NCBI GenBank assembly: GCA_050950165.1
Contig: JBMNHC010000001.1
Span: 325,724-389,723, forward strand
Source of the DNA: Candidatus Dojkabacteria bacterium
GTDB lineage: Bacteria; Patescibacteriota; Dojkabacteria; SC72
Length of the DNA stretch: 64,000 nucleotides
Reading direction: 5' to 3'
Each line of letters opens with the position of its first letter. Positions within the stretch are counted from its first letter, which is position 1. The notes beneath the pieces were generated by a model. That model saw only the letters and a program-made list of their open reading frames with translations. It made no database searches and had not been told where the DNA came from. This document shows positions 1 to 64,000 of the stretch, one piece after another. Made by a program: the position numbers and the translations under genes.

Positions 1-1135
1 TGGAAATAATGGGTTCAATAGGTGTTTTACACCTCTCACAGATTACTACCTCATGCTTAATATTCTCAATCTTAACAAGAAGACCCATCTCATCTAACTC
101 TTTAACCAGAGCTTTAGAGCAATCAATTGTCTCCATACCCTTAAACCTCTCTGGAATATCCCCTGTCATTTTACCATCCTCATCTATTACATTAACTATT
201 GGTAAGTCATGTCTCTTCCCTATCTCAAAATCTATTGGAGAGTGAGCAGGTGTAACTTTCAAAGCTCCCGTTCCTGTTTCAATATCTGTCTCCTCTTCAG
301 CAATTACTGGAATCTCTCTGTTTGCAATTGGGAGAAGAACCTTTTTACCAACAAATTCTCTGTATCTTTTATCATTTGGATTTACAGCTACAGCAGTATC
401 ACCTAACATTGTTTCGGGTCTTGTTGTAGCAATTGTAATACCATCTGTTCCAAGTTTCTCTCTTGCCAATTTTCTATCTTCCTCATCAACAAAAGGATAC
501 ACTATATACGCAAAAATCCCTCTCCTCTCTTCATACTCCGTATCTATATCAGCCAGAGCAGTCTTACAACTTGGACACTGATTAACAATCCTTTTATCCC
601 TGTAAACTAAACCATCTTCATACATCTTGTAGAAAGTGTCATAGACTATCTTTGTTAATCTCTCATCTAATGTAAAAAACTCTCTTGAGAAATCTGCAGA
701 GAGACCGATTCTCTGTTCATACTCTCTTGCTTTCTCCATATTTATTAAGCAAAATTCATAGCACTGCTTGTAGAACTCCTCCCTACCCATCTCCTGCTTA
801 TCAATTCCCTGCGATTGTAAAAGCTTAGTAAATACCGCTTCTGTTTGAATACCAGCATGATCTTTTCCAGGCAAAAGAAGAGTTGGGTGTCCAGTCATTC
901 TGTTGTATCTTCCAACTACATCATGAAAAGCATACCCACACATATGACCTAGATGAGGAGTCCCATTTGCATTTGGGGGAGGGAGTGTAATTGTAAAAGG
1001 AGATCTAACTTCAAAACCTTCTCTCTCTAAATACTCCTTCATTAAATCAGGATTAGTTAGTCCTGAGTTCTTCCAAAGTTCATAAATCTGAAACTCTTTT
1101 TCGGAATCAAATGCTTTTGGAATCTCTCTATTCAT
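1..1135 (-). CDS. valS: Valyl-tRNA synthetase, N-terminal part; gene continues beyond the window start
   Basis: Minus-strand translation from the ATG at 1135 gives MNREIPKAF...LPPPNANGTPHLGHM...GKDHAGIQTE, which are class I aaRS HIGH-region and ValRS signatures. It has no stop inside the window, so it is absent from the ORF track. Confidence 0.8.
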   Translation of the reverse strand, partial: MNREIPKAFDSEKEFQIYELWKNSGLTNPDLMKEYLEREGFEVRSPFTITLPPPNANGTPHLGHMCGYAFHDVVGRYNRMTGHPTLLLPGKDHAGIQTEAVFTKLLQSQGIDKQEMGREEFYKQCYEFCLINMEKAREYEQRIGLSADFSREFFTLDERLTKIVYDTFYKMYEDGLVYRDKRIVNQCPSCKTALADIDTEYEERRGIFAYIVYPFVDEEDRKLAREKLGTDGITIATTRPETMLGDTAVAVNPNDKRYREFVGKKVLLPIANREIPVIAEEETDIETGTGALKVTPAHSPIDFEIGKRHDLPIVNVIDEDGKMTGDIPERFKGMETIDCSKALVKELDEMGLLVKIENIKHEVVICERCKTPIEPIIS

Positions 1136-1220
1136 AGCCAGTATTATATCAGCCTAAAAATACTTTTACAAAACCCTTTACTAAAGCAAAGGTGTACTTC
1201 TGTGATATAATGCAGACGAT

Positions 1221-2915
1221 ATGAAAAGAAAAAACAGAAACTTTAGAGATAGTGTACTCAAGCTATGTACACTTTCAGGTACAGAAGAGATAGGGAGAAA
1301 CTGTAACTTCTTAGAATTAGGTAATGAGATAGTGATAGTAGATGCAGGATATTCATTCCCAGGACAAGAGATGTACGGTATAGATTACTTAATACCTAAT
1401 ATTAAATATCTAAGGAAAAACAAGGATAAGGTAAAAGCAATATTAATTACTCATGGACACCTAGATCATACAGGTGCACTAAGATGGATATTGCCAGAGC
1501 TAGATTACCCTCCAATATATGCAGGAGCTTTTGCTAAAGCATTAATAGAGGCTAAACTAGAAGAGCATAATCTAAAAGGAAAGGTAAAAATATTCGGTGT
1601 AAACAGACATAGTACTGTTAAGATAGGGAAAAACTTTAAAGCAACTTTCATAGGTATTAACCATAGTATTCCAGATGCTTTCTCTATCTTTCTAGATACT
1701 CCCAAAGGCAATGTCTTTTTCTCAGGAGATTACAAAATAGATACACAGCCAATAAGTGAGTTAGAAGCAGATTACGCCAAATTAAAATCTCTAAGAGGAA
1801 GAGTAGATCTAGCTTTGATGGAGAGTACTAATGCAACAAAGCCAGGAAAGGCTCCTTCCGAAACAGAGGTATTTAAGAATTTAGAGAAAGTAATACAACA
1901 GGTTGAGGGTAGGGTGATAGTAGCAGCATTCTCATCTTTGCTAATTAGGCTTCACTCTCTGTTTGAGATAGCGAAGAGAACAAACAGAAAGATTGTAATA
2001 TCTGGAAGAAGTTTAGAACAATCTCTGTCCATCGCAAGCTCTCAAAGATATATCAATATTCCACAAGGACTAATTGTAAAAGAGAAAGATATTCCTAAAT
2101 ACAAAGATAACCAACTCTTAATACTTTCTACAGGTAGTCAAGGAGAGAGATTTGCTGCATTAAACAGAATCTCTCTTAATGAGCATAAATATATAAAGAT
2201 AAAGAAAGGGGATTTAGTTATAATGTCTTCTTCTGAAATACCAGAGAATGTTGCAAGTATTGGACAGATGACAGATAGGTTAATAGCTTTAGGAGCAGAT
2301 TTAGTAAAAGATAGCATAGAGACAAAAATACACTCTACTGGACACGGTAATCAAGAGGATATGAAAATTATGCATAATCTAATTAGACCGAAGAAGGTTA
2401 TGCCTATACACGGACCCCTTACATTTAGATACTTTAATAGAAAGAATTACATCGAGTGGGGGATGAAAGGAGAAGATGTACTTCTAACAAAAGATGGTCA
2501 AGTATGGGCATACAATGGAAAACATTGGAGAAAAGAGAAAGAGATAGAATCAAAACCAATATTAATCGATGGGTTAGGAGTAGGTGATACTGGAGAAATT
2601 GTACTAAAGGATAGACAACAACTAGCAGAGTATGGAATGTTTACTGTTGTACTCAACCTTAGTAAAAAGAGCAAAGCATTAATAGGGAGACCATATTTTG
2701 TATCTAGAGGGTTCATCTACATGAAGGCTTCACAAGAGATACTTAAGGAGATAGAGGGGATGATTTTCGATATTCATAGAGCATGGGTTAATCAGTCTAA
2801 AGATAGAAAAAAATATGAGATTAAGAATCTTAAAGAAGATATTGAGAAATCTCTTAGCAAATTTATCTTCAAAAAGACTGAAAGAGAGCCAATTATTCTA
2901 GTCGTTATAGTTTAG
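1221..2915 (+). CDS. rnj: Ribonuclease J (metallo-beta-lactamase/beta-CASP RNase)
   Basis: 564 aa with motif ILITHGHLDHTGAL (HxHxDH). Length and architecture are typical of RNase J. Confidence 0.8.
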   Translation: MKRKNRNFRDSVLKLCTLSGTEEIGRNCNFLELGNEIVIVDAGYSFPGQEMYGIDYLIPNIKYLRKNKDKVKAILITHGHLDHTGALRWILPELDYPPIYAGAFAKALIEAKLEEHNLKGKVKIFGVNRHSTVKIGKNFKATFIGINHSIPDAFSIFLDTPKGNVFFSGDYKIDTQPISELEADYAKLKSLRGRVDLALMESTNATKPGKAPSETEVFKNLEKVIQQVEGRVIVAAFSSLLIRLHSLFEIAKRTNRKIVISGRSLEQSLSIASSQRYINIPQGLIVKEKDIPKYKDNQLLILSTGSQGERFAALNRISLNEHKYIKIKKGDLVIMSSSEIPENVASIGQMTDRLIALGADLVKDSIETKIHSTGHGNQEDMKIMHNLIRPKKVMPIHGPLTFRYFNRKNYIEWGMKGEDVLLTKDGQVWAYNGKHWRKEKEIESKPILIDGLGVGDTGEIVLKDRQQLAEYGMFTVVLNLSKKSKALIGRPYFVSRGFIYMKASQEILKEIEGMIFDIHRAWVNQSKDRKKYEIKNLKEDIEKSLSKFIFKKTEREPIILVVIV

Positions 2916-2964
2916 CTTCTTAGTACTTCTTAAGTAAATATCTAAATGATATAATTGCAGTAAG

Positions 2965-4218
2965 ATGATAAAGCTGCCTTTCTTAAAACCTAAAGAGTAT
3001 CTCTTAGATGGTAAAAAATCCGTTGTAGCATTGGATATAGGGACAGAGACTGTTAAGAGTTTACTTTTTACAATGACAGAGTCTGGAGTAGTAGTACAAA
3101 GGGTTTCCAGAATTCAGCAACAGTCTCATGCAATGAGGAGTGGAATAATTACTAATCTAGATACTGTGTTAGAAAATTGTAAGCTTTCAATAAGTAAACT
3201 TCTTAGTAATTTAAAAGATGATGAATTACCAAATAGTGTAATTACGGGAATTGCAGGAGAATATATACAAGGAGTATCAATCATCGTTAACTATCAAAGA
3301 GAAGAGAATTACGATAAAGAGGTAACAAAAAAAGAGCAGGAGAGAATAATATCTCAGGTTAAGTCCCAAATAGTCTTAAATGGTAAAGAAGATCTTAGTC
3401 AAAGAACAGGACTTAAAAGTGAAGATATTGAGATATTACATATTACTCCAACAGGACTAGAGATAGGGGGAATGCCTGTAAATACCCTAATTGGATATAA
3501 AGGGAGAGATGTTAGATTACATTTCTATGCTTCTTTTGCTCCAAAAACATATACAGAGGCTCTTAGAAAAGTAGCTGCTGGTTTAAATTTTAAAGTTCTT
3601 GGTATTGTTTCTCAACCATTTGCTGTAGCAAGAGCTCACTCAGCAGGAGAGGATAAAAATTTTTCTGCAATATTTGTAGATGTAGGAGGAGGAACAACAG
3701 ATGTTGCGGTTGTAAAAGATGGTAATATTGCTGAAACACAGATGTTTGCATTTGGAGGTAGAGTATTTACTAAGGAGTTGGCAAAGCTAACAGATACTGA
3801 CTTTAGACACGCTGAGCAGAGAAAGATTAAATATTCGAACAAAGAATTAACAAAAGAAGTTGCTAGACAAGTACAAAGAGTTATGTATTCTACTGCAAAC
3901 CTTTGGATGCAGACATTAAGGATTGCTCTTGATAGTTGTGAGGGTATCGATGTGTTTCCATCTCAAATATATCTCTGTGGTGGAGGAGCATTACTTCCTG
4001 AGATAAAAGAGGCTATGCTCGAATTTCCTTGGAAAAAGCACTTACCTTTTACAGTTGTACCTAAGATAGAGATGTTTACACCAGATCTGTTGGGTAATCT
4101 TGTTGATAATAGTGGTCAATTAGAAAATGTCTACGATATTACACCTGCATCTTTAGCAAAATTCGTATATGATATGGAGATAGACAAAATTAAATTTGAT
4201 ATCGAATGGGATGCCTAA
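2965..4218 (+). CDS. ftsA: Actin-fold ATPase, FtsA-like (possibly PilM-like)
   Basis: 417 aa with VALDIGTETVK and FVDVGGGTTDVAVV phosphate-binding motifs of the FtsA/PilM/MreB sugar-kinase fold. The size fits FtsA. Confidence 0.55.
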   Translation: MIKLPFLKPKEYLLDGKKSVVALDIGTETVKSLLFTMTESGVVVQRVSRIQQQSHAMRSGIITNLDTVLENCKLSISKLLSNLKDDELPNSVITGIAGEYIQGVSIIVNYQREENYDKEVTKKEQERIISQVKSQIVLNGKEDLSQRTGLKSEDIEILHITPTGLEIGGMPVNTLIGYKGRDVRLHFYASFAPKTYTEALRKVAAGLNFKVLGIVSQPFAVARAHSAGEDKNFSAIFVDVGGGTTDVAVVKDGNIAETQMFAFGGRVFTKELAKLTDTDFRHAEQRKIKYSNKELTKEVARQVQRVMYSTANLWMQTLRIALDSCEGIDVFPSQIYLCGGGALLPEIKEAMLEFPWKKHLPFTVVPKIEMFTPDLLGNLVDNSGQLENVYDITPASLAKFVYDMEIDKIKFDIEWDA

Positions 4219-6049
4219 AGATATAAATGTAAAGAAAATTATAATCAATGCCTCGCATGAGCTTACAGATATTGCAAAAGAGATACACAACAGTAAGGCA
4301 GAGAGAGTAGTGCTTACTTTTACAGATCAAACAGATATTTTAATAAGTCCAATAAATCTAAAGGTTTTACGAGAGGTAGCTCAAAGAGAAGGTAAGCTTT
4401 TAATAGCTCAGATTATTCAGAATCCTACTGGGGTAAGAAATAGCAAACTGGCAGGTATAAAGGTAATAGAGACGCCTTCTTCTCCAACTCTTCAAGATTG
4501 GGAAGATGCTGCAGAGGAGATAGTAAAAGAAGAGAGAGAGTTAGTATCTAAAAAGAAAGTAGCCAAACTAGCAAAAGAGGAAGAGGCTCCTAAGAGTTCT
4601 GCATTCGAAGAGAGAGTAAATAGCGTACTTAACAAGAGTAAAGAAGAATATGAAGATAGACGAGGGATTAAACCAGATACTTCTTTCATATCAATAAACA
4701 AAGATATTCCGTCTGCACAGCAAGAAGAGTCTTTGGCTGGTAAAGATTTTGCTCCAACTATGCCTGATGTAGACTCTCAAAGCGATATTCAACAAGAGAG
4801 AAGATTTCCGAGACCTAAGTTTAAGGGTTTTAATTTTAGGGGTATTAATTTTAAAGATAAAAAGACTACACGTATTCTCTTAATTCTTCTTGCAGTATTT
4901 ATTCTTCTTCCTGGTTCTGTTTTTGCAATATATAATCAGATGGTTCCTTTGGTAAAGGTAAAGATTTTTGTTGAAGCTAAGCCAATTGAAATAGAGAAGA
5001 TATTTGTTGGAGATCCAAATATTGAGGAAATAGATTTTGATAACCTAAAGATACCAATAAAGACAGAGGAGATAGATAAGACTCTTTCTGGAACTATTAA
5101 TCCTACTGGTAAAGCATTTAAAGGAGATAAGGCTAAGGGAGTAGTCACTCTTACATATAACAATACAGATGGGTGTGGAGAGACAAATACTCCAATATCT
5201 TTGGCTGCTGGTCATAAGATTACGGCTACAACAGGTGAGTCATACAAATTAATAACTGCTGTACAACAATTAACATGTCCCGATGTTGTAGATGTTAATG
5301 TTGAGGCTGTAGATATAGGGACTGAATATAATATAAATTCTGGTAAGTCTTTCTCTGTTGCTGGGTATTCTTCTTCTTTGCTTTCAGGATTTAATAAAAA
5401 TACATTTACAGGGGGTACAAAAGAGGAGCATACCGTTCTTTCACAACAAGATTTGGATAATGCTGTAAAGGAGCTTAGTGAGACTGCAATAGAGGAGATG
5501 AAGTCTACTTTGAGAGAGAAAGAGAGTTCTTGGGAAATTATTGAGAATAGTATTAAGAGTCAGGTAGAAAAAGATGGTATTAAAACGGATAAAAAGGTTG
5601 GGGAAGAGGCAACTGTTGTTAATTTGGAGATTACAATTAAGGGTACTGCTACATATTACTTAACCAAGGATCTAAATGATGGGTTAACTGCTCTTTTAAG
5701 AGAGGAGGCTACTGAGCAGAATCTTTTTGAGACAGAAAATGAGATAGAGTTAGAGTTGGGAGAGAAGATAGAGAAGGAGTTAACTGTTGATGATACTAAG
5801 ACTCCTGTTGAGATAAAGTTAATAGCTAAGTCTTCAATTAGGCCGAAGATTGATAAGGAGGAGATAGAGAAGAAATTGAAGAGTATGGGGTGGCATGAGG
5901 GGTTAGATTATATAACTACATTAGATTTTTCAGAGCAAAAGACAGAGGTTTTGTTTATTCCTACCAACTATCCAGAGCTCTTAAAGAGGTTTCCTAATAG
6001 AAGAGGGGGGGTACTGCTTTCAATAGTGGAGTTAAAGAGTATAGAGTAA
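4196..6049 (+). CDS. Bitopic membrane protein, start overlaps the FtsA-like gene (translationally coupled)
   Basis: 617 aa with a single TM (ILLILLAVFILLPGSVFAIY) near aa 220 and a large C-terminal extracytoplasmic domain. No recognisable catalytic motif. Confidence 0.5.
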   Translation: MISNGMPKDINVKKIIINASHELTDIAKEIHNSKAERVVLTFTDQTDILISPINLKVLREVAQREGKLLIAQIIQNPTGVRNSKLAGIKVIETPSSPTLQDWEDAAEEIVKEERELVSKKKVAKLAKEEEAPKSSAFEERVNSVLNKSKEEYEDRRGIKPDTSFISINKDIPSAQQEESLAGKDFAPTMPDVDSQSDIQQERRFPRPKFKGFNFRGINFKDKKTTRILLILLAVFILLPGSVFAIYNQMVPLVKVKIFVEAKPIEIEKIFVGDPNIEEIDFDNLKIPIKTEEIDKTLSGTINPTGKAFKGDKAKGVVTLTYNNTDGCGETNTPISLAAGHKITATTGESYKLITAVQQLTCPDVVDVNVEAVDIGTEYNINSGKSFSVAGYSSSLLSGFNKNTFTGGTKEEHTVLSQQDLDNAVKELSETAIEEMKSTLREKESSWEIIENSIKSQVEKDGIKTDKKVGEEATVVNLEITIKGTATYYLTKDLNDGLTALLREEATEQNLFETENEIELELGEKIEKELTVDDTKTPVEIKLIAKSSIRPKIDKEEIEKKLKSMGWHEGLDYITTLDFSEQKTEVLFIPTNYPELLKRFPNRRGGVLLSIVELKSIE

Positions 6050-6093
6050 GGCTTTTAATTCAACCAAATTATTGATAAAATTGCATGCTATAT

Positions 6094-6167
6094 GTACCCG
6101 TAGCTCAATAGGATAGAGCAATTGCCTTCTAAGCAGTAGGTTGTCGGTTCGATTCCGGCCGGGTACG
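6094..6167 (+). tRNA. tRNA-Arg (anticodon TCT)
   Basis: Cloverleaf folded by hand: acceptor GTACCCG/CGGGTAC, anticodon loop CTTCTAA, T-loop TTCGATT. Confidence 0.85.
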
Positions 6168-6200
6168 CGTCCAGCTAACTTATAGTGTTGGATGTAATAT

Positions 6201-6287
6201 GGAGAGATGCCTGAGCGGTCGAAAGGACACGCTTGGAGAGCGTGCGTACATTAACTTGTACCGTGGGTTCGAATCCCACTCTCTCCG
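6201..6287 (+). tRNA. tRNA-Ser (anticodon GGA), long variable arm
   Basis: GGAGAGA acceptor, anticodon loop TTGGAGA, long variable arm, T-arm GTGGGTTCGAATCCCAC. Confidence 0.85.
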
Positions 6288-6418
6288 CACCAACCTATAG
6301 TATTGCTTTTCAGGGAGATTTTTAGTATAATGTAACTGTAAACTATATTGTTTACTGTTCTTTCAAAAAAAATTAGTTTAAAGGCAAAATTTCAAAACTA
6401 AAAAAAAAGGAGGTTCTT

Positions 6419-6670
6419 ATGGAAAACGGAGGTGCCTTTTTCTTTGTTTATTTCCTGTTGCACTTCATTTGGATGGCGGGAGATGCTCTCAAAAAGAAGT
6501 TTCCTCATCTGGGGGAAATCAACTTTGCTCTTTATACGTACTCAATTCTGGGGTACGTGGCTATGGCCCTTTTTCTTGATTTCCTGCCAATAGGTTGGGG
6601 TATCGCCTGCTGCGTAATAGCAGCTATGTACCTCCTATCCTTACTTATAGAGATCCGCCCCGTAAAATGA
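6419..6670 (+). CDS. Small two-TM membrane peptide (83 aa) with a strong SD
   Basis: AAGGAGG sits 6 nt upstream of the ATG. The product is a hydrophobic 2-TM peptide. The gene is followed immediately by the conserved hairpin terminator. Confidence 0.45.
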   Translation: MENGGAFFFVYFLLHFIWMAGDALKKKFPHLGEINFALYTYSILGYVAMALFLDFLPIGWGIACCVIAAMYLLSLLIEIRPVK

Positions 6671-6678
6671 AAGAACAG

Positions 6679-6744
6679 AGCACCGAGAGGTTAGTATGAG
6701 GATATTTTTCTTCTACATATACCTATTAGGTGCTTTTTCTTTTT
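6679..6744 (+). terminator. Long imperfect hairpin plus T-tract (copy A of a duplicated about 66-nt element)
   Basis: AGCACCGAGAGGTTAGTATGAGGATATTTTTCTTCTACATATACCTATTAGGTGCTTTTTCTTTTT. It is 64/66 identical to 15720-15786. GCACC...GGTGC stem followed by a U-run. Confidence 0.6.
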
Positions 6745-8096
6745 AGTAATAATTTAGAAGTAGAAATTAATACTAAAGAGAGAAAGAATATTACATTACC
6801 CTGTGGTAGAGTAAAAAAGTAATGATCAAACATACCAACTATAACTAAAAAAAGAAGAATAGAAACAGTAAATCTGTTCATCTTCACTCCCCTCAAAAAA
6901 TATCTAAACAATATATACAAGTAATATATACCTAGAAATAACCCTAGTTCTACAAAATTTAATACCCATATATTATGCACAGGCTGTAGTAGTAATCTCC
7001 CCCCTTGTGTAAAAGGGATATTTTCTTTGTAAAAGTAAAGAGAATTACCTAAGCCTGTACCTAGTAATATATTTTCTTTAAATATTTTAAAGTTTAGTTC
7101 AATTAGTTTTACTCTGTCACTAAAACTACTATCCATACTAGAAAAGATATTCATAAATCTGAAATAGAGAAGAGAACTAAAAGAGAAAACCTTTTTACCT
7201 ACAAAAAAGATTGTAAGAATTAATAAAAGGAGAAGAATTGAGACCCTAGAAAAAGTCAAGAGAAGTAATATTGAAGTAAGTAATATTAAGAAAAGATATA
7301 TTTTCTTTTTAGATTCTTTATACAGAGCAAATGAAAGTAAGAAGATGAATAGATACCAACCAGCTAATATATTAGGATGAGGAAATGTACCATATGCTCT
7401 CAGATACAGCTGTCCATTTATATCTATAAAGCTTGTATCTCCCATACCAGAAACAAGTTTTGATTCCCCAAGGAAAAATACGCCTAGAGAAGCTCCTTTC
7501 AAAAATTGATATATACCGATAACACCCTGTATCAGTACTGAACTTAACAGTAGGAAGAATACCCATCTCTCTTTTGCAACCTTTTTAATATATTCTGTTT
7601 TCTTAAGGTATGAAAGTAAGAGAAGGAAAGTAATGAGGTAGAGGAAGATCCTTGTGTAGAGTAGGGTGGATAGGAGGTTTTGTGTAATTAAGGTATGGAT
7701 TATGAAAAAGAGTAGAAGAATTAGTAAGTATTTATCTTTTAAATATTTTTTAATTACTTCTTTCTTTAGTAGGAAACATAGTTGGATGAGAAGGAGAATA
7801 GCAAAAATATCTAAAATTGATATTGTTGGTATTAGATAGTTTACCCAGAAGCCTGCAACAAAGGGTTCTGTATTAAAAAAAGGTATCTGTAAAGTAATGT
7901 TAAAGGGAACTACAGAAAGAAGAAAGGGTAATGTTGTAAGAGATTTAGGTTTTTTAAGTGTAAATATATACCAAATGGTAAAAAGAAGAATGAGAAATAT
8001 TCCTTTAGGGATGTTTTGGAAGGTAAGGAGAATAGTTCCAATGGTAAGAATGGTGTAGAGAAAATGGGCATAATATTTCTTTAAAAATACATACAT
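6726..8096 (-). CDS. Polytopic membrane protein, O-antigen ligase/Wzy_C-like
   Basis: 456 aa with more than 10 TM segments. The loop RAYGTFPHPNILAGWY resembles the R..G..HPN motif of WaaL/Wzy_C ligases. Confidence 0.45.
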   Translation of the reverse strand: MYVFLKKYYAHFLYTILTIGTILLTFQNIPKGIFLILLFTIWYIFTLKKPKSLTTLPFLLSVVPFNITLQIPFFNTEPFVAGFWVNYLIPTISILDIFAILLLIQLCFLLKKEVIKKYLKDKYLLILLLFFIIHTLITQNLLSTLLYTRIFLYLITFLLLLSYLKKTEYIKKVAKERWVFFLLLSSVLIQGVIGIYQFLKGASLGVFFLGESKLVSGMGDTSFIDINGQLYLRAYGTFPHPNILAGWYLFIFLLSFALYKESKKKIYLFLILLTSILLLLTFSRVSILLLLLILTIFFVGKKVFSFSSLLYFRFMNIFSSMDSSFSDRVKLIELNFKIFKENILLGTGLGNSLYFYKENIPFTQGGRLLLQPVHNIWVLNFVELGLFLGIYYLYILFRYFLRGVKMNRFTVSILLFLVIVGMFDHYFFTLPQGNVIFFLSLVLISTSKLLLKRKST

Positions 8097-8120
8097 TGAT
8101 ATATTTTATCAAAGAACTAT

Positions 8121-8636
8121 CTACTCCTCACTCTCTTCTGATTCTTCTCCCTCTTGGTCAATACCTAATTCTGATTCTTTAAGAGGTATGATTCTAACAA
8201 ATCTTTCTCTACCTTCTCCTACACTTTCTGTTTTTACATCATCAAAGACTTGAAGAGTAAGGTGTACTACTCTCCTGTCAGATGGTTTCATTGGAGGAAG
8301 ATCGATAGATTCTCCTAATATTCTAGCGTCATCCGCTTTCTGCATAGCAAATTTTTCTAGTTTTTCATCTCTCTCTTTTCTGTATCCACCAACATCTAAA
8401 ACAATTCTAACTTCTTTCTTTTCGTCAAAGTGTTTTCTAAGAAGTAAGCTTAGTACAAACTGCAAAGAGTCTAAGTGCTTACCGTGTCCTCCAATTAAAT
8501 ATCCAAGGTCTTCTCCTTCAAAAGAGATTTTAATATATGTAATGTCTGAAATCTCTTCTGTTTTAAGAGAATACTCTCTATCTATATTCATTAATTTTAA
8601 GAGAGTATCTAGCTCTTTCTTAACAATATCTTCCAT
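8121..8636 (-). CDS. jag: Jag/KhpB-like KH-R3H RNA-binding protein
   Basis: R3H motif LIGGHGKHLDSLQ. Located immediately downstream of yidC as in canonical yidC-jag operons. Confidence 0.75.
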   Translation of the reverse strand: MEDIVKKELDTLLKLMNIDREYSLKTEEISDITYIKISFEGEDLGYLIGGHGKHLDSLQFVLSLLLRKHFDEKKEVRIVLDVGGYRKERDEKLEKFAMQKADDARILGESIDLPPMKPSDRRVVHLTLQVFDDVKTESVGEGRERFVRIIPLKESELGIDQEGEESEESEE

Positions 8637-8637
8637 A

Positions 8638-9492
8638 TTATGTATTTTTTAATTTATTTTTCTTTAAAAGAATAGTAGAGAGATTCTGTACTCCCTTTTT
8701 ACTTTTATCAAAGTCTAGTATGAAATATTGTATTACGAGCATAAAAGATTGAATCATCCAGTACCAACCTAGTGCAGCAGGCATACTGATAGTGAAAAAT
8801 ACTGTCATTAATGGAAACATTAGCATCATGGATTTTTGCATTTGAGCTTGCATCTGTTCCGGAGTTTTCTCTCCTTTCTTACCACTATCTTTTTTAGTAG
8901 GTGTTATACCTTGAATCTTCTGTGTAAAGAGAGATGTCATATACTGTACTATTCCAACAAGTATTGCTAAGCCTATGTAAGGTAGGCTCTCTGTTGCTAG
9001 TTTTCCATATTCAGAGGAAACAGAGTTGTATGATTTTGTTAAATCCCAAACTAGAAACTGAGGATTAATTGTATATCCATTAGATATACCTACTAACTCT
9101 CTAGTCCAATCGTAAAGACCATCTAAATTACTGCTTGTTACTGCTCGTATCACCCCTATTAATACAGAAAGTATGAGTAGTTGAGGTATGAAAGTTCCTA
9201 GGCATCCAAGTGGGTTGTATCCCATTTTCCTATACAGTTTCATCTGTTCTTGTGATAGTTTCTCTGGGTTATTTGCATACTTTTTCTGCAATTTTTCTAG
9301 TTCTGGTTTCATATTTGTCATTATCTTTGTCATTGCAGTTTGTTTTTTTACAAGAGGTGTTAAGAGTAAACGAGCTACTACAGCAATAACAAGAATAGCT
9401 AGACCTAAGTTATCACCTAGATAGTGATAGAGTATGGTAACAATATTTAAAATTGGGTTAAAAAGAAAAGTATTCCAAAGGGTTGCTAACAT
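8638..9492 (-). CDS. yidC: Membrane protein insertase YidC/Oxa1 (short form)
   Basis: YKMGYNPLGCLGTFIPQLLILSVL matches the YidC core. It has 5 TM segments and the rnpA-yidD-yidC-jag context. Confidence 0.85.
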   Translation of the reverse strand: MLATLWNTFLFNPILNIVTILYHYLGDNLGLAILVIAVVARLLLTPLVKKQTAMTKIMTNMKPELEKLQKKYANNPEKLSQEQMKLYRKMGYNPLGCLGTFIPQLLILSVLIGVIRAVTSSNLDGLYDWTRELVGISNGYTINPQFLVWDLTKSYNSVSSEYGKLATESLPYIGLAILVGIVQYMTSLFTQKIQGITPTKKDSGKKGEKTPEQMQAQMQKSMMLMFPLMTVFFTISMPAALGWYWMIQSFMLVIQYFILDFDKSKKGVQNLSTILLKKNKLKNT

Positions 9493-9540
9493 ATTAATAA
9501 AGAATTAAGAATAAAAATCTGATGTATTATACATTAAAGT

Positions 9541-9903
9541 TTATTTTTTTTCAGGAACAGGGTCATACTTACCTGCCTTACTCCATGGATTACATTTAAG
9601 AACTCTTTTTGTTGTTAGATATGTACCTTTTAAAACACCAAATCTTTCTACTGCTTTGTACCCATACTCTGAGCATGTTGGTATATGTTTACAACTTCTC
9701 CAGTTAGGAAAAAGTTTTCCTAAATATCCATGATCTAAGGATACTGTTTTTTGATATATTCGTATTAGTAGTAATTCTAATCTCTTAGGAATCTCTAAAA
9801 GCAGTTTTAATTTGTTCAGAGTATTCTTCTTTAAGTTTTTCATAGTTATCACAATACTTAAAAGCGATATATTGGCACTTAAAAGGTTTGTTTTCAAAAT
9901 CAT
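9541..9903 (-). CDS. yidD: Membrane protein insertion efficiency factor YidD; true start probably internal, near 9840
   Basis: CKHIPTCSEYGYKAVERFGVLKGTYLTTKRVLKCNPWSKAGKYDPVP is the YidD signature. The ORF's 5' part overlaps rnpA. Confidence 0.8.
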   Translation of the reverse strand: MILKTNLLSANISLLSIVITMKNLKKNTLNKLKLLLEIPKRLELLLIRIYQKTVSLDHGYLGKLFPNWRSCKHIPTCSEYGYKAVERFGVLKGTYLTTKRVLKCNPWSKAGKYDPVPEKK

Positions 9904-10123
9904 GCTCCTTAATTACCTCCATAGTTATCTCTCTTAAGAGTCTTGTCATTCTATGTCTTAGCACAGCATTCCCTATCTTCTTATTAACTACAAATGCAAA
10001 CTGAGCTATATTTTCTTTAGATTGTAGTACAACAAGCATACCGAACTCTCCTCGATATTTCTTACCTTCGTTATAGACTTTTGATATTTCTTTACTGTTT
10101 AATCTGTGTAGATATGGAAGCAT
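9785..10123 (-). CDS. rnpA: RNase P protein component
   Basis: FAFVVNKKIGNAVLRHRMTRLLRE is the RnpA RNR-like motif. Located downstream of rpmH. Confidence 0.8.
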   Translation of the reverse strand: MLPYLHRLNSKEISKVYNEGKKYRGEFGMLVVLQSKENIAQFAFVVNKKIGNAVLRHRMTRLLREITMEVIKEHDFENKPFKCQYIAFKYCDNYEKLKEEYSEQIKTAFRDS

Positions 10124-10136
10124 ACCTAAGTATACA

Positions 10137-10319
10137 CTACCTAATTCTAGATGTGTTTTTCTTTCTTAAGGTTTTGTACTCTTCGCTAGTAGTAAGGTTC
10201 TTTCTTCCTTTCCTTCTTCTTTTTTGTAGTACAGCTTTACCTGAAGATGTTTTACTTCTTGAGAGGAAGCCAAACTTTTTAATTCTTTTTAGGTTTTTAG
10301 GTTGGTATGTTCTTTTCAT
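10137..10319 (-). CDS. rpmH: 50S ribosomal protein L34
   Basis: [40 protein letters not shown] is the L34 signature. Confidence 0.9.
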
Positions 10320-10456
10320 AAACGTGCCTATTATATATTACCATGTGTATATATGGCAAATATTTAAGAGAGATGATATGTCTAAGTATCTTAGATAATT
10401 TTTGTAGTTTTATATTCCCTTGTATTCTAGACGTTTTCTAATATTCTCTTACCCTC

Positions 10457-10465
10457 TTATCCACA
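10457..10465 (+). promoter_or_regulatory. Perfect DnaA box TTATCCACA in the dnaA upstream region
   Basis: Exact consensus 9-mer, 87 nt upstream of the dnaA start. A TATAAT-like element lies at about 10483. Confidence 0.55.
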
Positions 10466-10551
10466 TTTTAGGAAAAATGAATATAATGGAGCATCAGTCC
10501 CAATCGACTAGAGCTGCCCCCTGACTGCCTTTAATATATCTATATACTTCT

Positions 10552-12015
10552 TTGTTAAGTATGGACAAAATAGATTTTGAAAAATATGAGAGTGTACTAC
10601 CCAAACCTAGAATAGAGGAGAGGGAGTATGAAGAGGAGATAGATATAGATGATACATGGAAAATTGTATCTGAAAACCTTAGGATGGCATTAAAGAAGGT
10701 AGATTACAATGCTTGGTTTGCAGATACATATTTGGAGAGAGTACAAAATGGAGTAGCTACTCTCTCTACTAGCAATGAGTTTAAGAAGATTACAATAGAG
10801 AAGAATTTTAAGAGTCTTCTTAAGAAGTATCTTTTACAATCAACGGGACAGAATTTAGAGATAGAGATATTGGTTAAAAGTGAACCTAAAGAAGATAGAA
10901 GAGAGAGTAGATATGAGTATTTAGAACAGAAGGGGAAAGAGGTTAATCTTTTCTCTGAGGCTCAGAGTGCTGAAAAGAGATATCAGGATGCTGTGCATAG
11001 AGCAAGTTTAAATCCTAAATATACTTTTGATACATTTGTAGTAGGGACACATAACAGGTTTGCGGAAGCTGTAGCACAGGCAGTACTTGATGGTTTAGGG
11101 AAGGTATACAATCCTGTTTTCTACTATGGTAGTACAGGTGTTGGTAAGACTCATCTCATGCAAGCAATCGGTAATGAGGTGCTAAAAAGAGATAGTGGTA
11201 AGAAGGTTATATATATATCGATAGAGCAATTTCTTAATGAAATGATAGAGGCAATTAGAACAAAAAAGAATGAAGAGTTTAGAGCTAAGTATAGGGGTGT
11301 AGATCTTTTAATTATTGATGATATACAGTTTGTAGAGACATATCCTAAGACACAGGAAGAGCTTTTTCATACATTTAATAGTTTGTATCAGACGAATAAA
11401 CAGATAATATTGGCATCGGATAGGCCTCCTAAAGAGATAAAGAATATTACTGATAGGTTAAGATCTAGGTTTGAAGGGGGTATAGTTGCAGATATACAGG
11501 CTCCTGATTATGAAACTAGGGTAGCTATACTAAAACAGCAGATGATAGAGAAAAATTTCACTATAGAAGATAGATATGTAGAGTTAATTGCCAAGAATAT
11601 TGAAAATAATGTTAGAGAGTTAGAAGGTGCGTTTAATAAGGTTGCTACTTTAATGAAGTTAGGTGGTAATCCTACATATGATGATGTAGCAAGGATATTG
11701 CAGTTAGATATTGAGAGTAAGAGGTTAAAGATTACACCCCAGAAGGTAATAAAGGCAGTATCAAATGTTTTTGATGTGTCTGTAGCTGAGATAAAAGGAG
11801 ATAGGAGAACAGCATATGTAGCTTTGGCAAGGCAAGTAGTCATGTATATTCTTCGAAAAGAGCTAGTTCTTCCACTTGAGAGAGTTGCTAAAGAGGTAAA
11901 TAGGAAGGATCATACTACTGTAATACATGCATACAAACAGATATCTGAAAAGATTGAAAAAGATAGTAGGTTTGCAGAAAAGGTAGAACTTTGTAAGAGA
12001 GAGTTTAGTAAGTAA
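10552..12015 (+). CDS. dnaA: Chromosomal replication initiator DnaA
   Basis: Walker A GSTGVGKTHLMQAIGNE, AAA+ sensor motifs, and a C-terminal DnaA-box binding HTH (VIHAYKQI). Confidence 0.95.
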   Translation: MLSMDKIDFEKYESVLPKPRIEEREYEEEIDIDDTWKIVSENLRMALKKVDYNAWFADTYLERVQNGVATLSTSNEFKKITIEKNFKSLLKKYLLQSTGQNLEIEILVKSEPKEDRRESRYEYLEQKGKEVNLFSEAQSAEKRYQDAVHRASLNPKYTFDTFVVGTHNRFAEAVAQAVLDGLGKVYNPVFYYGSTGVGKTHLMQAIGNEVLKRDSGKKVIYISIEQFLNEMIEAIRTKKNEEFRAKYRGVDLLIIDDIQFVETYPKTQEELFHTFNSLYQTNKQIILASDRPPKEIKNITDRLRSRFEGGIVADIQAPDYETRVAILKQQMIEKNFTIEDRYVELIAKNIENNVRELEGAFNKVATLMKLGGNPTYDDVARILQLDIESKRLKITPQKVIKAVSNVFDVSVAEIKGDRRTAYVALARQVVMYILRKELVLPLERVAKEVNRKDHTTVIHAYKQISEKIEKDSRFAEKVELCKREFSK

Positions 12016-12438
12016 GGGGTATAACTTGTGGATATCTGTGGATAAGGTAGGTATAAGGGTATGGGTATTCCACAGATAGAGATTTATTGTTGTAATAGGA
12101 GTTAATTAAAAAACCTTTAATTAAAAGTACTTTTTATTCACACTTAGGCTCTACTTATCCTAAGTAGTTCACATTAGAGTCTAGTTGTTACTTAGGTATT
12201 AGTTATAAACATATTTAGCAGTAATTAAGAAAAACTATCTATAAGTTCTCAACAGAAAAAAAAAGTAGAAGAAAGTATATCCCTATTAATCAATCTAAAA
12301 AGTTATCAACTTATCAACACTACCTACTACTAATACTACTTATTTTATATTTAAATTAAATAAAGTAGAAAAGAGATTGAATATTGAGTAGAATATAGTA
12401 CTTACTGCCTATACATAATATTTATATATTAATAGAAT
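12016..12438 (+). promoter_or_regulatory. Probable oriC: DnaA-box cluster and AT-rich unwinding region between dnaA and dnaN
   Basis: TGTGGATAT at 12028-12036 and TGTGGATAA at 12038-12046, TTATCAAC twice at 12303-12318, and the extremely AT-rich stretch 12340-12438. Confidence 0.6.
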
Positions 12439-13560
12439 ATGCAATTTACATGTAATCAAGATACATTTTCTAAGTATCTGAATATTGTTAGTAGGATGGT
12501 TAGCAGTAAACCAGGATTACCAATTCTTAATAATGTTCAATTTGAAACTAAGAAAGGTAAATTGATAATTACAGCTACTGATTTGGAGATAGGGTTGAAT
12601 ACATGGATAGGAGCAGATGTTAAGTCTGAGGGTAAGATTACTGTACCTGCTAAACAGCTAACTGAATTTGTAAATAGTGTGCAGAGTGAAGTAATAGATG
12701 TAGAGCTAGATAATCAGAATTTAAATATATCTAGTACTGGAAACTTTGCAAGTTTTAATACTATGCCTGCTGAGGATTTTCCTACTGTTGCAACTATAGA
12801 TAAGCAGAAGCCTCTTCTTAGAATACCAAGAGAGTTATTAATTAAAGCTGTAAATAGAGTAGCATTTGCTGCTGCTGTTGATGATATTAAACCTGTTTTA
12901 GCAGGTATACTCCTAGAGGTATCAGGAGAGAGTATATCTTTTGTAGGGACTGATGGGTTAAGGTTGTCTAGACAGATTATCAAATTAGAATCTAATGCTC
13001 AGAGTGATATTAATATCTTAGTACCAGTTAAAGCTCTATTAGAGTTAGCACATATTGCAGGTGAGATAGGAGAGGAGAGTGATATTGAGGTATTTTTGAT
13101 TGAAGAGAGAAATCAGGTATTATTCAGATACGCAGATATTGATATTGTTTCTAGATTAATAGATGGGCAGTTTCCTGAGTATAGGCAGATTATTCCAACT
13201 GGGTATAAAACACAGGCTAAGATTGAGAAGAGTGATTTTCTTAATTCTCTTAAAATTACCAACATTATTGCTAAGAGTGTATTGGGAAATAAATTAGTAT
13301 TAGATATTGATGCAAAGGGAGATAGTATAACTCTCTCTGCAACGCAAACAGATTTAGGTAGTAACAAGAGTATATTTAAAGGTAGTATAGAAGGAGATAG
13401 TATAAAGATTGCATTTAGTTCAAGACTACTATCTGATATCTTAAATCATATAGATTCTGAAAATATTATTTTTGAGTGTAGTGAGACTGTAAAACCGGGA
13501 GTATTTAAGATTGAGGATGATCCTGACTTTGTTCACCTTGTAATGCCGATGATGCTTTAG
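12439..13560 (+). CDS. dnaN: DNA polymerase III beta sliding clamp
   Basis: 373 aa with three-domain beta-clamp organisation, immediately after dnaA/oriC. Confidence 0.85.
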   Translation: MQFTCNQDTFSKYLNIVSRMVSSKPGLPILNNVQFETKKGKLIITATDLEIGLNTWIGADVKSEGKITVPAKQLTEFVNSVQSEVIDVELDNQNLNISSTGNFASFNTMPAEDFPTVATIDKQKPLLRIPRELLIKAVNRVAFAAAVDDIKPVLAGILLEVSGESISFVGTDGLRLSRQIIKLESNAQSDINILVPVKALLELAHIAGEIGEESDIEVFLIEERNQVLFRYADIDIVSRLIDGQFPEYRQIIPTGYKTQAKIEKSDFLNSLKITNIIAKSVLGNKLVLDIDAKGDSITLSATQTDLGSNKSIFKGSIEGDSIKIAFSSRLLSDILNHIDSENIIFECSETVKPGVFKIEDDPDFVHLVMPMML

Positions 13561-14236
13561 TACTTTTACGGTCTTTTATTCTATATCCTTGACCGTGTAC
13601 TGTCTCTATTAGAGATTTATTTGTAATCTTATCTCTAATTCTTTTAATATGTACATCTACAGTATTAGAACCTGTATAGCTTCGATAATCCCATACATGA
13701 TCTAAAAGTTCACACCTACTAACCGTTCTATTTTTATTCCTCATTAGATACTCAAGTAGTTGATACTCTTTCTTACGAAGGTTAATATCTTTCCTATCTT
13801 CAGAGACACTCTTGTTTCTCATATCTAACAGCACATTGCCTACATACATCTGACTATCGATATAGCTAGAGGGTCTTCTGAGCAGAGATTGAATCCTTGC
13901 TATTAACTCCTGCATAGGGAATGGATATGAGAGTACATCATCTCCTCCATTGTTTAGAAAATTTACTTTATCTCTCCAATTACCAGTACTACATATTCCT
14001 AAGATTTTACAGTTTTTCTTACTCTGACTATTTATCCTTTTTAGTATATCTAAAGTACTGTTTTTACCACTGAGATTAGTATCCAATATTATTACCTCAA
14101 ATATATCTCTATTAATTATATTTATACTATTAAAATCTGCAGTATCCTCACTCACATTATATCCATAGGCAATGAGAGTCTTTTTAAGGATGTATGAAAT
14201 AGTTTTAGATTTCTCTATAATTAAGATATTCATCAT
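13505..14236 (-). CDS. OmpR-family winged-helix response regulator with an atypical receiver domain
   Basis: The C-terminus TVDVHIKRIRDKI...ETVHGQGYRI is trans_reg_C. In the receiver, the acidic pair is replaced (IIEKSK), D54 is retained (ILDTNL), and the conserved Lys is replaced (DVLSYPF). The 3' end overlaps dnaN by 56 nt, convergently. Confidence 0.65.
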   Translation of the reverse strand: MMNILIIEKSKTISYILKKTLIAYGYNVSEDTADFNSINIINRDIFEVIILDTNLSGKNSTLDILKRINSQSKKNCKILGICSTGNWRDKVNFLNNGGDDVLSYPFPMQELIARIQSLLRRPSSYIDSQMYVGNVLLDMRNKSVSEDRKDINLRKKEYQLLEYLMRNKNRTVSRCELLDHVWDYRSYTGSNTVDVHIKRIRDKITNKSLIETVHGQGYRIKDRKSTKASSALQGEQSQDHPQS

Positions 14237-14266
14237 ACAGAAAAGTAAAATTAATTTCTAAGGATA

Positions 14267-14677
14267 ATGGAAGAGGTAGTAGTTGAGAAAACTTATAGGG
14301 AGAGAAATATTAAATTTATACTTTCTTTGTCCTTTCTTAATATATTCTCTGTTGTAGTTTTGTTATACTTATTCTCACTTGAAAATTTTCTTCCAACAAC
14401 AGTAGATGGTAATTACAACTCTCTTAATCTCTCTGTATTTGCTACTCTCTCTTTTCTGTTTCTTTTTACCTTGATATCATTGATAACATATTTACTACTA
14501 TCTCTGTTCACAAAAAATACGGACTCTTTACTAGTTCAGATTTATTCAACAAAATTAGGTATTCTTTTAACAGTAGCTATATTTCTCTCTACAGTACTTC
14601 ACTTCTTTCACATACTAAATATCTTCTGGGGAGTAGGTATTGTAGTTATTCTTTTAGTAATATCACTTGTTCTGTAA
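14267..14677 (+). CDS. Hypothetical 4-TM membrane protein
   Basis: 136 aa, hydrophobic, no motif. Confidence 0.4.
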   Translation: MEEVVVEKTYRERNIKFILSLSFLNIFSVVVLLYLFSLENFLPTTVDGNYNSLNLSVFATLSFLFLFTLISLITYLLLSLFTKNTDSLLVQIYSTKLGILLTVAIFLSTVLHFFHILNIFWGVGIVVILLVISLVL

Positions 14678-14691
14678 TATAATGGGGGGAG

Positions 14692-15378
14692 ATGAAAAAG
14701 AAGACATTAAAGAAAGAATTTTCAGATATCTTTGCCATAATCTCTGGTGAGCTTTCACTAAGGGAGAGAGAAGAGAAGATTCAAGAGCTTAAAAGGGAAG
14801 CTATTAAACGGAAGAAGGCAGAGAAGAGGAGAAAGATTGTAGAGAGGGATGTTGTTTTAGAGGAGGGAGATATTCCTACTAAGAAGGTTGTTCAGAATAT
14901 TAAGCTTTTTGAGTGGGAGGCGTTAGATAGGTATTCTTTTAAGTTTGAGCAGAAGACTTTTAGAATAATCATTGTTGTTTCAATGGCTTTTGTACTTTTT
15001 CTCGCTATTTTAGAAAACTATTTTCTAATGGCTTGTGTAATAGCGTTGCTCTTTTTTATCTATGTAGCTGGTACGAATAAGCCGAGTAAGGTTAAGTATA
15101 AGATAACGGCAAGGGGGATAGATGTAGGGGATAGGTTGTATGAGTGGTTTATGCTTAATAATTTTTGGTTTTCAAAGAGAGATTCTCAATATTTTTTAAT
15201 TGTAGAGACTAGGCTTAGATATCCTAAGGGGTTAATATTTCTTTTAGAGAGGGAGGATAAGGATCCGATATTTTTACTTCTTCAAGAGAAATTGTTGTAC
15301 AAAGATGTTAGAAAGCAGGGTAGGTTTGATAAGTTGATGTATGGTGAATATATTCCGTTTGATTCTCCCGACCTATAG
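14692..15378 (+). CDS. Hypothetical membrane protein with a basic, coiled N-terminus
   Basis: 228 aa. A KRKKAEKRRK-rich N-terminus is followed by 2 TM segments. Confidence 0.4.
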   Translation: MKKKTLKKEFSDIFAIISGELSLREREEKIQELKREAIKRKKAEKRRKIVERDVVLEEGDIPTKKVVQNIKLFEWEALDRYSFKFEQKTFRIIIVVSMAFVLFLAILENYFLMACVIALLFFIYVAGTNKPSKVKYKITARGIDVGDRLYEWFMLNNFWFSKRDSQYFLIVETRLRYPKGLIFLLEREDKDPIFLLLQEKLLYKDVRKQGRFDKLMYGEYIPFDSPDL

Positions 15379-15535
15379 TTGTACCCTTAGATTTGGTATA
15401 ATGTAAGGATAGAGGTATTTATATACTTCTTTTGCTCTTTATACGATGAAATAGAGTGGGTAGCACATTGTACATATGTATATGTTTAGTGTGCTATCCA
15501 TTCGGATATGCTTAAAAAAAAGTAAAGGAGAGAAA

Positions 15536-15712
15536 ATGAAGAGAAAGAGTGATAGGGAAGTTACTTTGTTGATGGTACTTGTGTACAGTACCACAGTACT
15601 GCTGTTCTTTGTAGCAGCAGTAAATTTAATGAAAAGAGATCTTCTACCTGCAGTAGTTTGCACGGCTGTAGGAATAATTCTCTTTTTGGGAGACAAGTTT
15701 TTCCATCGTTAG
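15536..15712 (+). CDS. Small two-TM membrane peptide (about 58 aa from the SD-preceded ATG) followed by the conserved hairpin terminator
   Basis: AAGGAGAG SD before ATG 15536 (MKRKSDREV...). The listed longer ORF begins at 15476. Confidence 0.4.
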   Translation: MKRKSDREVTLLMVLVYSTTVLLFFVAAVNLMKRDLLPAVVCTAVGIILFLGDKFFHR

Positions 15713-15719
15713 AGAGTAA

Positions 15720-15786
15720 AGCACCGAAAGGTTAGTATGAGGATATTTTTCTTCTACATATACCTACTAGGTGCTTTTTCTTTTTT
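15720..15786 (+). terminator. Copy B of the about 66-nt hairpin plus T-tract element
   Basis: AGCACCGAAAGGTTAGTATGAGGATATTTTTCTTCTACATATACCTACTAGGTGCTTTTTCTTTTTT, a near-identical duplicate of 6679-6744. Confidence 0.6.
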
Positions 15787-15809
15787 AGAAAAGTATAATT
15801 ATTTGATTT

Positions 15810-15896
15810 GGAGAGGTGCTAGAGTGGTTGAATAGGGTACTCTCGAAAAGTACTACTCCTTAAATGGAGTCGTGGGTTCGAATCCCACCCTCTCCG
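15810..15896 (+). tRNA. tRNA-Ser (anticodon CGA)
   Basis: GGAGAGG acceptor, anticodon loop CTCGAAA, long variable arm, T-arm GTGGGTTCGAATCCCAC. Confidence 0.8.
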
Positions 15897-16056
15897 TTGG
15901 TTAAATATTCACAAAACAGACCTTAGGTGTGGATAAGTAAGGAAGTGGTTCTACAAAGGTCTTTTACGACTCTTGATTACTATATATTTTCAATTATCGC
16001 TCTATAAGCTAGTGGGACAGGCTGTAAATAAATGTTACTTTTATGTATTATGTAGT

Positions 16057-16575
16057 ATGGAAAAATCTGACTTTTCTGTTGAAAGTATAAATTTTGTTCC
16101 TGTTAAACCACAACCAGAGAAAAAAGAGAGCTTTAAGTTTCTTGAAATATTAGTAGTACTCTCTGCTGTTGCTGTAGTTGCACTCTTAGGACTACTTGTC
16201 ATTAACCCAAGTAAAGAAGCTGCTGAAGCTAGAAATATTAAAAGAACTGCTGATGTATCCTCCATACTCTCTCATGTTAGTGCTTGGAGTAGTAAGAATG
16301 GTAAGTTACCTGAAGAAGTACCTGAGTCTAAAGAATGTGTTAGTTTTGGTAATGAAATATGTAAAAGTGGACCATATGATTGTACTGATTTAGTTAATAT
16401 GTCTTTTCTTAGTGATGGTGGGACTGAAACTATTATTCAGATGCCACAGGATCCTCTGTATGTATCAATTAACGGTGTAGGGTACTACATATCCCAAAAT
16501 GGGAAATATGTGACTGTATGTGCTCCTCATGCAGAGAGGAATGAGAAAATATCTTTTTCTAAATTGATGTATTAA
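16057..16575 (+). CDS. Type IV pilin-like protein (prepilin with about 25-aa leader)
   Basis: After leader MEKSD...EKKES comes FKFLEILVVLSAVAVVALLGLLV, with Glu at +5 and a 20-aa hydrophobic helix (class III signal). The C-terminal domain has four Cys. The track ORF starts upstream at 15973. Confidence 0.5.
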   Translation: MEKSDFSVESINFVPVKPQPEKKESFKFLEILVVLSAVAVVALLGLLVINPSKEAAEARNIKRTADVSSILSHVSAWSSKNGKLPEEVPESKECVSFGNEICKSGPYDCTDLVNMSFLSDGGTETIIQMPQDPLYVSINGVGYYISQNGKYVTVCAPHAERNEKISFSKLMY

Positions 16576-16585
16576 AATATTAAGA

Positions 16586-17539
16586 ATGGAGAAGAATTTT
16601 ACTAAGGTAAATGTAATGAAGAAAGGGATTGTCATATTAATATCTACAATTATCTTCCTTGTCTTCGGATATATTGCTGGTACTTTAAAATGGTTAGAAG
16701 ATTTTCAATTGATATTGGATCTTTTTGCAGGTATATTTGCTTTCTTCATTGCTACTCTTTCAATATTGCGTTTCTATACTAAACAGAACTCATTCAATTA
16801 CTTACTTTTGGGTATTGGTTTTTTGGTTGTAGGGTTTTTAGATATATTTCAGATATTACTTACTTTGGATACATTTGGAGATCTTTTTGTATTAAAGAGT
16901 GCAGAGGTGTTTCCAAACAGTGTTATCTTTTCTAGATTGTTTCTTTCCTTAATATTCTTTTTAAGTTGGTTTTTTACTAAGCAAGAGGAGGGAGAGAAGA
17001 GGTTGAGTCAGAAGTGGGTGTTTTTAGGTTTGTTTGTGTCTTTTTCATTGTTGATAGTGGTAGTTACTGTTTTTTCTGAGATATTTTCTAGTCAGAGTGA
17101 GTATCTTTTGGCGATTGTTGTTCAGACTGTTGCAATGATGGTATATATTTTGACTTTGGTTGCGTATGTAAAAGAGAAGGGTATGTACAAAAGGAATTTT
17201 GATTTTTGGTTAATATTTTCATTAGCATTTGCAATATTGTCTCAGATATTTTTCTTACCTTTTTTGAATATTGAGTATACCTTGATGTTGAATCTTTCTA
17301 CTTTGGCTAAGTTTTTAAGTTACTTGGTACTGTTGATTGGGTTTTTGTTTAGTATATATGAGATGTACAAGAGTGAAGAGAATGTTCAGAAGGAGTTGAA
17401 GAAGAAGAATTTGATATTGATGGAGACTAAGAAGAAGGTAGAGGAGGCGTATATGGTGCTTAGGAATGAGAAGTGGGAGATATCTAAAGGTAAGAGTAGT
17501 GTGGATAATATATTGAAAGATATTTTGAAAAAGAAGTAG
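16586..17539 (+). CDS. Polytopic membrane protein with a C-terminal coiled-coil tail
   Basis: 317 aa with more than 7 TM segments and the charged C-terminal KELKKKNLILMETKKKVEEA. Confidence 0.4.
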   Translation: MEKNFTKVNVMKKGIVILISTIIFLVFGYIAGTLKWLEDFQLILDLFAGIFAFFIATLSILRFYTKQNSFNYLLLGIGFLVVGFLDIFQILLTLDTFGDLFVLKSAEVFPNSVIFSRLFLSLIFFLSWFFTKQEEGEKRLSQKWVFLGLFVSFSLLIVVVTVFSEIFSSQSEYLLAIVVQTVAMMVYILTLVAYVKEKGMYKRNFDFWLIFSLAFAILSQIFFLPFLNIEYTLMLNLSTLAKFLSYLVLLIGFLFSIYEMYKSEENVQKELKKKNLILMETKKKVEEAYMVLRNEKWEISKGKSSVDNILKDILKKK

Positions 17540-17540
17540 T

Positions 17541-18260
17541 ATGGTTCTTCCTAAGATTAAGAGATATCAGAAGAAGTTTGAATATTCGTATGCGTTTGGT
17601 GCATATACCGTTATTGATTTACTAAAGAGATATCCTAATCTTGTGTACAAGGTTTTGCTCAAAAAAGAGGGTGATGAAAGTGATGGGGTAGATATGGTTA
17701 AGAAGTTGTGTAGTAAAAAAAATATTCCTCTGGAGTATGGTGAGAGGCAGATTGAGAAGATTGCTGCTAAGGAGAATACATATGTGGTAGGGGTATTTAA
17801 GAAGTACAGTTCTAAACTAGAGGAGGGTGCTAATCACCTTCTTCTTGTTAATCCTAGTAATATGGGTAATGTAGGTACAATTGTTAGAAGTATGTTAGGT
17901 TTTGGTATTAGGGATTTGGGTATTGTAAAGCCTGCTGTAGATATATTTGACCCTATGGTTATTAGATCTACAATGGGAGCTATATTTAGTATTAATTTTG
18001 AATTTTTTAATTCTGTAGAGGAGTATGTAGAGAGATATTCAAACAATCTTTACCTTTTTATGCTTGATGGGAAGGAGAGTGTAGTAGATGTTAGATTTGA
18101 GAAGCCTTTTACATTGGTACATGGTAACGAGTCTTCAGGTTTAGATGAGAGATACAGGAACTTAGGTAAGAGTGTGTATATTCCTCATTCAGATGATATT
18201 GATTCATTAAATCTTTCTGTTGCTGTAGGTATTAGTATGTGGGAAGCAAGTAGGGATTAA
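17541..18260 (+). CDS. SpoU/TrmH-family RNA 2'-O-methyltransferase
   Basis: SPOUT motifs NMGNVGTIVRSMLGFG and LVHGNESSGLD...IPHSDDIDSLNLSVAVGISMWE. Confidence 0.75.
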   Translation: MVLPKIKRYQKKFEYSYAFGAYTVIDLLKRYPNLVYKVLLKKEGDESDGVDMVKKLCSKKNIPLEYGERQIEKIAAKENTYVVGVFKKYSSKLEEGANHLLLVNPSNMGNVGTIVRSMLGFGIRDLGIVKPAVDIFDPMVIRSTMGAIFSINFEFFNSVEEYVERYSNNLYLFMLDGKESVVDVRFEKPFTLVHGNESSGLDERYRNLGKSVYIPHSDDIDSLNLSVAVGISMWEASRD

Positions 18261-18326
18261 TTTCTGACTTCAAGAAGTGGTCTAACAGGCTAAGCTGTAA
18301 AGATGTAAATATCCTCTTCATTATGG

Positions 18327-18332
18327 TATAAT
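18327..18332 (+). promoter_or_regulatory. TATAAT -10 element about 20 nt upstream of tmRNA
   Basis: GGTATAATGG immediately 5' of the tmRNA gene. Confidence 0.4.
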
Positions 18333-18352
18333 GGAGAGCTCTTTAAGAATAT

Positions 18353-18763
18353 GGGGGCGTAAGGCTTTCGACAGAAGTCATGGTGGTTGTTTGTCACAAA
18401 TCGTTTTTTAGTTCGTAAAACTAAAACACAGATAAGTGTAGAAAACAAACTTAACGCTTTTGCAAGTAAGCTAAAGGCTGCATTTACTGCACCTTTGTAT
18501 GCTTACAATTTTGCATAAGTCTAACTGATTTAATTCGGTTAGTGTCTAATATTTCTATCTCTAGTTAGTATATTAGATAGTCGTTACTAGAGTATATCTA
18601 CTTTCTCTTGTCGGTAGGGTATTGTAGAGGAATGTAATTACTGAGCAAAGAATACTTTTTGTTAGATTTTTTAGTATTGTTTGACTATACAAATCTAAAT
18701 ATGTTTGTAAATGACACTACTGCTAGCTTTTGGACGTGGGTTCAAATCCCACCGTCTCCACCA
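18353..18763 (+). ncRNA. ssrA: tmRNA (ssrA)
   Basis: 5' GGGGGCGTAAGGCTTTCGACAG. The 3' tRNA-like end GGACGTGGGTTCAAATCCCACCGTCTCCACCA pairs with the 5' end. The internal tag ORF ends ...APLYAYNFA-TAA at about 18456-18518, resembling the Mollicutes-type ...NFAFA tag. Confidence 0.85.
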
Positions 18764-18809
18764 ACTCTTAAAGGTAGGGCGTGTTTTATAAAATGAGTAT
18801 CTTTCTATT

Positions 18810-19358
18810 ATGGAAAACAAAGAGATAAAAGTACCTCCAATATTAAAAAATAAATGGATCTGGGCAATAGTGGTGGTAATTGCTGTTCTGATTATAGTGA
18901 TGAGTCTAACAGGTGAAGGTACTTCTGAGACAGGAGGAGTAGAAGAGAGTACCTCAAAAAACTCTGCAGATCAAAAGATATTTAATGACCAATTTGATAA
19001 TCTATGTGATAAGATAACAGGCTTGTATAGCTTAACAGGTACTGTCACTTGTCAAGATGATACGACTTGGACAAAGAACCATGAAATAAATCCAGAAGGA
19101 TTCCCTTATGAATATCGAGATATTAATGTAGATTTTGGTGAAGAAATTTCATACGAGATTAAGGTTGTTAGAAATCCAGACAATATTGAATACTTCAGAG
19201 AACACTATACTTGTAAAGAAATTAATGCTGGTTCTGGAAGCTGTATTGTTGATTTAGCTAAAGACAATATCATCTATTCAATAATTTTTTACAATCAAGA
19301 TGACCAAAAGGAGATTACTGAACTATCTGATGGACTAAAAACTATCCTCTCCAACTAG
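18810..19358 (+). CDS. Secreted or N-terminally anchored hypothetical protein
   Basis: N-terminal TM WIWAIVVVIAVLIIVMSL followed by a Cys-containing extracellular domain. Confidence 0.4.
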   Translation: MENKEIKVPPILKNKWIWAIVVVIAVLIIVMSLTGEGTSETGGVEESTSKNSADQKIFNDQFDNLCDKITGLYSLTGTVTCQDDTTWTKNHEINPEGFPYEYRDINVDFGEEISYEIKVVRNPDNIEYFREHYTCKEINAGSGSCIVDLAKDNIIYSIIFYNQDDQKEITELSDGLKTILSN

Positions 19359-19359
19359 T

Positions 19360-20067
19360 TTATAGTAATTCCATACTGTTGAAAATAGTACTTAAGGTCT
19401 TCAATTCTTCTGCAGTAGAACCTTCTTCAATTACTTGAATATATTTAGCCTCGTACTCTTTATTTAACTCTCCGTTTATATAAACCTTGTACGAAGGCCC
19501 TTGCTTAGAGAAAGAGAGTAGGTAACTCTCCTCGTTTACAAAGTAATTGCTATCTTCTGTGTTTTCATTAATCATAAGTACTCCATTTATACACCTAGCT
19601 TTTGTGCCAAAGAGAGATATATCTGAGTATTCACCTTCCTTAATTTCAATCTTCTCATATCCTTTTCCTTCCATCTCTTGTAAATACTCAGGACTAGAAT
19701 CAGGAAAAGCCTTAAACGAAGTAATTAGAGCTCCATAATCAGTAATAGCATAGATAGAAGATATTAATTTCTCATTGTTTAAGATATCTATTCTTGCTAA
19801 ACCCCGAATCTCTTCACTTTCATCTGCTACAGAATTAAAACGCCCGTAATAGCTCTCTGTTTTAATCTTCCAACCCTCTGGCAACTCTGCCTTTGCTTGA
19901 GATATTAAGTCTTTCCTTACAAAAATCTTTACTCCTTCCTCTCCATTTGTTTCTTGTGTATAGAATGGGTTTATACTCAACAGTACGGGAGAGGTGTACA
20001 GGAATACTGAAGTTAGAAGAAGTAAGAAAAGTGACAGTAATACATAAAACAGAGGCTTTCTTTTCAT
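19360..20067 (-). CDS. Secreted or anchored hypothetical protein; paralog of 20090-20887
   Basis: N-terminal signal/TM. Shares the PEGWKIK..YYG block with the neighbouring ORF. Confidence 0.45.
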   Translation of the reverse strand: MKRKPLFYVLLSLFLLLLTSVFLYTSPVLLSINPFYTQETNGEEGVKIFVRKDLISQAKAELPEGWKIKTESYYGRFNSVADESEEIRGLARIDILNNEKLISSIYAITDYGALITSFKAFPDSSPEYLQEMEGKGYEKIEIKEGEYSDISLFGTKARCINGVLMINENTEDSNYFVNEESYLLSFSKQGPSYKVYINGELNKEYEAKYIQVIEEGSTAEELKTLSTIFNSMELL

Positions 20068-20089
20068 AACTACTCTATAAAAATTTAAT

Positions 20090-20887
20090 TTATTTTAATT
20101 TCATACTCTTAAGTATCTCGTCTACAACTACCAGATCCCCCTCTGTTGCATCTGATGTTGAACCGAAGAAATATGCCTCACCTACATCTGTAGAATCCTG
20201 TGTAAAGCTAACCCCCTCTATAGAGATGACCCCTGGCATACAAGAAACTTCAAAATATTCATTACCATCTGTTTCATCTAAGTAGTACATAACTCCAACC
20301 CTTCTAAGTCTCTTTCCTAACCATTTTAGTTCTACATATTTAGAATTTGAGTAGTCAGTAATTTTTATCTCATCTTCTAGTTGATCTGCTGCAGATTGAC
20401 TCTTTTGTAAATGTTCAGGATTAAAATCAGAAAACTTTATATACGATGGACACCCTACAAACCCAATACCAGAAATTGCTCTTAATGAGAATACAGAAGT
20501 TTCTCCATTGAATATCTTTAATCCTGTTAAACCTGTATATTTAACTCCTTCTGCCAGTGTCTCTGAACCTTCTCCGTCATAGTATTCTTTAATATTCCAA
20601 CCTTCTGGCATTGTTGCTGTAAAAGTTTTACCTTTAAAAGAGATCTCTTTTACTTTAGCCTTGTTCTCCTGAGGTTGTTCTTCATCTATTTCTATAGTAG
20701 ATACACCCTCTTTCTTAAAAATGTCTACAGCATATTGTTTGTATGCCCAAACACCAAGAATTGCTGCAAGAAGAAGAATTGAGAAGATTACTCCTAATAC
20801 AAAAAAGAGAGTTTTGTTACTCTCCTTTTTGGGAGTAGGCGATTCTGTATGAGTGTTTTGTACAGAAGAGGCATTTGTGTTTTCCAT
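20090..20887 (-). CDS. N-terminally anchored hypothetical protein; paralog of 19360-20067
   Basis: TM LFFVLGVIFSILLLAAILGVWAY. The PEGWNIKEYYDG block parallels the neighbour. Confidence 0.45.
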   Translation of the reverse strand: MENTNASSVQNTHTESPTPKKESNKTLFFVLGVIFSILLLAAILGVWAYKQYAVDIFKKEGVSTIEIDEEQPQENKAKVKEISFKGKTFTATMPEGWNIKEYYDGEGSETLAEGVKYTGLTGLKIFNGETSVFSLRAISGIGFVGCPSYIKFSDFNPEHLQKSQSAADQLEDEIKITDYSNSKYVELKWLGKRLRRVGVMYYLDETDGNEYFEVSCMPGVISIEGVSFTQDSTDVGEAYFFGSTSDATEGDLVVVDEILKSMKLK

Positions 20888-20950
20888 AAGTACTTAAATA
20901 CAAAGATTATACATATTAAACCTACATTAGTATTTAGCAGAAATCAATAG

Positions 20951-21244
20951 CTAGAGAGGGGTAGGGCAGAGAGTCCCATCACTGCAATATTTAGTATTTT
21001 CTTCTGTACAGGTTTTCTCGCTACATACACTCTCTCCACTATGGCAGAAGCATATATTACATCCATCAGTAGCTTCATATATTTCTTTGTCTGCATATGC
21101 CCATCCGTTGTACTCACATCTTTTTGGTTCTATGAATATTTCTGTATTTTCTGTGTAGAAGATATAGCTGACTAAGCCTACGATGATAGTGCCTAGTGTA
21201 ATGGTTAGTCCTGTTAGAAAGTCTACTTTCTTTTCTATTTCCAT
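20951..21244 (-). CDS. Small anchored Cys-rich protein (97 aa; about 10 Cys in the last 55 aa)
   Basis: N-terminal TM, then CEYNGWAY...CNICFCHSGESVCSEKTCTEENTKYCSDGTLCP. Confidence 0.4.
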   Translation of the reverse strand: MEIEKKVDFLTGLTITLGTIIVGLVSYIFYTENTEIFIEPKRCEYNGWAYADKEIYEATDGCNICFCHSGESVCSEKTCTEENTKYCSDGTLCPTPL

Positions 21245-21331
21245 ATGTAAATATACAATATGGACAAAGATTGTACTAGAGAGGAGAGTTCTTAGATAGA
21301 CAAAGTATTTTACATTTCGTATATTTTAGAA

Positions 21332-21589
21332 ATGAAAATAACTATTTTTAAAAGAGAAAGTGACGGTGTAAAAGATATTAAGGAATTTGAAGTGAATTTT
21401 CTAGTACGATATTTTAAAGAGTTAAGTAAAAAAGACGAGGAGAAGATATATAGGGTTGTGAGGATAATAGATTCTTTAGGAAATGATGATATTGAAGAAA
21501 CTAGTGATAAAGATTATAGATTTCAAACAGATAATGATGAAGGAGAAAATCTGTTAGATGGCGTAGTTGTTAAAGGGGGTTCTGAATAA
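21332..21589 (+). CDS. Hypothetical acidic protein (85 aa)
   Basis: ORF only. Confidence 0.25.
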   Translation: MKITIFKRESDGVKDIKEFEVNFLVRYFKELSKKDEEKIYRVVRIIDSLGNDDIEETSDKDYRFQTDNDEGENLLDGVVVKGGSE

Positions 21590-21703
21590 AGGTGTAAAGG
21601 AAAATCTGTTTACTTAAAAATATCAGAAATAAAACCTTAAGGGACAAATAGAAGTAATAGTGAAAGAGGAAGTTCCTCTATTCGTCCCCTGGGAGATATC
21701 CAG

Positions 21704-22963
21704 CTAAATAGCTCTAGAGAGATTTACCTCATGAGCATATCCGCATGGTTTAAGACAAGTGTAATCGGGGAATGCACATCTGGGTTTCCCTAGATATTGG
21801 GATAAGTATGATTGTAGTTCTCCCTGAGCTACTGTGCAGTATTTCTTAAGTGTTATGATAGTTCTGCACATTATCTCTGGCATTGCATTGGTGCAAAGCC
21901 TCTCTTTAGATTTAAGCAGGAAATTCTCTAGCGTTCCCTGCTCCAAAATTTTTACTAGTTGTCCTTGTGGGTAGAGTTCTTTAACTTTCTCTATATCACT
22001 AAGCCAGAGGTTCATATACTCTGGGAAGAGAAATAAAATAGTGGGAACAAAAACTTTGAATTCGTGGGGAATAAAGATTTGGTAATCTAAAGTCCGGTGT
22101 CGGTGAGCTTGCGCTAATAGTGCAAAGCTACCGTAGTAATTTGTTGAGTATGACAGGGAGAAATGTTCTTCCCATCTCCTTTTCTCTTCCTCTGTTGCGA
22201 AGAGAGACAGTCTCCTCTCTTTTTCATTTCTTTGCAAACGTGGCTCGAGAAGATTTAACATCTTAAGTTGCTCGATAAACTCCTTGATATAAGGAGTTAG
22301 TCTTGCACAGAGAGGGTGTTCTGTCCACTTCAGATAGTCCTTTAACCATCCTACAATCCTGTTAAGTTGCCCCAGAGGGACAGTGTAGATTAAGTTCGTA
22401 GGAACGAAAATAGAAATAAAATATCGAGCATTTTCCATTGCAAGTTTTTCAATTTTACTAGGAGTAAACCGGTCTGGATATCTTTGTTTAATCAAAACTC
22501 CCAGAATAGTGATCCACTTGTTGTATAGTTCAGCCTCGATGGTGCTAACCGCCGATGTATCTATTTTCGTGTACCGGGCTGACCTTTCACTTGTTGTGTA
22601 CTGATGTTCGTTATTCAGTACCATTGCCAAGATTTTTGGCATATTACAGATATTTAAAGAAATTTGGACATGGTCATAGAGACTATGGTGTCCAGAATCC
22701 AGAGTCAAGTTAACTCTTTTTTCTGTTTTCTTTGGGTCTTCGCCCTGCAACTTTTCATAGTCCTCTGGACTATAACAGATTCCCCCAATTCGACCGCAGG
22801 TCCTAATAGCAGTGTTTAGATCAAAGGTCCCATCGTTCCTCAAGAAGTTTGTTGTCGGTAGAAGGGATACAGTAATCTTGTTATTCATTTTTCCTCCAAA
22901 AGTTTGTTTTGTGATGTGCCTATTACTTCTATTGTTAATGAGCTGGTATTTAAACCAGGACAT
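21704..22963 (-). CDS. ThyX-like (flavin-dependent thymidylate synthase fold) protein with a divergent active-site motif and a C-terminal extension
   Basis: SGHHSLYDHVQISL parallels the ThyX GHETPFEH block. NNEHQYTTSERSARY parallels RHRIASYNELSGRY, but RHR is replaced by NEH. 419 aa versus about 220-250 for ThyX. The start may be the internal M at about 22888. Confidence 0.4.
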   Translation of the reverse strand: MSWFKYQLINNRSNRHITKQTFGGKMNNKITVSLLPTTNFLRNDGTFDLNTAIRTCGRIGGICYSPEDYEKLQGEDPKKTEKRVNLTLDSGHHSLYDHVQISLNICNMPKILAMVLNNEHQYTTSERSARYTKIDTSAVSTIEAELYNKWITILGVLIKQRYPDRFTPSKIEKLAMENARYFISIFVPTNLIYTVPLGQLNRIVGWLKDYLKWTEHPLCARLTPYIKEFIEQLKMLNLLEPRLQRNEKERRLSLFATEEEKRRWEEHFSLSYSTNYYGSFALLAQAHRHRTLDYQIFIPHEFKVFVPTILFLFPEYMNLWLSDIEKVKELYPQGQLVKILEQGTLENFLLKSKERLCTNAMPEIMCRTIITLKKYCTVAQGELQSYLSQYLGKPRCAFPDYTCLKPCGYAHEVNLSRAI

Positions 22964-23149
22964 TGGGGCTATTATATTACTAATATTTTTATATTACAAA
23001 TCTACTTGTTACAGACAGCTTTTCTCATATTCAGCACAAGACGACACATTTATTTCTGGATTTGATATACTTAAACACTCCCCATAATAACTTCTTAATT
23101 TCAAACGATGACAGAGATTCCAGAGTTAGGGAAATAATCTAAGGAAATT

Positions 23150-23602
23150 TTGGGAGAATATCCAGGACCGTTGATTAAAGATCCTGAAGAGATTAAAAAC
23201 TTATCGGAGTTTGCTCTTTTCTATCATATAAATAGGTTTTGGTATGATTATAATTGGCTAATGTATCGATGGTATACTGGTCGTAGTATGGCATTGGAAC
23301 CGGGTTTTGTAGAAGATGTGAATGAGGTTATCTATGCAAAATATTATTGTATCGAACAAACAAAAAAGTTTGGACTAAACCCAAGAACTTTTGTGGAAGG
23401 AAGAGTTTACGGTTTATCAGAAGATTTCTTAAAGTGGTATTGTTTTTATAAAAACTTTTTAAAAAACACATTAACAACAGAAGAGAGAACAACACTCTTA
23501 CATGCGTGGGATACGGGAGATACTATTCCAGAATTTTTACCCTCAGGAGATTGGCAGAATTATGAAGTAACTCCTGAAGAAAGAGAGGACTTACAATCGT
23601 AA
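23150..23602 (+). CDS. Hypothetical protein (150 aa, W/Y-rich)
   Basis: ORF only. Confidence 0.3.
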   Translation: MGEYPGPLIKDPEEIKNLSEFALFYHINRFWYDYNWLMYRWYTGRSMALEPGFVEDVNEVIYAKYYCIEQTKKFGLNPRTFVEGRVYGLSEDFLKWYCFYKNFLKNTLTTEERTTLLHAWDTGDTIPEFLPSGDWQNYEVTPEEREDLQS

Positions 23603-23739
23603 TTTCTGTTTTTTTATAACTATTCTTTATCTATAAAGTCAGTAATTTCTATCTCTATACTTTTACATTCATTAACAAGAAGAGCGTTTGTTACAAGATT
23701 AAAGCTTAATATTTCATAAAAGATATTTGGGATAAACTA

Positions 23740-23828
23740 CGGAGAGGGAGGGATTCGAACCCTCGGTAGACTTTTAGATCTACGACTCGTTAGCAGTGAG
23801 TTCCTTTCGACCACTCAGGCACCTCTCC
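23740..23828 (-). tRNA. tRNA-Ser (anticodon GCT)
   Basis: The reverse complement folds as GGAGAGG acceptor, anticodon loop CTGCTAA, long variable arm, GGGTTCGAATCCC T-arm. Confidence 0.75.
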
Positions 23829-23894
23829 TAAACCTTGTAATTATACCATACCTTTGGTGTAGATATAGATTGTAATTTCCTCTAAAATACTACT

Positions 23895-24764
23895 ATGTAC
23901 TTAGGAGCACATGTATCTTCAGGGGGAGGAATAGAGAATGCTGTAGCAGAAGGGAATAAGTATGAGATAAACAGCATACAGATGATGCCAACTACCCCTA
24001 TGAGATGGGCAACAAAAAAGATAGACGATGAAAGTATTGAGAGATTTGTAGAAGCTCTTAAGAATAGTGTTGTAAAGAAGATTTTAATACACGGAATATA
24101 CCTTACTAACTTAGCAAGAGAAGATAAAAAGCTGTTTCATTTGGGTAAAATGGGTCTTGCAATATATCTAGATTTTGCAAATAGAGTAGACAGTTTAATT
24201 AAGAAAAAAGATTTAGATGTAGAGATATTAGGAGTATGTTTCCATCCTGGATCACAGAAAGAACTTAACTATGAAGATAGCTTAGAGAGAATCTCATACG
24301 GTATTGACTGGGTATTTAATGAAGTAGGAGGTAAACAGTGGCTGTTAATTGAATCTACTGCAGGAACAGGTGGAAATATGGGAAGAAATTTTACTGAGTT
24401 AGCAAAGATTAGAGAAGGCGTAAATACTAAAAACAGAGTAGGCTTTGTATTAGATACTCAACATACATATGCTGCTGGATATGATTGGGTAAATGAGATA
24501 GATAGTGTTGTAGAAGAGATAGGGGAAACACTTTCGTTTGAAAGAGTAAAAGCCATTCATCTAAATGACTCCATGACAGCACTTAATTCTAATAAAGATA
24601 GGCATGCTAATTTAGGAGAGGGAAAGTTAGGTAGAGAAACTATTAAAAATATTCTAAAGAGAAAAGAGTTTAAAAATATACCTTTCATTCTAGAAACACC
24701 TGCACTAAAGAGTGCATCTACAATGGGTAAGGAGATAAAAATTTTAAAGGAGTTAGCTAAGTAA
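23895..24764 (+). CDS. nfo: Endonuclease IV (AP endonuclease, TIM-barrel)
   Basis: MYLGAHVSSGGGIENAV, HGIYLTNLA and IHLNDS blocks are characteristic of Nfo. Confidence 0.8.
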   Translation: MYLGAHVSSGGGIENAVAEGNKYEINSIQMMPTTPMRWATKKIDDESIERFVEALKNSVVKKILIHGIYLTNLAREDKKLFHLGKMGLAIYLDFANRVDSLIKKKDLDVEILGVCFHPGSQKELNYEDSLERISYGIDWVFNEVGGKQWLLIESTAGTGGNMGRNFTELAKIREGVNTKNRVGFVLDTQHTYAAGYDWVNEIDSVVEEIGETLSFERVKAIHLNDSMTALNSNKDRHANLGEGKLGRETIKNILKRKEFKNIPFILETPALKSASTMGKEIKILKELAK

Positions 24765-27700
24765 TGAATATTAATTTAAACGAAAAACAGAAATTAGCTG
24801 TACAGCACAAAAGAGGACCACTCTTGATTATAGCAGGAGCAGGTACTGGTAAGACTGCTGTAATTACAGAAAGAATACTCCATATCATTAACAAGAAATG
24901 GGCTAAACCGAGTGAAATATTAGCATTAACATTTACAGACAAAGCAGCAGAAGAGATGTTAGTTCGTGTAGACGATGGTCTACCTCTTAGCTACAGTGAT
25001 GTGTGGATCTCTACATTTCACTCTTTCTGTGATCGGATATTAAGAGAGGAGGGTATGTATATCGGTATAGATACCAATTATTCAATGATGTCTGCAGCAC
25101 AAAGCTATATCTTTTTTAGAAAGAATCTTTTTAATCTTTCTCTTAAAAAGTTTAGACCTCATTCAAATCCTACCAAATTTATTAACGATATCCTTAAGCA
25201 CTTCTCTAGATTACAAGATGAAGATATCTCTCCTAAAGAATATCTTGCTTTTGCAAAGAGTCTTCCTAAGAGAACAAAAGAGCAGAAAGAGGAATATGAG
25301 GACACCTTAGAATTAGCTACGGTATATGATGAATATTCTAAACTTAAAGTAGAAAATTCTAAGGTAGATTTTGGAGATGTAATTGTTCTAGTGATTAATC
25401 TCTTCAGACAGAAGCCTAACATTTTGAAGAAGTATAGGGAGAAATTTAAATATATTCTCATCGATGAGTTTCAAGATACCAACTATGCACAAAATGTATT
25501 AGTTAATATTCTCTGTGGTCTAGATCCTAAAAAGAAAGGGAAAAAGACACCTAATCCTAATTTAACTGTAGTAGGTGATGATGACCAGGCGATATACAAG
25601 TTTAGAGGGGCAGCAATATCTAATATTTTGCAATTTAAACAGCTATACCCTAAAGCAAAAGAGGTTGTGTTAGTAGAAAACTACAGATCTAGACAAGAGA
25701 TTTTAGACGCCTCTTACTCTTTAATATCTCACAACAACCCTTACAGATTAGAAGTGACGGAGAAAGTAAACAAGAAGCTTCTCTCTGTTCTCTCTTTTGA
25801 TAAAGATGATGATGTCGTTTCATTAGTAGTTGCAGAAGATGAGGATAGTGAGGCAGAGTGGATTGCGAAGGAGATATTAGAGTTAACAGGACATATTGAT
25901 CAGAATGTTGCAGATAGGGCACAGAAATTCGATAGAGAAGGGCAGTCTAGCTTTGTAGAGTTAATTCCAGATAGGAAGTATAACTTCTCGGATATTGCAA
26001 TATTAGTAAGAGCACATGCTCACTCTGATTTAATAGTTAAGAACTTGAGATATCTAGGTATTCCATACAAGATGGGAGGACAGAGAGGACTTTTTGTAAG
26101 AGATGAGATTAAATATCTAATTGCTTTCTTAAAAGTCTTAGTAGATTACAAAGATGAAGTATCTCTTTACAAGCTTCTAACTTTACCTTTATGGAATATA
26201 TCCGCAAGAGAGTTTATCGAGATAAATAGGGGGGCAAGAAACAACAAACTCTCAGTATTGGAGGATATAGAGCAGAAGTTGGGCTTTAAGATAGGGGAGG
26301 TAGGTAAAGATGAGATAGATATAGATAGTAGTAATGCTTTGAATAAGATTCTCTCCAATGAGGCAAAGGAAGGCCTTTTGCTTCTTCTAAATATTCTTAA
26401 TGAGAGTTTTAAGAATATTAAAGATGGAAGAAGTAGTGGAGAAATACTTTACAATTTTGTTACAGAGAGTGGGTACATAGATAGTTTACTAAAGAGTGAA
26501 GATGAGCAGAAAGAGTTTAAGATTTCAAATATCTCTAAATTCTTTAACTCAATACAGGAGTATGAGAAAGAGAACAGGGATTCAAATATTTATGAATATG
26601 TAGATTTTATTGACTACAGTATTGAAACGGGAGACTCTCCCCTAGTTGATCAGATGGAGATGCCTGAGTATGATGCGGTTAATATTTTAACTGTGCATGG
26701 TGCTAAGGGTTTAGAATTCCCATGTGTATTTTTAGTAAATTTGGTATCAGATAGATTCCCATCTCAAAGTAGAAGAGATGCCATACCTATTCCAGATGCT
26801 TTAATTAAAGAATCTCTCTCAGGTCTGGATGAAAAAGAAGAACACTTGCAAGAAGAGAGAAGACTGTTCTATGTAGGAGCTACTAGAGCAAAGGAAAAAT
26901 TGTTCTTAACTGCTGCAAATTACTACGGTACTGCCAAAAGGAGAAAGAAAGGGAGTATATTTCTCTACGAACTTTTGGATAGAGACATATCTGAAGATTT
27001 TGATAATCCTACAATTCTTAGAAATGACTCTCCAGGAGCGATGTACGAGGAGAGAGAAAGTATTGAACCTAAGAGTGTGAAGATAGAGAGAGGTAAGAAG
27101 CTTAGCTACTCTCAAGTTAGTATGTATCAAAATTGTCCCAAGCAGTATGAATATGCATATATTCTTCAATTACCAACTAAACCTAACGCAGCTCTCTCTT
27201 TCGGTATTACAGTTCACAATGCTCTTAGAGATTTCTTTAATACTGTTAAGATTACAAAAGAAGGGTTAGGACTTGCTGCACTACCTACCGAAGAGAATTT
27301 GCTTTCTCTTTTTGAAAAACATTGGATATCTGTAGGGTATGAAAGTAAGAAACATGAACTAGAGAGAAAGAGAAGCGGTAAGGAGATGATGAAAGAGTTT
27401 TTTAGGAAACTGTATAACGAGAATCAGAATCCTTACAGACTAGAGGAAACATTCACTATACCTCTTAAGGAGGGCCTGTTTGTAGGGAAGATAGATAGGA
27501 TGGATCTAGTTGAAGTTAAAGATGGCGTTGCTCATGTAGAGCTTGTAGATTACAAAACAGGTAAAGAGAAGAGTAGTGCAGATATGAAAAAGGATTTACA
27601 ACTTGCTCTCTACTCTATATTTGCAGAGCAGGCTTTCGGAGTTAAAGTAGTAAGTGCTAAGTATCTCTTTGTTGAGCATGGGAGTGAAGTAGAGGTAGAT

Positions 27701-27847
27701 ATTTCAGAAAAGAGAAGAGAGGAGGCTTTAAAAAATGTTAATGAGGTAATTGCTGGTATCAAAGAAGGTAATTTTATTGCTCTACCAGATATGTTTGGGT
27801 GTAAATATTGTGACTTTAAACATATATGTGAAGATGCTATTTTATAA
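24764..27847 (+). CDS. UvrD/PcrA-family helicase fused to a C-terminal RecB/Cas4-like PD-(D/E)XK nuclease with a 4-Cys cluster (AddA/AddB-like)
   Basis: Walker A GAGTGKTAV and helicase motifs (DEFQDTN, VVGDDDQAIYKFRGA, TVHGAKGLEF). The C-terminus has GKIDRMD...ELVDYKTGK, QLALY and C...CKYCDFKHIC. The start ATG overlaps the nfo stop. Confidence 0.8.
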   Translation: MNINLNEKQKLAVQHKRGPLLIIAGAGTGKTAVITERILHIINKKWAKPSEILALTFTDKAAEEMLVRVDDGLPLSYSDVWISTFHSFCDRILREEGMYIGIDTNYSMMSAAQSYIFFRKNLFNLSLKKFRPHSNPTKFINDILKHFSRLQDEDISPKEYLAFAKSLPKRTKEQKEEYEDTLELATVYDEYSKLKVENSKVDFGDVIVLVINLFRQKPNILKKYREKFKYILIDEFQDTNYAQNVLVNILCGLDPKKKGKKTPNPNLTVVGDDDQAIYKFRGAAISNILQFKQLYPKAKEVVLVENYRSRQEILDASYSLISHNNPYRLEVTEKVNKKLLSVLSFDKDDDVVSLVVAEDEDSEAEWIAKEILELTGHIDQNVADRAQKFDREGQSSFVELIPDRKYNFSDIAILVRAHAHSDLIVKNLRYLGIPYKMGGQRGLFVRDEIKYLIAFLKVLVDYKDEVSLYKLLTLPLWNISAREFIEINRGARNNKLSVLEDIEQKLGFKIGEVGKDEIDIDSSNALNKILSNEAKEGLLLLLNILNESFKNIKDGRSSGEILYNFVTESGYIDSLLKSEDEQKEFKISNISKFFNSIQEYEKENRDSNIYEYVDFIDYSIETGDSPLVDQMEMPEYDAVNILTVHGAKGLEFPCVFLVNLVSDRFPSQSRRDAIPIPDALIKESLSGLDEKEEHLQEERRLFYVGATRAKEKLFLTAANYYGTAKRRKKGSIFLYELLDRDISEDFDNPTILRNDSPGAMYEERESIEPKSVKIERGKKLSYSQVSMYQNCPKQYEYAYILQLPTKPNAALSFGITVHNALRDFFNTVKITKEGLGLAALPTEENLLSLFEKHWISVGYESKKHELERKRSGKEMMKEFFRKLYNENQNPYRLEETFTIPLKEGLFVGKIDRMDLVEVKDGVAHVELVDYKTGKEKSSADMKKDLQLALYSIFAEQAFGVKVVSAKYLFVEHGSEVEVDISEKRREEALKNVNEVIAGIKEGNFIALPDMFGCKYCDFKHICEDAIL

Positions 27848-27885
27848 CTGATTTAATATATTGAGATTTTCTTGTATAATAACGA

Positions 27886-28212
27886 ATGTTTATGATAACT
27901 ACAAAAATTTATGCAAATTCACTAAGTGATGCCCTAAGTGGTATTACAAATATGTCAGAGGCATCTACGGTAGGATCTTTTACAGATTCTGTCCTCTCTA
28001 TTGCTATCCCTTTAGCAGTATTTTCAGTAGTTGTCCTGCTAGCTTTCTCTGCTTATCAACTAATGACAAGTAAGGGAGATCCTGATAAATTAAAACAAGC
28101 AAAAGAGGTAATTACTAATGCAGTAATTGGTTTTCTCTTTATACTAATGTCTGTTGCTATTTTAATATTCTTAGGTAAATTGTTTGGTGTAGATATTACA
28201 AGTGGAAGGTAA
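27886..28212 (+). CDS. VirB2/TrbC-like two-helix pilin paralog 1
   Basis: Helix-loop-helix core AIPLAVFSVVVLLAFSAYQLMTSKGDPDKLKQAKEVITNAVIGFLFILMSVAILIF. Confidence 0.45.
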   Translation: MFMITTKIYANSLSDALSGITNMSEASTVGSFTDSVLSIAIPLAVFSVVVLLAFSAYQLMTSKGDPDKLKQAKEVITNAVIGFLFILMSVAILIFLGKLFGVDITSGR

Positions 28213-28531
28213 AAAGAAAAATATAATTCCTTTAGGGGTAACAATAGGGGGGTATGAGATAACAAATGTACCTGTTTTTAAATGGGATTTCTCTTCTGTA
28301 GAGGGAGTTTTAGTTTTTGTTAAGTTTCTTTTTAATACCTTTATAGGTTTATCTGCATTAGTTGCAGTAGCTATGATTATATATTCTGGCTATCTTTTCA
28401 TTACATCAGCAGGTGATGCAGAGAAGATAGAGAAAGGAAGAAAAGGATTAACTGCCGCTATTGTAGGTATGTTTATCGTCTTTATTGCAAAAGCATTAGT
28501 TCTTTTCTTACTAGAGGAGATTCTAGTTTAA
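28202..28531 (+). CDS. VirB2/TrbC-like two-helix pilin paralog 2
   Basis: LSALVAVAMIIYSGYLFITSAGDAEKIEKGRKGLTAAIVGMFIVFIAKALV. Confidence 0.45.
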   Translation: MEGKKKNIIPLGVTIGGYEITNVPVFKWDFSSVEGVLVFVKFLFNTFIGLSALVAVAMIIYSGYLFITSAGDAEKIEKGRKGLTAAIVGMFIVFIAKALVLFLLEEILV

Positions 28532-28597
28532 GATGTTGCAATGATTTTATTGTTAGCATATAATTGGGAGCTAAATATAAAATATTAAATATAAAAA

Positions 28598-28960
28598 ATG
28601 AAAAATACCTTAGCAAAAATATCAAGTGGAGTAGTTGTAGCTTATGTAGCTTTTTCTGGTTTTATAGTAAAAGCTTTTGCTCAGAAGAAAGCATCTGAAT
28701 GGTTAAATATGGGTATTGATGGAGTTGATAAGGAGTTGGATAGTTGGATTGTAACTATGCTTAACTGGGGTATTGGTTTAGCAGCATTAGTTGCAGTAGT
28801 TATGTTAATTGCAGCTGGATATCTATATATCACTGCAAGTGGTGAAGAGGCTAAGATAGAGAAAGCAACAAAGACATTAACATTTGCAATTATAGGTTTA
28901 GTTGTGTGTTTCATTGCAGTAATGTTAGTGCAGTTTGTAGTTAATAATGTGTTAAAGTAA
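28598..28960 (+). CDS. VirB2/TrbC-like two-helix pilin paralog 3 (cleavable signal peptide)
   Basis: Signal ...VKAFA|QKK, then LAALVAVVMLIAAGYLYITASGEEAKIEKATKTLTFAIIGLVVCFIAVMLV. Confidence 0.5.
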   Translation: MKNTLAKISSGVVVAYVAFSGFIVKAFAQKKASEWLNMGIDGVDKELDSWIVTMLNWGIGLAALVAVVMLIAAGYLYITASGEEAKIEKATKTLTFAIIGLVVCFIAVMLVQFVVNNVLK

Positions 28961-29007
28961 ATTGAAGGGATTGAACTAGGGCCCCAAGAGGGCCCTTTTT
29001 TATTACT

Positions 29008-29277
29008 ATGGATCTAAGTGGAATATATACAGTTAGTAGCTATGAGAATCTCTCTGCTTTTGTAATAGGGATGGTTAATTGGTTTATTAATTTTGCAGTA
29101 GTATTAACTATAATTATGATAATTGTTGCAGGTTTTCAATATATGACCTCTATGGGAGATGAGAAAAAGATATCTGCTGCAAACAGGTCTCTAATATTTT
29201 CTCTGATAGGTATGATACTGGTATTCTTAGCACCATCTGTTATACAATTTGTAATAGATAACTTTTTAAGTAAGTAA
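29008..29277 (+). CDS. VirB2/TrbC-like two-helix pilin paralog 4
   Basis: AVVLTIIMIIVAGFQYMTSMGDEKKISAANRSLIFSLIGMILVFLAPSVI. Confidence 0.45.
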   Translation: MDLSGIYTVSSYENLSAFVIGMVNWFINFAVVLTIIMIIVAGFQYMTSMGDEKKISAANRSLIFSLIGMILVFLAPSVIQFVIDNFLSK

Positions 29278-29278
29278 G

Positions 29279-29596
29279 TTGGTAGGAAATATTGTATTAC
29301 TGATTAGTAAAGTTCTTGCTTCACCAGTATACGCTCAACGTGGAGAGAGTCGACCTCCAGAGATTGGAGACATATTTGGTCCCATTGAAAATCTTTTTGG
29401 ATATATATTTCCAGTAGGAGCCATAATTGCTGTAGGTATGATAATCTACGGTGGATATATGTGGATTATCTCAGGTGGAGATCCTGCAAAGAAGCAACTA
29501 GCACAAGGAACCCTTACATGGGCATTACTTGGTTTAATATTCCTTTTTATCATTAAGGCTGTTTTAACAGTAGTTCTTAATGCTATAGAAGGGTAG
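29279..29596 (+). CDS. VirB2/TrbC-like two-helix pilin paralog 5 (signal peptide ...SPVYA|QRGE)
   Basis: VGAIIAVGMIIYGGYMWIISGGDPAKKQLAQGTLTWALLGLIFLFIIKAVL. Confidence 0.5.
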   Translation: MVGNIVLLISKVLASPVYAQRGESRPPEIGDIFGPIENLFGYIFPVGAIIAVGMIIYGGYMWIISGGDPAKKQLAQGTLTWALLGLIFLFIIKAVLTVVLNAIEG

Positions 29597-29632
29597 CTTG
29601 GCGTTTTCTCTACACATGCTATAATTTATCCA

Positions 29633-31465
29633 ATGTCTAGCCGTAAAGCTGCTCAACAATTTATACTCCTCTTAATATTCTTCTCTCTCTTGCTCTTTAG
29701 GGGTGTATTCCCTGTATATTCTAATACGATAGAGCAATTAGAAAGTGAAATAAACAAGAAAAACGAAGAACTAAATAGAAATAGAACAGTTCTTTCTGAG
29801 ATAGAGAAGAGGATAAAAGAGATCAATAACAGTAAATATCCATTAGTAGAGAAGGTTAATCTTTTGAATAAAGAGATTAGTAAATTACAAGAGGCTATCG
29901 ATTTAAAGAGTGCTGAAATAGAACAGAAGTTAGAACTAATTTCAGAGAAAGAAGAACTTCTTAGTAAAAAGAAAGAGCTCTTTGATATGGTATCTACCAA
30001 GCTATATATGGAATCCAGATATACTAATGTTCATATATTTTTCTCTTTTGAGAATTTAGAGAATCTTTTACAGAACCTTTTTGTAAAGAAGACAGCGATA
30101 GGGATACTGAAAGAAGATATTGAGAAAATCAATTGGGAATTTACATCTCTAAATCAAATGAAGCGGGAATTAGAGCAGGAGAAAGTACAACTAGATACCC
30201 AGAAGAAAGATTTAGATGATTCATATGCTTTAGTACTAAAGGAGAAGAACAAGTTGCAAAAAGAACTTAATGCTCAGGTAGCAGCTAAGAAGAGTGTAAC
30301 AAGGAGAATAAATGGACTTAGTGCAACACTCTCTGATTTGCAGTACCAACTTTTAATTTCAAGACAGGGAGGAACATATGTAAATATTAATTCTGTTCCT
30401 GCTTCTGGAGATTACAATTCTACATTAGCTGGTTTTAATGCTAATGCTCCTAGTGGGACATTTGCTGTCTTTTCAATCGGTGCGTATACACATAGAAACG
30501 GAATGAGTCAGTGGGGAGCTAGAGCTAGAGCTGATGCAGGTCAAAATTACCAACAGATTCTCTCTGCATACTATCCTGGAACTACTCTTGCTAACGGTAC
30601 TATGAATAATATAACTGTTAAATTTTGTGACAAGTGGGTCTCTGGTAAAACTTGTAGTCAATGTGCTGTTGCAATAAGGAGTGCTACCTATAATTTTGAA
30701 TATGACTATCTATATCGCTTAGGAGAGATGCCTGAGTATTTTCCGACGGAAGCCTTAAAGGCTCAAGCGATATCTGCAAGAACATACGCTTTGAATGCGA
30801 CTAACTATGGAAAAAACAGTATTTGGGGAGATGAGTGTGGTCAGGTTATCGCTGGTCAAAAACTGGGAACTTGGAAGACCGCAGTTGATGCAACAAGAGG
30901 GGTAGTAATGAATAAAAATGGAAGAGTTTTTTCTTCTCAATATGCAGCAGTGCACGGTGGATGGGGTAATCAGATTGGCTGGGACACTACAGATGGAACA
31001 GGTAATGGTGACTGGATGAGTAGAGCGTGGGATAGAATATCAAATGTCTCTTGGTTTTATAAAATATGGTATAGAAAAACATATAGTGAGAGTAGCTCTA
31101 CTTGTGGTAGAAACCCCTGGTTAACACAAGCAGAGATGGCAGATCTGATAAATATATATCAGATATGGAAAGCTAGTGGCGGAAATGACCCTAGAATATA
31201 TCCCGTTATTGATGCTTGTCATACTAACAAAGGGCAGTATACACATGCAGAAGCTAAATCTCTTGCAACTAAGCCAGTTAGTTCTGTATCTTCGGTAGCA
31301 GTTTCGAATAGTAATGGTTCTAGTGGAACTGTAATATTTGGTACTAATGCAGGAGTTATCTCTATGAGTGCTAATGAGTTTAAAACAATTTACAACTTAC
31401 GAGCTCCTGGACATTTAAGAATTCCTCAGAGTGGGTTTGTTCATATTAATATTCACAAGAAGTAA
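29633..31465 (+). CDS. Secreted coiled-coil protein with a C-terminal SpoIID/LytB-type peptidoglycan-hydrolase domain
   Basis: Signal peptide, about 250 aa of heptad-rich coiled coil, then HRNGMSQWGARARADAGQNYQQILSAYYPGT and ...AQAISARTYAL, which are SpoIID/LytB signatures. Confidence 0.6.
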   Translation: MSSRKAAQQFILLLIFFSLLLFRGVFPVYSNTIEQLESEINKKNEELNRNRTVLSEIEKRIKEINNSKYPLVEKVNLLNKEISKLQEAIDLKSAEIEQKLELISEKEELLSKKKELFDMVSTKLYMESRYTNVHIFFSFENLENLLQNLFVKKTAIGILKEDIEKINWEFTSLNQMKRELEQEKVQLDTQKKDLDDSYALVLKEKNKLQKELNAQVAAKKSVTRRINGLSATLSDLQYQLLISRQGGTYVNINSVPASGDYNSTLAGFNANAPSGTFAVFSIGAYTHRNGMSQWGARARADAGQNYQQILSAYYPGTTLANGTMNNITVKFCDKWVSGKTCSQCAVAIRSATYNFEYDYLYRLGEMPEYFPTEALKAQAISARTYALNATNYGKNSIWGDECGQVIAGQKLGTWKTAVDATRGVVMNKNGRVFSSQYAAVHGGWGNQIGWDTTDGTGNGDWMSRAWDRISNVSWFYKIWYRKTYSESSSTCGRNPWLTQAEMADLINIYQIWKASGGNDPRIYPVIDACHTNKGQYTHAEAKSLATKPVSSVSSVAVSNSNGSSGTVIFGTNAGVISMSANEFKTIYNLRAPGHLRIPQSGFVHINIHKK

Positions 31466-31506
31466 ATAGTTTGTTAAAGAGTCTTTTTTTATGATATCCT
31501 TATCAT

Positions 31507-32139
31507 ATGATAGAAGAGAGTAAAAGAGTACCTAGAAAATTTCGTAAATCAAACAAGACATTCGTACAAAGAGTTTTCCACGAACAAGAAGATAAGCATA
31601 CATTAGGGTTCTTAGCATTCCCTAAAAGAGTAAGTTTCTTTGGTAAAGATAGCGATGAAGATATTGTATTCATTGCTAGAAAACATTGGATAGCGTATGT
31701 ACCAGATCTCCTCTTTATCCTTCTCGTTCTTTTACTACCGCTTCTCCTGTTTTTGCTTTCTACAAACTTTGCACTAAAGACATCTCCAGCATTGCACTTA
31801 GGAGTTCTATTGCTTAGTGTAGGTGTTGCGTGGACACTAGCAACCACAACTCTTCTGAAATGGTATTACACTGTACATATAGTGACAGATCAAAGAATTA
31901 TAATCATCCAGATGAACAGTGCACTTTACCACTCGTACTCTGAAGCTCAGCTAGAAAAAATAGAGGATATTAATCATAGGCATGTTGGTTTCCTTGGTAC
32001 CTTTTTTGATGTAGGTAATTTAGATGTTGATACTGCAGGACACGGTGTAGATTTCACACTTAATATGCTTCCTAGACCAAGAGAGATACAAGATATATTA
32101 AATGACTTGCTTGAAATGAAGCAGAAAGGAGAGATTTAA
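31507..32139 (+). CDS. Membrane protein with a bacterial PH (bPH_2/YdbT-like) domain
   Basis: Two TM segments (LLFILLVLLLPLLLFLL...) followed by YYTVHIVTDQRIIIIQ, which is the bPH_2 core. Confidence 0.5.
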   Translation: MIEESKRVPRKFRKSNKTFVQRVFHEQEDKHTLGFLAFPKRVSFFGKDSDEDIVFIARKHWIAYVPDLLFILLVLLLPLLLFLLSTNFALKTSPALHLGVLLLSVGVAWTLATTTLLKWYYTVHIVTDQRIIIIQMNSALYHSYSEAQLEKIEDINHRHVGFLGTFFDVGNLDVDTAGHGVDFTLNMLPRPREIQDILNDLLEMKQKGEI

Positions 32140-32140
32140 T

Positions 32141-32398
32141 ATGAAAGATATTACAAAACAAATCTTTGACGAAAGTTTTAAAGTAGATGTTAATTTTGTA
32201 GACTTACTTAAAATACCTCTAGTTATACTGTTCTTAGGCAATATCTTTTACTCCCTGATGCTCTCTTTGAAGATTAAAATATTAATAGATACAGTGGAAG
32301 CAGAGGGAAACTCAAAAATTAAGAAACTGGTATATCTTAATCTCATTCTATCCATATTTATTGGTATTGTAGGTACCTTTATCATTATTTTAAGCTAA
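32141..32398 (+). CDS. Small 2-TM membrane protein (85 aa)
   Basis: ORF plus hydrophobicity only. Confidence 0.3.
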   Translation: MKDITKQIFDESFKVDVNFVDLLKIPLVILFLGNIFYSLMLSLKIKILIDTVEAEGNSKIKKLVYLNLILSIFIGIVGTFIIILS

Positions 32399-32403
32399 AG
32401 AAT

Positions 32404-34650
32404 ATGTCTCTATCTGCTTTACAGTATTTAAACAACTCTAATGAGAATAAATCTTTTATCGGAGTATTCCATTACACAAGACCTGTTAGAAGTAAACATG
32501 AAGAGTCTGTAGAGATCTACGGCTTACTCTCTATTAATAGCCCTATCGATATACCTGGACAAAACATTGCTAAATTTGCTTGGGACGGCCTAGTAGATGG
32601 TTTTGAATATTCGAATGAAGATTCCATGAATGGAGCTTTAAAAAGTGGATTAAAAGAGTCTACAAGGAGAGTAAAACAGTTAATTGTAAATGATAAAGAG
32701 ATCTCTATCCATGGAGTAGATATACATTTCTGTGTGTTTGTATCTACACCTGCAGGTCTCTATGTAGGCTCTATCGGAGAATCAGATATATATGTGTACA
32801 AGAAAGACAAAATTGTAGATATTTCTGAGATGTTAAAGAAGAATAACGCTAATACGGCAGGTTTGGCTTTGGAAGAGGGAGATCTACTTTTCTGTTCAAC
32901 AGAGTCTTTTCTTAAAAAGAATATGGAGAAATTAATAGGACTTAAGAGCAAAGAAGAGATATTAAAGACCTTAGATGATGTAGCTCATCTTCTCTCTGCA
33001 GGAGAAGGACTGTTAATCTTTGCTAAAGGAGAAGAGGAGATAGAGGAAGAAAATATCGTAGTAGAAGAGGTTGTAGTATCTGTTGAGGAGGAGATAGTGC
33101 CAGAAGCAGAAGTGGGTATTTTGGAACCTCCTAAGGAGAGAGATTTAAAGAGTGTTCTCTCATCTTTCTTTTCTAAAGTTTCTAAACCGTTTACTAAAAT
33201 TAAGCTCCCCAAATTGAAATTTAAAGAGTTCTTTAACAAGGTATTTACCTTTGTTAAACAGAAAACATCTCTGCTTTTTACTAAGGTAGGGGAAGGACTA
33301 AAGAAGAACAAACAGTTTAAAAAGATATTTGCAAAGATATCTCAATCTAAGCCTAATGTTGGTAAAAAAGAAGAGTTTAAAGGCTTTACAGTAGATGGAT
33401 ACAAAGTTAGAAGCAAGAAGGTAGAGAGGTTTAGAATAGCGATACTTGTTTTAGTAGGTATTGTATTACTTGTAGGTGGAGTTAAGTTTACCATAGATCA
33501 GAAAGAAGCAAGAGCAATTAGTAATGAGGCAAATAGAATCTTTACAATGGTTGGAGATCTTCTGTCTAAAGCAGAAGAGAAGAGTAGAACAGATGCTACA
33601 GGAGCAGGAACATTTCTTCTTCGTGCAGAAAATGAACTAGAGAAAGTTCCTGTGGGATTAAGTAAGAAGGATGAGGCTAAACGAGATAATTTAGAAGGTA
33701 AGGTTCTGGGTATTCAAGACACACTTTACAAAAGGGTAGGGGTAGATGAATCTAGTGGATCGATAGAGTCATTCTTAACAACAAGACTTGCCTTTGGAGA
33801 GGGTTCTAAACCAACAGATATTGTAATATATCAGGATGACAACAACAACGAATATCTACTTGTTGTTGACTCAGGTCTTAAAGGTGTTTTTAGAGTCTCC
33901 CTTTATGACAAAGAAGTAAAGAAACTTCCTGATACAGAAAAAATATTGCAAGATCCTCGTATGATATATGTTGGTAAGTCTGGTATTTTCGTATTAGATT
34001 ACAAAGTTGGTGTTGTTAGAGCAAAGTATACTTCAGATGGTTGGTTTGAAAACTTTACTAAGTTAACAGGTCTTAGTATTGATAATATTGGTGCTGGTGA
34101 TATCTCAGAGTTTGCTGTTTTAACATCAACAGACAATGTATATGTATTAGATAGATCAACTTCGTCTTTACTTAAATCTACTAATGTTGGTTCTGGATAT
34201 GGGCTTTCTCACGCATATTTGAAAAATGATGCATTTAAAGAAGCAAATGATATTTTAGCAGATTTAAGTATATATATATTAACTTCTGGTGAGAACGGTT
34301 TACACAGATATGTCTACAGCTATTTCGAACAGAAACAGGTTCCTGCTCCACTAGAAGTTTTAGGTTTAGAAGGGAATTTTAAAAACCTAGCTTACGGATA
34401 TACTAGGAAGGAACTTACTTTTGACCTCTATCTTTTTGATGATCAGGATAGGAGAGTAATGCGTTTTGAAAAGCCTATCGAGGGAGGAGGTGAGATTAGA
34501 CATCCTAATCAGATTGTACTTATTAACCAATATCTTTACAGAGGTGATAGAGAAGATGTATGGAAAGATGTTAAGGATTTGGCGGTGGATAAGGAACAGA
34601 AATATATATATATTCTGGATGCCTCAGTAGTTTGGAAGGTTAGAATGTAG
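32404..34650 (+). CDS. Large bitopic hypothetical protein (748 aa), central TM
   Basis: TM IAILVLVGIVLLVGGV at about aa 350. The N-terminal about 200 aa weakly resemble a PP2C/SpoIIE-like fold (low confidence). The C-terminal about 400 aa is a beta-rich extracytoplasmic domain. Confidence 0.4.
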   Translation: MSLSALQYLNNSNENKSFIGVFHYTRPVRSKHEESVEIYGLLSINSPIDIPGQNIAKFAWDGLVDGFEYSNEDSMNGALKSGLKESTRRVKQLIVNDKEISIHGVDIHFCVFVSTPAGLYVGSIGESDIYVYKKDKIVDISEMLKKNNANTAGLALEEGDLLFCSTESFLKKNMEKLIGLKSKEEILKTLDDVAHLLSAGEGLLIFAKGEEEIEEENIVVEEVVVSVEEEIVPEAEVGILEPPKERDLKSVLSSFFSKVSKPFTKIKLPKLKFKEFFNKVFTFVKQKTSLLFTKVGEGLKKNKQFKKIFAKISQSKPNVGKKEEFKGFTVDGYKVRSKKVERFRIAILVLVGIVLLVGGVKFTIDQKEARAISNEANRIFTMVGDLLSKAEEKSRTDATGAGTFLLRAENELEKVPVGLSKKDEAKRDNLEGKVLGIQDTLYKRVGVDESSGSIESFLTTRLAFGEGSKPTDIVIYQDDNNNEYLLVVDSGLKGVFRVSLYDKEVKKLPDTEKILQDPRMIYVGKSGIFVLDYKVGVVRAKYTSDGWFENFTKLTGLSIDNIGAGDISEFAVLTSTDNVYVLDRSTSSLLKSTNVGSGYGLSHAYLKNDAFKEANDILADLSIYILTSGENGLHRYVYSYFEQKQVPAPLEVLGLEGNFKNLAYGYTRKELTFDLYLFDDQDRRVMRFEKPIEGGGEIRHPNQIVLINQYLYRGDREDVWKDVKDLAVDKEQKYIYILDASVVWKVRM

Positions 34651-34664
34651 TATTAGTGATATAA

Positions 34665-35114
34665 TTGGGGATGAAAATATCTAACAAGAAAGCATTCTTT
34701 AATTATGAAGTCTTGGAGAGATTCGAGGCTGGCATTGTACTTAGTGGTGCAGAGGTAAAATCGATACGAGATGGTAGGTGTGATTTAAAGAACTCTTTTG
34801 TAAAAATCTTAAACGATGAAGTTTGGTTGTTGAATGCTAGTATAGCAAGATACAAATATGATGGTAGTAGTGATTATGACCCAGAGAGAACAAGAAAGCT
34901 ATTAATCACTAAAAGAGAGAAAGAATATATCCAGAGTAAGATTAAACAAGGGAATTTAACTCTTGTTCCTTTGAGTGTATACACAAAGGGTGATAGAATA
35001 AAAGTTGAATTTGCTCTTGCTAGAGGTAAAAAGGGATATGAGAAGAAGAAAGCAGAGAAAGAGAAGGATTTGGATAGAGATCTACTATACGACAAGAGGG
35101 AATATATGGTATAA
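34665..35114 (+). CDS. smpB: SsrA-binding protein SmpB
   Basis: FFNYEVLERFEAGIVLSGAEVKSIR...LLITKREK...GNLTLVPLSVYTKGDRIKVEFALARGKK is the SmpB signature. Confidence 0.9.
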   Translation: MGMKISNKKAFFNYEVLERFEAGIVLSGAEVKSIRDGRCDLKNSFVKILNDEVWLLNASIARYKYDGSSDYDPERTRKLLITKREKEYIQSKIKQGNLTLVPLSVYTKGDRIKVEFALARGKKGYEKKKAEKEKDLDRDLLYDKREYMV

Positions 35115-35125
35115 TGTTATAGGTT

Positions 35126-35419
35126 ATGGCAGAGATTAAAGATATACAACTTAGGAGAATAGAAAATGTAGAAGGAATTAAGCCTTCTGCTGAACTTACT
35201 TCTGAAATACCTAACGATAGAATCTCTGACAACAACAGTGTTGAGAATATCCCTACAATTCAGAAAACATCCCCTACTAAAGAGCCTTCAGCACAGGAAA
35301 AATCTACCTCTTCAAAGAATTCGCTACCTAATACATCTGCTTCTGTACAAGATGGTGATACATGGTCAAATATTTTGGAATACAAGAGGGAGAATAGGGG
35401 AGCAGATATTCCAAGGTAA
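35126..35419 (+). CDS. Hypothetical low-complexity (S/T/P/E-rich) protein (97 aa)
   Basis: ORF only; predicted disordered. Confidence 0.25.
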   Translation: MAEIKDIQLRRIENVEGIKPSAELTSEIPNDRISDNNSVENIPTIQKTSPTKEPSAQEKSTSSKNSLPNTSASVQDGDTWSNILEYKRENRGADIPR

Positions 35420-35481
35420 TACTCGATTACAGTTTCTAAGTATGGTATTCTTTTATAGAAACTGTTTAAGCTGTCCACTTT

Positions 35482-38001
35482 ATGAAATCATATATATTTA
35501 GTCAAATAGGGCCGGTTCCTTCCAAAAAAGATGAGGAGGTAATAGTTGGTAATTCTACTCAATACCCAAAGGATTCGTATGGAGAGAGTAGTGGCTTTAG
35601 TATAAATATCCCATGGGGATGGATTTTAGGATTGTTGGTATTTTTAGGAATATGTGTTCTTCTTGTTCTAAAAGTAAGAAAGAGACTACTTCAGAGGGAT
35701 AGAGATGATAAAGCTAAGGAGTGGGTACTCTACGAAGTAAGAGTTCCTAGGGGTAATGAGACAGAGATTGGTGTTGCAGAGAAGATGTTTGCTAATCTTG
35801 TTGGTATCGGCGGTAAAGGTAAGGGTATTGCGGAGAAATTTACAGTAAGTAACAATATTAGTTTTGAGATAATGGCAGAACCAGGTGCAATTAGGTTCTT
35901 TGTATATACTCCTCAAAAGTTAGCAGATTTGGTAGAGAAACAGATTCTCGGTTCATACCAAGATGCAGAGGTTAAGAAGGCAGATGATTATAATATTTTT
36001 AATAAGGATTCTAAAGTCGTATTTGCTAGACTAAAATTAGATGATGAACCGTACTGTCCAATTAAAGTCTTTGAAGATTTTACTGGTGACCCTCTTGCAA
36101 ATGTTTTAAGTACCCTAAGTAAGATGTCTGAAGGAGAGGGAGCTATGATTCAGATCTTAGTCTCTCCTACGGATAATAAATGGCAGAAAAATGGAGCTAG
36201 TTTTGTTAAAAAGGTAGAGAACAACAACAGTGATCCTGAGAAGAAAAAGATGAATGTTAGTCAGGAGAAGCTACAAGGTATTAGTAAGAAGGTTGCAAAG
36301 AATGGTTTTAATGTAGATATTAGAATTGTTACATCTGCATCAAATGAATCTTTAGCAAAGATGCATTTGGATAATATAATTGGAGCTTTTGATCAATTTA
36401 GTAATCCTGGGATAAATAGGTTTAAGAAAGTAGATATAAAGGGGAAAGCTAAAGAGAGAGAGTTTATGTTTGATGTAATATACAGACGAAGTATATTGGA
36501 GGGAGGTGCAACATTGAATGTAGAAGAGCTTGCTACCATATATCATTTTCCTAACAAAGATATTACTACTCCAAATATTAACTGGTTGTTGGCAAGAGAA
36601 GTGTTGGCGGATAATAGTATTAGTTCGGATATTAATTCTAAGGATACAGTATGGGTAGGTAATAACATATTTAGAGATAAAGTAAAGGCTATATGTTTTA
36701 GAAGAGATGATAGAAGAAGGCATACCTACATATTAGGTCAAACTGGTACTGGTAAGTCTTGGTTGCTTGTCAGAATGATAGTTCAGGATATATACAATGG
36801 TGATGGTGTCTGTTTTATAGATCCACACGGGCAAACGGCAGAGATGGTTTTAGAGCGTATTCCTCCTGAGAGAGTAGAGGATGTTATATATTTTAATGCT
36901 GCAGATTTTGAAAGACCTTTCGGTTTAAACATTATGGAGTACTACAATGAGCAGCATATGCATCAGATAGTTAATAGCTTCATAGGGTTATTGATTCGTC
37001 TTTTTGACCCTCATAATCAAGGTTATGTTGGGCCTATGATGCAACAGGCTGTTAGAAATGCAATGTTAACAGCTATGAGTGAGAAAGGCTCTACATTGAT
37101 AGAGGTAGTTAGAATATTGCAAGATGAGAAATGGGTTCAGGAGAAATGGTTACCACTAATTAAGGATGAGTTAGTACGCAGGTATTGGGTAGACCAGGTT
37201 GCTAAAACAGATCAAAAGACAAAATCAGAGAGTTTAGGCTACTTCATTTCCAAATTTGATAAGTTTACAACTAACTTAGCTATTAGAAATATAATAGGGC
37301 AATCTGAGTCATCATTCGATTTTAGAGAAATTATGGACCAAGGTAAAATATTAGTAGTCAATCTTGCTAAAGGTTTGCTTGGTGAAGAGAATATGTCTTT
37401 TTTGGGATTACTTTTAGTACAGAAGATATTGGCTGCAGCTCTAAGTAGAGAGAATATTCCTGAGGATCAAAGAAGAGACTTCTTCTTCTATGCTGATGAG
37501 TTTCAAAACTTTGCAACAGACGAGTTTATGTCAATACTTTCTGAAGCAAGAAAGTATAAATTAAACCTAACTCTTGCTCATCAATATATTGGTCAATTAC
37601 CAGAAAATATTAAGAATGCTGTTTTCGGTAATGTAGGATCTCTTTTTATCGCTAGGTGTGGTACTGAGGATGCAACATTTTTAGAACCACAGTTTGAGTC
37701 ATATGTAACAGCTTCTGACTTAATAAATCAGGCTATGGCTCATTACTATGTAAAGATGTTAAACAAAGGAGTGTATCAGAGTCCATTTTCGTTAAATACA
37801 CTATACGGTCCTAAGTTCCCAGAGAGTGGTTTTGATATGCCAACTAATTCAGAGGTTGCTCGAATTATTAAAGAGATGTCTAGACTTAAGTATGGTAGAG
37901 ATGTAAATATTGTAAATTTGGATATTAACAAACGATCAGAATTAGAGAAGAAAGAAGAACCTGCTACAAATAGTGATGCGTTTCCTCCTTTAGGCATTTA
38001 G
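35482..38001 (+). CDS. Type IV secretion coupling-protein-like ATPase (VirD4/TraD/TrwB family) with an N-terminal TM and extra N-domain
   Basis: RRHTYILGQTGTGKSWLL...CFIDPHGQTAE is the T4CP Walker A/DPKG-type block. FFFYADEFQNF...LTLAHQYIGQLPENIKNAVFGNVGSLFIARCG corresponds to the Walker B/TraG_C region. TM WGWILGLLVFLGICVLLVL. Confidence 0.65.
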   Translation: MKSYIFSQIGPVPSKKDEEVIVGNSTQYPKDSYGESSGFSINIPWGWILGLLVFLGICVLLVLKVRKRLLQRDRDDKAKEWVLYEVRVPRGNETEIGVAEKMFANLVGIGGKGKGIAEKFTVSNNISFEIMAEPGAIRFFVYTPQKLADLVEKQILGSYQDAEVKKADDYNIFNKDSKVVFARLKLDDEPYCPIKVFEDFTGDPLANVLSTLSKMSEGEGAMIQILVSPTDNKWQKNGASFVKKVENNNSDPEKKKMNVSQEKLQGISKKVAKNGFNVDIRIVTSASNESLAKMHLDNIIGAFDQFSNPGINRFKKVDIKGKAKEREFMFDVIYRRSILEGGATLNVEELATIYHFPNKDITTPNINWLLAREVLADNSISSDINSKDTVWVGNNIFRDKVKAICFRRDDRRRHTYILGQTGTGKSWLLVRMIVQDIYNGDGVCFIDPHGQTAEMVLERIPPERVEDVIYFNAADFERPFGLNIMEYYNEQHMHQIVNSFIGLLIRLFDPHNQGYVGPMMQQAVRNAMLTAMSEKGSTLIEVVRILQDEKWVQEKWLPLIKDELVRRYWVDQVAKTDQKTKSESLGYFISKFDKFTTNLAIRNIIGQSESSFDFREIMDQGKILVVNLAKGLLGEENMSFLGLLLVQKILAAALSRENIPEDQRRDFFFYADEFQNFATDEFMSILSEARKYKLNLTLAHQYIGQLPENIKNAVFGNVGSLFIARCGTEDATFLEPQFESYVTASDLINQAMAHYYVKMLNKGVYQSPFSLNTLYGPKFPESGFDMPTNSEVARIIKEMSRLKYGRDVNIVNLDINKRSELEKKEEPATNSDAFPPLGI

Positions 38002-38052
38002 TATATGGGACTGCACAAATCGTCAAGTTTCTGGTAAAATCGCATGTGTTAA

Positions 38053-38126
38053 GGGAGTATAGCTCAGGTGGTTAGAGCGCGGTTCTTATAAAGCCGTGGT
38101 CGATGGTTCAACTCCATCTACTCCCA
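38053..38126 (+). tRNA. tRNA-Ile with unmodified-type UAU anticodon (TAT)
   Basis: GGGAGTA acceptor, D-arm GCTCAGGTGGTTAGAGC, anticodon stem CGGTT/AGCCG with loop CTTATAA, T-arm GATGGTTCAACTCCATC. Confidence 0.7.
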
Positions 38127-38137
38127 CTCTTTATATT

Positions 38138-39025
38138 TTAGAGATCTTTCAGACTCTTTTCTGCCTCTGGCTTGTTATTATCTATCAGATTGAGATATTT
38201 TTCTGTAGTAGAAAGTCTCTTGTGTCCTACTAGTTTGGATACTGTTACTAGACTCACACCATTTGCTAAGTGATGAGCTATGAATGTATTTCTTAAATCA
38301 TTAACCTTTGCATTTTTAATACCTGCTCTCTCAAATGCCTTATCTATTGTAGTTCTAATATTTCTAACTAGAAGAGGTCTACCATTCTTTGTGACATAGA
38401 GGGTCTCCTCTTCTGTCTCTGGCCTTATCTCAAGATATTCATCAATTGCTTTCTTTGCAGATTTATTAATAGGGACCTTTCTTGCGTGATGACTACCCTG
38501 GGCCTTTATGTATATATAGTTAATACCATCTTTAGTATTTCTTACATCATCTAAAGTAAGAGTAGCTAACTCACCAATTCTGATACCCGTTTGTAGTAAA
38601 AGCTCTACAATGGAGTAGAGTCTAATATCTACTCTACTAACATCTCTTAGTGCTCTATACTCCATCTCTGAAAGAACTCTAGGAGGTTTTGTCTCAAACT
38701 TAGGATGTGCTAACTTCTCTGCAGGATTATCTTTGATATGAGAATTCTCTAAAAGATATCTATAGAAAGTTCTTGTACTATTAATCTTTCTAGAGATACT
38801 TTTTGGAGTGTAGTTGTTGTCCTGTAAGTGTTTCTTATACGCCTCTAGATTATCTATTGTAGTTTGCGTCAACTTTGTAATTCCTTTAGAAGAAAAATAT
38901 GTAAGAAGTTGCTCTATATCTTTTGCATAAGCAATTACAGTGGCTTCAGAACGACCTTTATTTCTAAGTTCGTCAGTAAAGCTACTTTGTAAATTGGCAA
39001 ATTCAGGGTTTGTAATCTTTTCCAA
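38138..39025 (-). CDS. Tyrosine site-specific recombinase (XerC/XerD/phage-integrase family)
   Basis: R...H-x-x-R...Y catalytic pattern: GIRIGELATLTLDDV, HHARKVP, LRNTFIAHHLANG, LVGHKRLSTTEKY. It has an N-terminal SAM-like domain and is 295 aa. Confidence 0.8.
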   Translation of the reverse strand: MEKITNPEFANLQSSFTDELRNKGRSEATVIAYAKDIEQLLTYFSSKGITKLTQTTIDNLEAYKKHLQDNNYTPKSISRKINSTRTFYRYLLENSHIKDNPAEKLAHPKFETKPPRVLSEMEYRALRDVSRVDIRLYSIVELLLQTGIRIGELATLTLDDVRNTKDGINYIYIKAQGSHHARKVPINKSAKKAIDEYLEIRPETEEETLYVTKNGRPLLVRNIRTTIDKAFERAGIKNAKVNDLRNTFIAHHLANGVSLVTVSKLVGHKRLSTTEKYLNLIDNNKPEAEKSLKDL

Positions 39026-39159
39026 CGTTATTAAATTTTTAATTTAATAATAGCCTAGTATGTAAACTATGAGATTATAGCATCTCTTGCAGAATAATAT
39101 CAACAAGGAAGTAAATAGTTGTTTTTGAATCTTTTTTCTTCTTCTGATAGTATTTTTAT

Positions 39160-39609
39160 ATGTCTAGGAGTATAAGGGTTAGAAGAGAGAGGGAGAGTGG
39201 AAAGGAAGATTCTGATATTCTCCCTATTCTTAACTCTCTTCCAGTTAAACTTTTTTTTCTAATTACCTCAATCTTTATTCTCTACTCTGTGTATAATTCG
39301 ATAAAAATAACAGTTCAGAAAGTGGGAATACACAGACAGGCAGAAAGAGAGGTTGAAGAGCTGAGGCTTCAAAACTTACATCTTTCTCTTGGTATGAAAG
39401 AGATGTCTACGGATAGGTATTTAGAGAAGGAGGCAAGAGATAGGCTAAATTTTGGTGATAATGAGGAGATTGTTTTCGTTATTCCACCAAATACTCTAGA
39501 AGAGGCTAAAGGGGAGGTAGAGAAGATTGTTAAAGAGTCTGAATCTTACAGTATAGGGAGGAAGTTTACTCTTTTGGAGTGGGTTGAGTTTTTAAGTAGA
39601 GGGATTTGA
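39160..39609 (+). CDS. Septum-formation initiator FtsB/DivIC-like protein
   Basis: N-terminal TM, coiled coil EVEELRLQNLHLSLGMKEM, and the DivIC-like tail YLEKEARDRLNFGDNEEIVFVIP. Confidence 0.55.
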   Translation: MSRSIRVRRERESGKEDSDILPILNSLPVKLFFLITSIFILYSVYNSIKITVQKVGIHRQAEREVEELRLQNLHLSLGMKEMSTDRYLEKEARDRLNFGDNEEIVFVIPPNTLEEAKGEVEKIVKESESYSIGRKFTLLEWVEFLSRGI

Positions 39610-39648
39610 ATTAAAGAAGTTGTTGTTGTATAATGATATTTACAATAT

Positions 39649-39725
39649 CGCGGGGTAGAGCAGAGGCAGCTCGTCAGGCTCATAACCTGAAGGTCGTTGG
39701 TTCGAATCCAACCCCCGCAACCAGT
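39649..39725 (+). tRNA. tRNA-Met (CAT), probable initiator (C1:A72 mismatch)
   Basis: CGCGGGG...CCCCGCA acceptor with C1:A72, anticodon loop CTCATAA, T-arm GTTGGTTCGAATCCAAC, encoded CCA. Confidence 0.75.
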
Positions 39726-39793
39726 TCCCATATTGAGTAGATAGATAGTTCCGTGATAGAATTGCTTCGGTTTTAACATTTTTATCTAAACAT

Positions 39794-40354
39794 ATGCCAT
39801 TAACAGATTCACCTGTAAAAGGAATGTATATAGTGGAGGATGGGAAGTACTTCTTTTTGCAAGATAGACAATTAAAGACACAGGGTAGACAAGGAGGCCT
39901 TATCATTATGCGACTGAAAGCTTTGGATGATGGACGTATCTTTAACAAAACTATTAAATCTGGAACTAAGGTTGAATACATAACTCCACAAACAAAAGAG
40001 GTTCAGTATCTGTACAGTGATGATTCTAACTCTTACTTTATGGATATGCAGACCTTCGAGAGCTTATCTATTGCTAGAGAGGTGATAGGGGAGTATATCC
40101 ATTACTTAAAAGTAGGTGAATCTATTCTAATACTTACACATGAGGGTAAAGTATTAAGTATAAAAGAGAACCCTACGGTAATATTAGAAGTTGTAGAAGC
40201 AGAGGATGCAGTAAGAGGGAATACTGCTAATGCAGCTACTAAGTTAGTGACTGTAGAGACTGGGTATAAGCTTCAGGTTCCTCTTTTTATAAAAAAGGGG
40301 GATAAGATAAAGATTAATACAGAGAGTGGGACATACTCTGCTAAGGCAAATTAG
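39794..40354 (+). CDS. efp: Elongation factor P
   Basis: 186 aa. N-terminal KOW-like GKYFFLQDRQLKTQGRQGG and the three-domain EF-P layout. Confidence 0.85.
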   Translation: MPLTDSPVKGMYIVEDGKYFFLQDRQLKTQGRQGGLIIMRLKALDDGRIFNKTIKSGTKVEYITPQTKEVQYLYSDDSNSYFMDMQTFESLSIAREVIGEYIHYLKVGESILILTHEGKVLSIKENPTVILEVVEAEDAVRGNTANAATKLVTVETGYKLQVPLFIKKGDKIKINTESGTYSAKAN

Positions 40355-40387
40355 TCATACTTCTGGTATAATTAGTGAACACTTTGT

Positions 40388-40461
40388 GGTGGAATAGCTC
40401 AGTTGGTTAGAGCATGGGATTCATAAACCCAAGGTCGGTGGTTCGATCCCACCTTCCACTA
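40388..40461 (+). tRNA. tRNA with CAT anticodon (elongator Met or Ile2-lysidine type)
   Basis: GGTGGAA acceptor, D-arm GCTCAGTTGGTTAGAGC, anticodon loop TTCATAA, T-arm GGTGGTTCGATCCCACC. There is a 31:39 A-A mismatch. Confidence 0.65.
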
Positions 40462-40491
40462 CTTATCTTTCTTAAATTTTTTGTCTTGAAA

Positions 40492-42330
40492 ATGGCTGGT
40501 AATATAAATAATCAGGGAGGGAATATAATTAGGATTAAGCCTAGAAGAAGAGGTTTGTCTTGGTCCTCCATTGTAATCTTTGTAATTCTTTCGTTACTTT
40601 TCTCTTTTTCTCTAAATACATTTTTAAAGTTAGGGGACAGGGGGAAGGAGGTATCTTTAAGTGAGATTGTTACAGATATATCGGATAGTAAGTATGAAAA
40701 GATTCTTCTAAAGGATGATATGGTTAGTATTGAGAGTAAGGAGGGAGGTAAGTATGCACTTCTTTCAGAGAAGACAGATTTCTATACTGTTCTTGCAGAT
40801 GCAGATATTGATATTAAGACATTAGAAAATGACTTTTATGAACCTAAATTAGGTATTACATTTGGTGATATTGTTTCCATAGTATTTCTTGGTGCAGGCT
40901 TAGTCCTCCTATACATGTTAATAAAGAATATGCAACAGTCTGGTGGGAAGATTATGGATTTCGGACAGAGTAAAGCTAGGCTTCTTTTTGGTAAGAAGAG
41001 TGGTATTACATTTCAAGATGTAGCTGGTATAGAAGAGGTGAAAGAGGAGTTAACAGAGATAGTGGATTTTTTGAAGAATCCTAAAAAATATGCAAATATC
41101 GGTGCTAGAATACCTAAAGGAGTTCTTTTAGCAGGTGCTCCGGGAACAGGGAAGACTCTTCTTGCTAAGGCTGTTTCTGGAGAAGCTGGAGTTCCCTTCT
41201 TTCATACTTCAGGATCTGAATTTGAAGAGATGCTTGTTGGTGCAGGAGCATCTAGAGTTAGAGATCTTTTTACAAAGGCTAGAAGAACAGCGCCATGTAT
41301 CATCTTTATCGATGAGATAGATGCTGTTGCAAAAAAGAGGGGTACAGTACTTCACTCTGGTGCGGGAGAGCAGACGCTTAATCAGATACTTGTTGAAATG
41401 GATGGGCTTGAAGAGAGAGAGAATGTAATTGTTCTTGCAGCGACTAATAGGCCGGATGTTTTAGATCCTGCAATTTTAAGACCAGGGAGATTTGATAGGA
41501 CTGTAGTAGTACATATGCCAGACTACTCTGGTAGGAAAGAGATAATTGCTGTTCATGCAAAAAACAAGAAGTTCGAAGAGAGTGTAGATTTAGATTCAAT
41601 TGCTAAAAAGACAATAGGGTACTCAGGTGCAGATTTAGAAAATCTACTTAATGAGGCTGCCATTATGGCTGCAAAAGAGAATAGGAAGAAAATTAACCAA
41701 GAGGACCTGCTGGAGGCGTATCTCAAGGTAAAATTAGGTAGGAAGAAGAAGGGACAGTTGGGTGAAGAAGATCTAAAGGTTACAGCATATCATGAGGCTG
41801 GTCATGCAATTGTTGCGAAGTTTACTAAGCATGCAACACCAGTAGAACAGGTCTCCATTATACCTAGAGGTATGGCAGGAGGAGTTACAGTATATCTTCC
41901 AGAGGATGATAAAAAGCATGTATTTAAAGATGAGCTTCTTGCTAACTTGGTATCAACAGTAGGTGGTAGAGCTGCTGAGGAGATATTTGTAGGTAGGATT
42001 ACTACTGGAGCATCTGCTGATATAGAGCAGGCAACTTCCATAGCCAGAGAGATGGTTACTCAGTACGGTATGTCCGAGAAGTTAGGTATGGTTAAGTATG
42101 GGGATATGGAGGAGACTAGACACTTAGGATATGCATATGGTGGTGGTAAGAACTTTAGTGAAAAGTACGCAGAGATGATAGATAGCGAGGTTAAATCTAT
42201 GATGGATGAGGCTCTTAAGAAGGCTACAAAGATTTTAGAAGAGAAAAAAGAGTATGTAGAGAAATTAGTCTCTATGCTTTTGGAAAGAGAGGTAGTTAGC
42301 AAAGAAGAGTTTGAATCTATCTTTGAATAG
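40492..42330 (+). CDS. ftsH: ATP-dependent zinc metalloprotease FtsH
   Basis: AAA Walker [22 protein letters not shown], and zinc site HEAGHAIV. There are two N-terminal TM segments. The track ORF starts inside the upstream tRNA, so the start is assigned to M at 40492. Confidence 0.9.
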
Positions 42331-42366
42331 GTAGATATCGAAATCCGTCTTTAGTAAAATATCAGT

Positions 42367-45042
42367 ATGACAATAGTTGACAATGGTAAGGATATCTTTT
42401 TAGCCATAGATGCGAATGCAATAGTACATAGGGCTTTTCATGCATATCCTTCTACACTCCAAACAGAAGAAGGGATACAGGTAAATGCAGCATATGGTTT
42501 TACAGTAATGCTTTTAGAAGCATTAAAAATGTTTAATCCGAAATATGTACTCTGTTCCTTTGATACTGCTAAACCAACATTTAGGCATGTAGAATTCCCA
42601 GATTACAAGGCTACTAGAAAACCCACAGACCAATCTCTCATAGACCAGTTCCCTCTGGTGGAAGAAATACTACAATCATTTAATATCCCCATTCTAAAAA
42701 AAGAAGGATATGAAGCTGATGACATATTGGGAACAATATCAAGGTATGTAAAAGAGGGAAAATGGAGTAGTGAGAATATGGAATTATATATATTAAGTGG
42801 AGATAGGGATCTGCTACAGTTAATATCTGAGAATGTAAGGGTAGCACTACCACAAGGTAGTTTTAGCAATCTTGTTGCATACGATAGAGTTGAGACAAAG
42901 AAAAAATTCGGACTGTATCCAGAACAGATAGTAGACTACAAAGGCATAGCAGGTGATGCTTCAGATAATATACCAGGAATAAAAGGAGTAGGAAGTAAAA
43001 CAGCTATAGAGTTGTTAGATAGGTATGGAAGTTTAAATAAAATATACGAGAACCTAGCAGAAATAAAGCCTAGATATGCTAATTTACTCAGAGAGGGTAT
43101 AGAGCAGGCAGAGATGAGTAAAAAGTTGGCTACAATTGAACAGAATGTTGACTTAAATATATATCTAGAAGATTGTTTAATGAGAGATTTTGATAAGAAA
43201 GAGGTACTACAGGTATTCCATAAATATGCATTTAAGTCATTAATTAAAAAGATTGATAACCTAAAAGAAGACGAGAAGGAAAAACTAAGTACACAGTTAG
43301 ATATTTTCTCTACAGGAGCAGAACTAGAAATTAATTGGACAAAAGATGAGGATGTAAAAGATATTTGTAAAGATGCAAAGAGACTCCTTATCGCATATTT
43401 TAATAAATCAGAATCAGCTACTGGAGAGAGTTTTAGTTTTGTAAGAAAGATAGTCTCTAGTGATAAGTTTGAGGATTATCTTCTTAAGGATATTTATCAA
43501 ATTATTAAAACCGATTGTGAGAAGTTAATATATGGTTTAGAGCAGATTACAGAGGATGTAGGTATTCCTGGTGGTAAGCTTTTTGATGTTTCTCTTTTTG
43601 CACACCTTATTAATTCTGAAAAGAGAAGCTATCGTTTTAAAGATTTAGCTTTTGATTTTTCTGGAAGCATATTTAATGACAAGATTCATCCCTCTGAGAT
43701 GAGAAAGGTCCTAGATGCTCTTGAGGAGATTAAGGAGAAAGAGATAAAGAAAGCGAATAGTATTGAATTGTATGACTATACGAGAAATAGCATGATTGAG
43801 TTTTTGGGAGTAAAGGAGAACTTTTTTGAAAACAGCCTGGAGATGATTGAGATACCGATCTGTAAAATTCTTTCTAAGATGGAGAACAGAGGGATACTAG
43901 TAGATACTGCTTGGTTAGAAAGATTAGATAGTGAACTTACTAAAGAGATTTTGAGGATTACCAAAGAGATCTATAATTATGTAGGTCATGAATTTAATAT
44001 TAATTCACCTAAGCAACTATCAGATGTTCTGTTTAATGAATTAGATTTACCGAATAGGAAGAAGGGTTCTACTAGGGAGTCTGTTTTAGCTGATTTAAAG
44101 GGTATTCATCCTGCAATTGAGAAGATTTTGGAGTACAGAGAGTTGAGTAAGATACATACTACATATGTGATTCCTCTATTAGAGATGGGCAGAGAGAGTC
44201 CAGAGAGTACAATTCATACAGATTACAAGCAGACAGGTACATCTTCAGGGAGGTTTTCATCATCTAATCCTAATATGCAGAATATTCCAATACAGGGAGA
44301 GTGGGCAGAAAAAATTAGAAAGGCTTTTATTGCTAGAGAGGGTTTCAAATTTGTATCTATGGACTATTCACAGATAGAGTTGAGGGTTCTTGCAGATATG
44401 TCTAAGGATAGTCTTTTGGTAGAGGACTTCCAAAACGATGTAGATATTCATAAAGCAACAGCTAGCAGAATTTTAAAGAAAGAGGTAGAAGATGTTACTA
44501 AAGAAGAGAGAGGTCTAGGAAAAACAATCAATTTTGGTATTTTGTTTGGTCAGACACCTTTCGGTCTTGCTAGTATGCTTGGTATTCCTACTGATGTGGC
44601 ACAGAAATATATTACAGAATATTTTCAACACTATATTGGTGTAGAAGAATATATTAGATCTTTAGAGAAGGAGGCGTACAAGAGAGGATATGTTCAAACT
44701 ATGTTTGGTACTACTAGGTGGATTAGGGGTATTAGGTCAAAGAATATTAGGATGGTTAGAGCAGCACAGAGAGAGGCTATTAATATGCCGATACAGGGAG
44801 GTGAGGCAGATATTATGAAGTTAGCCATGATTAAGTTAGATGAGGAGATTGAGAAGAACTTTAAAGATGATGCCTTTATTCTTCTTCAGATTCATGATGA
44901 ATTAATATTTGAAGTTAAAGAGAATAGAGTAAATGATTTTGAAAAGAGAGCAAAAGAGATTATGAGTAATGTTGTATCAATGGTAGTACATTTAGATGTT
45001 AGTTCTGCTAGTGGAGATAATATGGCAGAGTTGATGGGGTAG
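42367..45042 (+). CDS. polA: DNA polymerase I (5'-3' exonuclease plus family A polymerase)
   Basis: N-terminal FEN-like domain. Motif A DYSQIELR, motif B RGLGKTINFGILFG, motif C QIHDELIFE. Confidence 0.9.
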   Translation: MTIVDNGKDIFLAIDANAIVHRAFHAYPSTLQTEEGIQVNAAYGFTVMLLEALKMFNPKYVLCSFDTAKPTFRHVEFPDYKATRKPTDQSLIDQFPLVEEILQSFNIPILKKEGYEADDILGTISRYVKEGKWSSENMELYILSGDRDLLQLISENVRVALPQGSFSNLVAYDRVETKKKFGLYPEQIVDYKGIAGDASDNIPGIKGVGSKTAIELLDRYGSLNKIYENLAEIKPRYANLLREGIEQAEMSKKLATIEQNVDLNIYLEDCLMRDFDKKEVLQVFHKYAFKSLIKKIDNLKEDEKEKLSTQLDIFSTGAELEINWTKDEDVKDICKDAKRLLIAYFNKSESATGESFSFVRKIVSSDKFEDYLLKDIYQIIKTDCEKLIYGLEQITEDVGIPGGKLFDVSLFAHLINSEKRSYRFKDLAFDFSGSIFNDKIHPSEMRKVLDALEEIKEKEIKKANSIELYDYTRNSMIEFLGVKENFFENSLEMIEIPICKILSKMENRGILVDTAWLERLDSELTKEILRITKEIYNYVGHEFNINSPKQLSDVLFNELDLPNRKKGSTRESVLADLKGIHPAIEKILEYRELSKIHTTYVIPLLEMGRESPESTIHTDYKQTGTSSGRFSSSNPNMQNIPIQGEWAEKIRKAFIAREGFKFVSMDYSQIELRVLADMSKDSLLVEDFQNDVDIHKATASRILKKEVEDVTKEERGLGKTINFGILFGQTPFGLASMLGIPTDVAQKYITEYFQHYIGVEEYIRSLEKEAYKRGYVQTMFGTTRWIRGIRSKNIRMVRAAQREAINMPIQGGEADIMKLAMIKLDEEIEKNFKDDAFILLQIHDELIFEVKENRVNDFEKRAKEIMSNVVSMVVHLDVSSASGDNMAELMG

Positions 45043-45097
45043 TCAAGAAGTTGTGATTTCTTTCTAAAGCTTTTAATACATATGATATACTAAATAT

Positions 45098-45991
45098 ATG
45101 ACACTAGTAATAATGGCAGCTGGAATGGGTAGTAGATTTGGCGGTCTAAAACAGATAGAGCCAGTAGGTCCAAGTGGTGAATTCATAATAGACTATTCAA
45201 TATACGATGCCCTAGAAGCAGGGTTTGAGAAGGTTGTTTTCATAATTAAAAAAGAAAACTACGATATATTTAAAGAAACAGTAGGAAAGAGAGTAGAGCA
45301 ATATATAAAGGTGGAATACGCATTCCAAGAAATGGATGATTTACCTGAGGGTTTTGTGTGTCCTGCAGAGAGAACAAGACCGTGGGGAACATCACATGCC
45401 ATACTATCTGCAGAGAGCAATATCGATGAAAACTTCGGTGTAATTAATGCTGACGATTTCTACGGTAAAGATGCTTTTGTAGTATTAGCAAACTTCCTCA
45501 AACAAGCATCAGAGAAAGAATTCTGTGTAATTGGATATCAATGTGCTAATACACTTACAGAACACGGTGCAGTTAAAAGAGGAGTATGTGATATCAAAGA
45601 TGGATTGTTAGAAAAAATTACAGAGAGTAGTTGTGAGAAAGTGGAAGGGAAGATAGTAGCGACACCTTTAGATGGTACAACTCCTTTTGAGGTTGGTAAT
45701 GATCAATTTGTATCTATGAATATGTTTGGTTTTACTCCAGCTCTTTTCCCTTTTATGAAAAAGAAGTTTAAGGAATATCTAGAAGAAAACAGAAATAATA
45801 TTGAAAATTGTGAATACCTTATCTTTCAAACAGTATATGAAGGTATTGTTGAGAAAGAGTGGAATGTAAAAGTTCTACCTACTACTTCTAGATGGTATGG
45901 TATTACTTACAGGGAGGATAAGGAGAGTGTGGTAAAAGCAATAGAGGAAATGATATCAAGAGGTGAGTATCCTAAACAACTGTGGGGTTAA
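45098..45991 (+). CDS. Sugar-phosphate nucleotidyltransferase (NTP_transferase fold)
   Basis: N-terminal LVIMAAGMGSRFGGLKQ nucleotide-binding loop. Substrate not assignable. Confidence 0.55.
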   Translation: MTLVIMAAGMGSRFGGLKQIEPVGPSGEFIIDYSIYDALEAGFEKVVFIIKKENYDIFKETVGKRVEQYIKVEYAFQEMDDLPEGFVCPAERTRPWGTSHAILSAESNIDENFGVINADDFYGKDAFVVLANFLKQASEKEFCVIGYQCANTLTEHGAVKRGVCDIKDGLLEKITESSCEKVEGKIVATPLDGTTPFEVGNDQFVSMNMFGFTPALFPFMKKKFKEYLEENRNNIENCEYLIFQTVYEGIVEKEWNVKVLPTTSRWYGITYREDKESVVKAIEEMISRGEYPKQLWG

Positions 45992-46027
45992 ATTTCACAA
46001 ATATTAATACAAAAGATATAATTAAAT

Positions 46028-46399
46028 ATGGAGGAAAATCAGAAAGATATATCAATATGGTCGGTTCTCTCTAACATATTAGGATTCCTTTTTGGAGCTT
46101 TTCTAATATACAAAATCATTAATAGAAAGAGAGGTTTTGAGAAAACAGAAAAATTTATCCAAAGACCACCCATCGATGAAGTAAAGAAAGTAAAAAAGAT
46201 ATATCCAATCAATGAGAGACAATACAAGATATTGGCTACGATAAGTAAGAAAGGCACAATGACACCATCAGAGATATATGCACTTGAACCAAATCTCTCT
46301 ACTAGAACATTAAGAAGAGATATGGATGTGTTAGTAGAGCAAGGAGTGGTTAGACAAGAAGGTAGTACCAAATCGACTAAATACACATATATTGGATAA
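46028..46399 (+). CDS. Small membrane-anchored winged-helix (DeoR/MarR-like HTH) protein
   Basis: N-terminal TM plus C-terminal KKGTMTPSEIYALEPNLSTRTLRRDMDVLVEQGVV. Confidence 0.4.
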   Translation: MEENQKDISIWSVLSNILGFLFGAFLIYKIINRKRGFEKTEKFIQRPPIDEVKKVKKIYPINERQYKILATISKKGTMTPSEIYALEPNLSTRTLRRDMDVLVEQGVVRQEGSTKSTKYTYIG

Positions 46400-48209
46400 T
46401 ATGGAGTTCAACGAGGTAGCAAACATATTCGAACAGATAGAGAAGACAAGCTCTAGAAATGAAATAACTAGTATACTAGCAGATTTCTATAAAAAACTTA
46501 CCAAAGAGGAAGGGCAGATACTTTCCTACATGATATTGGGTAGGGTAGCTCCATTCTTTCTTGATAGTGAATTCAACTACTCTGAAAGAAGTCTTCTTAC
46601 ATTACTAAACAACTACAGTAAGTTAAATATTCCTAGCTTTGATATTAATGAGAAAAGGATAGAGTTAGGAGATATTGGAGATACAGTAAAAGAACTTGCT
46701 GAACAAGTAGGCTTTTCATCAAAGAAACTAAGTGTAGAGGAGATATATGATACTCTTTGGGGTATCATAAATATAGAGGGAACAGGCTCTGTAGAGAGAA
46801 AAAATAGTATTGTTTTAGAAACAATACAGAAACTTTCACCATTAGAATCAAAATACTTTGTAAGAATAATATGTGGTCAGTTAAGGTTTGGTATTAATTA
46901 TAAAACATTGTTAGATACCTTCTCTTTTGTAATATCTGGTAGTAAGAGTGTGAGAGAAGAGTTGGATAGAGCGTATGGTGTTAGTGCAGATATTGGATAT
47001 ATATATTCTGTAATTGCCAAAAAGAGTGAAAAGGAAGCAGTTGAAAGCCTAAAGGATGTTAAACTACAACCAGGTATACCAGTCTTAGCAAGATTAGTAG
47101 AGAGAGTAGGTAGTTTTGAAGAGACATTTGATAGGACTGGAGTTCCTGCATTGGTTCAACCTAAGTTTGATGGTTTGAGATGTCAGATTCATAAGTATAG
47201 GGAAGAGGATTTTGAGAGAAGAGAATATCTTTGGAAGAGATATATTCAGAAAGAGTCTGTTGGTTTGTTTGGTGTTGAGTCTGATAGTGTACAGGTAAAG
47301 CTTTTTACAAGGAATTTAGAGGATGTTACAAAGATGTTTCCAGAGGTTGTGGAATCTGCAAAGTTGGTTAAAGAGTCCTCCTTCATCTTAGATTCAGAGG
47401 CAATGGGGTTTAAAGATGGTAAGTTCTTACCTTTTCAGGAAACTATGCAGAGAAGAAGAAAATATGAGGTTGAGGACAGATCTAAGGATGTTCCTGTTAA
47501 GGCTATGGTTTTTGATATTCTGTATCTAAACGGAGAAGATTTAATAGATATGGATACAAAGGAGAGGGTAGGGGTTCTTGAGAAGATTGAATTTGGTGAT
47601 AGTTTAGAGAGATGTGAGACTAAGGAAGTAGGAGATTTGGATGCTTTAATGAATGTTTTTAATGAGAATGTAGAGAGAGGGCATGAAGGAGTTATTGCAA
47701 AGATGCAAACAGGTGGATATTTACCAGGTGTTAGAAACTATGATTGGATTAAGTTAAAGAAGAGTATGTTAGGTTCCTTAGTAGATACTGTGGATCTTGT
47801 TTGTGTTGGCTACTATCACGGTTCTGGAAGGAGATCAGGTTTGGGTGTTGGTGCAATATTAGGTGCTTTGTACAATGAAGAGACTGATAGTTATGAAGCA
47901 ATTTGTAAAGTTGGTACTGGTTTTAGTGATGAACAGCTAAGAAATATTAAGGAGCAGTTGGAATCTAAGGTAGAAGAAAGTCAGCCACAGAATGTGCTCT
48001 GTCCTGAGAATCTAAAACCTGATGTTTGGATATATCCAGAGGTTGTTTTTGCTGTTGAGGCAGATGAGATTACTAGAAAATTAGGAGAAGAAAATATTGG
48101 TGGGGGCCTTTCACTTAGGTTTCCTAGATTAGTAGAGTGGGATAGGGATAAAAGTGCTAATGATGCTACCAGGGTAAGCGAGTTAATCAGCATGTTTAAG
48201 ATGAAGTAA
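46392..48209 (+). CDS. ATP-dependent DNA ligase
   Basis: Motif I VQPKFDGLRCQIH (KxDG), motif IV EGVIAKM, motif V DWIKLKK, and a C-terminal OB domain. Overlaps the upstream ORF by 8 nt. Confidence 0.8.
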   Translation: MDNMEFNEVANIFEQIEKTSSRNEITSILADFYKKLTKEEGQILSYMILGRVAPFFLDSEFNYSERSLLTLLNNYSKLNIPSFDINEKRIELGDIGDTVKELAEQVGFSSKKLSVEEIYDTLWGIINIEGTGSVERKNSIVLETIQKLSPLESKYFVRIICGQLRFGINYKTLLDTFSFVISGSKSVREELDRAYGVSADIGYIYSVIAKKSEKEAVESLKDVKLQPGIPVLARLVERVGSFEETFDRTGVPALVQPKFDGLRCQIHKYREEDFERREYLWKRYIQKESVGLFGVESDSVQVKLFTRNLEDVTKMFPEVVESAKLVKESSFILDSEAMGFKDGKFLPFQETMQRRRKYEVEDRSKDVPVKAMVFDILYLNGEDLIDMDTKERVGVLEKIEFGDSLERCETKEVGDLDALMNVFNENVERGHEGVIAKMQTGGYLPGVRNYDWIKLKKSMLGSLVDTVDLVCVGYYHGSGRRSGLGVGAILGALYNEETDSYEAICKVGTGFSDEQLRNIKEQLESKVEESQPQNVLCPENLKPDVWIYPEVVFAVEADEITRKLGEENIGGGLSLRFPRLVEWDRDKSANDATRVSELISMFKMK

Positions 48210-48238
48210 TATTGATTCTTAAAACAGGTATTTTATAC

Positions 48239-48267
48239 TTGCATAACCTCATTGTGTGTGCTATACT
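48239..48267 (+). promoter_or_regulatory. rRNA operon sigma70-type promoter
   Basis: TTGCAT, 17-nt spacer, TATACT. It lies 320 nt upstream of 16S. Confidence 0.45.
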
Positions 48268-48582
48268 CCTCCCACGAGTTTGGGAATGTTTAAAAATATG
48301 TAATGGAGACAAAGGAATCCTCTTAGAGTCTTTACTCTAATGAACCCCTGTGAGAGAAATTATTAAAGATTTGTTTAGATTAGGTTATTGCTTTAGCTCC
48401 TTAAAAGTTAAAGAGTGACAGGAAGTCAAAAAAATATTCATTTAATGACTTTCTAATAGTGTGTGTGATTTTGGTCACACAATTCATTTAAGTCGATATA
48501 CAAATCCAATCTGGCGTTGATTGGTCTGTGTTTATTAAGTAGGTAATACTACTTAGCTAAATATTGCAAAGTTAAACGTTTT

Positions 48583-50180
<1,598 letters not shown>

Positions 50181-50249
50181 CAAGGAGATACCCGACTTTC
50201 CTGTCACTTTTTAGCTCTTAAGGAACTGCTCTTTACAAAAGGACAGTAT

Positions 50250-50326
50250 GGGCGTATAGCTCAGTTGGCTAGAGCACAGTCCTGATAAGACTGAGGTCCC
50301 AAGTTCGAGACTTGGTACGCCCACCA
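50250..50326 (+). tRNA. tRNA-Ile (GAT) in the rRNA spacer
   Basis: GGGCGTATAGCTCAGTTGG..., anticodon loop CTGATAA, ends ...TACGCCCACCA. Confidence 0.9.
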
Positions 50327-50336
50327 GTCAATCCGT

Positions 50337-50410
50337 GGGCCTGTAGTTCAGTTGGCTAGAACGCCTCATTTGCAATGAGGAGGTCAGGAGTTCGACTCTC
50401 CTCAGGTCCA
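50337..50410 (+). tRNA. tRNA-Ala (TGC) in the rRNA spacer
   Basis: GGGCCTGTAGTTCAGTTGG..., anticodon loop TTTGCAA. Confidence 0.9.
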
Positions 50411-50562
50411 AAGATATCAGAAAAAGAAGAGAGATCTTTAATTTCTGTAAAGACAGAGTATTTACTCGTTAGTAGCTATTGGGGTAGGTCCAATTATTAA
50501 TATGTAGCTACTACATAAATACTTAGTGTTGCACATTTAAAACTGAATAGAATAGTAATTTC

Positions 50563-54130
<3,568 letters not shown>

Positions 54131-54261
54131 ATATATTTTTACTATCTATTCGGTTTTGAGTGTACAAACACTCTTTTGCTCTTTAGAATTTAAAGTCCTG
54201 AAGATTACTGGTAGTAATATCAGTAGTCGTCAGGCAACAGATATTTATATCAGATTTTTGT

Positions 54262-54381
54262 TGCCTGGCGATTGTAGCGGAGCGGAACTACCTGATCTCC
54301 ATCCCGAACTCAGAAGTAAAACGTTCCAGCGCCGAAAATACTCGGACCTTTGGTCTCGGGAAAATAGGTCATTGCCAGGAT
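54262..54381 (+). rRNA. rrf: 5S rRNA
   Basis: TGCCTGGCGATTGTAGCGGAGCGGAACTACCTGATCTCCATCCCGAACTCAGAAGTAAAACG... is collinear with bacterial 5S. Confidence 0.9.
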
Positions 54382-54394
54382 TTTGAATATGATA

Positions 54395-54425
54395 ACCCCA
54401 CTTGAAAGAGTGGGGTTTTGTTTTA
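54395..54425 (+). terminator. Rho-independent terminator of the rrn operon
   Basis: ACCCCACTTGAAAGAGTGGGGTTTTGTTTT: an 8-bp GC-rich stem plus a T-run. Confidence 0.7.
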
Positions 54426-54872
54426 AAATAGAGCTTTGTTGATTGATTAGTTCCTATCTTAGTTACTGATATTAATTTCCATAAAATCTGCATCTTACGA
54501 AGGTAAGATTGTTAATAAAATATTAGGGAATGGTCTCTGCTATCGGCTACTTTTTGCTTGTTTTTACAATTTTCTCACTTTACGATTAGGGCTTGTCTCC
54601 CTCACAGAATAGTAGGTAATCCCGTATACGTAACATTTGGAAGTCTAGGCCTCTTTTAAAGAAGAGTAAAAATGTTGTAAATAAGTATTGCGAAAAATAT
54701 CCAGAAGAAGAGGAATGGGGAGAACCTCTCTGCAGGGCGACAAACCCAGTTCAACATCTTTGTTCAACATCTTCTCTTCTCCAATTATTTATATCTCATT
54801 TTCAAACTGAAACAATCTGTGATATATTAAACAGGATGCTCCGGTTATAGGTCTCTAAATTTTATAAAAAAT

Positions 54873-55883
54873 ATGAAAGAATTTTTCTCTGTAGATGTAG
54901 AAGGAGGTGATCAAGTAGGAAAAGGAGATGTAGTTAAAAATCTCTCCTTGCAATTAGCTACTGAAGGCTACGATGTTTCTGTAGTATCTTTCCCCTGTTA
55001 TGCATCTCCAATTGGTAATGCAGTAAGAAGTGTTTTGAAGGAAGATATTTTTGACAACTTGGGATTAGACCCTAAAGAGTCTGTATCTTCTAAAATGGCT
55101 CTTTTTGCTTTGAATAGATTGGAGATATTAAACTACATTGTACAGGATAGAGAAGGTAAGGTATTTCTTTTTGACAGAGGACCTTTTAGTAATGCTTTAA
55201 CAATTGCATATGCTGTTAGTAAAGGATTAGATGGTGTGAATCAAGAAGAGCTTGTAGATATTGCTCTTTCTCTTGATTTTCTCTTTAGAAAAAATATGAA
55301 GGTAGATGAGTGTGTAATCAGGATATTTACTGAATCTAATAGCTGGTGTAGGAGTAGGGAAGATGGAGATTTGCATGAATCTAGAGAGGTTCAAGATATC
55401 AGTGATCTAATATATGGTATCTTCCAGAGCAAGATAGGGGGGGATTGGGTAGATATATTAAGTAAAGGTCGTGAAGGTTGGAGATCAAGAAAGGAGATAA
55501 TGGGGGATTGTTTAGAATTTATCAGAAAAAGAAACCAATTGAGCCCTGTGGGGCGTTCTAAGGAGCCAAAATATCTTTCGGTAGGTAAGGCTCTACAAAG
55601 TCTGTACAAGGGCTCTAGAATAGATTCTGTGGAGCTAAATTTGCTAGAAGAATCTTTAAAGCAAAATGAGAAGCAGGGGATGTATGAAGCATCATCTTTA
55701 ATATCTCAGGGTATAGCGAATTCTACCGAAGGGATAGAGTGGTATAATGAGGAGATTAGGGATGAGGTAAAAAGAATCTTAGATGAGCATATAGATATTG
55801 TGTCTCTTCTGGAGAAGATATATGGTGAAGAGTTTGTATATAAGTTTCTTAAATCTCTTAATACATGCGGAAAAAAGAATTAG
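54873..55883 (+). CDS. Thymidylate-kinase-like P-loop kinase-fold protein with a non-canonical P-loop (GGDQVGKGD) and a long C-terminal extension
   Basis: FSVDVEGGDQVGKGDVVKNLSLQLATEGYDVSVVSFP is collinear with the Tmk ExGxDGxGKTT...REP block. The DRG motif aligns with the Tmk DRH/Y motif. 336 aa. Confidence 0.35.
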   Translation: MKEFFSVDVEGGDQVGKGDVVKNLSLQLATEGYDVSVVSFPCYASPIGNAVRSVLKEDIFDNLGLDPKESVSSKMALFALNRLEILNYIVQDREGKVFLFDRGPFSNALTIAYAVSKGLDGVNQEELVDIALSLDFLFRKNMKVDECVIRIFTESNSWCRSREDGDLHESREVQDISDLIYGIFQSKIGGDWVDILSKGREGWRSRKEIMGDCLEFIRKRNQLSPVGRSKEPKYLSVGKALQSLYKGSRIDSVELNLLEESLKQNEKQGMYEASSLISQGIANSTEGIEWYNEEIRDEVKRILDEHIDIVSLLEKIYGEEFVYKFLKSLNTCGKKN

Positions 55884-56488
55884 CTTCTAGACTACTTCTT
55901 GAAGTCGAAAAAATATTCCCAAACGCTACTACAGAGTTAGCCAACTGGAAAACACCATTCCAGTTCTTAGTGTGTATAATTCTCTCTGCTCAAACTACAG
56001 ACAAGCAGGTCAACAAGGTTACCAAGAAACTGTTTAAAAAATATCCAACATCAAATGAACTCTCTAAAGCATCTCAAGAAGAACTGGCATATACCCTAGG
56101 GGGTATTAACTACTACAAGACTAAATCTAAACACCTAATATCGATGTCTACCATCTTAGAGAGAGAGTATAGTGGACAACCTCCTGTAAGCCTCTCTAAG
56201 CTCCTTAAACTACCAGGAGTAGGGTACAAGACAGCAAATGTATTTCTAAATGAGTACTATAAAGCTAACAAAGGTATTGCTGTAGATACTCATGTTCTTA
56301 GAGTAGCAAGAGCATATGGTCTAACAACCAATACAGACCCAACTAAAGTCTCTCATGACTTAGAAAAGCTCTATCCACAAAAGGATTGGCACAAGGTTAA
56401 TACAACCTTAGTCCTCTACGGAAGATATATTCTCAAAGCAAAGAAACCAGATATGAACAGAGTAGTTCTCAAAGAACACCTAGTCTAA
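55865..56488 (+). CDS. HhH-GPD DNA glycosylase (endonuclease III-like, no C-terminal FeS cluster)
   Basis: [12 protein letters not shown] (HhH with catalytic Lys) and [10 protein letters not shown] (Asp) are present. The Cx6Cx2Cx5C cluster is absent. Confidence 0.65.
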
Positions 56489-59400
56489 GATTTCATCTTT
56501 CTTTTAACCTTTATTTTCCTCTCTACCTTTTTCCTTTTGTATATACTGTATCCTAAAAGTATTGTTAGTAAAACAATTAAAGCAATTAACCAGTAAACAT
56601 AGCTTGGTGTAGTTATCTGCTCCAATTTTATTTTAATCTCTATCTCTTCCTCTCCATCATCAATTAGATGAATTTTCTTCTCAGCTCTATACCCATTGTA
56701 TGAAATAACCATTGTATGTAAACCAGTATCTAAATTCTCAAAATATACCTCTCCATTCTCATCAGTAATACCTGTTCTAAGATCGGAGTGCAACTCAACA
56801 GTCACACCTTTGAGAGCCCCCTGTGATTCATCATATATCTTTATTCTTAGACTCTTAGCCTGAGTAGTAGGTTTCTTATTAATTATTTCAGTTGTTTTCT
56901 CTTGTTCTTTTTCCCCAATATCAGGAATTATATATTTAGCAAATGGATTTCTTGGCTTTACAACAGGTCTTGGATCTAGTGGAGTAGGGATAATAGGTAT
57001 TGTTGGCTCTTGCCCACCTACAATATATGTAACACTGTTATCAGTAAATGTACTATCCTCATTTAGATTCCCAGCAAGGTCTTCAACAGTATTAGCAGGC
57101 AGAGAAAGTGATACTGTTTCTCCAGATATCATTCCAGTTACAATTGCAGTATATGTTGTACTGTTTACTTTTGTTAATTGTGATACAGTAGTCGTACTAC
57201 TTCCAGCTATTACTAAATCATCCTTTACAAAAGTATCTTCATTGATAGCTTCAGAGAATACAATTGTAAATTTAATTTCATCTTCATTAGTAGGATCAAC
57301 CTGATCATCAGCCTGATTTACTCTAACTGTTGGAGCGGTAGCATCGTATGTTATTGAGTCATTGGTAAAAGTACTATCCTCATTTAGATTACCAGCAAGA
57401 TCTTCAACAGTATTAGCAGGAATGATTACTGTTATAGTTTCTCCATCTGTAAGACCCGTTATCTCAACTTCATAATTTTGATCAGAATCCTCTATATTTG
57501 TAATTGAGTTTACAGAAGCTGAACTACTTATAGAACTAGATATAGCTATATCCTCACTTGTGAAAGTACCATTTTTAATCTTTTCAGAAAAAACAACTGT
57601 ATATTTAACAGAGTTAATATTAGTAGGATTAGCTTGAGTAATTGCTAGATTAACAGTGATGGTTGGAGCTATTGTATCTTTCAGTAAATTCTTAGTAAAT
57701 GTCCCTTTATTCCCAGCCTCATCTGTTTGAGATGCTTGAATAGAGATGTTTCCCTCTGTCAAAGAGGATAAATTAAGACTTTCACTCCATATTCCTTCTG
57801 CTTGACATTCTGTTTGAGATGTTTGACCTGCAATGTTGATTGTAATATCTCCATCATCTTCTGTACATGTTCCTTCTAAAGTATAGCTTGTTTTGTTAGA
57901 GCTATTAATTGGAGTATCACTTGTAATTGATACTACTGGGAGTATTCTATCAATTACAAAATCATCTTCCATTTTGGATGCGCTATTAGTAGCTTGATCA
58001 ATTGCATTAATAATTAAGTTACCGGATTTTGTAACTATCACTGTACAATTGACTTTTTTAGTTCCTGATTGGGTACACACTAAATTAGTTGGACCTCCCG
58101 TTGAACTTGAATTAATAGATACATCTTCTGCAAGAATACCATTGTTATCAGTTACTGTAATCACTATATTATCTATATTTTTATTACTAAGTTTGGTTGG
58201 AGGATTTATTGTTATAACAGGATTAGTTGCATCAACTGTTAATGCACTAGCAAAATCATATGTTTCTGTATTAAGGGCTGAATCTGTAACGATAACACTT
58301 ACAGTGTATGTTCCACTTGTTAGTTCTGGATCTATTACTCCTGCATCTAATTTCCAAGTTCCATTTCCATTGTTATCAGCACTATATGTTTTTCCTGCAA
58401 CCTTTACTTGTACTGTTGCGGTTGTATCATTTACAAGTCCTGTTAACTTAGGTGATTTTACTTTTGTAAGAAGTGTATCAAAATCAGCTACTGGAACTAT
58501 TGTATCTTTTGTAAGATTTTTTGTGTCATCTCCTATGTTTCCTACTGCGTCTGTTTGGGATACATAAACCTGAACTGTTCCATCTGGGTGGGTGGATAGA
58601 TTAAGCTCTGTACTCCATGTACCACCCGTTTGACACGCTGTGGTATGTGTTTGTTCGGCAATGATTGTCACAACACTACTATCACCCTCTGTACATGTTC
58701 CTGCTAGGGGGTAGTGTGCTTGGTTTGTTCTATTAATTGGAGCATCACTTGTTATCTGAACTACTGGTGGATCTGTATCTACTATAAAGCCTTCTACTGT
58801 TTTTGTAGCAGTATTTTTTGCTTTATCCTCTACATTTATTGTTAGGTTCCCTGACTTTACTATTGTTAATGTACAATTTACTATCTTTTCGTCTTGAGTG
58901 TCTGTTTGGCACTCAAAACCTTGCACCATTTCTTCTGAAGCTGGATCTACTGTTACTGCATTTGCAAATAGTTCAAGGTTATCTACCACCGATATGGTTA
59001 CATCTGTTATGTTTCCATTCTTTGCCATTGTTGGAGCATCTATTGTTATTTCTGGTTTTTTGTTATCAAAGAAATAGTATTGTGAGTTATATCCTATTGC
59101 ATTACTTGTTTGATCTCTCGCTGTTACTGTTACAAGGCCTGTATTTTGGATTCCTTCTATTCGACAGGTCACAGTTCCTACATATGGTTCATCGTTGATC
59201 GTGCCATGTGTATCTTCACAATGTACTATTTCTGCATCTACTGCTCCATCTCCTGAAAGTGTAATATCAACTATCTCATCTTCTGCATTTGGTGGGGTTA
59301 TGGTTACTTCTGTATTATTTATTGGTTGATTACTTATTATTGTTGGGGCGTTAAATGTTACCTCTGGTGGAAAGGAGATAGCTATTTCTGACATATTGTT

Positions 59401-62325
59401 TGTTTTATCATAGGCTTGGATATATACAGTATGTTGTGCTTCATGTGGGTCTAGGTATAATTTTTTCTCTATTATCTCTGTTGAATATTCTATATTTTCT
59501 TCTGTATATTCTTCTGGATATCCTTCTCCTCCATTATCTGCTCTATATCTTAGTATATAATTTAATACTCCTACTGGATCTACTGCCCTAAACTTTACTA
59601 ATGGGGCATCTGTACTATGTGGACTTGTTGTATCTACATTGGCTACTACAAATATAGGGCCTGATTCATCAACTACATATCCAGGTTCTGTTTTAGTTGA
59701 TACATTGCCTCCTCCATCTTCTGCTCTTATTGTTAAATCTCCTGAACCGGTTATCGTTATTGTACACTCTAAGGTTAAAGGAATTTCTGGATCATTTGAA
59801 TTGTTTACATATGGATAGTCTTGAGATTCTGTTATTGAATCTGCACTGGGGGTACATACTATATCTTTTGCTGTTGCAACACTCGTTGGATCTAATTCCA
59901 CTAAATTTATTGCAAACCCATCAGTTACTGTAAATGTTGTATCTGTTATTGGATCCCTTGATGTTTTCGTTTCGCTTGTAATTATTATTTCTGGTGGATC
60001 ATCATCTACATCTAATACTGTTATTATCAGTATTGCTTCTTCATATAATTCATCCTCATCTGTGGCCCTTACTCTAATTGAATATGTGTTATTTTCTACT
60101 CCGTCTCCTAAATCTGTTGGAATTTCATGATCTGGAGCTACTAAGAATACTAATAATCCGGTTGTTGGATTAAGTGCAAACTTCGCATTATCCTCACTCC
60201 CTTCACCTGATACTAGTGTATATATTACTTCAAGATTACTGTCTGAAAGTACTTCTCCTACTTCTGTTGTATTTTCATCTATTTCATCTTCTGATAAACG
60301 AATATTTTGTGGTGGACATTTCTTTCCAGCATCATTAATAGTCCATCTGCTTGGTTCTCCCATTAAAGTTGCTCTTGCTTCTTCTGCATAACAGTAATTT
60401 ACTCCTCTTGCATCAAAAGTTCTATTTGATAATACATTCTTTTTGCTCCATTCATTTAGCAGTTTATCGTAATTGTAATATTGCATATTGCTTCCACTAA
60501 GAAAACTTTCAAAAACTCCAACACTAGAAACATTCCAATTTGAGATATCTTGATTAAATGATTTTGCTCCAGAAAACATGCGAAGCATGTTTATAACAGC
60601 ACCTGTATTCCAATTTTCACCAAAAGGTTGATTAAACTGATAAGCATAATTAAACATAATATTCATATATTTTACTTTAACGGTGTTCCAATTTAGTGGT
60701 TTGGTACTAGCACCTGGTTCATCACCGTTATTAAAAGCACGGGCGTTTTGAAATATACCTGACATGTTTGTTACATTTCCTGTATTCCAATCACCAATAT
60801 ATTGATTAAACTTTCTGGCATTAAGAAACACGCCTTTCATATCAATTACTTCACCTGTAGTCCAATTTCCACCAAAAGGTTGATTAAATGAAGTAGCATC
60901 CTGAAACATATATGATATATATTTAACTTTGATGGTGTTCCAGTTTATTGGTTTGCTTTCATCCCCAGGCTCGGCACCATTGTTAAAAGCGGTAGCTCCT
61001 TTAAACATATATGCCATTGTTGTCACTTTCGCTGTATTCCAATTACCAATATTTTGGTTAAAAGCAGTAGCTCCACCAAACATGTTATACGTACTTTCAA
61101 CATTTCCTGTATTCCAGTTACTAATATCTTGGTTAAAATACTTAGTTCCTCTAAACATATCTGCCATTGCTGTCACATTCGCTGTTTTCCAATTAGGGCC
61201 AAACGGTTGATTAAAGTCTCTTGCTGCAAACATTCCATTCATAGTCTGAACTTTACTAGTATTCCAGTTTATAGGTTTAGTACTAGCACCTGGTTCATCA
61301 CCATTATTAAAAACAAGAGCTCCATTAAACATGTTTGCCATATAAACAACCGCGCCTGTATTCCATTCACCAATATATTGATTAAATGAAGTAGCATTAG
61401 AAAACATAGAAATCGTACGTTGAACTTTACCAGTATTCCAATCTAGTGGTTTAGTACTAGCGCCTGGTTCATCACCATTATTAAAAGCAGTAGCTCCTGC
61501 AAACATATTATCCATACTAGTAACCTCACCAGTTTTCCATTCACTAATATCTTGATTAAACGAAGTGGCTTGATAAAACATACCATTCATATTCTTGACA
61601 CTTTTTGTATCCCAACCACCAATATCTTGGTTAAATGAAGTGGCTTGATCGAACATACTCCCCATATTAGTAACATTTCCTGTATTCCAGTTACTGATGT
61701 CTTGGTTAAAAGAAGAAGCTCTAAAAAATGTACTATTCATATTCAGAACATTACTAGTATCCCAAGTATTCATTGACTCATGACCAGTAAAGTTTGTAGC
61801 ACTATGAAAAGTTTGATACATACTAGTTACTGCTGATAGATCAGGTTTATCACTAGCTGTTATCTGCATGTTTTTCATACCTATAAAAGCTGATGCAAAG
61901 CTTGACCATGGAATATGTCCCCACTGTTTTATCTCTTGTAGCTTAGCTCTCTCATCTACAGCTAAATCAGGAGCATAGAAGTGGAGTGGAGCTGTTGATC
62001 TAACACAAATATCATAGGTACCAGTCTCACCATAATCATAACTAACTTTATTACTAGAAACTGGTAGGAAATCGTCATTACAATGCCAAGAGACTTCGTA
62101 TTCATCCGTGGCGTTTTTTAGGAAGTTTAGAGTAACTTTAGTTGGCTCAGTAGCTCCCTCTACATTAGTTGTCCAACTAGTAACAAACAGATCAGAAGAG
62201 TAGGCATGGGTTGGAAAGTTCCTGTTCTTAATTAAAAAGGTTGTAAAACCAATAACTAACAAGAGAGTACTTAGTAAAAAGAGAATTTTCTTCAAATGTG
62301 AGTTTTTGGCAGTTTTTACAATCAT
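56485..62325 (-). CDS. Giant cell-surface protein (1,946 aa): N-terminal anchor/signal, about 14 DUF285 (BspA/Mycoplasma-type LRR) repeats, multiple Ig/cadherin-like domains, a CarboxypepD_reg-like domain, and a C-terminal TM with basic tail
   Basis: Repeated [18 protein letters not shown] units (aa about 200-600). Repeated about 100-aa beta-domains. ...[42 protein letters not shown]-terminus [36 protein letters not shown]. Confidence 0.75.
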
Positions 62326-62361
62326 AACCTCATATTTTTGTATAATAATATGTTTGTTTTA

Positions 62362-64000
62362 CTATTTTTCTTCATTATTTCTCTTTTCTTTGTGTACACG
62401 ATATCCTAAATATATTGAAAGTATTATTAGGAATATAACTAATACAATTAGCCAATAGACATAGTTAGGTATTATCACTTTTTCTAGCTTGATATTTATC
62501 TCCATTTCTTCCTCTCCATCGCTGACTAGATTAATTTTCTTTTCAGCCCTATATTCATTATATGAAATAATCATTGTATGTAAACCTGTTTCTAGATTCT
62601 CAAAGTATACTTCTCCATTCTCATCAGTAACTCCTGTTCTAACATCAGAATGTATTTCAACAGTAACACCTTTGATAGGTTCTCCTGTATCATTGTATAC
62701 CTTTATCTTTAGACTCTTAGATTGAGTAGGGGTAGTAGGTTTTTTAGTTGTTTCTGAGGTTTTTTCTTCATTAGAAGGTGTGGTCTCTTCTAGTTGTTCA
62801 ACTACAGGAGCTATATATTTAGTAATTGGGCTTTTTGGTTTTACAACAGGTTTTGGATCTAGAGGAGTAGGGATAACAGGGATTGTTGGTTCTTCCTCAG
62901 GCTCATCGGGTTTCTCAGGCTCATCAGGTTGTTCTGGTTCTTCCTCATCTACAGTGTATGTAACACTGTTATCAGTATATGTTGATGCAGCATTCTTGTT
63001 TCCAGCCATATCCTCAACACTATCAGCAGGTAGAGAGAGTGAAACAGTTTCTCCAGATAACATGCCAGTTACAATAGCGGTATATGTTGTACTATCAATC
63101 TTAATTAAGTTGGACACTGTAGCAGTAGTACTTCCTTCTATTACTAAATCATCCTTTGTAAATGTATCTTCATTAATTGCCTCAGAGAATACAATTGTGA
63201 ACTTAATTTCATTTACATTAGTAGGATCAGCTTGATCATCGGCTTGGTTTACTGTAACTGTTGGTTGAGTAATATCATATGTAACAGAGTAATCATCACC
63301 AGTAGATTCAATATTTCCATTACCAGCTAGGTCTGTTACTGCATCTGCAGGAATAGTTGCTGTTATAGTATCTCCATCTGTTAGGTTATCTATTTCAACT
63401 TCATATTCTGTTCCTGTATCCCCAATCTCTGTAATACTTTTTACTTTAGCAGTAGTACTTCCAGATATTAATATGTCTTCATTAGTAAATGTAGTTTTAT
63501 CAATCTTTTCAGAGAAAATTACAGTATATTTAACAGAATTAATATTGGTAGGATCAACCTGAGTAGTGGATTGGTTAATAGTTACAGTAGGTGAAGTAGT
63601 ATCGTATGTTCTTTCATTGTCTAAAGAAGTACTAACATTATTAAGATTGCCTGCTAGATCAGAAACTCTTCCTGCAGGTAGGATAACTTTGTATGTAGCA
63701 TCCTGTGTTGGTTTGAATATTACGATAGCATTACTGTTATCTATAATAGATACCTGTGCATCAGTGTAAGTTCCTCCGGTGATAGAGAAGTCCTCTATAC
63801 TTAAAGTATCAGTATCTATTTCTTTTGAGAAAGTAACATTAAATCTAAAATCAGTATCTTCAGGGTTATTTAGTAGGTTAGTAGGGTCTAAATAGTTAGC
63901 ATTTGGTTTTCTCTCTTCTATAGTTACATTTGGTTTTTCACTGTCATAAGTAACAGCACTTGATTCTACTTCCGCAGTATTCCAGTTGCCAAGAACATCT
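62362..64000 (-). CDS. Second giant surface protein paralog (C-terminal about 545 aa; gene continues beyond the window end)
   Basis: Its C-terminal 250 aa are collinear with the end of the 56485-62325 product, plus a PEQPDEPEKPDEPEEEP linker. The minus-strand frame stays open from 63117 to at least 63360 (checked codon by codon), and the Ig-like repeats match the upstream paralog. Confidence 0.6.
   Translation of the reverse strand, partial: DVLGNWNTAEVESSAVTYDSEKPNVTIEERKPNANYLDPTNLLNNPEDTDFRFNVTFSKEIDTDTLSIEDFSITGGTYTDAQVSIIDNSNAIVIFKPTQDATYKVILPAGRVSDLAGNLNNVSTSLDNERTYDTTSPTVTINQSTTQVDPTNINSVKYTVIFSEKIDKTTFTNEDILISGSTTAKVKSITEIGDTGTEYEVEIDNLTDGDTITATIPADAVTDLAGNGNIESTGDDYSVTYDITQPTVTVNQADDQADPTNVNEIKFTIVFSEAINEDTFTKDDLVIEGSTTATVSNLIKIDSTTYTAIVTGMLSGETVSLSLPADSVEDMAGNKNAASTYTDNSVTYTVDEEEPEQPDEPEKPDEPEEEPTIPVIPTPLDPKPVVKPKSPITKYIAPVVEQLEETTPSNEEKTSETTKKPTTPTQSKSLKIKVYNDTGEPIKGVTVEIHSDVRTGVTDENGEVYFENLETGLHTMIISYNEYRAEKKINLVSDGEEEMEINIKLEKVIIPNYVYWLIVLVIFLIILSIYLGYRVHKEKRNNEEK

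Follow-up and report, generated by a model that had tools for sequence, protein, structure and literature searches.

A two-domain ThyX-type protein from a Dojkabacteria genome that probably divides the thymidylate synthase active site between its fused domains

Many bacteria depend on ThyX as their only source of thymidylate, and the enzyme is a drug target. A gene in the 64-kb window analysed here (the whole stretch of DNA under study, the area around the chromosomal origin of a CPR bacterium with low GC content) encodes a ThyX-like protein in which the Arg-His-Arg (RHR) motif reads Asn-Glu-His (NEH) and the recognisable ThyX region is followed by about 170 further residues. This raises the question of whether such a protein can still make thymidylate, or whether it is a catalytically altered paralogue or a regulatory pseudo-enzyme, as the first-pass annotation of this DNA had suggested. 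Based on motif comparisons, a predicted structure, conservation, gene neighbourhoods, and purifying selection, we propose, with a probability of about 0.7, that it is a functional ThyX-type synthase in which two fused ThyX-fold domains share out the residues of the active site.

The gene is an intact open reading frame on the minus strand (21704–22963, open reading frame check). The true start is probably the ATG at 22888, which gives a protein of 394 aa; the 419-aa reading, which starts at 22963, probably runs too far upstream. This start was preferred because of the ribosome-binding site in front of it, the position of the promoter-like element, which stops 8 nt short of the ATG at 22963, the lengths of the homologues (386–400 aa, compared to 419 aa for the long reading), and a 98% identical relative (L105) in which a 1-nt indel shifts the upstream ATG into another reading frame. 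Residue numbers throughout refer to the 394-aa protein, and the coordinates of its features are collected in Table 1. Its sequence is the same as that of NCBI MGI6423341.1, a protein encoded on a 724,554-bp contig of a Candidatus Dojkabacteria MAG and annotated as "FAD-dependent thymidylate synthase", a label that automated pipelines already attach to members of this family. Between the window gene and its closest relative (98% identical), dN/dS was 0.08, and the gene is under purifying selection.

Table 1. Positions in the window of the gene, its upstream signals, and the domains and motifs of the encoded protein
Feature	Position	Strand	Remarks
Corrected CDS, two-domain ThyX-like protein	21704..22888	-	394 aa + stop
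GGAGG ribosome-binding site	22893..22897	-	4 nt 5ʹ of ATG 22888; read directly
Promoter-like TTGTAA-17-TATAAT	22971..22999	-	Consensus scan, 10/12 matches; pattern match only
N-domain, aa 1-224	22217..22888	-	Complete ThyX fold predicted; RHR and the R174 helix motif are both missing
S69 in GHHS motif	22682..22684	-	Equivalent to Mtb Ser71, FAD contact from subunit B
K85	22634..22636	-	Equivalent to Mtb Arg87, dUMP contact from subunit C
N93-E94-H95	22604..22612	-	Aligns on T. maritima R78-H79-R80 and M. tuberculosis R95-H96-R97
S103-A-R105-Y106	22571..22582	-	Retained second half of the ThyX motif (dUMP contacts, Tyr lid)
G173-Q-L-N-R177	22358..22372	-	Family R173 equivalent to T. maritima R165 and Mtb R190 (FAD contact), hhalign mapping
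C-domain, aa 225-364	21797..22216	-	Predicted truncated second ThyX-fold domain (beta-alpha-RHR-beta ... beta-alpha-alpha) without S-x-R-Y
R263-H264-R265, relocated RHR	22094..22102	-	Aligned to T. maritima R78-R80
R330-L-C332-T-N-A-M-P-E338	21875..21901	-	Helix equivalent to T. maritima R174...A179-Q180-x-E182
C-terminal tail, aa 365-394	21707..21796	-	C371, C378, C382; pLDDT 54-78

The kinship of the N-domain with ThyX was evident at several levels. The Pfam family Thy1 (PF02511) matched the protein with E=1.8e-11 and 44.7 bits against a gathering cutoff of 24.8, and the match covered the N-domain alone, while the NCBIfam thyX equivalog model TIGR02170 scored 25.1 bits, below its threshold of 87.9. 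Pfam families other than Thy1, including ThyA (PF00303), had no match in the window protein. The N-domain profile aligned with Thermotoga maritima ThyX, the query sequence of which was verified against PDB 1KQ4, with an hhalign probability of 93.8%, and the family profile aligned with Mycobacterium tuberculosis (Mtb) ThyX without gaps at an offset of +2. In PDB, the family profile found weak matches limited to the N-domain, and a single-sequence phmmer search returned no ThyX match, only a spurious one to sphingomyelin synthase. Together with the predicted structure described below, the Pfam and hhalign matches bear out the ThyX fold that the first-pass annotation had assigned, and the T. maritima and M. 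tuberculosis profile alignments agree with its placement of NEH at the RHR position within a collinear ThyX core. In the same alignments, S103, R105, and Y106 correspond to S88, R90, and Y91 of T. maritima and to S105, R107, and Y108 of M. tuberculosis. A contiguous RHR-x7-S-x-R-Y motif is absent from either domain, the N-domain reading N-E-H-x7-S-x-R-Y.

The C-terminal 170 residues, described in the first-pass annotation as an extension, carry a near-invariant RHR at 263–265, within the family motif AQA[HQ]RHRT, and a helix of the form R-x-C-x2-A-Q-x-E-I. The replacement of RHR is thus correct for the N-domain position and incorrect for the protein as a whole, in which RHR sits in the second domain. 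The family motif around the helix, K-E-R-L-C-x2-A-Q-x-E-I, is collinear with the ThyX helix L-R174-x4-A-Q-x-E-I, with M336-P337 in the window lineage compared to Q-L in the family. Q260, Q336 (M in the window lineage), and E338 are also kept in the C-domain, and S-x-R-Y is missing from it through a 4-residue deletion after RHR.

Sequence methods barely see this second domain. By hhalign, the C-domain matched ThyX with E=0.0036 and a probability of 9%; the C-half alone gave weak matches to Pfam Thy1 in 13 of 20 members (best E=0.0023), and its profile found only chance isocitrate dehydrogenase matches in PDB with HMMER. Databases therefore annotate one Thy1 domain and an unassigned tail. The profiles of the N-half and C-half gave no mutual signal by hhalign with either narrow or broad alignments, so that the claim of a duplication rests on structure and not on sequence. 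In the AF2 model of the protein (pLDDT 89.4, pTM 0.88), the secondary structure of the ThyX core (beta-alpha-beta-alpha-alpha-beta-alpha-alpha) appears twice. The full-length model aligned over 163–169 residues with the ThyX-fold chains 5CHP, 3AH5, and 4P5A, and the model of the C-half over 122–125 residues with the same chains. The longer alignments exceed those of the C-half on the same chains and most likely belong to the N-domain, so that both halves are predicted to be ThyX folds. Judged by the predicted structure and the collinearity of the motifs, the C-domain is a ThyX fold.

Canonical ThyX is a homotetramer, and three of its subunits contribute to each active site, as described for the Mtb and Helicobacter pylori structures (PMC6514825). 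Subunit a gives RHR (Mtb 95–97) and Arg174 (Mtb Arg199), subunit b gives the Ser or Thr of GHxS (Mtb Ser71) and Arg165 (Mtb Arg190) to FAD, and subunit c gives Arg87 (Mtb numbering), Glu86, Ser88, Arg90, Tyr91, and Arg147 to dUMP (PMC6514825). As far as the alignments tell, all the residue classes of this three-subunit site are present in the single polypeptide studied here, split between its two domains. The C-domain would provide a-type residues only (Q260, R263-H264-R265, R330, Q336 or, in the window lineage, M336, and E338), and the N-domain would provide both the b-type residues (S69 and R173, the latter shifted to R177) and the c-type residues (K85, E101, S103, R105, Y106, and R155). Within the N-domain, E101 corresponds to Mtb Gln103 (subunit C) and R155 to T. 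maritima R147, and in the window lineage the family R173 has become Gly, with an Arg returning one helical turn on, at 177.

Conservation was counted in 131 diverse representatives (31–49% identical to the query) plus the query, 132 sequences in total, and in a Clostridia-type set of 116 members, for which counts are given per 117. The three residues of the relocated RHR were found in 130, 127, and 129 of the 132 sequences and in 117, 117, and 116 of the 117, respectively. R330, C332, and E338 were each kept in 131/132 and Q336 in 126/132. For the N-domain, the position of S69 held Ser in 120 and Thr in 10 of the 132 sequences, and K85, E101, S103, R105, Y106, R155, and R173 were conserved in 131, 129, 132, 131, 127, 131, and 106 of them, respectively. 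The last position covaried with residue 177: the pair R173/Y177 occurred in 84 representatives, and a residue other than Arg at 173 was combined with R177 in 14 of 14 cases, indicating that the FAD-contacting Arg is kept under selection. The same split-motif pattern was present in the 116 Clostridia-type members. Two active-site positions that the family otherwise conserves are changed in the window lineage (R173G and Q336M). Its nearest relative (98% identical) carries S103L.

NEH itself is not conserved across orthologues. Among the 131 relatives, N92 and Asn or Ser at 93 are fixed, residues 94 and 95 vary, and RHR never occurs at this site; in the Firmicutes branch, N92-N93-E94 is invariant. 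A sequencing error as the source of NEH was ruled out, as no family member carries RHR at the N-domain position. The first-pass annotation had named two observations that would speak against it, a missing ThyX fold and orthologues with a canonical RHR at this site; both were looked for, and the fold was present and no such orthologue was found.

The family is large, with 1181 proteins at E<=1e-3 in a 90%-identity clustered database, 396 clusters at 50% identity at E<=1e-30, and at least 555 GTDB species genomes that carry it. It is represented in MAGs of Dojkabacteria and other CPR bacteria, in uncultured gut Bacilli, in "Tenericutes" and Erysipelotrichaceae MAGs, and in Clostridia, with an additional Clostridia branch of 450–555 aa. 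Homologues with the same motifs also lie on seven large (jumbo-phage) contigs of IMG/VR; a tblastn search of GenBank phage genomes gave no match, and neither did PHROGs for the window protein.

The gene neighbourhoods of the relatives bear on the substrate. The thymidylate kinase gene tmk abuts the gene on the same strand in 34 of 80 GTDB species-level loci (30 downstream and 4 upstream), and independent metagenome loci show the same adjacency. Immediately upstream of the gene, serine hydroxymethyltransferase (SHMT) was found in 5 loci and FolD in 4, one operon (locus L091) having the order folD-glyA-thyX-tmk. An NT5C deoxyribonucleotidase lies upstream in 4 loci, and in a Clostridiales locus thymidine kinase is located two genes downstream. 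No nucleoside-antibiotic or hypermodification genes were present among the recurrent neighbours. This genomic context is indicative of the thymidylate cycle. An active ThyX-type methylase with another substrate or product, such as UMP/dUMP as for PolB, dCMP, or a modified pyrimidine, is quite unlikely, considering that the dUMP-contacting K85, E101, S103, R105, Y106, R155, and R330 are canonical, that thymidylate kinase is the most frequent neighbour, with SHMT and FolD of the same cycle next in frequency, and that genes for antibiotic synthesis or hypermodification do not recur.

For a synthase with a divided active site, two chains would be expected to form a pseudo-tetramer of four domains. 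With D2 geometry, each C-domain and both N-domains would together form one complete FAD/dUMP site, so that the assembly would hold two live sites, and two dead ones where an N-domain, with NEH for RHR, serves as subunit a. At the live sites, dUMP would be methylated by means of methylene-tetrahydrofolate and reduced FAD, and the dTMP formed would go to thymidylate kinase. A working ThyX might also adopt another geometry, for example as a monomer with one composite site, or as a higher oligomer whose dead sites have been repurposed, perhaps for reductant binding. The pTM of 0.88 corresponds to a fixed intramolecular arrangement that may already juxtapose a-type and c-type residues, and N92-N93-E94 is invariant in Firmicutes despite lying in a nominally dead site. 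However, the b-type residues S69 and R173/R177 share a domain type with the c-type residues, and D2 geometry would need a second chain; such alternative geometries are therefore considered improbable.

A second conserved feature lies next to the presumed active-site helix. C332, two residues past R330, and C371, C378, and C382 of the tail were conserved in 126–132 of the 132 sequences and in 117/117 of the Clostridia-type set, with the spacing C-x38-80-C-x5-6-C-x3-C; canonical ThyX has no such set. In three phage homologues, C371 is absent and a CC doublet occupies 332–333, which looks like metal-ligand swapping. The pattern suggests a putative metal site, and this four-Cys (Cys4) site near R330 probably binds a metal and would thereby fix the C-terminal tail onto the active-site helix. 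It is unlikely, if conceivable, that the four cysteines ligate an Fe-S cluster passing electrons from ferredoxin or flavodoxin to FAD, in which case this widespread family of anaerobes, CPR bacteria, and phages would be a NAD(P)H-independent, Fe-S-containing class of thymidylate synthase with only two active sites per pseudo-tetramer. The conserved Cys4 site could mean that ThyX chemistry has a metal-dependent variant.

The window holds dnaA, dnaN, yidC, RNase J, an rRNA operon, tmRNA, and smpB, and further polA, an ATP-dependent ligase, endonuclease IV, and a UvrD/PD-(D/E)XK helicase-nuclease. The small ORFs beside the gene (18810–21589) matched no Pfam family, bar one weak VWC-like match, in keeping with the island of hypothetical proteins described in the first-pass annotation, and synteny with small hypothetical proteins is conserved among CPR loci. 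In CPR loci, the window included, tmk, glyA, and folD are not adjacent to the gene; a weak Tmk-like ORF is located at 54873–55883 of the window, 32 kb from it. No canonical ThyX was found in the 64-kb window or in 874 kb of related loci. With E. coli query sequences, ThyA gave no tblastn match in the window or in 105 loci, and neither ThyA nor FolA was found in the window or the 874 kb of related loci.

A catalytically dead ThyX derivative (a pseudo-enzyme, a nucleotide or flavin sensor, or a regulator, the remainder of the protein being an accessory region) is highly improbable: although NEH replaces RHR in the sole region that Pfam recognises, TIGR02170 reaches only 25.1 of the required 87.9 bits, and the window gene lies among uncharacterised small membrane or secreted proteins, the C-domain keeps a near-invariant RHR and the R174 equivalent, the N-domain keeps the b-type and c-type residues, relatives place the gene in tight operons with tmk, glyA, and folD, phages carry copies, and dN/dS is 0.08. 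The earlier suggestion of an altered paralogue or regulatory pseudo-enzyme is not supported, given the presence of all active-site residue classes, the low dN/dS, and these operons, and the protein is probably a functional thymidylate synthase.

As ThyX has four identical subunits, its three-subunit site has been difficult to dissect. If the divided active site is confirmed, the family would represent a natural asymmetric ThyX, with one domain on the FAD/RHR side and the other on the dUMP side, which could be used for assigning roles to residues, for tests of half-of-sites behaviour, and for studying how a homo-oligomer evolves into a pseudo-hetero-oligomer. Because database models detect the N-domain alone, and this domain has no RHR, curation that relies on motifs might mistakenly mark these proteins as inactive. 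Thymidylate autotrophy would then be mis-scored in CPR bacteria, reduced-genome gut Bacilli, and jumbo phages.

No description of a split two-domain ThyX architecture was found in the accessible literature, and no published biochemistry was found for any member of the fused family. Chlamydial ThyX has about 530 aa. It is reported to be too divergent for ThyX phylogenies (PMC6171736) and is active in NADPH-oxidase assays (PMC3498832). Being long, divergent, and active, it might share the tandem architecture and represent a characterised relative. A 529-aa relative in our set (P0207) was considered as a chlamydial ThyX and ruled out, as its own relatives are Clostridia MAGs; the family relatives of 513–555 aa are likewise from Clostridia MAGs.

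Canonical ThyX (TM0449, PDB 1O26; Rv2754c, PDB 2AF6/3GWC) has the fold predicted for both halves of the fused protein and the same set of FAD- and dUMP-contacting residues, and the metabolic neighbourhood of tmk, glyA, and folD is common to both. Canonical ThyX has about 220–250 aa, a contiguous RHR-x7-S-x-R-Y, and a homotetramer with four identical sites (PMC6514825), whereas the fused family has two predicted domains, a split motif, the R174 helix in the C-domain only, and an added Cys4 tail. PolB, the polyoxin UMP/dUMP C5-methylase (PDB 4P5A), is a single-domain protein with an intact motif, encoded in an antibiotic gene cluster; in contrast, the fused family is two-domain, its genes stand beside tmk, glyA, and folD in relatives, and its neighbours are housekeeping or thymidylate-cycle genes.

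The serine at position 103 (in the S-x-R-Y segment of the N-domain) was found in all 132 family representatives of the ThyX-like protein, from which the 98%-identical relative L105 (2653-3837) departed with leucine, its codon 103 being TTA (Leu) rather than TCA (Ser). The leucine may be a genuine polymorphism or else a mistake in the assembly. Phage homologues of the protein were encoded on three IMG/VR contigs of 45-247 kb (L094, L095 and L097). These lacked C371, one of the cysteines of the putative metal site, and carried a CC doublet (ERLCC) and a longer tail. Most of the genes around the phage homologues were uncharacterised. The homologues at loci L099 and L100 had an insertion of approximately 45 aa in the N-domain.

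Further features of the window and of one gut Bacilli locus are listed in the table. The synteny of the small Cys-rich gene with the ThyX-like gene was kept in a 57%-identical relative (L004 6941-7207). Four gut Bacilli loci shared a gene for an F420-0:gamma-glutamyl ligase-like protein (PF01996), which lay on the other strand and upstream of the ThyX-like gene. This recurrence may indicate a link to folate or flavin polyglutamylation. At loci L103 and L104, the ThyX-like gene was flanked by type IV secretion genes similar to those in the window.

Features of the window and of one gut Bacilli locus
Feature	Position	Strand	Remark
Small Cys-rich membrane-anchored protein	20951-21244		weak VWC and Pacifastin-like matches
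Type IV secretion pilin-like gene	28598-28960
VirD4/TraG-like coupling ATPase	35482-38001
tRNA-Ile	38053-38127		anticodon TAT
Tyrosine recombinase/integrase	38138-39025	minus	directly adjoins tRNA-Ile (TAT)
ATP-dependent DNA ligase, archaeal/eukaryotic-type	46392-48209		adjoins polA
151-aa ORF	52462-52917	minus	inside 23S rRNA match
336-aa ORF	54873-55883		thymidylate kinase match, first 116 residues only
1946-aa ORF	56485-62325	minus
251-aa protein	62362-63117		CarboxypepD_reg and Ig-like domains; follows 1946-aa ORF
Gut Bacilli locus L066	1160-2353		one of four with the PF01996 gene

The thymidylate kinase match of the 336-aa ORF was barely over the cutoff (29.8 bits vs 27), and the other 220 aa, beyond the match, had no assignment. 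The 23S rRNA match (50563-54135) spanned 3573 nt, compared to 2925 nt for the model, and the gene therefore contains about 650 nt of inserted sequence. When this region was searched for Rfam intron families, none was found at the gathering score. The tRNA-Ile and the tyrosine recombinase, taken as a pair (38053-39025), could mark an integration site. A tRNA-Ile with the anticodon TAT, a decoder of AUA, is unusual in a bacterium. This bacterial genome carries a DNA ligase of the archaeal/eukaryotic ATP-dependent type beside polA.

Follow-up and report, generated by a model that had tools for sequence, protein, structure and literature searches.

According to a published survey, CPR bacteria (Patescibacteria) have no outer membrane, and their chromosomes encode a type IV secretion system (T4SS) related to monoderm conjugation systems (PMC12102498). 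The same survey described 441 VirB2 arrays in Patescibacteria, containing 2–11 genes each; identity averages 25%, and the arrays often lie near dnaA (Quinonero-Coronel et al. 2025; PMC12102498). In Southlakia epibionticum, the pilin array (six genes, SEML1_0006-0019) and the T4SS are essential (PMC10633639; PMC12857230). Tubular structures observed by cryo-EM at a CPR–host interface are possibly T4SS pili (bioRxiv 10.64898/2026.06.21.733656).

We analyzed a 64-kb stretch of the chromosome of an ultrasmall Candidatus Dojkabacteria bacterium (CPR/Patescibacteria), hereafter the window, in which a first-pass annotation had described five tandem pilin genes followed by a peptidoglycan hydrolase gene. 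The six open reading frames matched that annotation in coordinates (five pilins, 27886-29596; SpoIID-like gene, 29633-31465) and shared one strand, with the array approximately 16 kb from dnaA (dnaA, 10552-12015; dnaN, 12439-13560):

27886..28212, + strand: pilin 1 (orthogroup 1), 108 aa; PF18895 28.1 bits
28202..28531, + strand: pilin 2 (orthogroup 2), 109 aa, GTG start; PF18895 35.4 bits
28598..28960, + strand: pilin 3 (orthogroup 3), 120 aa; PF18895 44.1 bits, the highest of the five
29008..29277, + strand: pilin 4 (orthogroup 4), 89 aa, no leader; PF18895 33.1 bits, TrbC 20.4 bits
29279..29596, + strand: pilin 5 (orthogroup 5), 105 aa, TTG start; PF18895 40.6 bits, PF04956 28.1 bits
29633..31465, + strand: 610-aa protein, membrane-anchored or secreted, with a coiled coil and a SpoIID/LytB-type domain

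The gene arrangement is real; however, pilin arrays have already been described for Patescibacteria, and homologs of these proteins already bear the names "pilin" (NCBI) and "type IV secretory pathway VirB2 component" (JGI). Like the published arrays, this one consists of tandem divergent paralogs of the same Pfam family (22–45% identity here, approximately 25% reported) and lies near dnaA in a monoderm CPR host, with no relaxase nearby. Unlike them, it is not beside VirB4, VirB6 or PrgI but is flanked by a UvrD/PD-(D/E)XK helicase and the SpoIID-like enzyme, a setting that we did not find stated in the published accounts. We consider it likely that the locus is a chromosomal VirB2-like T4SS pilin array of Dojkabacteria with a neighboring SpoIID-type enzyme that cleaves glycan strands, and this was the best explanation of the data.

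All five pilins exceeded the gathering score of PF18895 (T4SS_pilin, 26.6 bits) with E-values of 2e-6 to 2e-11, far beyond chance, which supports their annotation as VirB2/TrbC-like paralogs. PF04956 (TrbC/VirB2, cut-off 27.9 bits) was barely passed, by pilin 5 alone, and the scores of all five proteins were close to the cut-off of NF045849 (Mycoplasma ICE pilin-like family). Each pilin showed the two annotated hydrophobic helices (Kyte–Doolittle 19-residue windows, 1.9–2.95), joined by a short loop in which one G and one K are invariant. The motif G(Y/F)x(Y/F)(I/M)TSxGD assigned to the first helix proved approximate, with AYQLMTSKGD in pilin 1 and GYLYITASGE in pilin 3. Pilin 3 does contain the annotated cleavage site AFA|Q, and pilin 5 the site VYA|Q, but the hydropathy scan of the five proteins revealed a clearly hydrophobic leader only in pilin 3, that of pilin 5 being a possible one. 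Pilin 1 has a short N-terminus without a classical signal peptide and two transmembrane helices. Pilin 2, whose start overlaps pilin 1 by 11 nt, has an N-terminus (MEGxKK..IPLGVTIGGY) that is kept in its ortholog at locus L003. In the AF2 model of pilin 3, helices 4-28 (the signal-peptide-like leader), 46-79 and 84-117 were predicted, with a pLDDT of approximately 90 in the hairpin. Fold searches with the pilin model returned generic helical hairpins only, and neither VirB2 nor TraA was found in a profile search of PDB sequences.

With a peptidoglycan hydrolase following small membrane proteins, the locus superficially resembles a phage-derived lysis cassette of two-transmembrane holins and an endolysin, and the N-terminus of the 610-aa protein weakly matched an Rz-like spanin in PHROGs (E 2e-4). 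However, the five pilins had no holin or immunity-protein match in Pfam or PHROGs, so that the profile comparison upholds their placement among T4SS pilins; moreover, the genes are stably kept together on the chromosome, near oriC, across dozens of species, and phage structural genes were absent nearby. The lysis cassette is effectively refuted.

We then considered why there are five paralogs. The best inter-genome hit of each pilin was found at the same array position in 165/165 comparisons (33 species; 33/33 per pilin); that is, the paralogs are five fixed, separate, vertically inherited orthologous groups. In arrays of 6–8 genes, every extra copy belonged to group 3. The fixed set and the expansion of group 3 alone distinguish the Dojkabacteria array and go beyond published work, as we did not find either stated in the accounts of Patescibacteria arrays. 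The first-pass annotation had raised antigenic variation, and a cassette in which one paralog is expressed at a time, or in which recombination alters the exposed surface, has been proposed in published work from parallels with Bartonella and Anaplasma (PMC12102498). The low identity among the paralogs and their highly variable N-terminal segments (mean pairwise identity 0.1–0.3, compared with 0.5–0.75 in the hairpin) would suit such a cassette. However, each paralog forms its own lineage in 33/33 species, no replacement or gene conversion was seen between positions, copy number changes in group 3 only, and the pilin orthologs diverge about as fast as the neighboring SpoIID-like protein (60–63% vs 57% identity at L003; 43–51% vs 50% at L001). 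No DNA-level repeat was found in the array. Variation by paralog turnover is not favored by five stable, positionally orthologous lineages, and we regard it as improbable.

Consensus matches to expression signals were found around the genes, although their total numbers were no higher than in shuffled sequence:

27853..27880, + strand: promoter-like site TTAATA-16-TATAAT (consensus match only, 10/12)
28536..28564, + strand: promoter-like site TTGCAA-17-TATAAT upstream of pilin 3 (consensus 10/12)
28978..29005, + strand: GC-rich, terminator-like hairpin (AGGGCCC-CAAGA-GGGCCCT) and then a T tract, immediately 3' of pilin 3
29598..29625, + strand: promoter-like site TTGGCG-16-TATAAT with extended TG (consensus match)

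The first site ends 6 nt before the pilin 1 ATG, suggesting that the pilin 1 transcript may be leaderless or near-leaderless; the last ends 7 nt short of the SpoIID-like gene's ATG. The gap between pilins 2 and 3 is the only consistently long one within the arrays (median 67 nt). In a region of 33% GC, the stem of the hairpin after pilin 3 comprises 7 pairs, of which 6 are G-C. Among 33 related loci, an equivalent hairpin with a different stem sequence lies 3' of orthogroup 3 in 8, and none lies 3' of pilins 1, 2 or 5. Gene spacing and these signals together suggest that the array falls into three putative sub-units: genes 1-2, genes 4-5 and, between them, gene 3, which has a promoter-like site and a terminator-like hairpin to itself.

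In the mechanism that we propose, each pilin would enter the cytoplasmic membrane as a two-helix hairpin, in pilins 3 and 5 after signal-peptidase cleavage, with its poorly conserved N-terminal segment pointing outward. A T4SS core (VirB4, VirB6 and VirB3-like proteins, which would be encoded elsewhere in the genome) would extract and polymerize the pilins into a tube or pilus leading across the wall to the host cell. Because group 3 is the only group that duplicates, it may provide the major, surface-exposed subunit, for which pilin 3 is the candidate, and the single-copy groups 1, 2, 4 and 5 may be specialized subunits, e.g., for initiation, tip or adaptor functions. We know of no organism in which a pilus built of PF18895 proteins has been demonstrated. 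Instead of building an extended pilus, the five subunits might remain in or close to the membrane and assemble into a short hetero-oligomer, a stalk or channel lining that reaches across the cell wall only, each subunit at a fixed position. Five non-interchangeable orthogroups suit a defined hetero-oligomer better than a homopolymer, three of the five pilins lack a clear cleavable leader, and classical monoderm T4SSs have no pilus (PMC12102498; PMC12857230). Nevertheless, we judge a stalk unlikely: duplication confined to group 3, together with its leader and own expression signals, is the pattern of a major polymerizing subunit; the N-terminal extensions of 170–400 aa that the same hairpin bears in relatives make more sense on an exposed filament; and the tubular structures at the CPR–host interface also point to one.

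The 610-aa protein passed both Pfam SpoIID (43.9 vs 23 bits) and TIGR02669 SpoIID_LytB (98.9 vs 83.3), with a catalytic-type Glu at E365. It has an N-terminal hydrophobic segment (aa 10-28) followed by long predicted helices (33-244), in agreement with the coiled-coil SpoIID/LytB protein annotated directly downstream of the pilins. In its coiled coil the protein is similar to the FtsEX-regulated hydrolases EnvC and RipC, and the order of the SpoIID motifs is swapped relative to canonical SpoIID; these features and the persistent position of the gene next to a pilin gene likewise go beyond published work. A long helical hairpin would anchor the enzyme on the outer side of the membrane, where it would cut glycan strands locally for passage of the pilus, thereby filling the part of VirB1 in classical systems. 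The similarity of the coiled coil to that of EnvC suggests that activation may come from a membrane partner.

Conserved adjacency is the one observation that would link the enzyme to the pilins. A pilin gene lies ≤1 kb upstream of the SpoIID-like gene in 55/58 species-level loci, Microgenomatia-like ones among them; most of this adjacency could reflect phylogenetic inertia because the whole neighborhood is syntenic within Dojkabacteria. Thus, the pilins may be genuine and the SpoIID-like protein a general wall-remodeling or division hydrolase, controlled through its coiled coil like EnvC, PcsB, CwlO and RipC with FtsEX, its place beside the pilins being origin-near gene order. We hold this to be possible, though less probable than a role with the pilins. 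The resemblance of the coiled coil to EnvC and RipC, the name "CwlO-like" (JGI) on several homologs, the promoter-like site of the gene itself and the fixed order of the housekeeping genes uvrD and smpB in the same block speak for it. In addition, at L081 the gene neighbors two genes for class A PBPs and no pilin was detected; at L068 it neighbors a VanW/PG_binding_4 protein. However, no FtsEX was found in the window, and most pilin-bearing Patescibacteria lack a recognizable VirB1 (PMC12102498), leaving the role of VirB1 to be filled. Outside Dojkabacteria, pilin adjacency outlasts changed neighbors and flipped orientation (L068, L070, L072, L077 and L078; approximately 1.1 kb at L082), with 1 to 12 pilin genes beside the SpoIID-like gene and, in several Microgenomatia-like loci, pilins inverted on the opposite strand.

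We also examined the genes downstream:

31507..32139, + strand: 210-aa protein, two transmembrane helices plus a bacterial-PH-like domain (bPH_2 below cut-off at 17.6 bits)
32141..32398, + strand: 85-aa two-transmembrane protein, DUF5657, found in CPR bacteria (34.7 vs 25 bits); syntenic
32404..34650, + strand: 748-aa single-pass membrane protein; syntenic
35482..38001, + strand: 839-aa ATPase with one transmembrane helix and an FtsK/HerA-type domain (profile and PDB matches, synteny)

The 210-aa protein matched phrog_3707, a membrane-flanked domain (E 8e-6), and lies ≤1 kb downstream of the SpoIID-like gene in 53/65 loci, including the Levybacteria/Curtissbacteria loci L081 and L082. The DUF5657 protein showed no similarity to PrgI/VirB3 of pCF10. 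The 748-aa protein has its N-terminal half in the cytoplasm and its C-terminal half, in which NxYVLD-like motifs recur, outside the cell; it matched no family and no PDB entry, and weak, colinear similarity (E 7e-6) was seen to the L081 gene in the corresponding position. The ATPase (20,695 cluster representatives) has an N-terminal domain of approximately 330 aa (DUF8128 in precomputed Pfam) and passed T4SS-DNA_transf (30.1 vs 20.1 bits) and TrwB_AAD_bind (25.4 vs 20.5). The VirD4-like CD1115 model aligned over aa 406-732, whereas VirB4 models aligned only at the P-loop, and the best PDB matches were DotL and TrwB. The sole nearby T4SS-type ATPase thus appears most like the coupling proteins VirD4/TrwB/DotL. 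No homolog of VirB4, VirB6 or VirB3 was found within the 64-kb window, indicating that the pilins are not in a classical T4SS cluster here; VirB4 is listed as present for two Dojkabacteria assemblies in Table S1 of the survey (PMC12102498). The annotated T4SS-like apparatus in a host without an outer membrane is therefore borne out by the pilin family and the CPR host but not by a VirB4 in the window.

Compared with VirB2/TrbC/TraA of diderm T4SSs (PF04956), the pilins are likewise small, with a leader in some, two hydrophobic helices and a short charged loop; pilin 5 reaches the family cut-off and the other four fall below. They differ in that several paralogs take the place of one major pilin and the host has no outer membrane, and neither a VirB5-like tip protein nor an adjacent VirB4 was recognized. 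The SpoIID-like gene, like those of the VirB1/PrgK/TcpG hydrolases, lies beside T4SS structural genes, and its product is likewise proposed to open the wall locally for a trans-envelope machine; its SpoIID/LytB-type domain is unrelated in fold to the SLT/lysozyme-like or CHAP domains of those enzymes, of which it would be an analog and not a homolog. It shares with SpoIID/LytB lytic transglycosylases (TIGR02669; 5I1T, 5TXU, 4RWR) the catalytic-type Glu in GEM..EALKAQA and the conserved GMSQWGA, but its sequence has the C-terminal motif ahead of the catalytic N-terminal one, an apparent circular permutation; moreover, a coiled coil of approximately 210 aa is attached to the domain, and the host is non-sporulating. 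Finally, in contrast to EnvC, PcsB, CwlO and RipC, the 610-aa protein carries a SpoIID-type domain in place of LytM, CHAP or NlpC/P60, and its neighbors are pilins rather than FtsEX.

The window is chromosomal and lies close to the origin, and its genes showed no prophage or plasmid context. The following landmarks were located:

8.1-9.9 kb: YidD-like ORF, yidC and a KH/R3H (Jag-like) gene
10552-12015: dnaA
12439-13560: dnaN
18353-18763: tmRNA
48.6-54.4 kb: rRNA operon

Homologues of the pilins, of the 610-aa SpoIID-like protein and of an 839-aa ATPase downstream came from Candidatus Dojkabacteria or candidate division WS6, and our genome scan returned almost only Dojkabacteria assemblies. Our ORFs matched the coordinates of the first-pass annotation exactly, with five plus-strand ORFs of 108, 109, 120, 89 and 105 aa (pilins 1-5) at 27886-29596 and the 610-aa ORF at 29633-31465.

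The first-pass annotation had read the five small proteins as VirB2/TrbC-like pilins and proposed a profile search of this reading. All five exceeded the gathering score of PF18895 T4SS_pilin (26.6 bits, whole-protein HMM), with 28.1, 35.4, 44.1, 33.1 and 40.6 bits for pilins 1 to 5 (E 2e-6 to 2e-11), and precomputed PF18895 matches were also present on their orthologues. The feature is thus real, and its interpretation as pilins is correct and essentially the published one. For PF04956 TrbC/VirB2 (gathering score 27.9 bits, whole-protein HMM), pilin 5 scored just over the threshold with 28.1 bits, pilins 4 and 3 fell below it with 20.4 and 16.6, and pilins 1 and 2 had no match in the Pfam search. 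The five pilins are also related to NCBIfam NF045849, the Mbov_0395 pilin-like conjugal transfer protein of a Mycoplasma ICE, yet their scores of 28.2-39.7 bits (E 1e-6 to 3e-10) lie under its equivalog cut-off of 40. Identity among the five was 22-45%, and a search for a DNA-level tandem repeat spanning their genes found none.

All five pilins are small and have the VirB2-type layout: a short charged loop, in which a Gly and a Lys are invariant, connects two strongly hydrophobic segments. The AlphaFold2 model of pilin 3 consisted of a leader helix (residues 4-28) and a hairpin (46-79 and 84-117, pLDDT about 90). The shared sequence motif proposed in the first-pass annotation was approximately right. 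Its two signal-peptidase sites, AFA↓Q in pilin 3 and VYA↓Q in pilin 5, exist, and these are the only two pilins with a leader-like N-terminus and an AxA-type site; however, the hydropathy scan gave a convincingly hydrophobic leader for pilin 3 only. Fold and sequence searches against solved structures were uninformative; in the PDB profile search, an alignment of 15 pilins retrieved neither VirB2 nor TraA, and its matches, with E no better than 0.017, were all helical proteins designed de novo. We also considered a phage cassette of holins and an endolysin. No holin match was found in Pfam or PHROGs, the proteins match T4SS pilins, and the chromosomal context is stable, with housekeeping genes and no prophage around the pilins; this candidate was therefore rejected.

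Genomes were scanned with the SpoIID-like alignment, one genome per species; the window and two orthologous loci supplied the HMMs with which the resulting 80 loci were annotated. For the 33 loci whose five-gene array was complete, the best inter-genome BLASTP match lay at the same array position for every pilin (165/165), as did 89-100% of the top 15 matches, indicating that the five paralogues are five old, separately maintained orthologous groups. The pilins were 60-63% identical to their orthologues in one related locus (L003) and 43-51% in another (L001). The SpoIID-like protein gave similar values (57% and 50%, respectively), indicating that the pilins are not unusually fast-evolving. 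Where arrays contained six to eight genes, the additional genes all belonged to group 3, whose member in the window has the clearest leader among the pilins and is bracketed by two sites:

28536-28564 (+): promoter-like site of group 3
28978-29005 (+): G+C-rich hairpin with a 7-bp stem and a T tract, after group 3

A comparable hairpin followed group 3 in 8 of the 33 loci, with differing stem sequences, and none followed pilins 1, 2 or 5 among these loci. Within the pairs 1-2 and 4-5, the two genes touch or overlap, with a median gap of 1 nt; together with the promoter-like site and hairpin of group 3, this suggests that the array comprises three sub-units: (1,2), (3) and (4,5). TATAAT boxes only 5-8 nt before the ATG, without a Shine-Dalgarno sequence, were present at pilin 1 (27853-27885), the SpoIID-like gene (29598-29632) and a 97-aa ORF (35100-35125); judged from this spacing, they suggest that the mRNAs may be leaderless or near-leaderless.

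Conservation was poor over the first 40-50 residues in all five groups (mean pairwise identity 0.1-0.3), whereas it was good over the hairpin (0.5-0.75). In some relatives, N-terminal extensions of about 170-400 aa precede the same C-terminal hairpin. Proteins of 239-470 aa with the PF18895 hairpin at the extreme C-terminus were encoded at six related loci (L070:8468-9730(-), L068:8107-9851(-), L074:4476-7137(+), L082:7700-8839(-), L042:2076-3074(+) and L047:9196-9915(+)), and such proteins may carry pilin-anchored surface or adhesin domains. The Woesebacteria locus L070 contained 12 consecutive pilin-family genes.

The first-pass annotation had suggested antigenic variation as one meaning of the divergent paralogues. 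We do not favor interchangeable antigenic variants as the reading, since the five groups appear to be separately maintained and only group 3 expands. Instead, we infer that group 3 is the major, exposed and diversifying subunit and that groups 1, 2, 4 and 5 are specialised single-copy subunits. With such a five-subunit set, group 3 is the protein to seek in filaments, and the others are likely minor components.

The gene directly downstream had been annotated as a secreted coiled-coil protein with a SpoIID/LytB domain, and both parts were supported. At its N-terminus, the 610-aa protein carries a hydrophobic segment, either an anchor or a signal, which is followed by about 210 residues of long helices, and it matched TIGR02669 SpoIID_LytB with 98.9 bits against the model's 83.3 and PF08486 SpoIID with 43.9 against 23. 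Residue E365, the presumed catalytic Glu by analogy with SpoIID, falls within the block aligned to SpoIID residues 75-108 and is invariant in 35 homologues. The order of the blocks was inverted relative to solved SpoIID, as residues 273-319 of the query correspond to SpoIID 281-326 and residues 363-396 to SpoIID 75-108; two TIGRFAM models showed the same inversion in their best-matching stretches. That is, the 610-aa protein departs from the canonical SpoIID order, in which the catalytic motif comes first and GHGxGMSQxGA last. The swapped arrangement relative to 5I1T and 5TXU was kept in all 35 aligned homologues. At the sequence level, this looks like a circularly permuted SpoIID domain in which the C-terminal active-site motif directly follows the coiled coil. 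When the C-terminus was joined to the post-coiled-coil segment, the GHG-motif half alone aligned to SpoIID, which is partial support; the case for a permutation thus comes from the order of the motifs and not from a full alignment. The protein had no Pfam or NCBIfam match to the SLT/lysozyme-like or CHAP domains of VirB1-type enzymes, and our literature search found no paper linking SpoIID to CPR (Patescibacteria) or to circular permutation.

We assessed the association of the enzyme with the pilins in 58 species-level loci, mostly from Dojkabacteria, whose upstream sequence extended for 2.5 kb or more. A pilin gene lay within 1 kb upstream of the SpoIID-like gene in 55 of them. The gene order in Dojkabacteria was fixed: AP endonuclease, UvrD/PD-(D/E)XK helicase, pilins, SpoIID-like gene, 210-aa 2TM/bPH-like protein, DUF5657, a single-pass protein of about 750 aa, SmpB, a protein of about 100 aa and the 839-aa ATPase. 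Because this block includes housekeeping genes, synteny alone proves little. SmpB (34665-35114) sits inside it, between the pilins and the ATPase, with the tmRNA gene 16 kb upstream; its fixed position shows that genes in this region keep their order whatever their function. The single-pass protein (748 aa, 32404-34650) is conserved; its N-terminal half is cytoplasmic, whereas its C-terminal half is extracellular and carries repeated NxYVLD-like motifs. The protein had no match in Pfam, NCBIfam, PHROG or PDB sequences. DUF5657 showed no similarity to PrgI/VirB3 of pCF10.

Roughly a dozen Microgenomatia-like loci, labelled Pacebacteria, Woesebacteria, Curtissbacteria or Levybacteria, or mislabelled, are more informative. 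Their SpoIID-like proteins were 34-38% identical to the query, their other neighbour genes differed, and their pilin arrays ranged in size from 1 to 12. In five of these loci (L068, L070, L072, L077 and L078), the pilins were encoded divergently from the SpoIID-like gene, on the other strand and no more than about 170 bp from it; in L082 they were about 1.1 kb away. A dedicated VirB1-like role would account for this partnership. Alternatively, the SpoIID-like protein may be a general wall-remodelling enzyme. In the Levybacteria locus L081, no pilin was detected and two class A PBP genes lay upstream of the SpoIID-like gene; at the position of the 748-aa protein, after the SpoIID-like and bPH-like genes, this locus carried a weakly similar gene (E 7e-6). 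In L072, the pilins are flanked on the side opposite the SpoIID-like gene by a 1162-aa protein (4634-8122(-)) with a C-terminal lysozyme-like SLT_3 domain (PF18896), indicating that two different wall-cleaving enzymes stand beside the pilins in some lineages. We consider the odds of the dedicated VirB1-like role to be about even. If the enzyme does serve the pilus, its coiled coil, which would be EnvC-like, might be switched on by a membrane partner, perhaps the 748-aa protein or the T4SS itself.

Inspection of all ORFs of at least 100 aa revealed no VirB4, and no VirB6 or VirB3 turned up in the 64-kb window either; clustering with VirB4 and mating-pair-formation genes, as is typical of VirB2, was thus not seen there. 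The only T4SS-type ATPase nearby is the coupling-protein-like 839-aa protein (35482-38001), 5.9 kb downstream of the pilins. It matched the Pfam models T4SS-DNA_transf (30.1 bits against 20.1) and TrwB_AAD_bind (25.4 against 20.5), aligned to the VirD4-like CD1115 model over 330 residues, and had the coupling proteins DotL and TrwB as its closest PDB matches. VirB4 models aligned to its P-loop only (NF045975, 18.1 bits with a cut-off of 590; NF045971, 16.9 with a cut-off of 325), Pfam gave no PF03135 match, and no VirB4 chain was among the PDB matches. However, its layout of one transmembrane helix, an N-terminal domain of about 330 aa (DUF8128, precomputed) and then the ATPase is colinear with VirB4, which complicates the coupling-protein reading. 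In hhalign comparisons with PrgJ (VirB4) and PcfC (VirD4) of pCF10, a shallow alignment of the family matched both equally weakly and a deeper one gave E about 0.007 for both (PrgJ, 306 columns, E 0.007). These comparisons did not separate the two options, and we describe the ATPase as coupling-protein-like (VirD4/TraG/TrwB). Its family (DUF8128 plus an FtsK/HerA-type domain) comprised 20,695 representatives of 50%-identity clusters at E <= 1e-3, which fits the roughly two VirD4-like proteins per Patescibacteria genome reported by Quinonero-Coronel et al. 2025 (PMC12102498). The protein also strongly matched phage family phrog_5156, of unknown function (282 bits), indicating that it has relatives in phage genomes.

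The first-pass annotation had held that a genome lacking any VirB4-like ATPase would speak against the pilins. The window contains none; nevertheless, the entries for two Dojkabacteria assemblies in Table S1 of that survey list VirB4 as present (PMC12102498), so the objection does not hold at the level of these entries. In the survey, pilins were near virB4 in 1,135 of 1,948 assemblies and away from it in about 40% (PMC12102498); separation of pilins from virB4 is therefore common in CPR.

Elsewhere in the window, the 23S rRNA gene (50563-54135) is 3,573 nt long and matched the 2,925-nt Rfam model end to end, indicating about 650 nt of insertions. Insertions in rRNA genes are often reported for CPR. 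An ATP-dependent DNA ligase with DNA_ligase_A_N, _M and _C all present (46392-48209) adjoins the rRNA operon beside a small HTH protein. A 1,946-aa protein (56485-62325 (-)) combines Ig-like Big_13 domains and a CarboxypepD_reg-like domain with seven repeats of the Mycoplasma-type DUF285, and a CarboxypepD_reg-like domain recurs in the 251-aa protein encoded after it (62362-63117 (-)). The two are probably surface proteins or adhesins.

CPR make up a substantial part of bacterial diversity, and the members that have been studied attach to host cells. Few machineries have been shown to be essential for this lifestyle; one of them, in a single cultivated species, is the T4SS with its unusual pilins: by Tn-seq, the T4SS cluster of Southlakia epibionticum, including a series of pilins, was essential for epibiotic growth (Wang et al. 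2023, PMC10633639). According to a 2025 review (PMC12857230), the CPR systems are the first T4SSs of monoderms that have the "potential to elaborate conjugative pili", and a 2026 preprint describes structures of tubular shape "that may be T4SS pili", seen where a CPR cell meets its host (bioRxiv 10.64898/2026.06.21.733656). Homologues of our pilins in Dojkabacteria are already named "pilin" by NCBI and "type IV secretory pathway VirB2 component (pilin)" by JGI.

The survey, whose profiles included PF18895 and PF04956, covered 3,035 Patescibacteria genomes. VirB2-like pilins were found in 1,948 assemblies, and 383 assemblies contained arrays, 441 in total, each of 2-11 pilin genes and at a mean identity of 25% (PMC12102498). 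T4SS genes were frequently near dnaA and dnaN, VirB1 was usually absent, and host-range or antigenic versatility was proposed for the arrays (PMC12102498). All mechanistic steps beyond family membership and synteny are inferred. One reading, possible but less likely than not, is that in Dojkabacteria and related Microgenomatia a dedicated lytic transglycosylase of a circularly permuted, coiled-coil SpoIID type would supply the missing VirB1 function for a five-component pilus, with group 3 as its expandable major subunit and groups 1, 2, 4 and 5 as fixed minor ones. The SpoIID-like neighbour is in any case a specific candidate for opening the wall, a function for which the survey found no enzyme in most genomes. 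The locus belongs to the described class of CPR T4SS VirB2-like pilin arrays near the origin; what is new is modest, namely the fixed organisation of five orthologous groups with expansion of group 3 only, and the conserved partnership of the pilins with a coiled-coil, apparently permuted SpoIID-type enzyme.

Follow-up and report, generated by a model that had tools for sequence, protein, structure and literature searches.

Two long, repeat-rich genes lie in tandem at one end of the window (the whole 64,000-nt stretch of Candidatus Dojkabacteria DNA analysed here), raising the questions of whether they are genuine paralogs, what kind of protein they encode, and how that protein varies. The locus is a plausible candidate for a part in the molecular mechanisms by which CPR/Patescibacteria recognise and bind their hosts. 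We consider it likely that these are two genuine, co-oriented and probably co-transcribed paralogs, which encode giant membrane-anchored LRR surface proteins diversified by recombination.

Two tandem genes and their internal repeats

Gene A (nt 56485 – 62325, minus strand, as are all features below; stop codon nt 56485 – 56487) is a complete ORF for a surface protein of 1,946 aa, in which hydropathy analysis found two hydrophobic segments only (aa 13 – 33 and 1906 – 1930). Its paralog, gene B, is represented by the 3' 1.6 kb (nt 62362 – 63999), the frame being open on the minus strand from nt 63999 to a TAG at nt 62362 – 62364. These last 545 aa are 100% identical to the C-terminus of a 2,109-aa protein of Candidatus Dojkabacteria (P0007); an exact-sequence look-up with gene A and P0007 matched no record. 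The spacer between the two genes is 36 nt long (nt 62326 – 62361) and contains no terminator-like hairpin, so that co-transcription appears probable. In the first-pass annotation the partial copy was placed downstream, which is true of plus-strand coordinates only, as gene B is upstream (5') of gene A on the coding strand. Its main claim, that of two tandem giant surface paralogs, each with a DUF285 head, a stalk of Ig-like domains and a C-terminal TM/basic-tail anchor, is upheld by ORFs, Pfam and BLASTP. The C-terminal collinearity of the two copies was likewise recovered: in BLASTP the gene A protein and partial gene B are 61% identical along their C-terminal 430 aa (E 2e-155), and in its full form (P0007) the second protein is collinear with the first at 51% identity.

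Long, internally repetitive genes with collinear C-termini could in principle stem from an assembly error in which one repeat-rich gene was copied twice or wrongly joined, and such an artefact had been named from the outset as the way in which the tandem copies might prove spurious. We regard it as extremely improbable. The copies are diverged (61% aa identity, ~76 – 83% nt identity in the best stretches), and the longest exact word they share is 21 nt, which is far below an assembler k-mer able to collapse or duplicate them. Gene B also exists as an independent deposit, its 2,109-aa protein being encoded on a contig of 724,554 bp, and tandem arrays of 2 – 3 genes with the same organisation recur in relatives assembled independently (ENA, JGI, NCBI).

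The internal DNA repeats had also been viewed as a likely hotspot of assembly error and phase variation. Repeats are present, with periods of 75, 174 and 252 nt, but they are diverged (60 – 81% identical) and the longest exact direct repeat in nt 56485 – 64000 is 24 nt, which, with the lack of simple sequence repeats in the genes and of inverted repeats, speaks against such a hotspot. A contingency locus, in which slipped-strand mispairing within the repeats or inversion of a promoter would switch expression or reading frame, is thus very unlikely. Tandem-repeat surface families, including the PARCEL lipoproteins of Mycoplasma, are often variable (PMC2996958), and part of the acidic linker of gene B is encoded by ~2.2 in-frame copies of an 18-nt unit. 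Against this, each repeat period is divisible by 3; neither gene contains an A/T run of 8 or more or a G/C run of 6 or more; the sole simple sequence repeat in nt 56000 – 64000, (AG)5 at nt 56158, belongs to the neighbouring HhH-GPD gene; inverted repeats of at least 25 nt are absent from nt 56485 – 64000; and the gene A ortholog of a second strain is exactly equal in length, with no frameshift. No slipped-strand or inversion switch is present in the sequence at hand, which takes in gene A and the last 1.6 kb of gene B; the remaining 5' two-thirds of the latter and its promoter region lie beyond the window edge.

Architecture of the encoded proteins

The gene A protein begins with a basic n-region and a hydrophobic helix at aa 13 – 33, followed by a possible signal-peptidase site, THA/YS (aa 1 – 41; nt 62203 – 62325). 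AF2 models a helix at residues 9 – 33, with low pLDDT at 33 – 39. This segment may be a signal peptide that is cleaved off, or it may stay on as an N-terminal signal anchor, in which case the protein would be membrane-tethered at both ends. The next domain (aa 42 – 131; nt 61933 – 62202) is a small, weakly PKD-like beta-sandwich with conserved Cys82/Cys107. Its Pfam PKD/PKD_4 match is sub-threshold (E 0.02), while its strands are modelled by AF2 at pLDDT >90 and the homolog alignment has invariant columns here.

The head proper (aa 132 – 615; nt 60481 – 61932) is a DUF285/PARCEL array of ~16 – 18 units that forms an LRR solenoid. Units are 25 aa in length, some being extended to 33 aa by an insert, and 16 of them, anchored by W-x-T/V and spaced at 25 or 33 residues, occupy aa 188 – 597, with degenerate units on the N-terminal side. 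The array had been recognised in the first-pass annotation, but its count of about 14 was too low. The repeat type, likened there to that of Mycoplasma and Listeria surface proteins, is confirmed by matches to Pfam DUF285 (PF03382; 501.5 bits, cutoff 25, E 3.6e-153, 7 stretches) and NCBIfam TIGR02167 'PARCEL' (101.9 bits, cutoff 30). The solenoid is closed by a C-terminal cap (aa 616 – 670; nt 60316 – 60480), modelled by AF2 as helices at 616 – 626 and 648 – 655 and strands at 636 – 639 and 662 – 665. Its invariant residues are Y619, L622, L623 and the conserved pair C645 and C670.

Beyond the head extends a stalk of beta-domains, described at first as Ig/cadherin-like; the Ig-like part of that description stands, whereas the cadherin part is weak. 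It concerns a single domain (aa 671 – 773; nt 60007 – 60315) that ends in LDVDDDPP and has a sub-threshold Pfam Cadherin match (E 8e-4, 20.2 bits, cutoff 28.8), and a PDB sequence search with gene A returned weak protocadherin chain matches alone (E 0.004). Residues 774 – 1550 (nt 57676 – 60006) comprise eight Ig-like beta-sandwich domains of ~91 – 114 aa, several with a Cys pair. Their boundaries were set from recurring D-x-x-x-P-x-(V/I) junctions and only some are individually backed by HMMs, several of these middle domains scoring below threshold. Matches in this region include Big_13 (43 bits, aa 1275 – 1365), Big_3_3, and Ca_tandemer (NF033510; 66.3 bits, cutoff 50), the last in 3 stretches of which the best is aa 1458 – 1540. 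Two Big_12/Big_5-like Ig domains follow (aa 1551 – 1769; nt 57019 – 57675) and are common to the paralog, as seen from the BLASTP collinearity; Pfam matches in partial gene B are to Big_12, Big_5 and CarboxypepD_reg. They are modelled with pLDDT 85 – 96, and Foldseek matches them to FdeC, invasin, InvD and pilins.

A disordered linker, Pro/Lys-rich and then Glu/Thr/Lys-rich (aa 1770 – 1823; nt 56857 – 57018; AF2 pLDDT 25 – 49), carries a TPLDPKPVVKPKNPF motif that is kept in homologs. That the linker differs between the paralogs, as first noted, is correct: in the BLASTP alignment an extra acidic Pro/Glu stretch, DEEEPEQPDEPEKPDEPEEEP (nt 62887 – 62949), is found in gene B only. The linker leads into a membrane-proximal, prealbumin-like CarboxypepD_reg domain of seven AF2 strands (aa 1824 – 1908; nt 56602 – 56856). 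Scores for PF13620/PF13715 are below gathering in gene A (26 – 30 bits), and the corresponding domain of gene B (nt 62479 – 62712) exceeds the Pfam cutoff (37.3 bits, cutoff 32.3). The protein ends with an interface motif, P-S-Y-V-Y-W, a TM helix identified by hydropathy and AF2, and a K/R-rich tail (aa 1909 – 1946; nt 56488 – 56601). Gene B has P-N-Y-V-Y-W, a TM helix and a basic tail (nt 62365 – 62463), so that the residues before the helix read TTPSYVYW or IIPNYVYW.

Known sorting signals were not recognised at this end of the gene A protein. An LPXTG protein was rejected, as TIGR01167 scored 13.6 bits (cutoff 15.9) and aligned at model positions 11 – 33 only, which is the TM part, and none of the NCBIfam C-terminal sorting models (PEP-CTERM, PGF-CTERM, GlyGly-CTERM and others) passed, the best being Heimdall-CTERM (12.9 bits, cutoff 24). 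In an exhaustive HMMER search for the anchor module, CarboxypepD_reg directly preceded a C-terminal TM helix in 107 of the top 148 cluster representatives examined. Of these 107, 92% have at least three K/R within 10 residues after the helix, and 85 have a Pro among the 12 residues ahead of it. The Pro/aromatic interface motif takes the form P-x-Y-V-Y-W in Dojkabacteria and S-P...W/Y across the wider set. The heads joined to the module in metagenomic proteins are varied (GH16, Laminin_G_3, beta-helix, FG-GAP, LysM, SdrD_B). When the 176-aa module served as query in a word-indexed search, the homologs returned were three truncated gene calls and nothing else, and the cluster members of the wider family came with almost no taxonomic labels. 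The frequent pairing of CarboxypepD_reg with a TM helix, K/R tail and preceding Pro, the varied heads and the lack of a match to any curated sorting model were counted in support of a bolder interpretation, in which the C-terminal cassette (Pro-rich spacer, CarboxypepD_reg, interface motif, TM helix and K/R tail) would be more than a passive anchor, namely an unrecognised, lineage-wide display or sorting signal of CPR-type monoderm cells with a dedicated processing or anchoring pathway, comparable to LPXTG/sortase, and the locus a recombination-driven cassette system for host or partner range; this we consider distinctly improbable.

Known counterparts and proposed function

The closest known system is that of the PARCEL/DUF285 repeat proteins (Roske et al. 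2010, PMC2996958), such as LppQ of Mycoplasma mycoides and the 'lipo_26' proteins of Listeria. Shared with these are the tandem amphipathic repeat of 25 residues (75 nt) with strong HMM matches, the unit pattern of conserved hydrophobic and variable hydrophilic positions, a membrane-targeting sequence (in gene A, an N-terminal hydrophobic helix and a C-terminal TM helix), and a punctate distribution with signs of horizontal and intragenomic shuffling. Gene A differs in being far larger, with an Ig-like stalk of ~1,100 aa after the head, and in having a C-terminal TM helix as anchor and no lipobox; a lipoprotein was rejected, there being no Cys in the signal region. PARCEL coding DNA has a dyad symmetry, found by MEME, that may have decayed (PMC2996958). 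It is not evident in the repeat DNA of gene A, where a search of 1.4 kb (nt 60450 – 61850) for PARCEL-type palindromes, by means other than the MEME motif method of that study, gave a single imperfect one of 17 nt (76% complementary).

NCBI already applies the name 'BspA family leucine-rich repeat surface protein' to homologs of gene A, and the BspA label derives from this naming. Tannerella BspA itself, from a diderm, has LRR_5 repeats, Big_2 domains and a T9SS C-terminal domain, whereas the anchor of gene A is a TM helix. LRR_5 (PF13306) is absent from the gene A Pfam matches at E 0.01 or better. The nearest known counterpart in structure is the Bacteroides ovatus LRR protein BACOVA_04585 (PDB 4fs7), which shares 9% sequence identity with the gene A protein. 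A surface protein of Lactococcus lactis IBB477, AJ89_07570, also joins a DUF285 head (with MucBP and 4 Big_3 domains) to bacterial Ig-like domains, and its deletion lowers adhesion (PMC5071367); unlike gene A, it is described as cell-wall associated, is much shorter, and has other Big families in its stalk. Intimin/invasin/FdeC, LPXTG pilins, MSCRAMMs and Ca_tandemer T1SS adhesins similarly present a distal binding module on a rod of tandem beta-sandwiches, but gene A lacks LPXTG and has its head at the N-terminus and its anchor at the C-terminus. A T1SS/RTX adhesin was also rejected: the Ca_tandemer match is present, but the C-terminus consists of CarboxypepD_reg, TM helix and basic tail, and neither an RTX nor an outer-membrane beta-barrel family occurs among the Pfam/NCBIfam matches of gene A. 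Pfam matched neither protein to a C-type-lectin family. Repeat family, fold, stalk and naming are all established, and the proteins therefore belong to a known, already annotated type and not to a new kind of system.

The order of parts, namely a Sec-type signal, a PKD-like domain, a DUF285/PARCEL solenoid of ~480 residues, ~11 cadherin-/Ig-like domains, a Pro-rich spacer, CarboxypepD_reg, TM helix and basic tail, suggests how the protein may work. Export would be through Sec, and the C-terminal helix would then retain the protein in the cytoplasmic membrane, with the basic tail presumably cytoplasmic (positive-inside), while spacer and Ig rod would place the LRR head tens of nanometres outside the envelope. 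The variable surface of the solenoid would there bind a ligand, the likeliest candidates being a polymer and a surface structure of a host or partner cell. An adhesin function is plausible, and an epibiont context is reasonable because the organism is a CPR bacterium; a role in host attachment would follow by analogy with other Patescibacteria. The well-predicted head domain is a practical target for binding assays.

The proteins might instead be structural components of the envelope (an S-layer-like or wall-spanning scaffold), or binders of nutrients or polymers, and not cell-to-cell adhesins. The varied heads fused to the same CarboxypepD_reg, TM and basic-tail module point in this direction, since they indicate a general display anchor that is not specific to adhesins, and the fold matches of the stalk include an S-layer protein, SbsC. 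However, ligand binding is the classical role of an LRR solenoid head, in structure the stalk comes nearest to adhesins, invasins and pilins (with fold matches to FdeC, invasin, InvD, BcpA and UafA), and rapid exchange of head cassettes is more typical of interaction surfaces with changing targets, which together leave a scaffold or polymer binder rather unlikely. It differs from the favoured reading in the ligand alone.

Diversification among relatives

The gene A ortholog of a second strain (P0001) is intact, of the same length and 95% identical in aa sequence. A pseudogene was rejected. Judged by the substitutions between these two sequences, gene A is under purifying selection at the level of point changes (dN/dS 0.24). 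A 97%-identical strain has a different upstream paralog in place of gene B, and a distant relative carries a chimera of both window genes. Relatives from a contig scan were 81% identical or lower, and exchange of head and stalk reaches lineages in which housekeeping genes are only 33 – 69% identical. Sequence comparison thus documents diversification by homologous or illegitimate recombination, with paralog replacement between near-identical strains and segment exchange between paralogs and distant Dojkabacteria lineages. The ongoing diversification proposed in the first-pass annotation is therefore real, but its mechanism is segmental recombination and cassette replacement, and not mainly divergence of the linker.

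The comparison of copy number that had been suggested was carried out, and gave 1 – 3 such genes at the same locus across independently assembled relatives. Since strains and lineages exchange heads and stalks and differ in copy number in this way, the locus could reasonably serve to mark host or partner specificity at the strain level in Dojkabacteria. In several relatives (L001, L002/L009, L006 and L007) the tandem arrays adjoin the HhH-GPD gene that is also their neighbour in the window.

Tandem paralogous surface protein genes

Gene A, which encodes a 1,946-aa surface protein, is a single ORF of 1,946 codons on the minus strand (nt 56485–62325). Its paralog, gene B, lies upstream on the coding strand and only its 3' part (nt 62362–63999, minus strand) falls inside the window; the frame enters at nt 63999, stays open for 545 codons and closes with a TAG (nt 62362–62364) followed by an in-frame TAA. 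The last 430 residues of the two are collinear and 61% identical (BLASTP, E = 2e-155), and the acidic linker DEEEPEQPDEPEKPDEPEEEP is present in the partial copy of gene B alone, being absent from gene A. Because the 36-nt spacer between them, when scanned, contained no terminator-like hairpin, co-transcription of the two genes is likely.

The missing part of gene B can be supplied from P0007, a 2,109-aa protein encoded on a 724,554-bp contig of an NCBI MAG of Candidatus Dojkabacteria bacterium. Its C-terminus reproduces the 545 window-encoded residues without a mismatch, which makes it the full-length upstream paralog. P0007 likewise has a DUF285 head, and it aligns collinearly with the gene A protein from end to end (51% identity). 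Candidatus Dojkabacteria is the source of all the closest homologs, whose assigned name is 'BspA family leucine-rich repeat surface protein'. The protein class is thus ordinary and already named, and the lineage is poorly studied; the first-pass annotation was correct in its observation, to which are added here the full-length second paralog, a confident model of the LRR head, a general CarboxypepD_reg+TM anchor, and direct evidence of cassette exchange between strains and between lineages.

Downstream, a convergent HhH-GPD gene (plus strand, end at nt 56488) overlaps gene A (stop codon at nt 56485–56487) by 4 nt, with no terminator-like hairpin between the two (nt 56485–56488). Four plus-strand ORFs of 93–172 aa lie opposite the adhesin genes (nt 58049–58567, 58818–59198, 60929–61389 and 62780–63235), two of them overlapping the DUF285 tract. 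ORFs opposite repeat-coding regions are also mentioned in the PARCEL paper (PMC2996958); those seen here are probably non-coding shadows.

Domain organisation and membrane anchor

Domain borders in the gene A protein were set by conserved inter-domain junctions, and in the hydropathy profile no segments besides aa 13–33 and 1906–1930 are hydrophobic. A signal/anchor helix (aa 1–41) and a 90-aa, weakly PKD-like beta-sandwich (aa 42–131) precede the DUF285 array (aa 132–615; DUF285 501 bits, NCBIfam PARCEL repeat 102 bits) and a Cys-containing cap (aa 616–670). There follow a weakly assigned cadherin-like domain (aa 671–773), eight Ig-like domains of 91–114 aa each (aa 774–1550; Big_13, Ca_tandemer, Big_3_3), two Big_12/Big_5-like domains (aa 1551–1769), a disordered linker that is first Pro/Lys-rich and then Glu/Thr-rich (aa 1770–1823), a CarboxypepD_reg domain (aa 1824–1908) and, after aa 1908, the TM helix with an 18-residue tail, 11 residues of which are K/R. 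The array comprises 16 repeat units anchored by W-x-T/V, with a basic length of 25 residues; an insert extends one in every two or three of them to 33 residues, which explains the DNA periods of 75, 174 and 252 nt.

An AlphaFold2 model of aa 1–690 (22 homologs) is confident (pLDDT 90.2, pTM 0.80). Foldseek matches to this head fall in the same class (LRR solenoid), but the solenoids curve differently, which keeps the TM-scores low; at the sequence level its family is DUF285/PARCEL, not LRR_5. In the model of the C-terminal 419 residues, two Ig domains (pLDDT 85–96) are joined by a disordered linker to a sandwich of seven strands, and the chain ends in a long helix; the fold matches are to FdeC, invasin, InvD, UafA and Gram-positive pilins. 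The earlier reading of a BspA-like LRR head on an Ig-like stalk is therefore supported structurally.

The C-terminus resembles a sorting signal in its three parts, a motif, a TM helix and a basic tail; LPXTG is absent, and none of the curated models for C-terminal sorting reached its cutoff. When the final 177 residues were used as an exhaustive HMMER query, 812 cluster representatives were recovered (E ≤ 1e-3). Among the 148 top representatives examined, 107 have CarboxypepD_reg directly before the C-terminal TM helix, and 92% of these have at least three K/R within 10 residues after it. Nine sampled members bear mutually unrelated heads (SdrD_B, DUF2341, Laminin_G_3, GH16, beta-helix, FG-GAP, LysM/Flg_new), and the module is thus a general membrane-proximal display anchor. 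Type I membrane topology is the simplest reading, and nothing in the data demands a dedicated sorting pathway, though one may exist. Anchor modules are interchangeable within the family. In the close homologs P0002 and P0059 the CarboxypepD_reg+TM anchor is replaced by a different, non-TM C-terminal region (PF01471 in P0059, by precomputed Pfam annotation), and in P0010, P0035, P0061 and P0063 fn3/LysM modules are inserted ahead of it.

Array conservation and cassette exchange

The tandem arrangement might have been an assembly artefact of a single gene, but this is dismissed. Exact words common to genes A and B reach 21 nt and exact direct repeats in the region 24 nt at most, and the best DNA stretches between the genes are 76–83% identical. 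In relatives (L001, L002/L009, L006, L007 and L010) the locus beside the same HhH-GPD gene carries one to three co-oriented genes ending in CarboxypepD_reg+TM: three in L002/L009 and L007, at least two in L006 and in the near-identical strain L001, and one in L010, on a 749-kb contig. L003/L004 have the same kind of three-gene array, but it is followed by HTH and Gp49-family genes instead of HhH-GPD; two genes of this type of array are visible in L005. Two tandem paralogs, as first proposed, are therefore real.

A few kb from the adhesin cluster, L002 (nt 21450–22763) and L006 (nt 9903–11330) carry a gene for a protein of 437–476 aa that weakly matches Cas_csx3, together with a DEAD/Helicase_C gene; in the window, the stretch from the adhesin genes to the rRNA operon showed no counterpart.

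The region had also been considered a hotspot of phase variation and assembly error. No homopolymers (A/T ≥ 8, G/C ≥ 6) or SSRs were found inside the adhesin genes and no inverted repeats (≥ 25 nt) in the adhesin region, all repeat periods are multiples of three, and the L001 ortholog of gene A is intact, of identical length and 95% identical (dN/dS 0.24 overall, 0.07–0.31 by region); the hotspot idea is therefore unsupported. The one repeat that might plausibly change length is the 18-nt repeat in gene B's acidic linker (nt 62888–62930), and any such change would stay in frame.

Diversification of the locus, by comparison, is clear, and its mode is recombination, in the form of paralog replacement and of segment and anchor swaps. 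A 7.7-kb stretch covering the housekeeping genes and gene A is 96.7% identical at the nucleotide level between L001 and the window, and this identity stops at nt 62328. As its upstream paralog L001 has another member of the family, with 56% identity to gene B and 86% to the homolog P0015. In L002, whose HhH-GPD and kinase-like neighbours share 69% and 33% identity with the window proteins, P0003 sits at the position of gene A. It shares 95–100% identity with P0007 over about 800 head residues, and 94–98% amino acid and 80–92% third-codon identity with gene A at aa 1272–1421; it is also highly similar to gene A at aa 51–100, while outside these segments third-codon identity is about 40–50%. On this evidence P0003 is a chimera of both window genes that arose when divergent lineages recently exchanged sequence. 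P0002 matches gene A at 87% identity along 85% of its length and has a different C-terminus with no TM anchor; anchors, therefore, are swapped too.

Possible role and other features of the window

PARCEL/DUF285 proteins carry a 25-residue amphipathic repeat, are membrane-targeted, and have spread by HGT and intragenomic shuffling (Roske et al., PMC2996958). The repeat of gene A is this element, and its membrane targeting and both modes of spread fit as well; unlike in PARCEL, the coding DNA shows no evident dyad symmetry. Functional evidence for the architecture was found for one protein only, from Lactococcus lactis, which combines DUF285 with Big_3 domains and whose deletion lowers adhesion (PMC5071367). 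All Patescibacteria in cultivation are episymbionts (PMC12206443), so attachment to a partner cell is the most economical hypothesis for the adhesins.

G+C content in the window is 32–38% outside the rRNA operon and 42–46% within it. The 23S rRNA match (nt 50563–54135, plus strand) covers 3,573 nt where the model has 2,925 nt, with about 650 nt extra inside the gene, in which no Rfam intron family (E ≤ 0.1) and no plus-strand ORF of at least 80 aa were found; the 16S gene (nt 48582–50180) measures 1,599 nt and its model 1,533 nt. Insertion sequences in rRNA are noted as a CPR trait in PMC11270868. The 336-aa gene at nt 54873–55883 (plus strand) has an N-terminal thymidylate-kinase-like region (E = 6e-7) and, with 33% identity to its syntenic counterpart in L002 beside 69% for the adjacent HhH-GPD, is an unusually fast-evolving or replaced neighbour. 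At nt 32404–38001 (plus strand), a 748-aa ORF with no Pfam match precedes an 839-aa protein with weak matches to T4SS coupling-protein/HerA-type ATPases (T4SS-DNA_transf, TrwB_AAD_bind), a region that could belong to the type IV secretion/conjugation-like system of Patescibacteria (PMC12102498).
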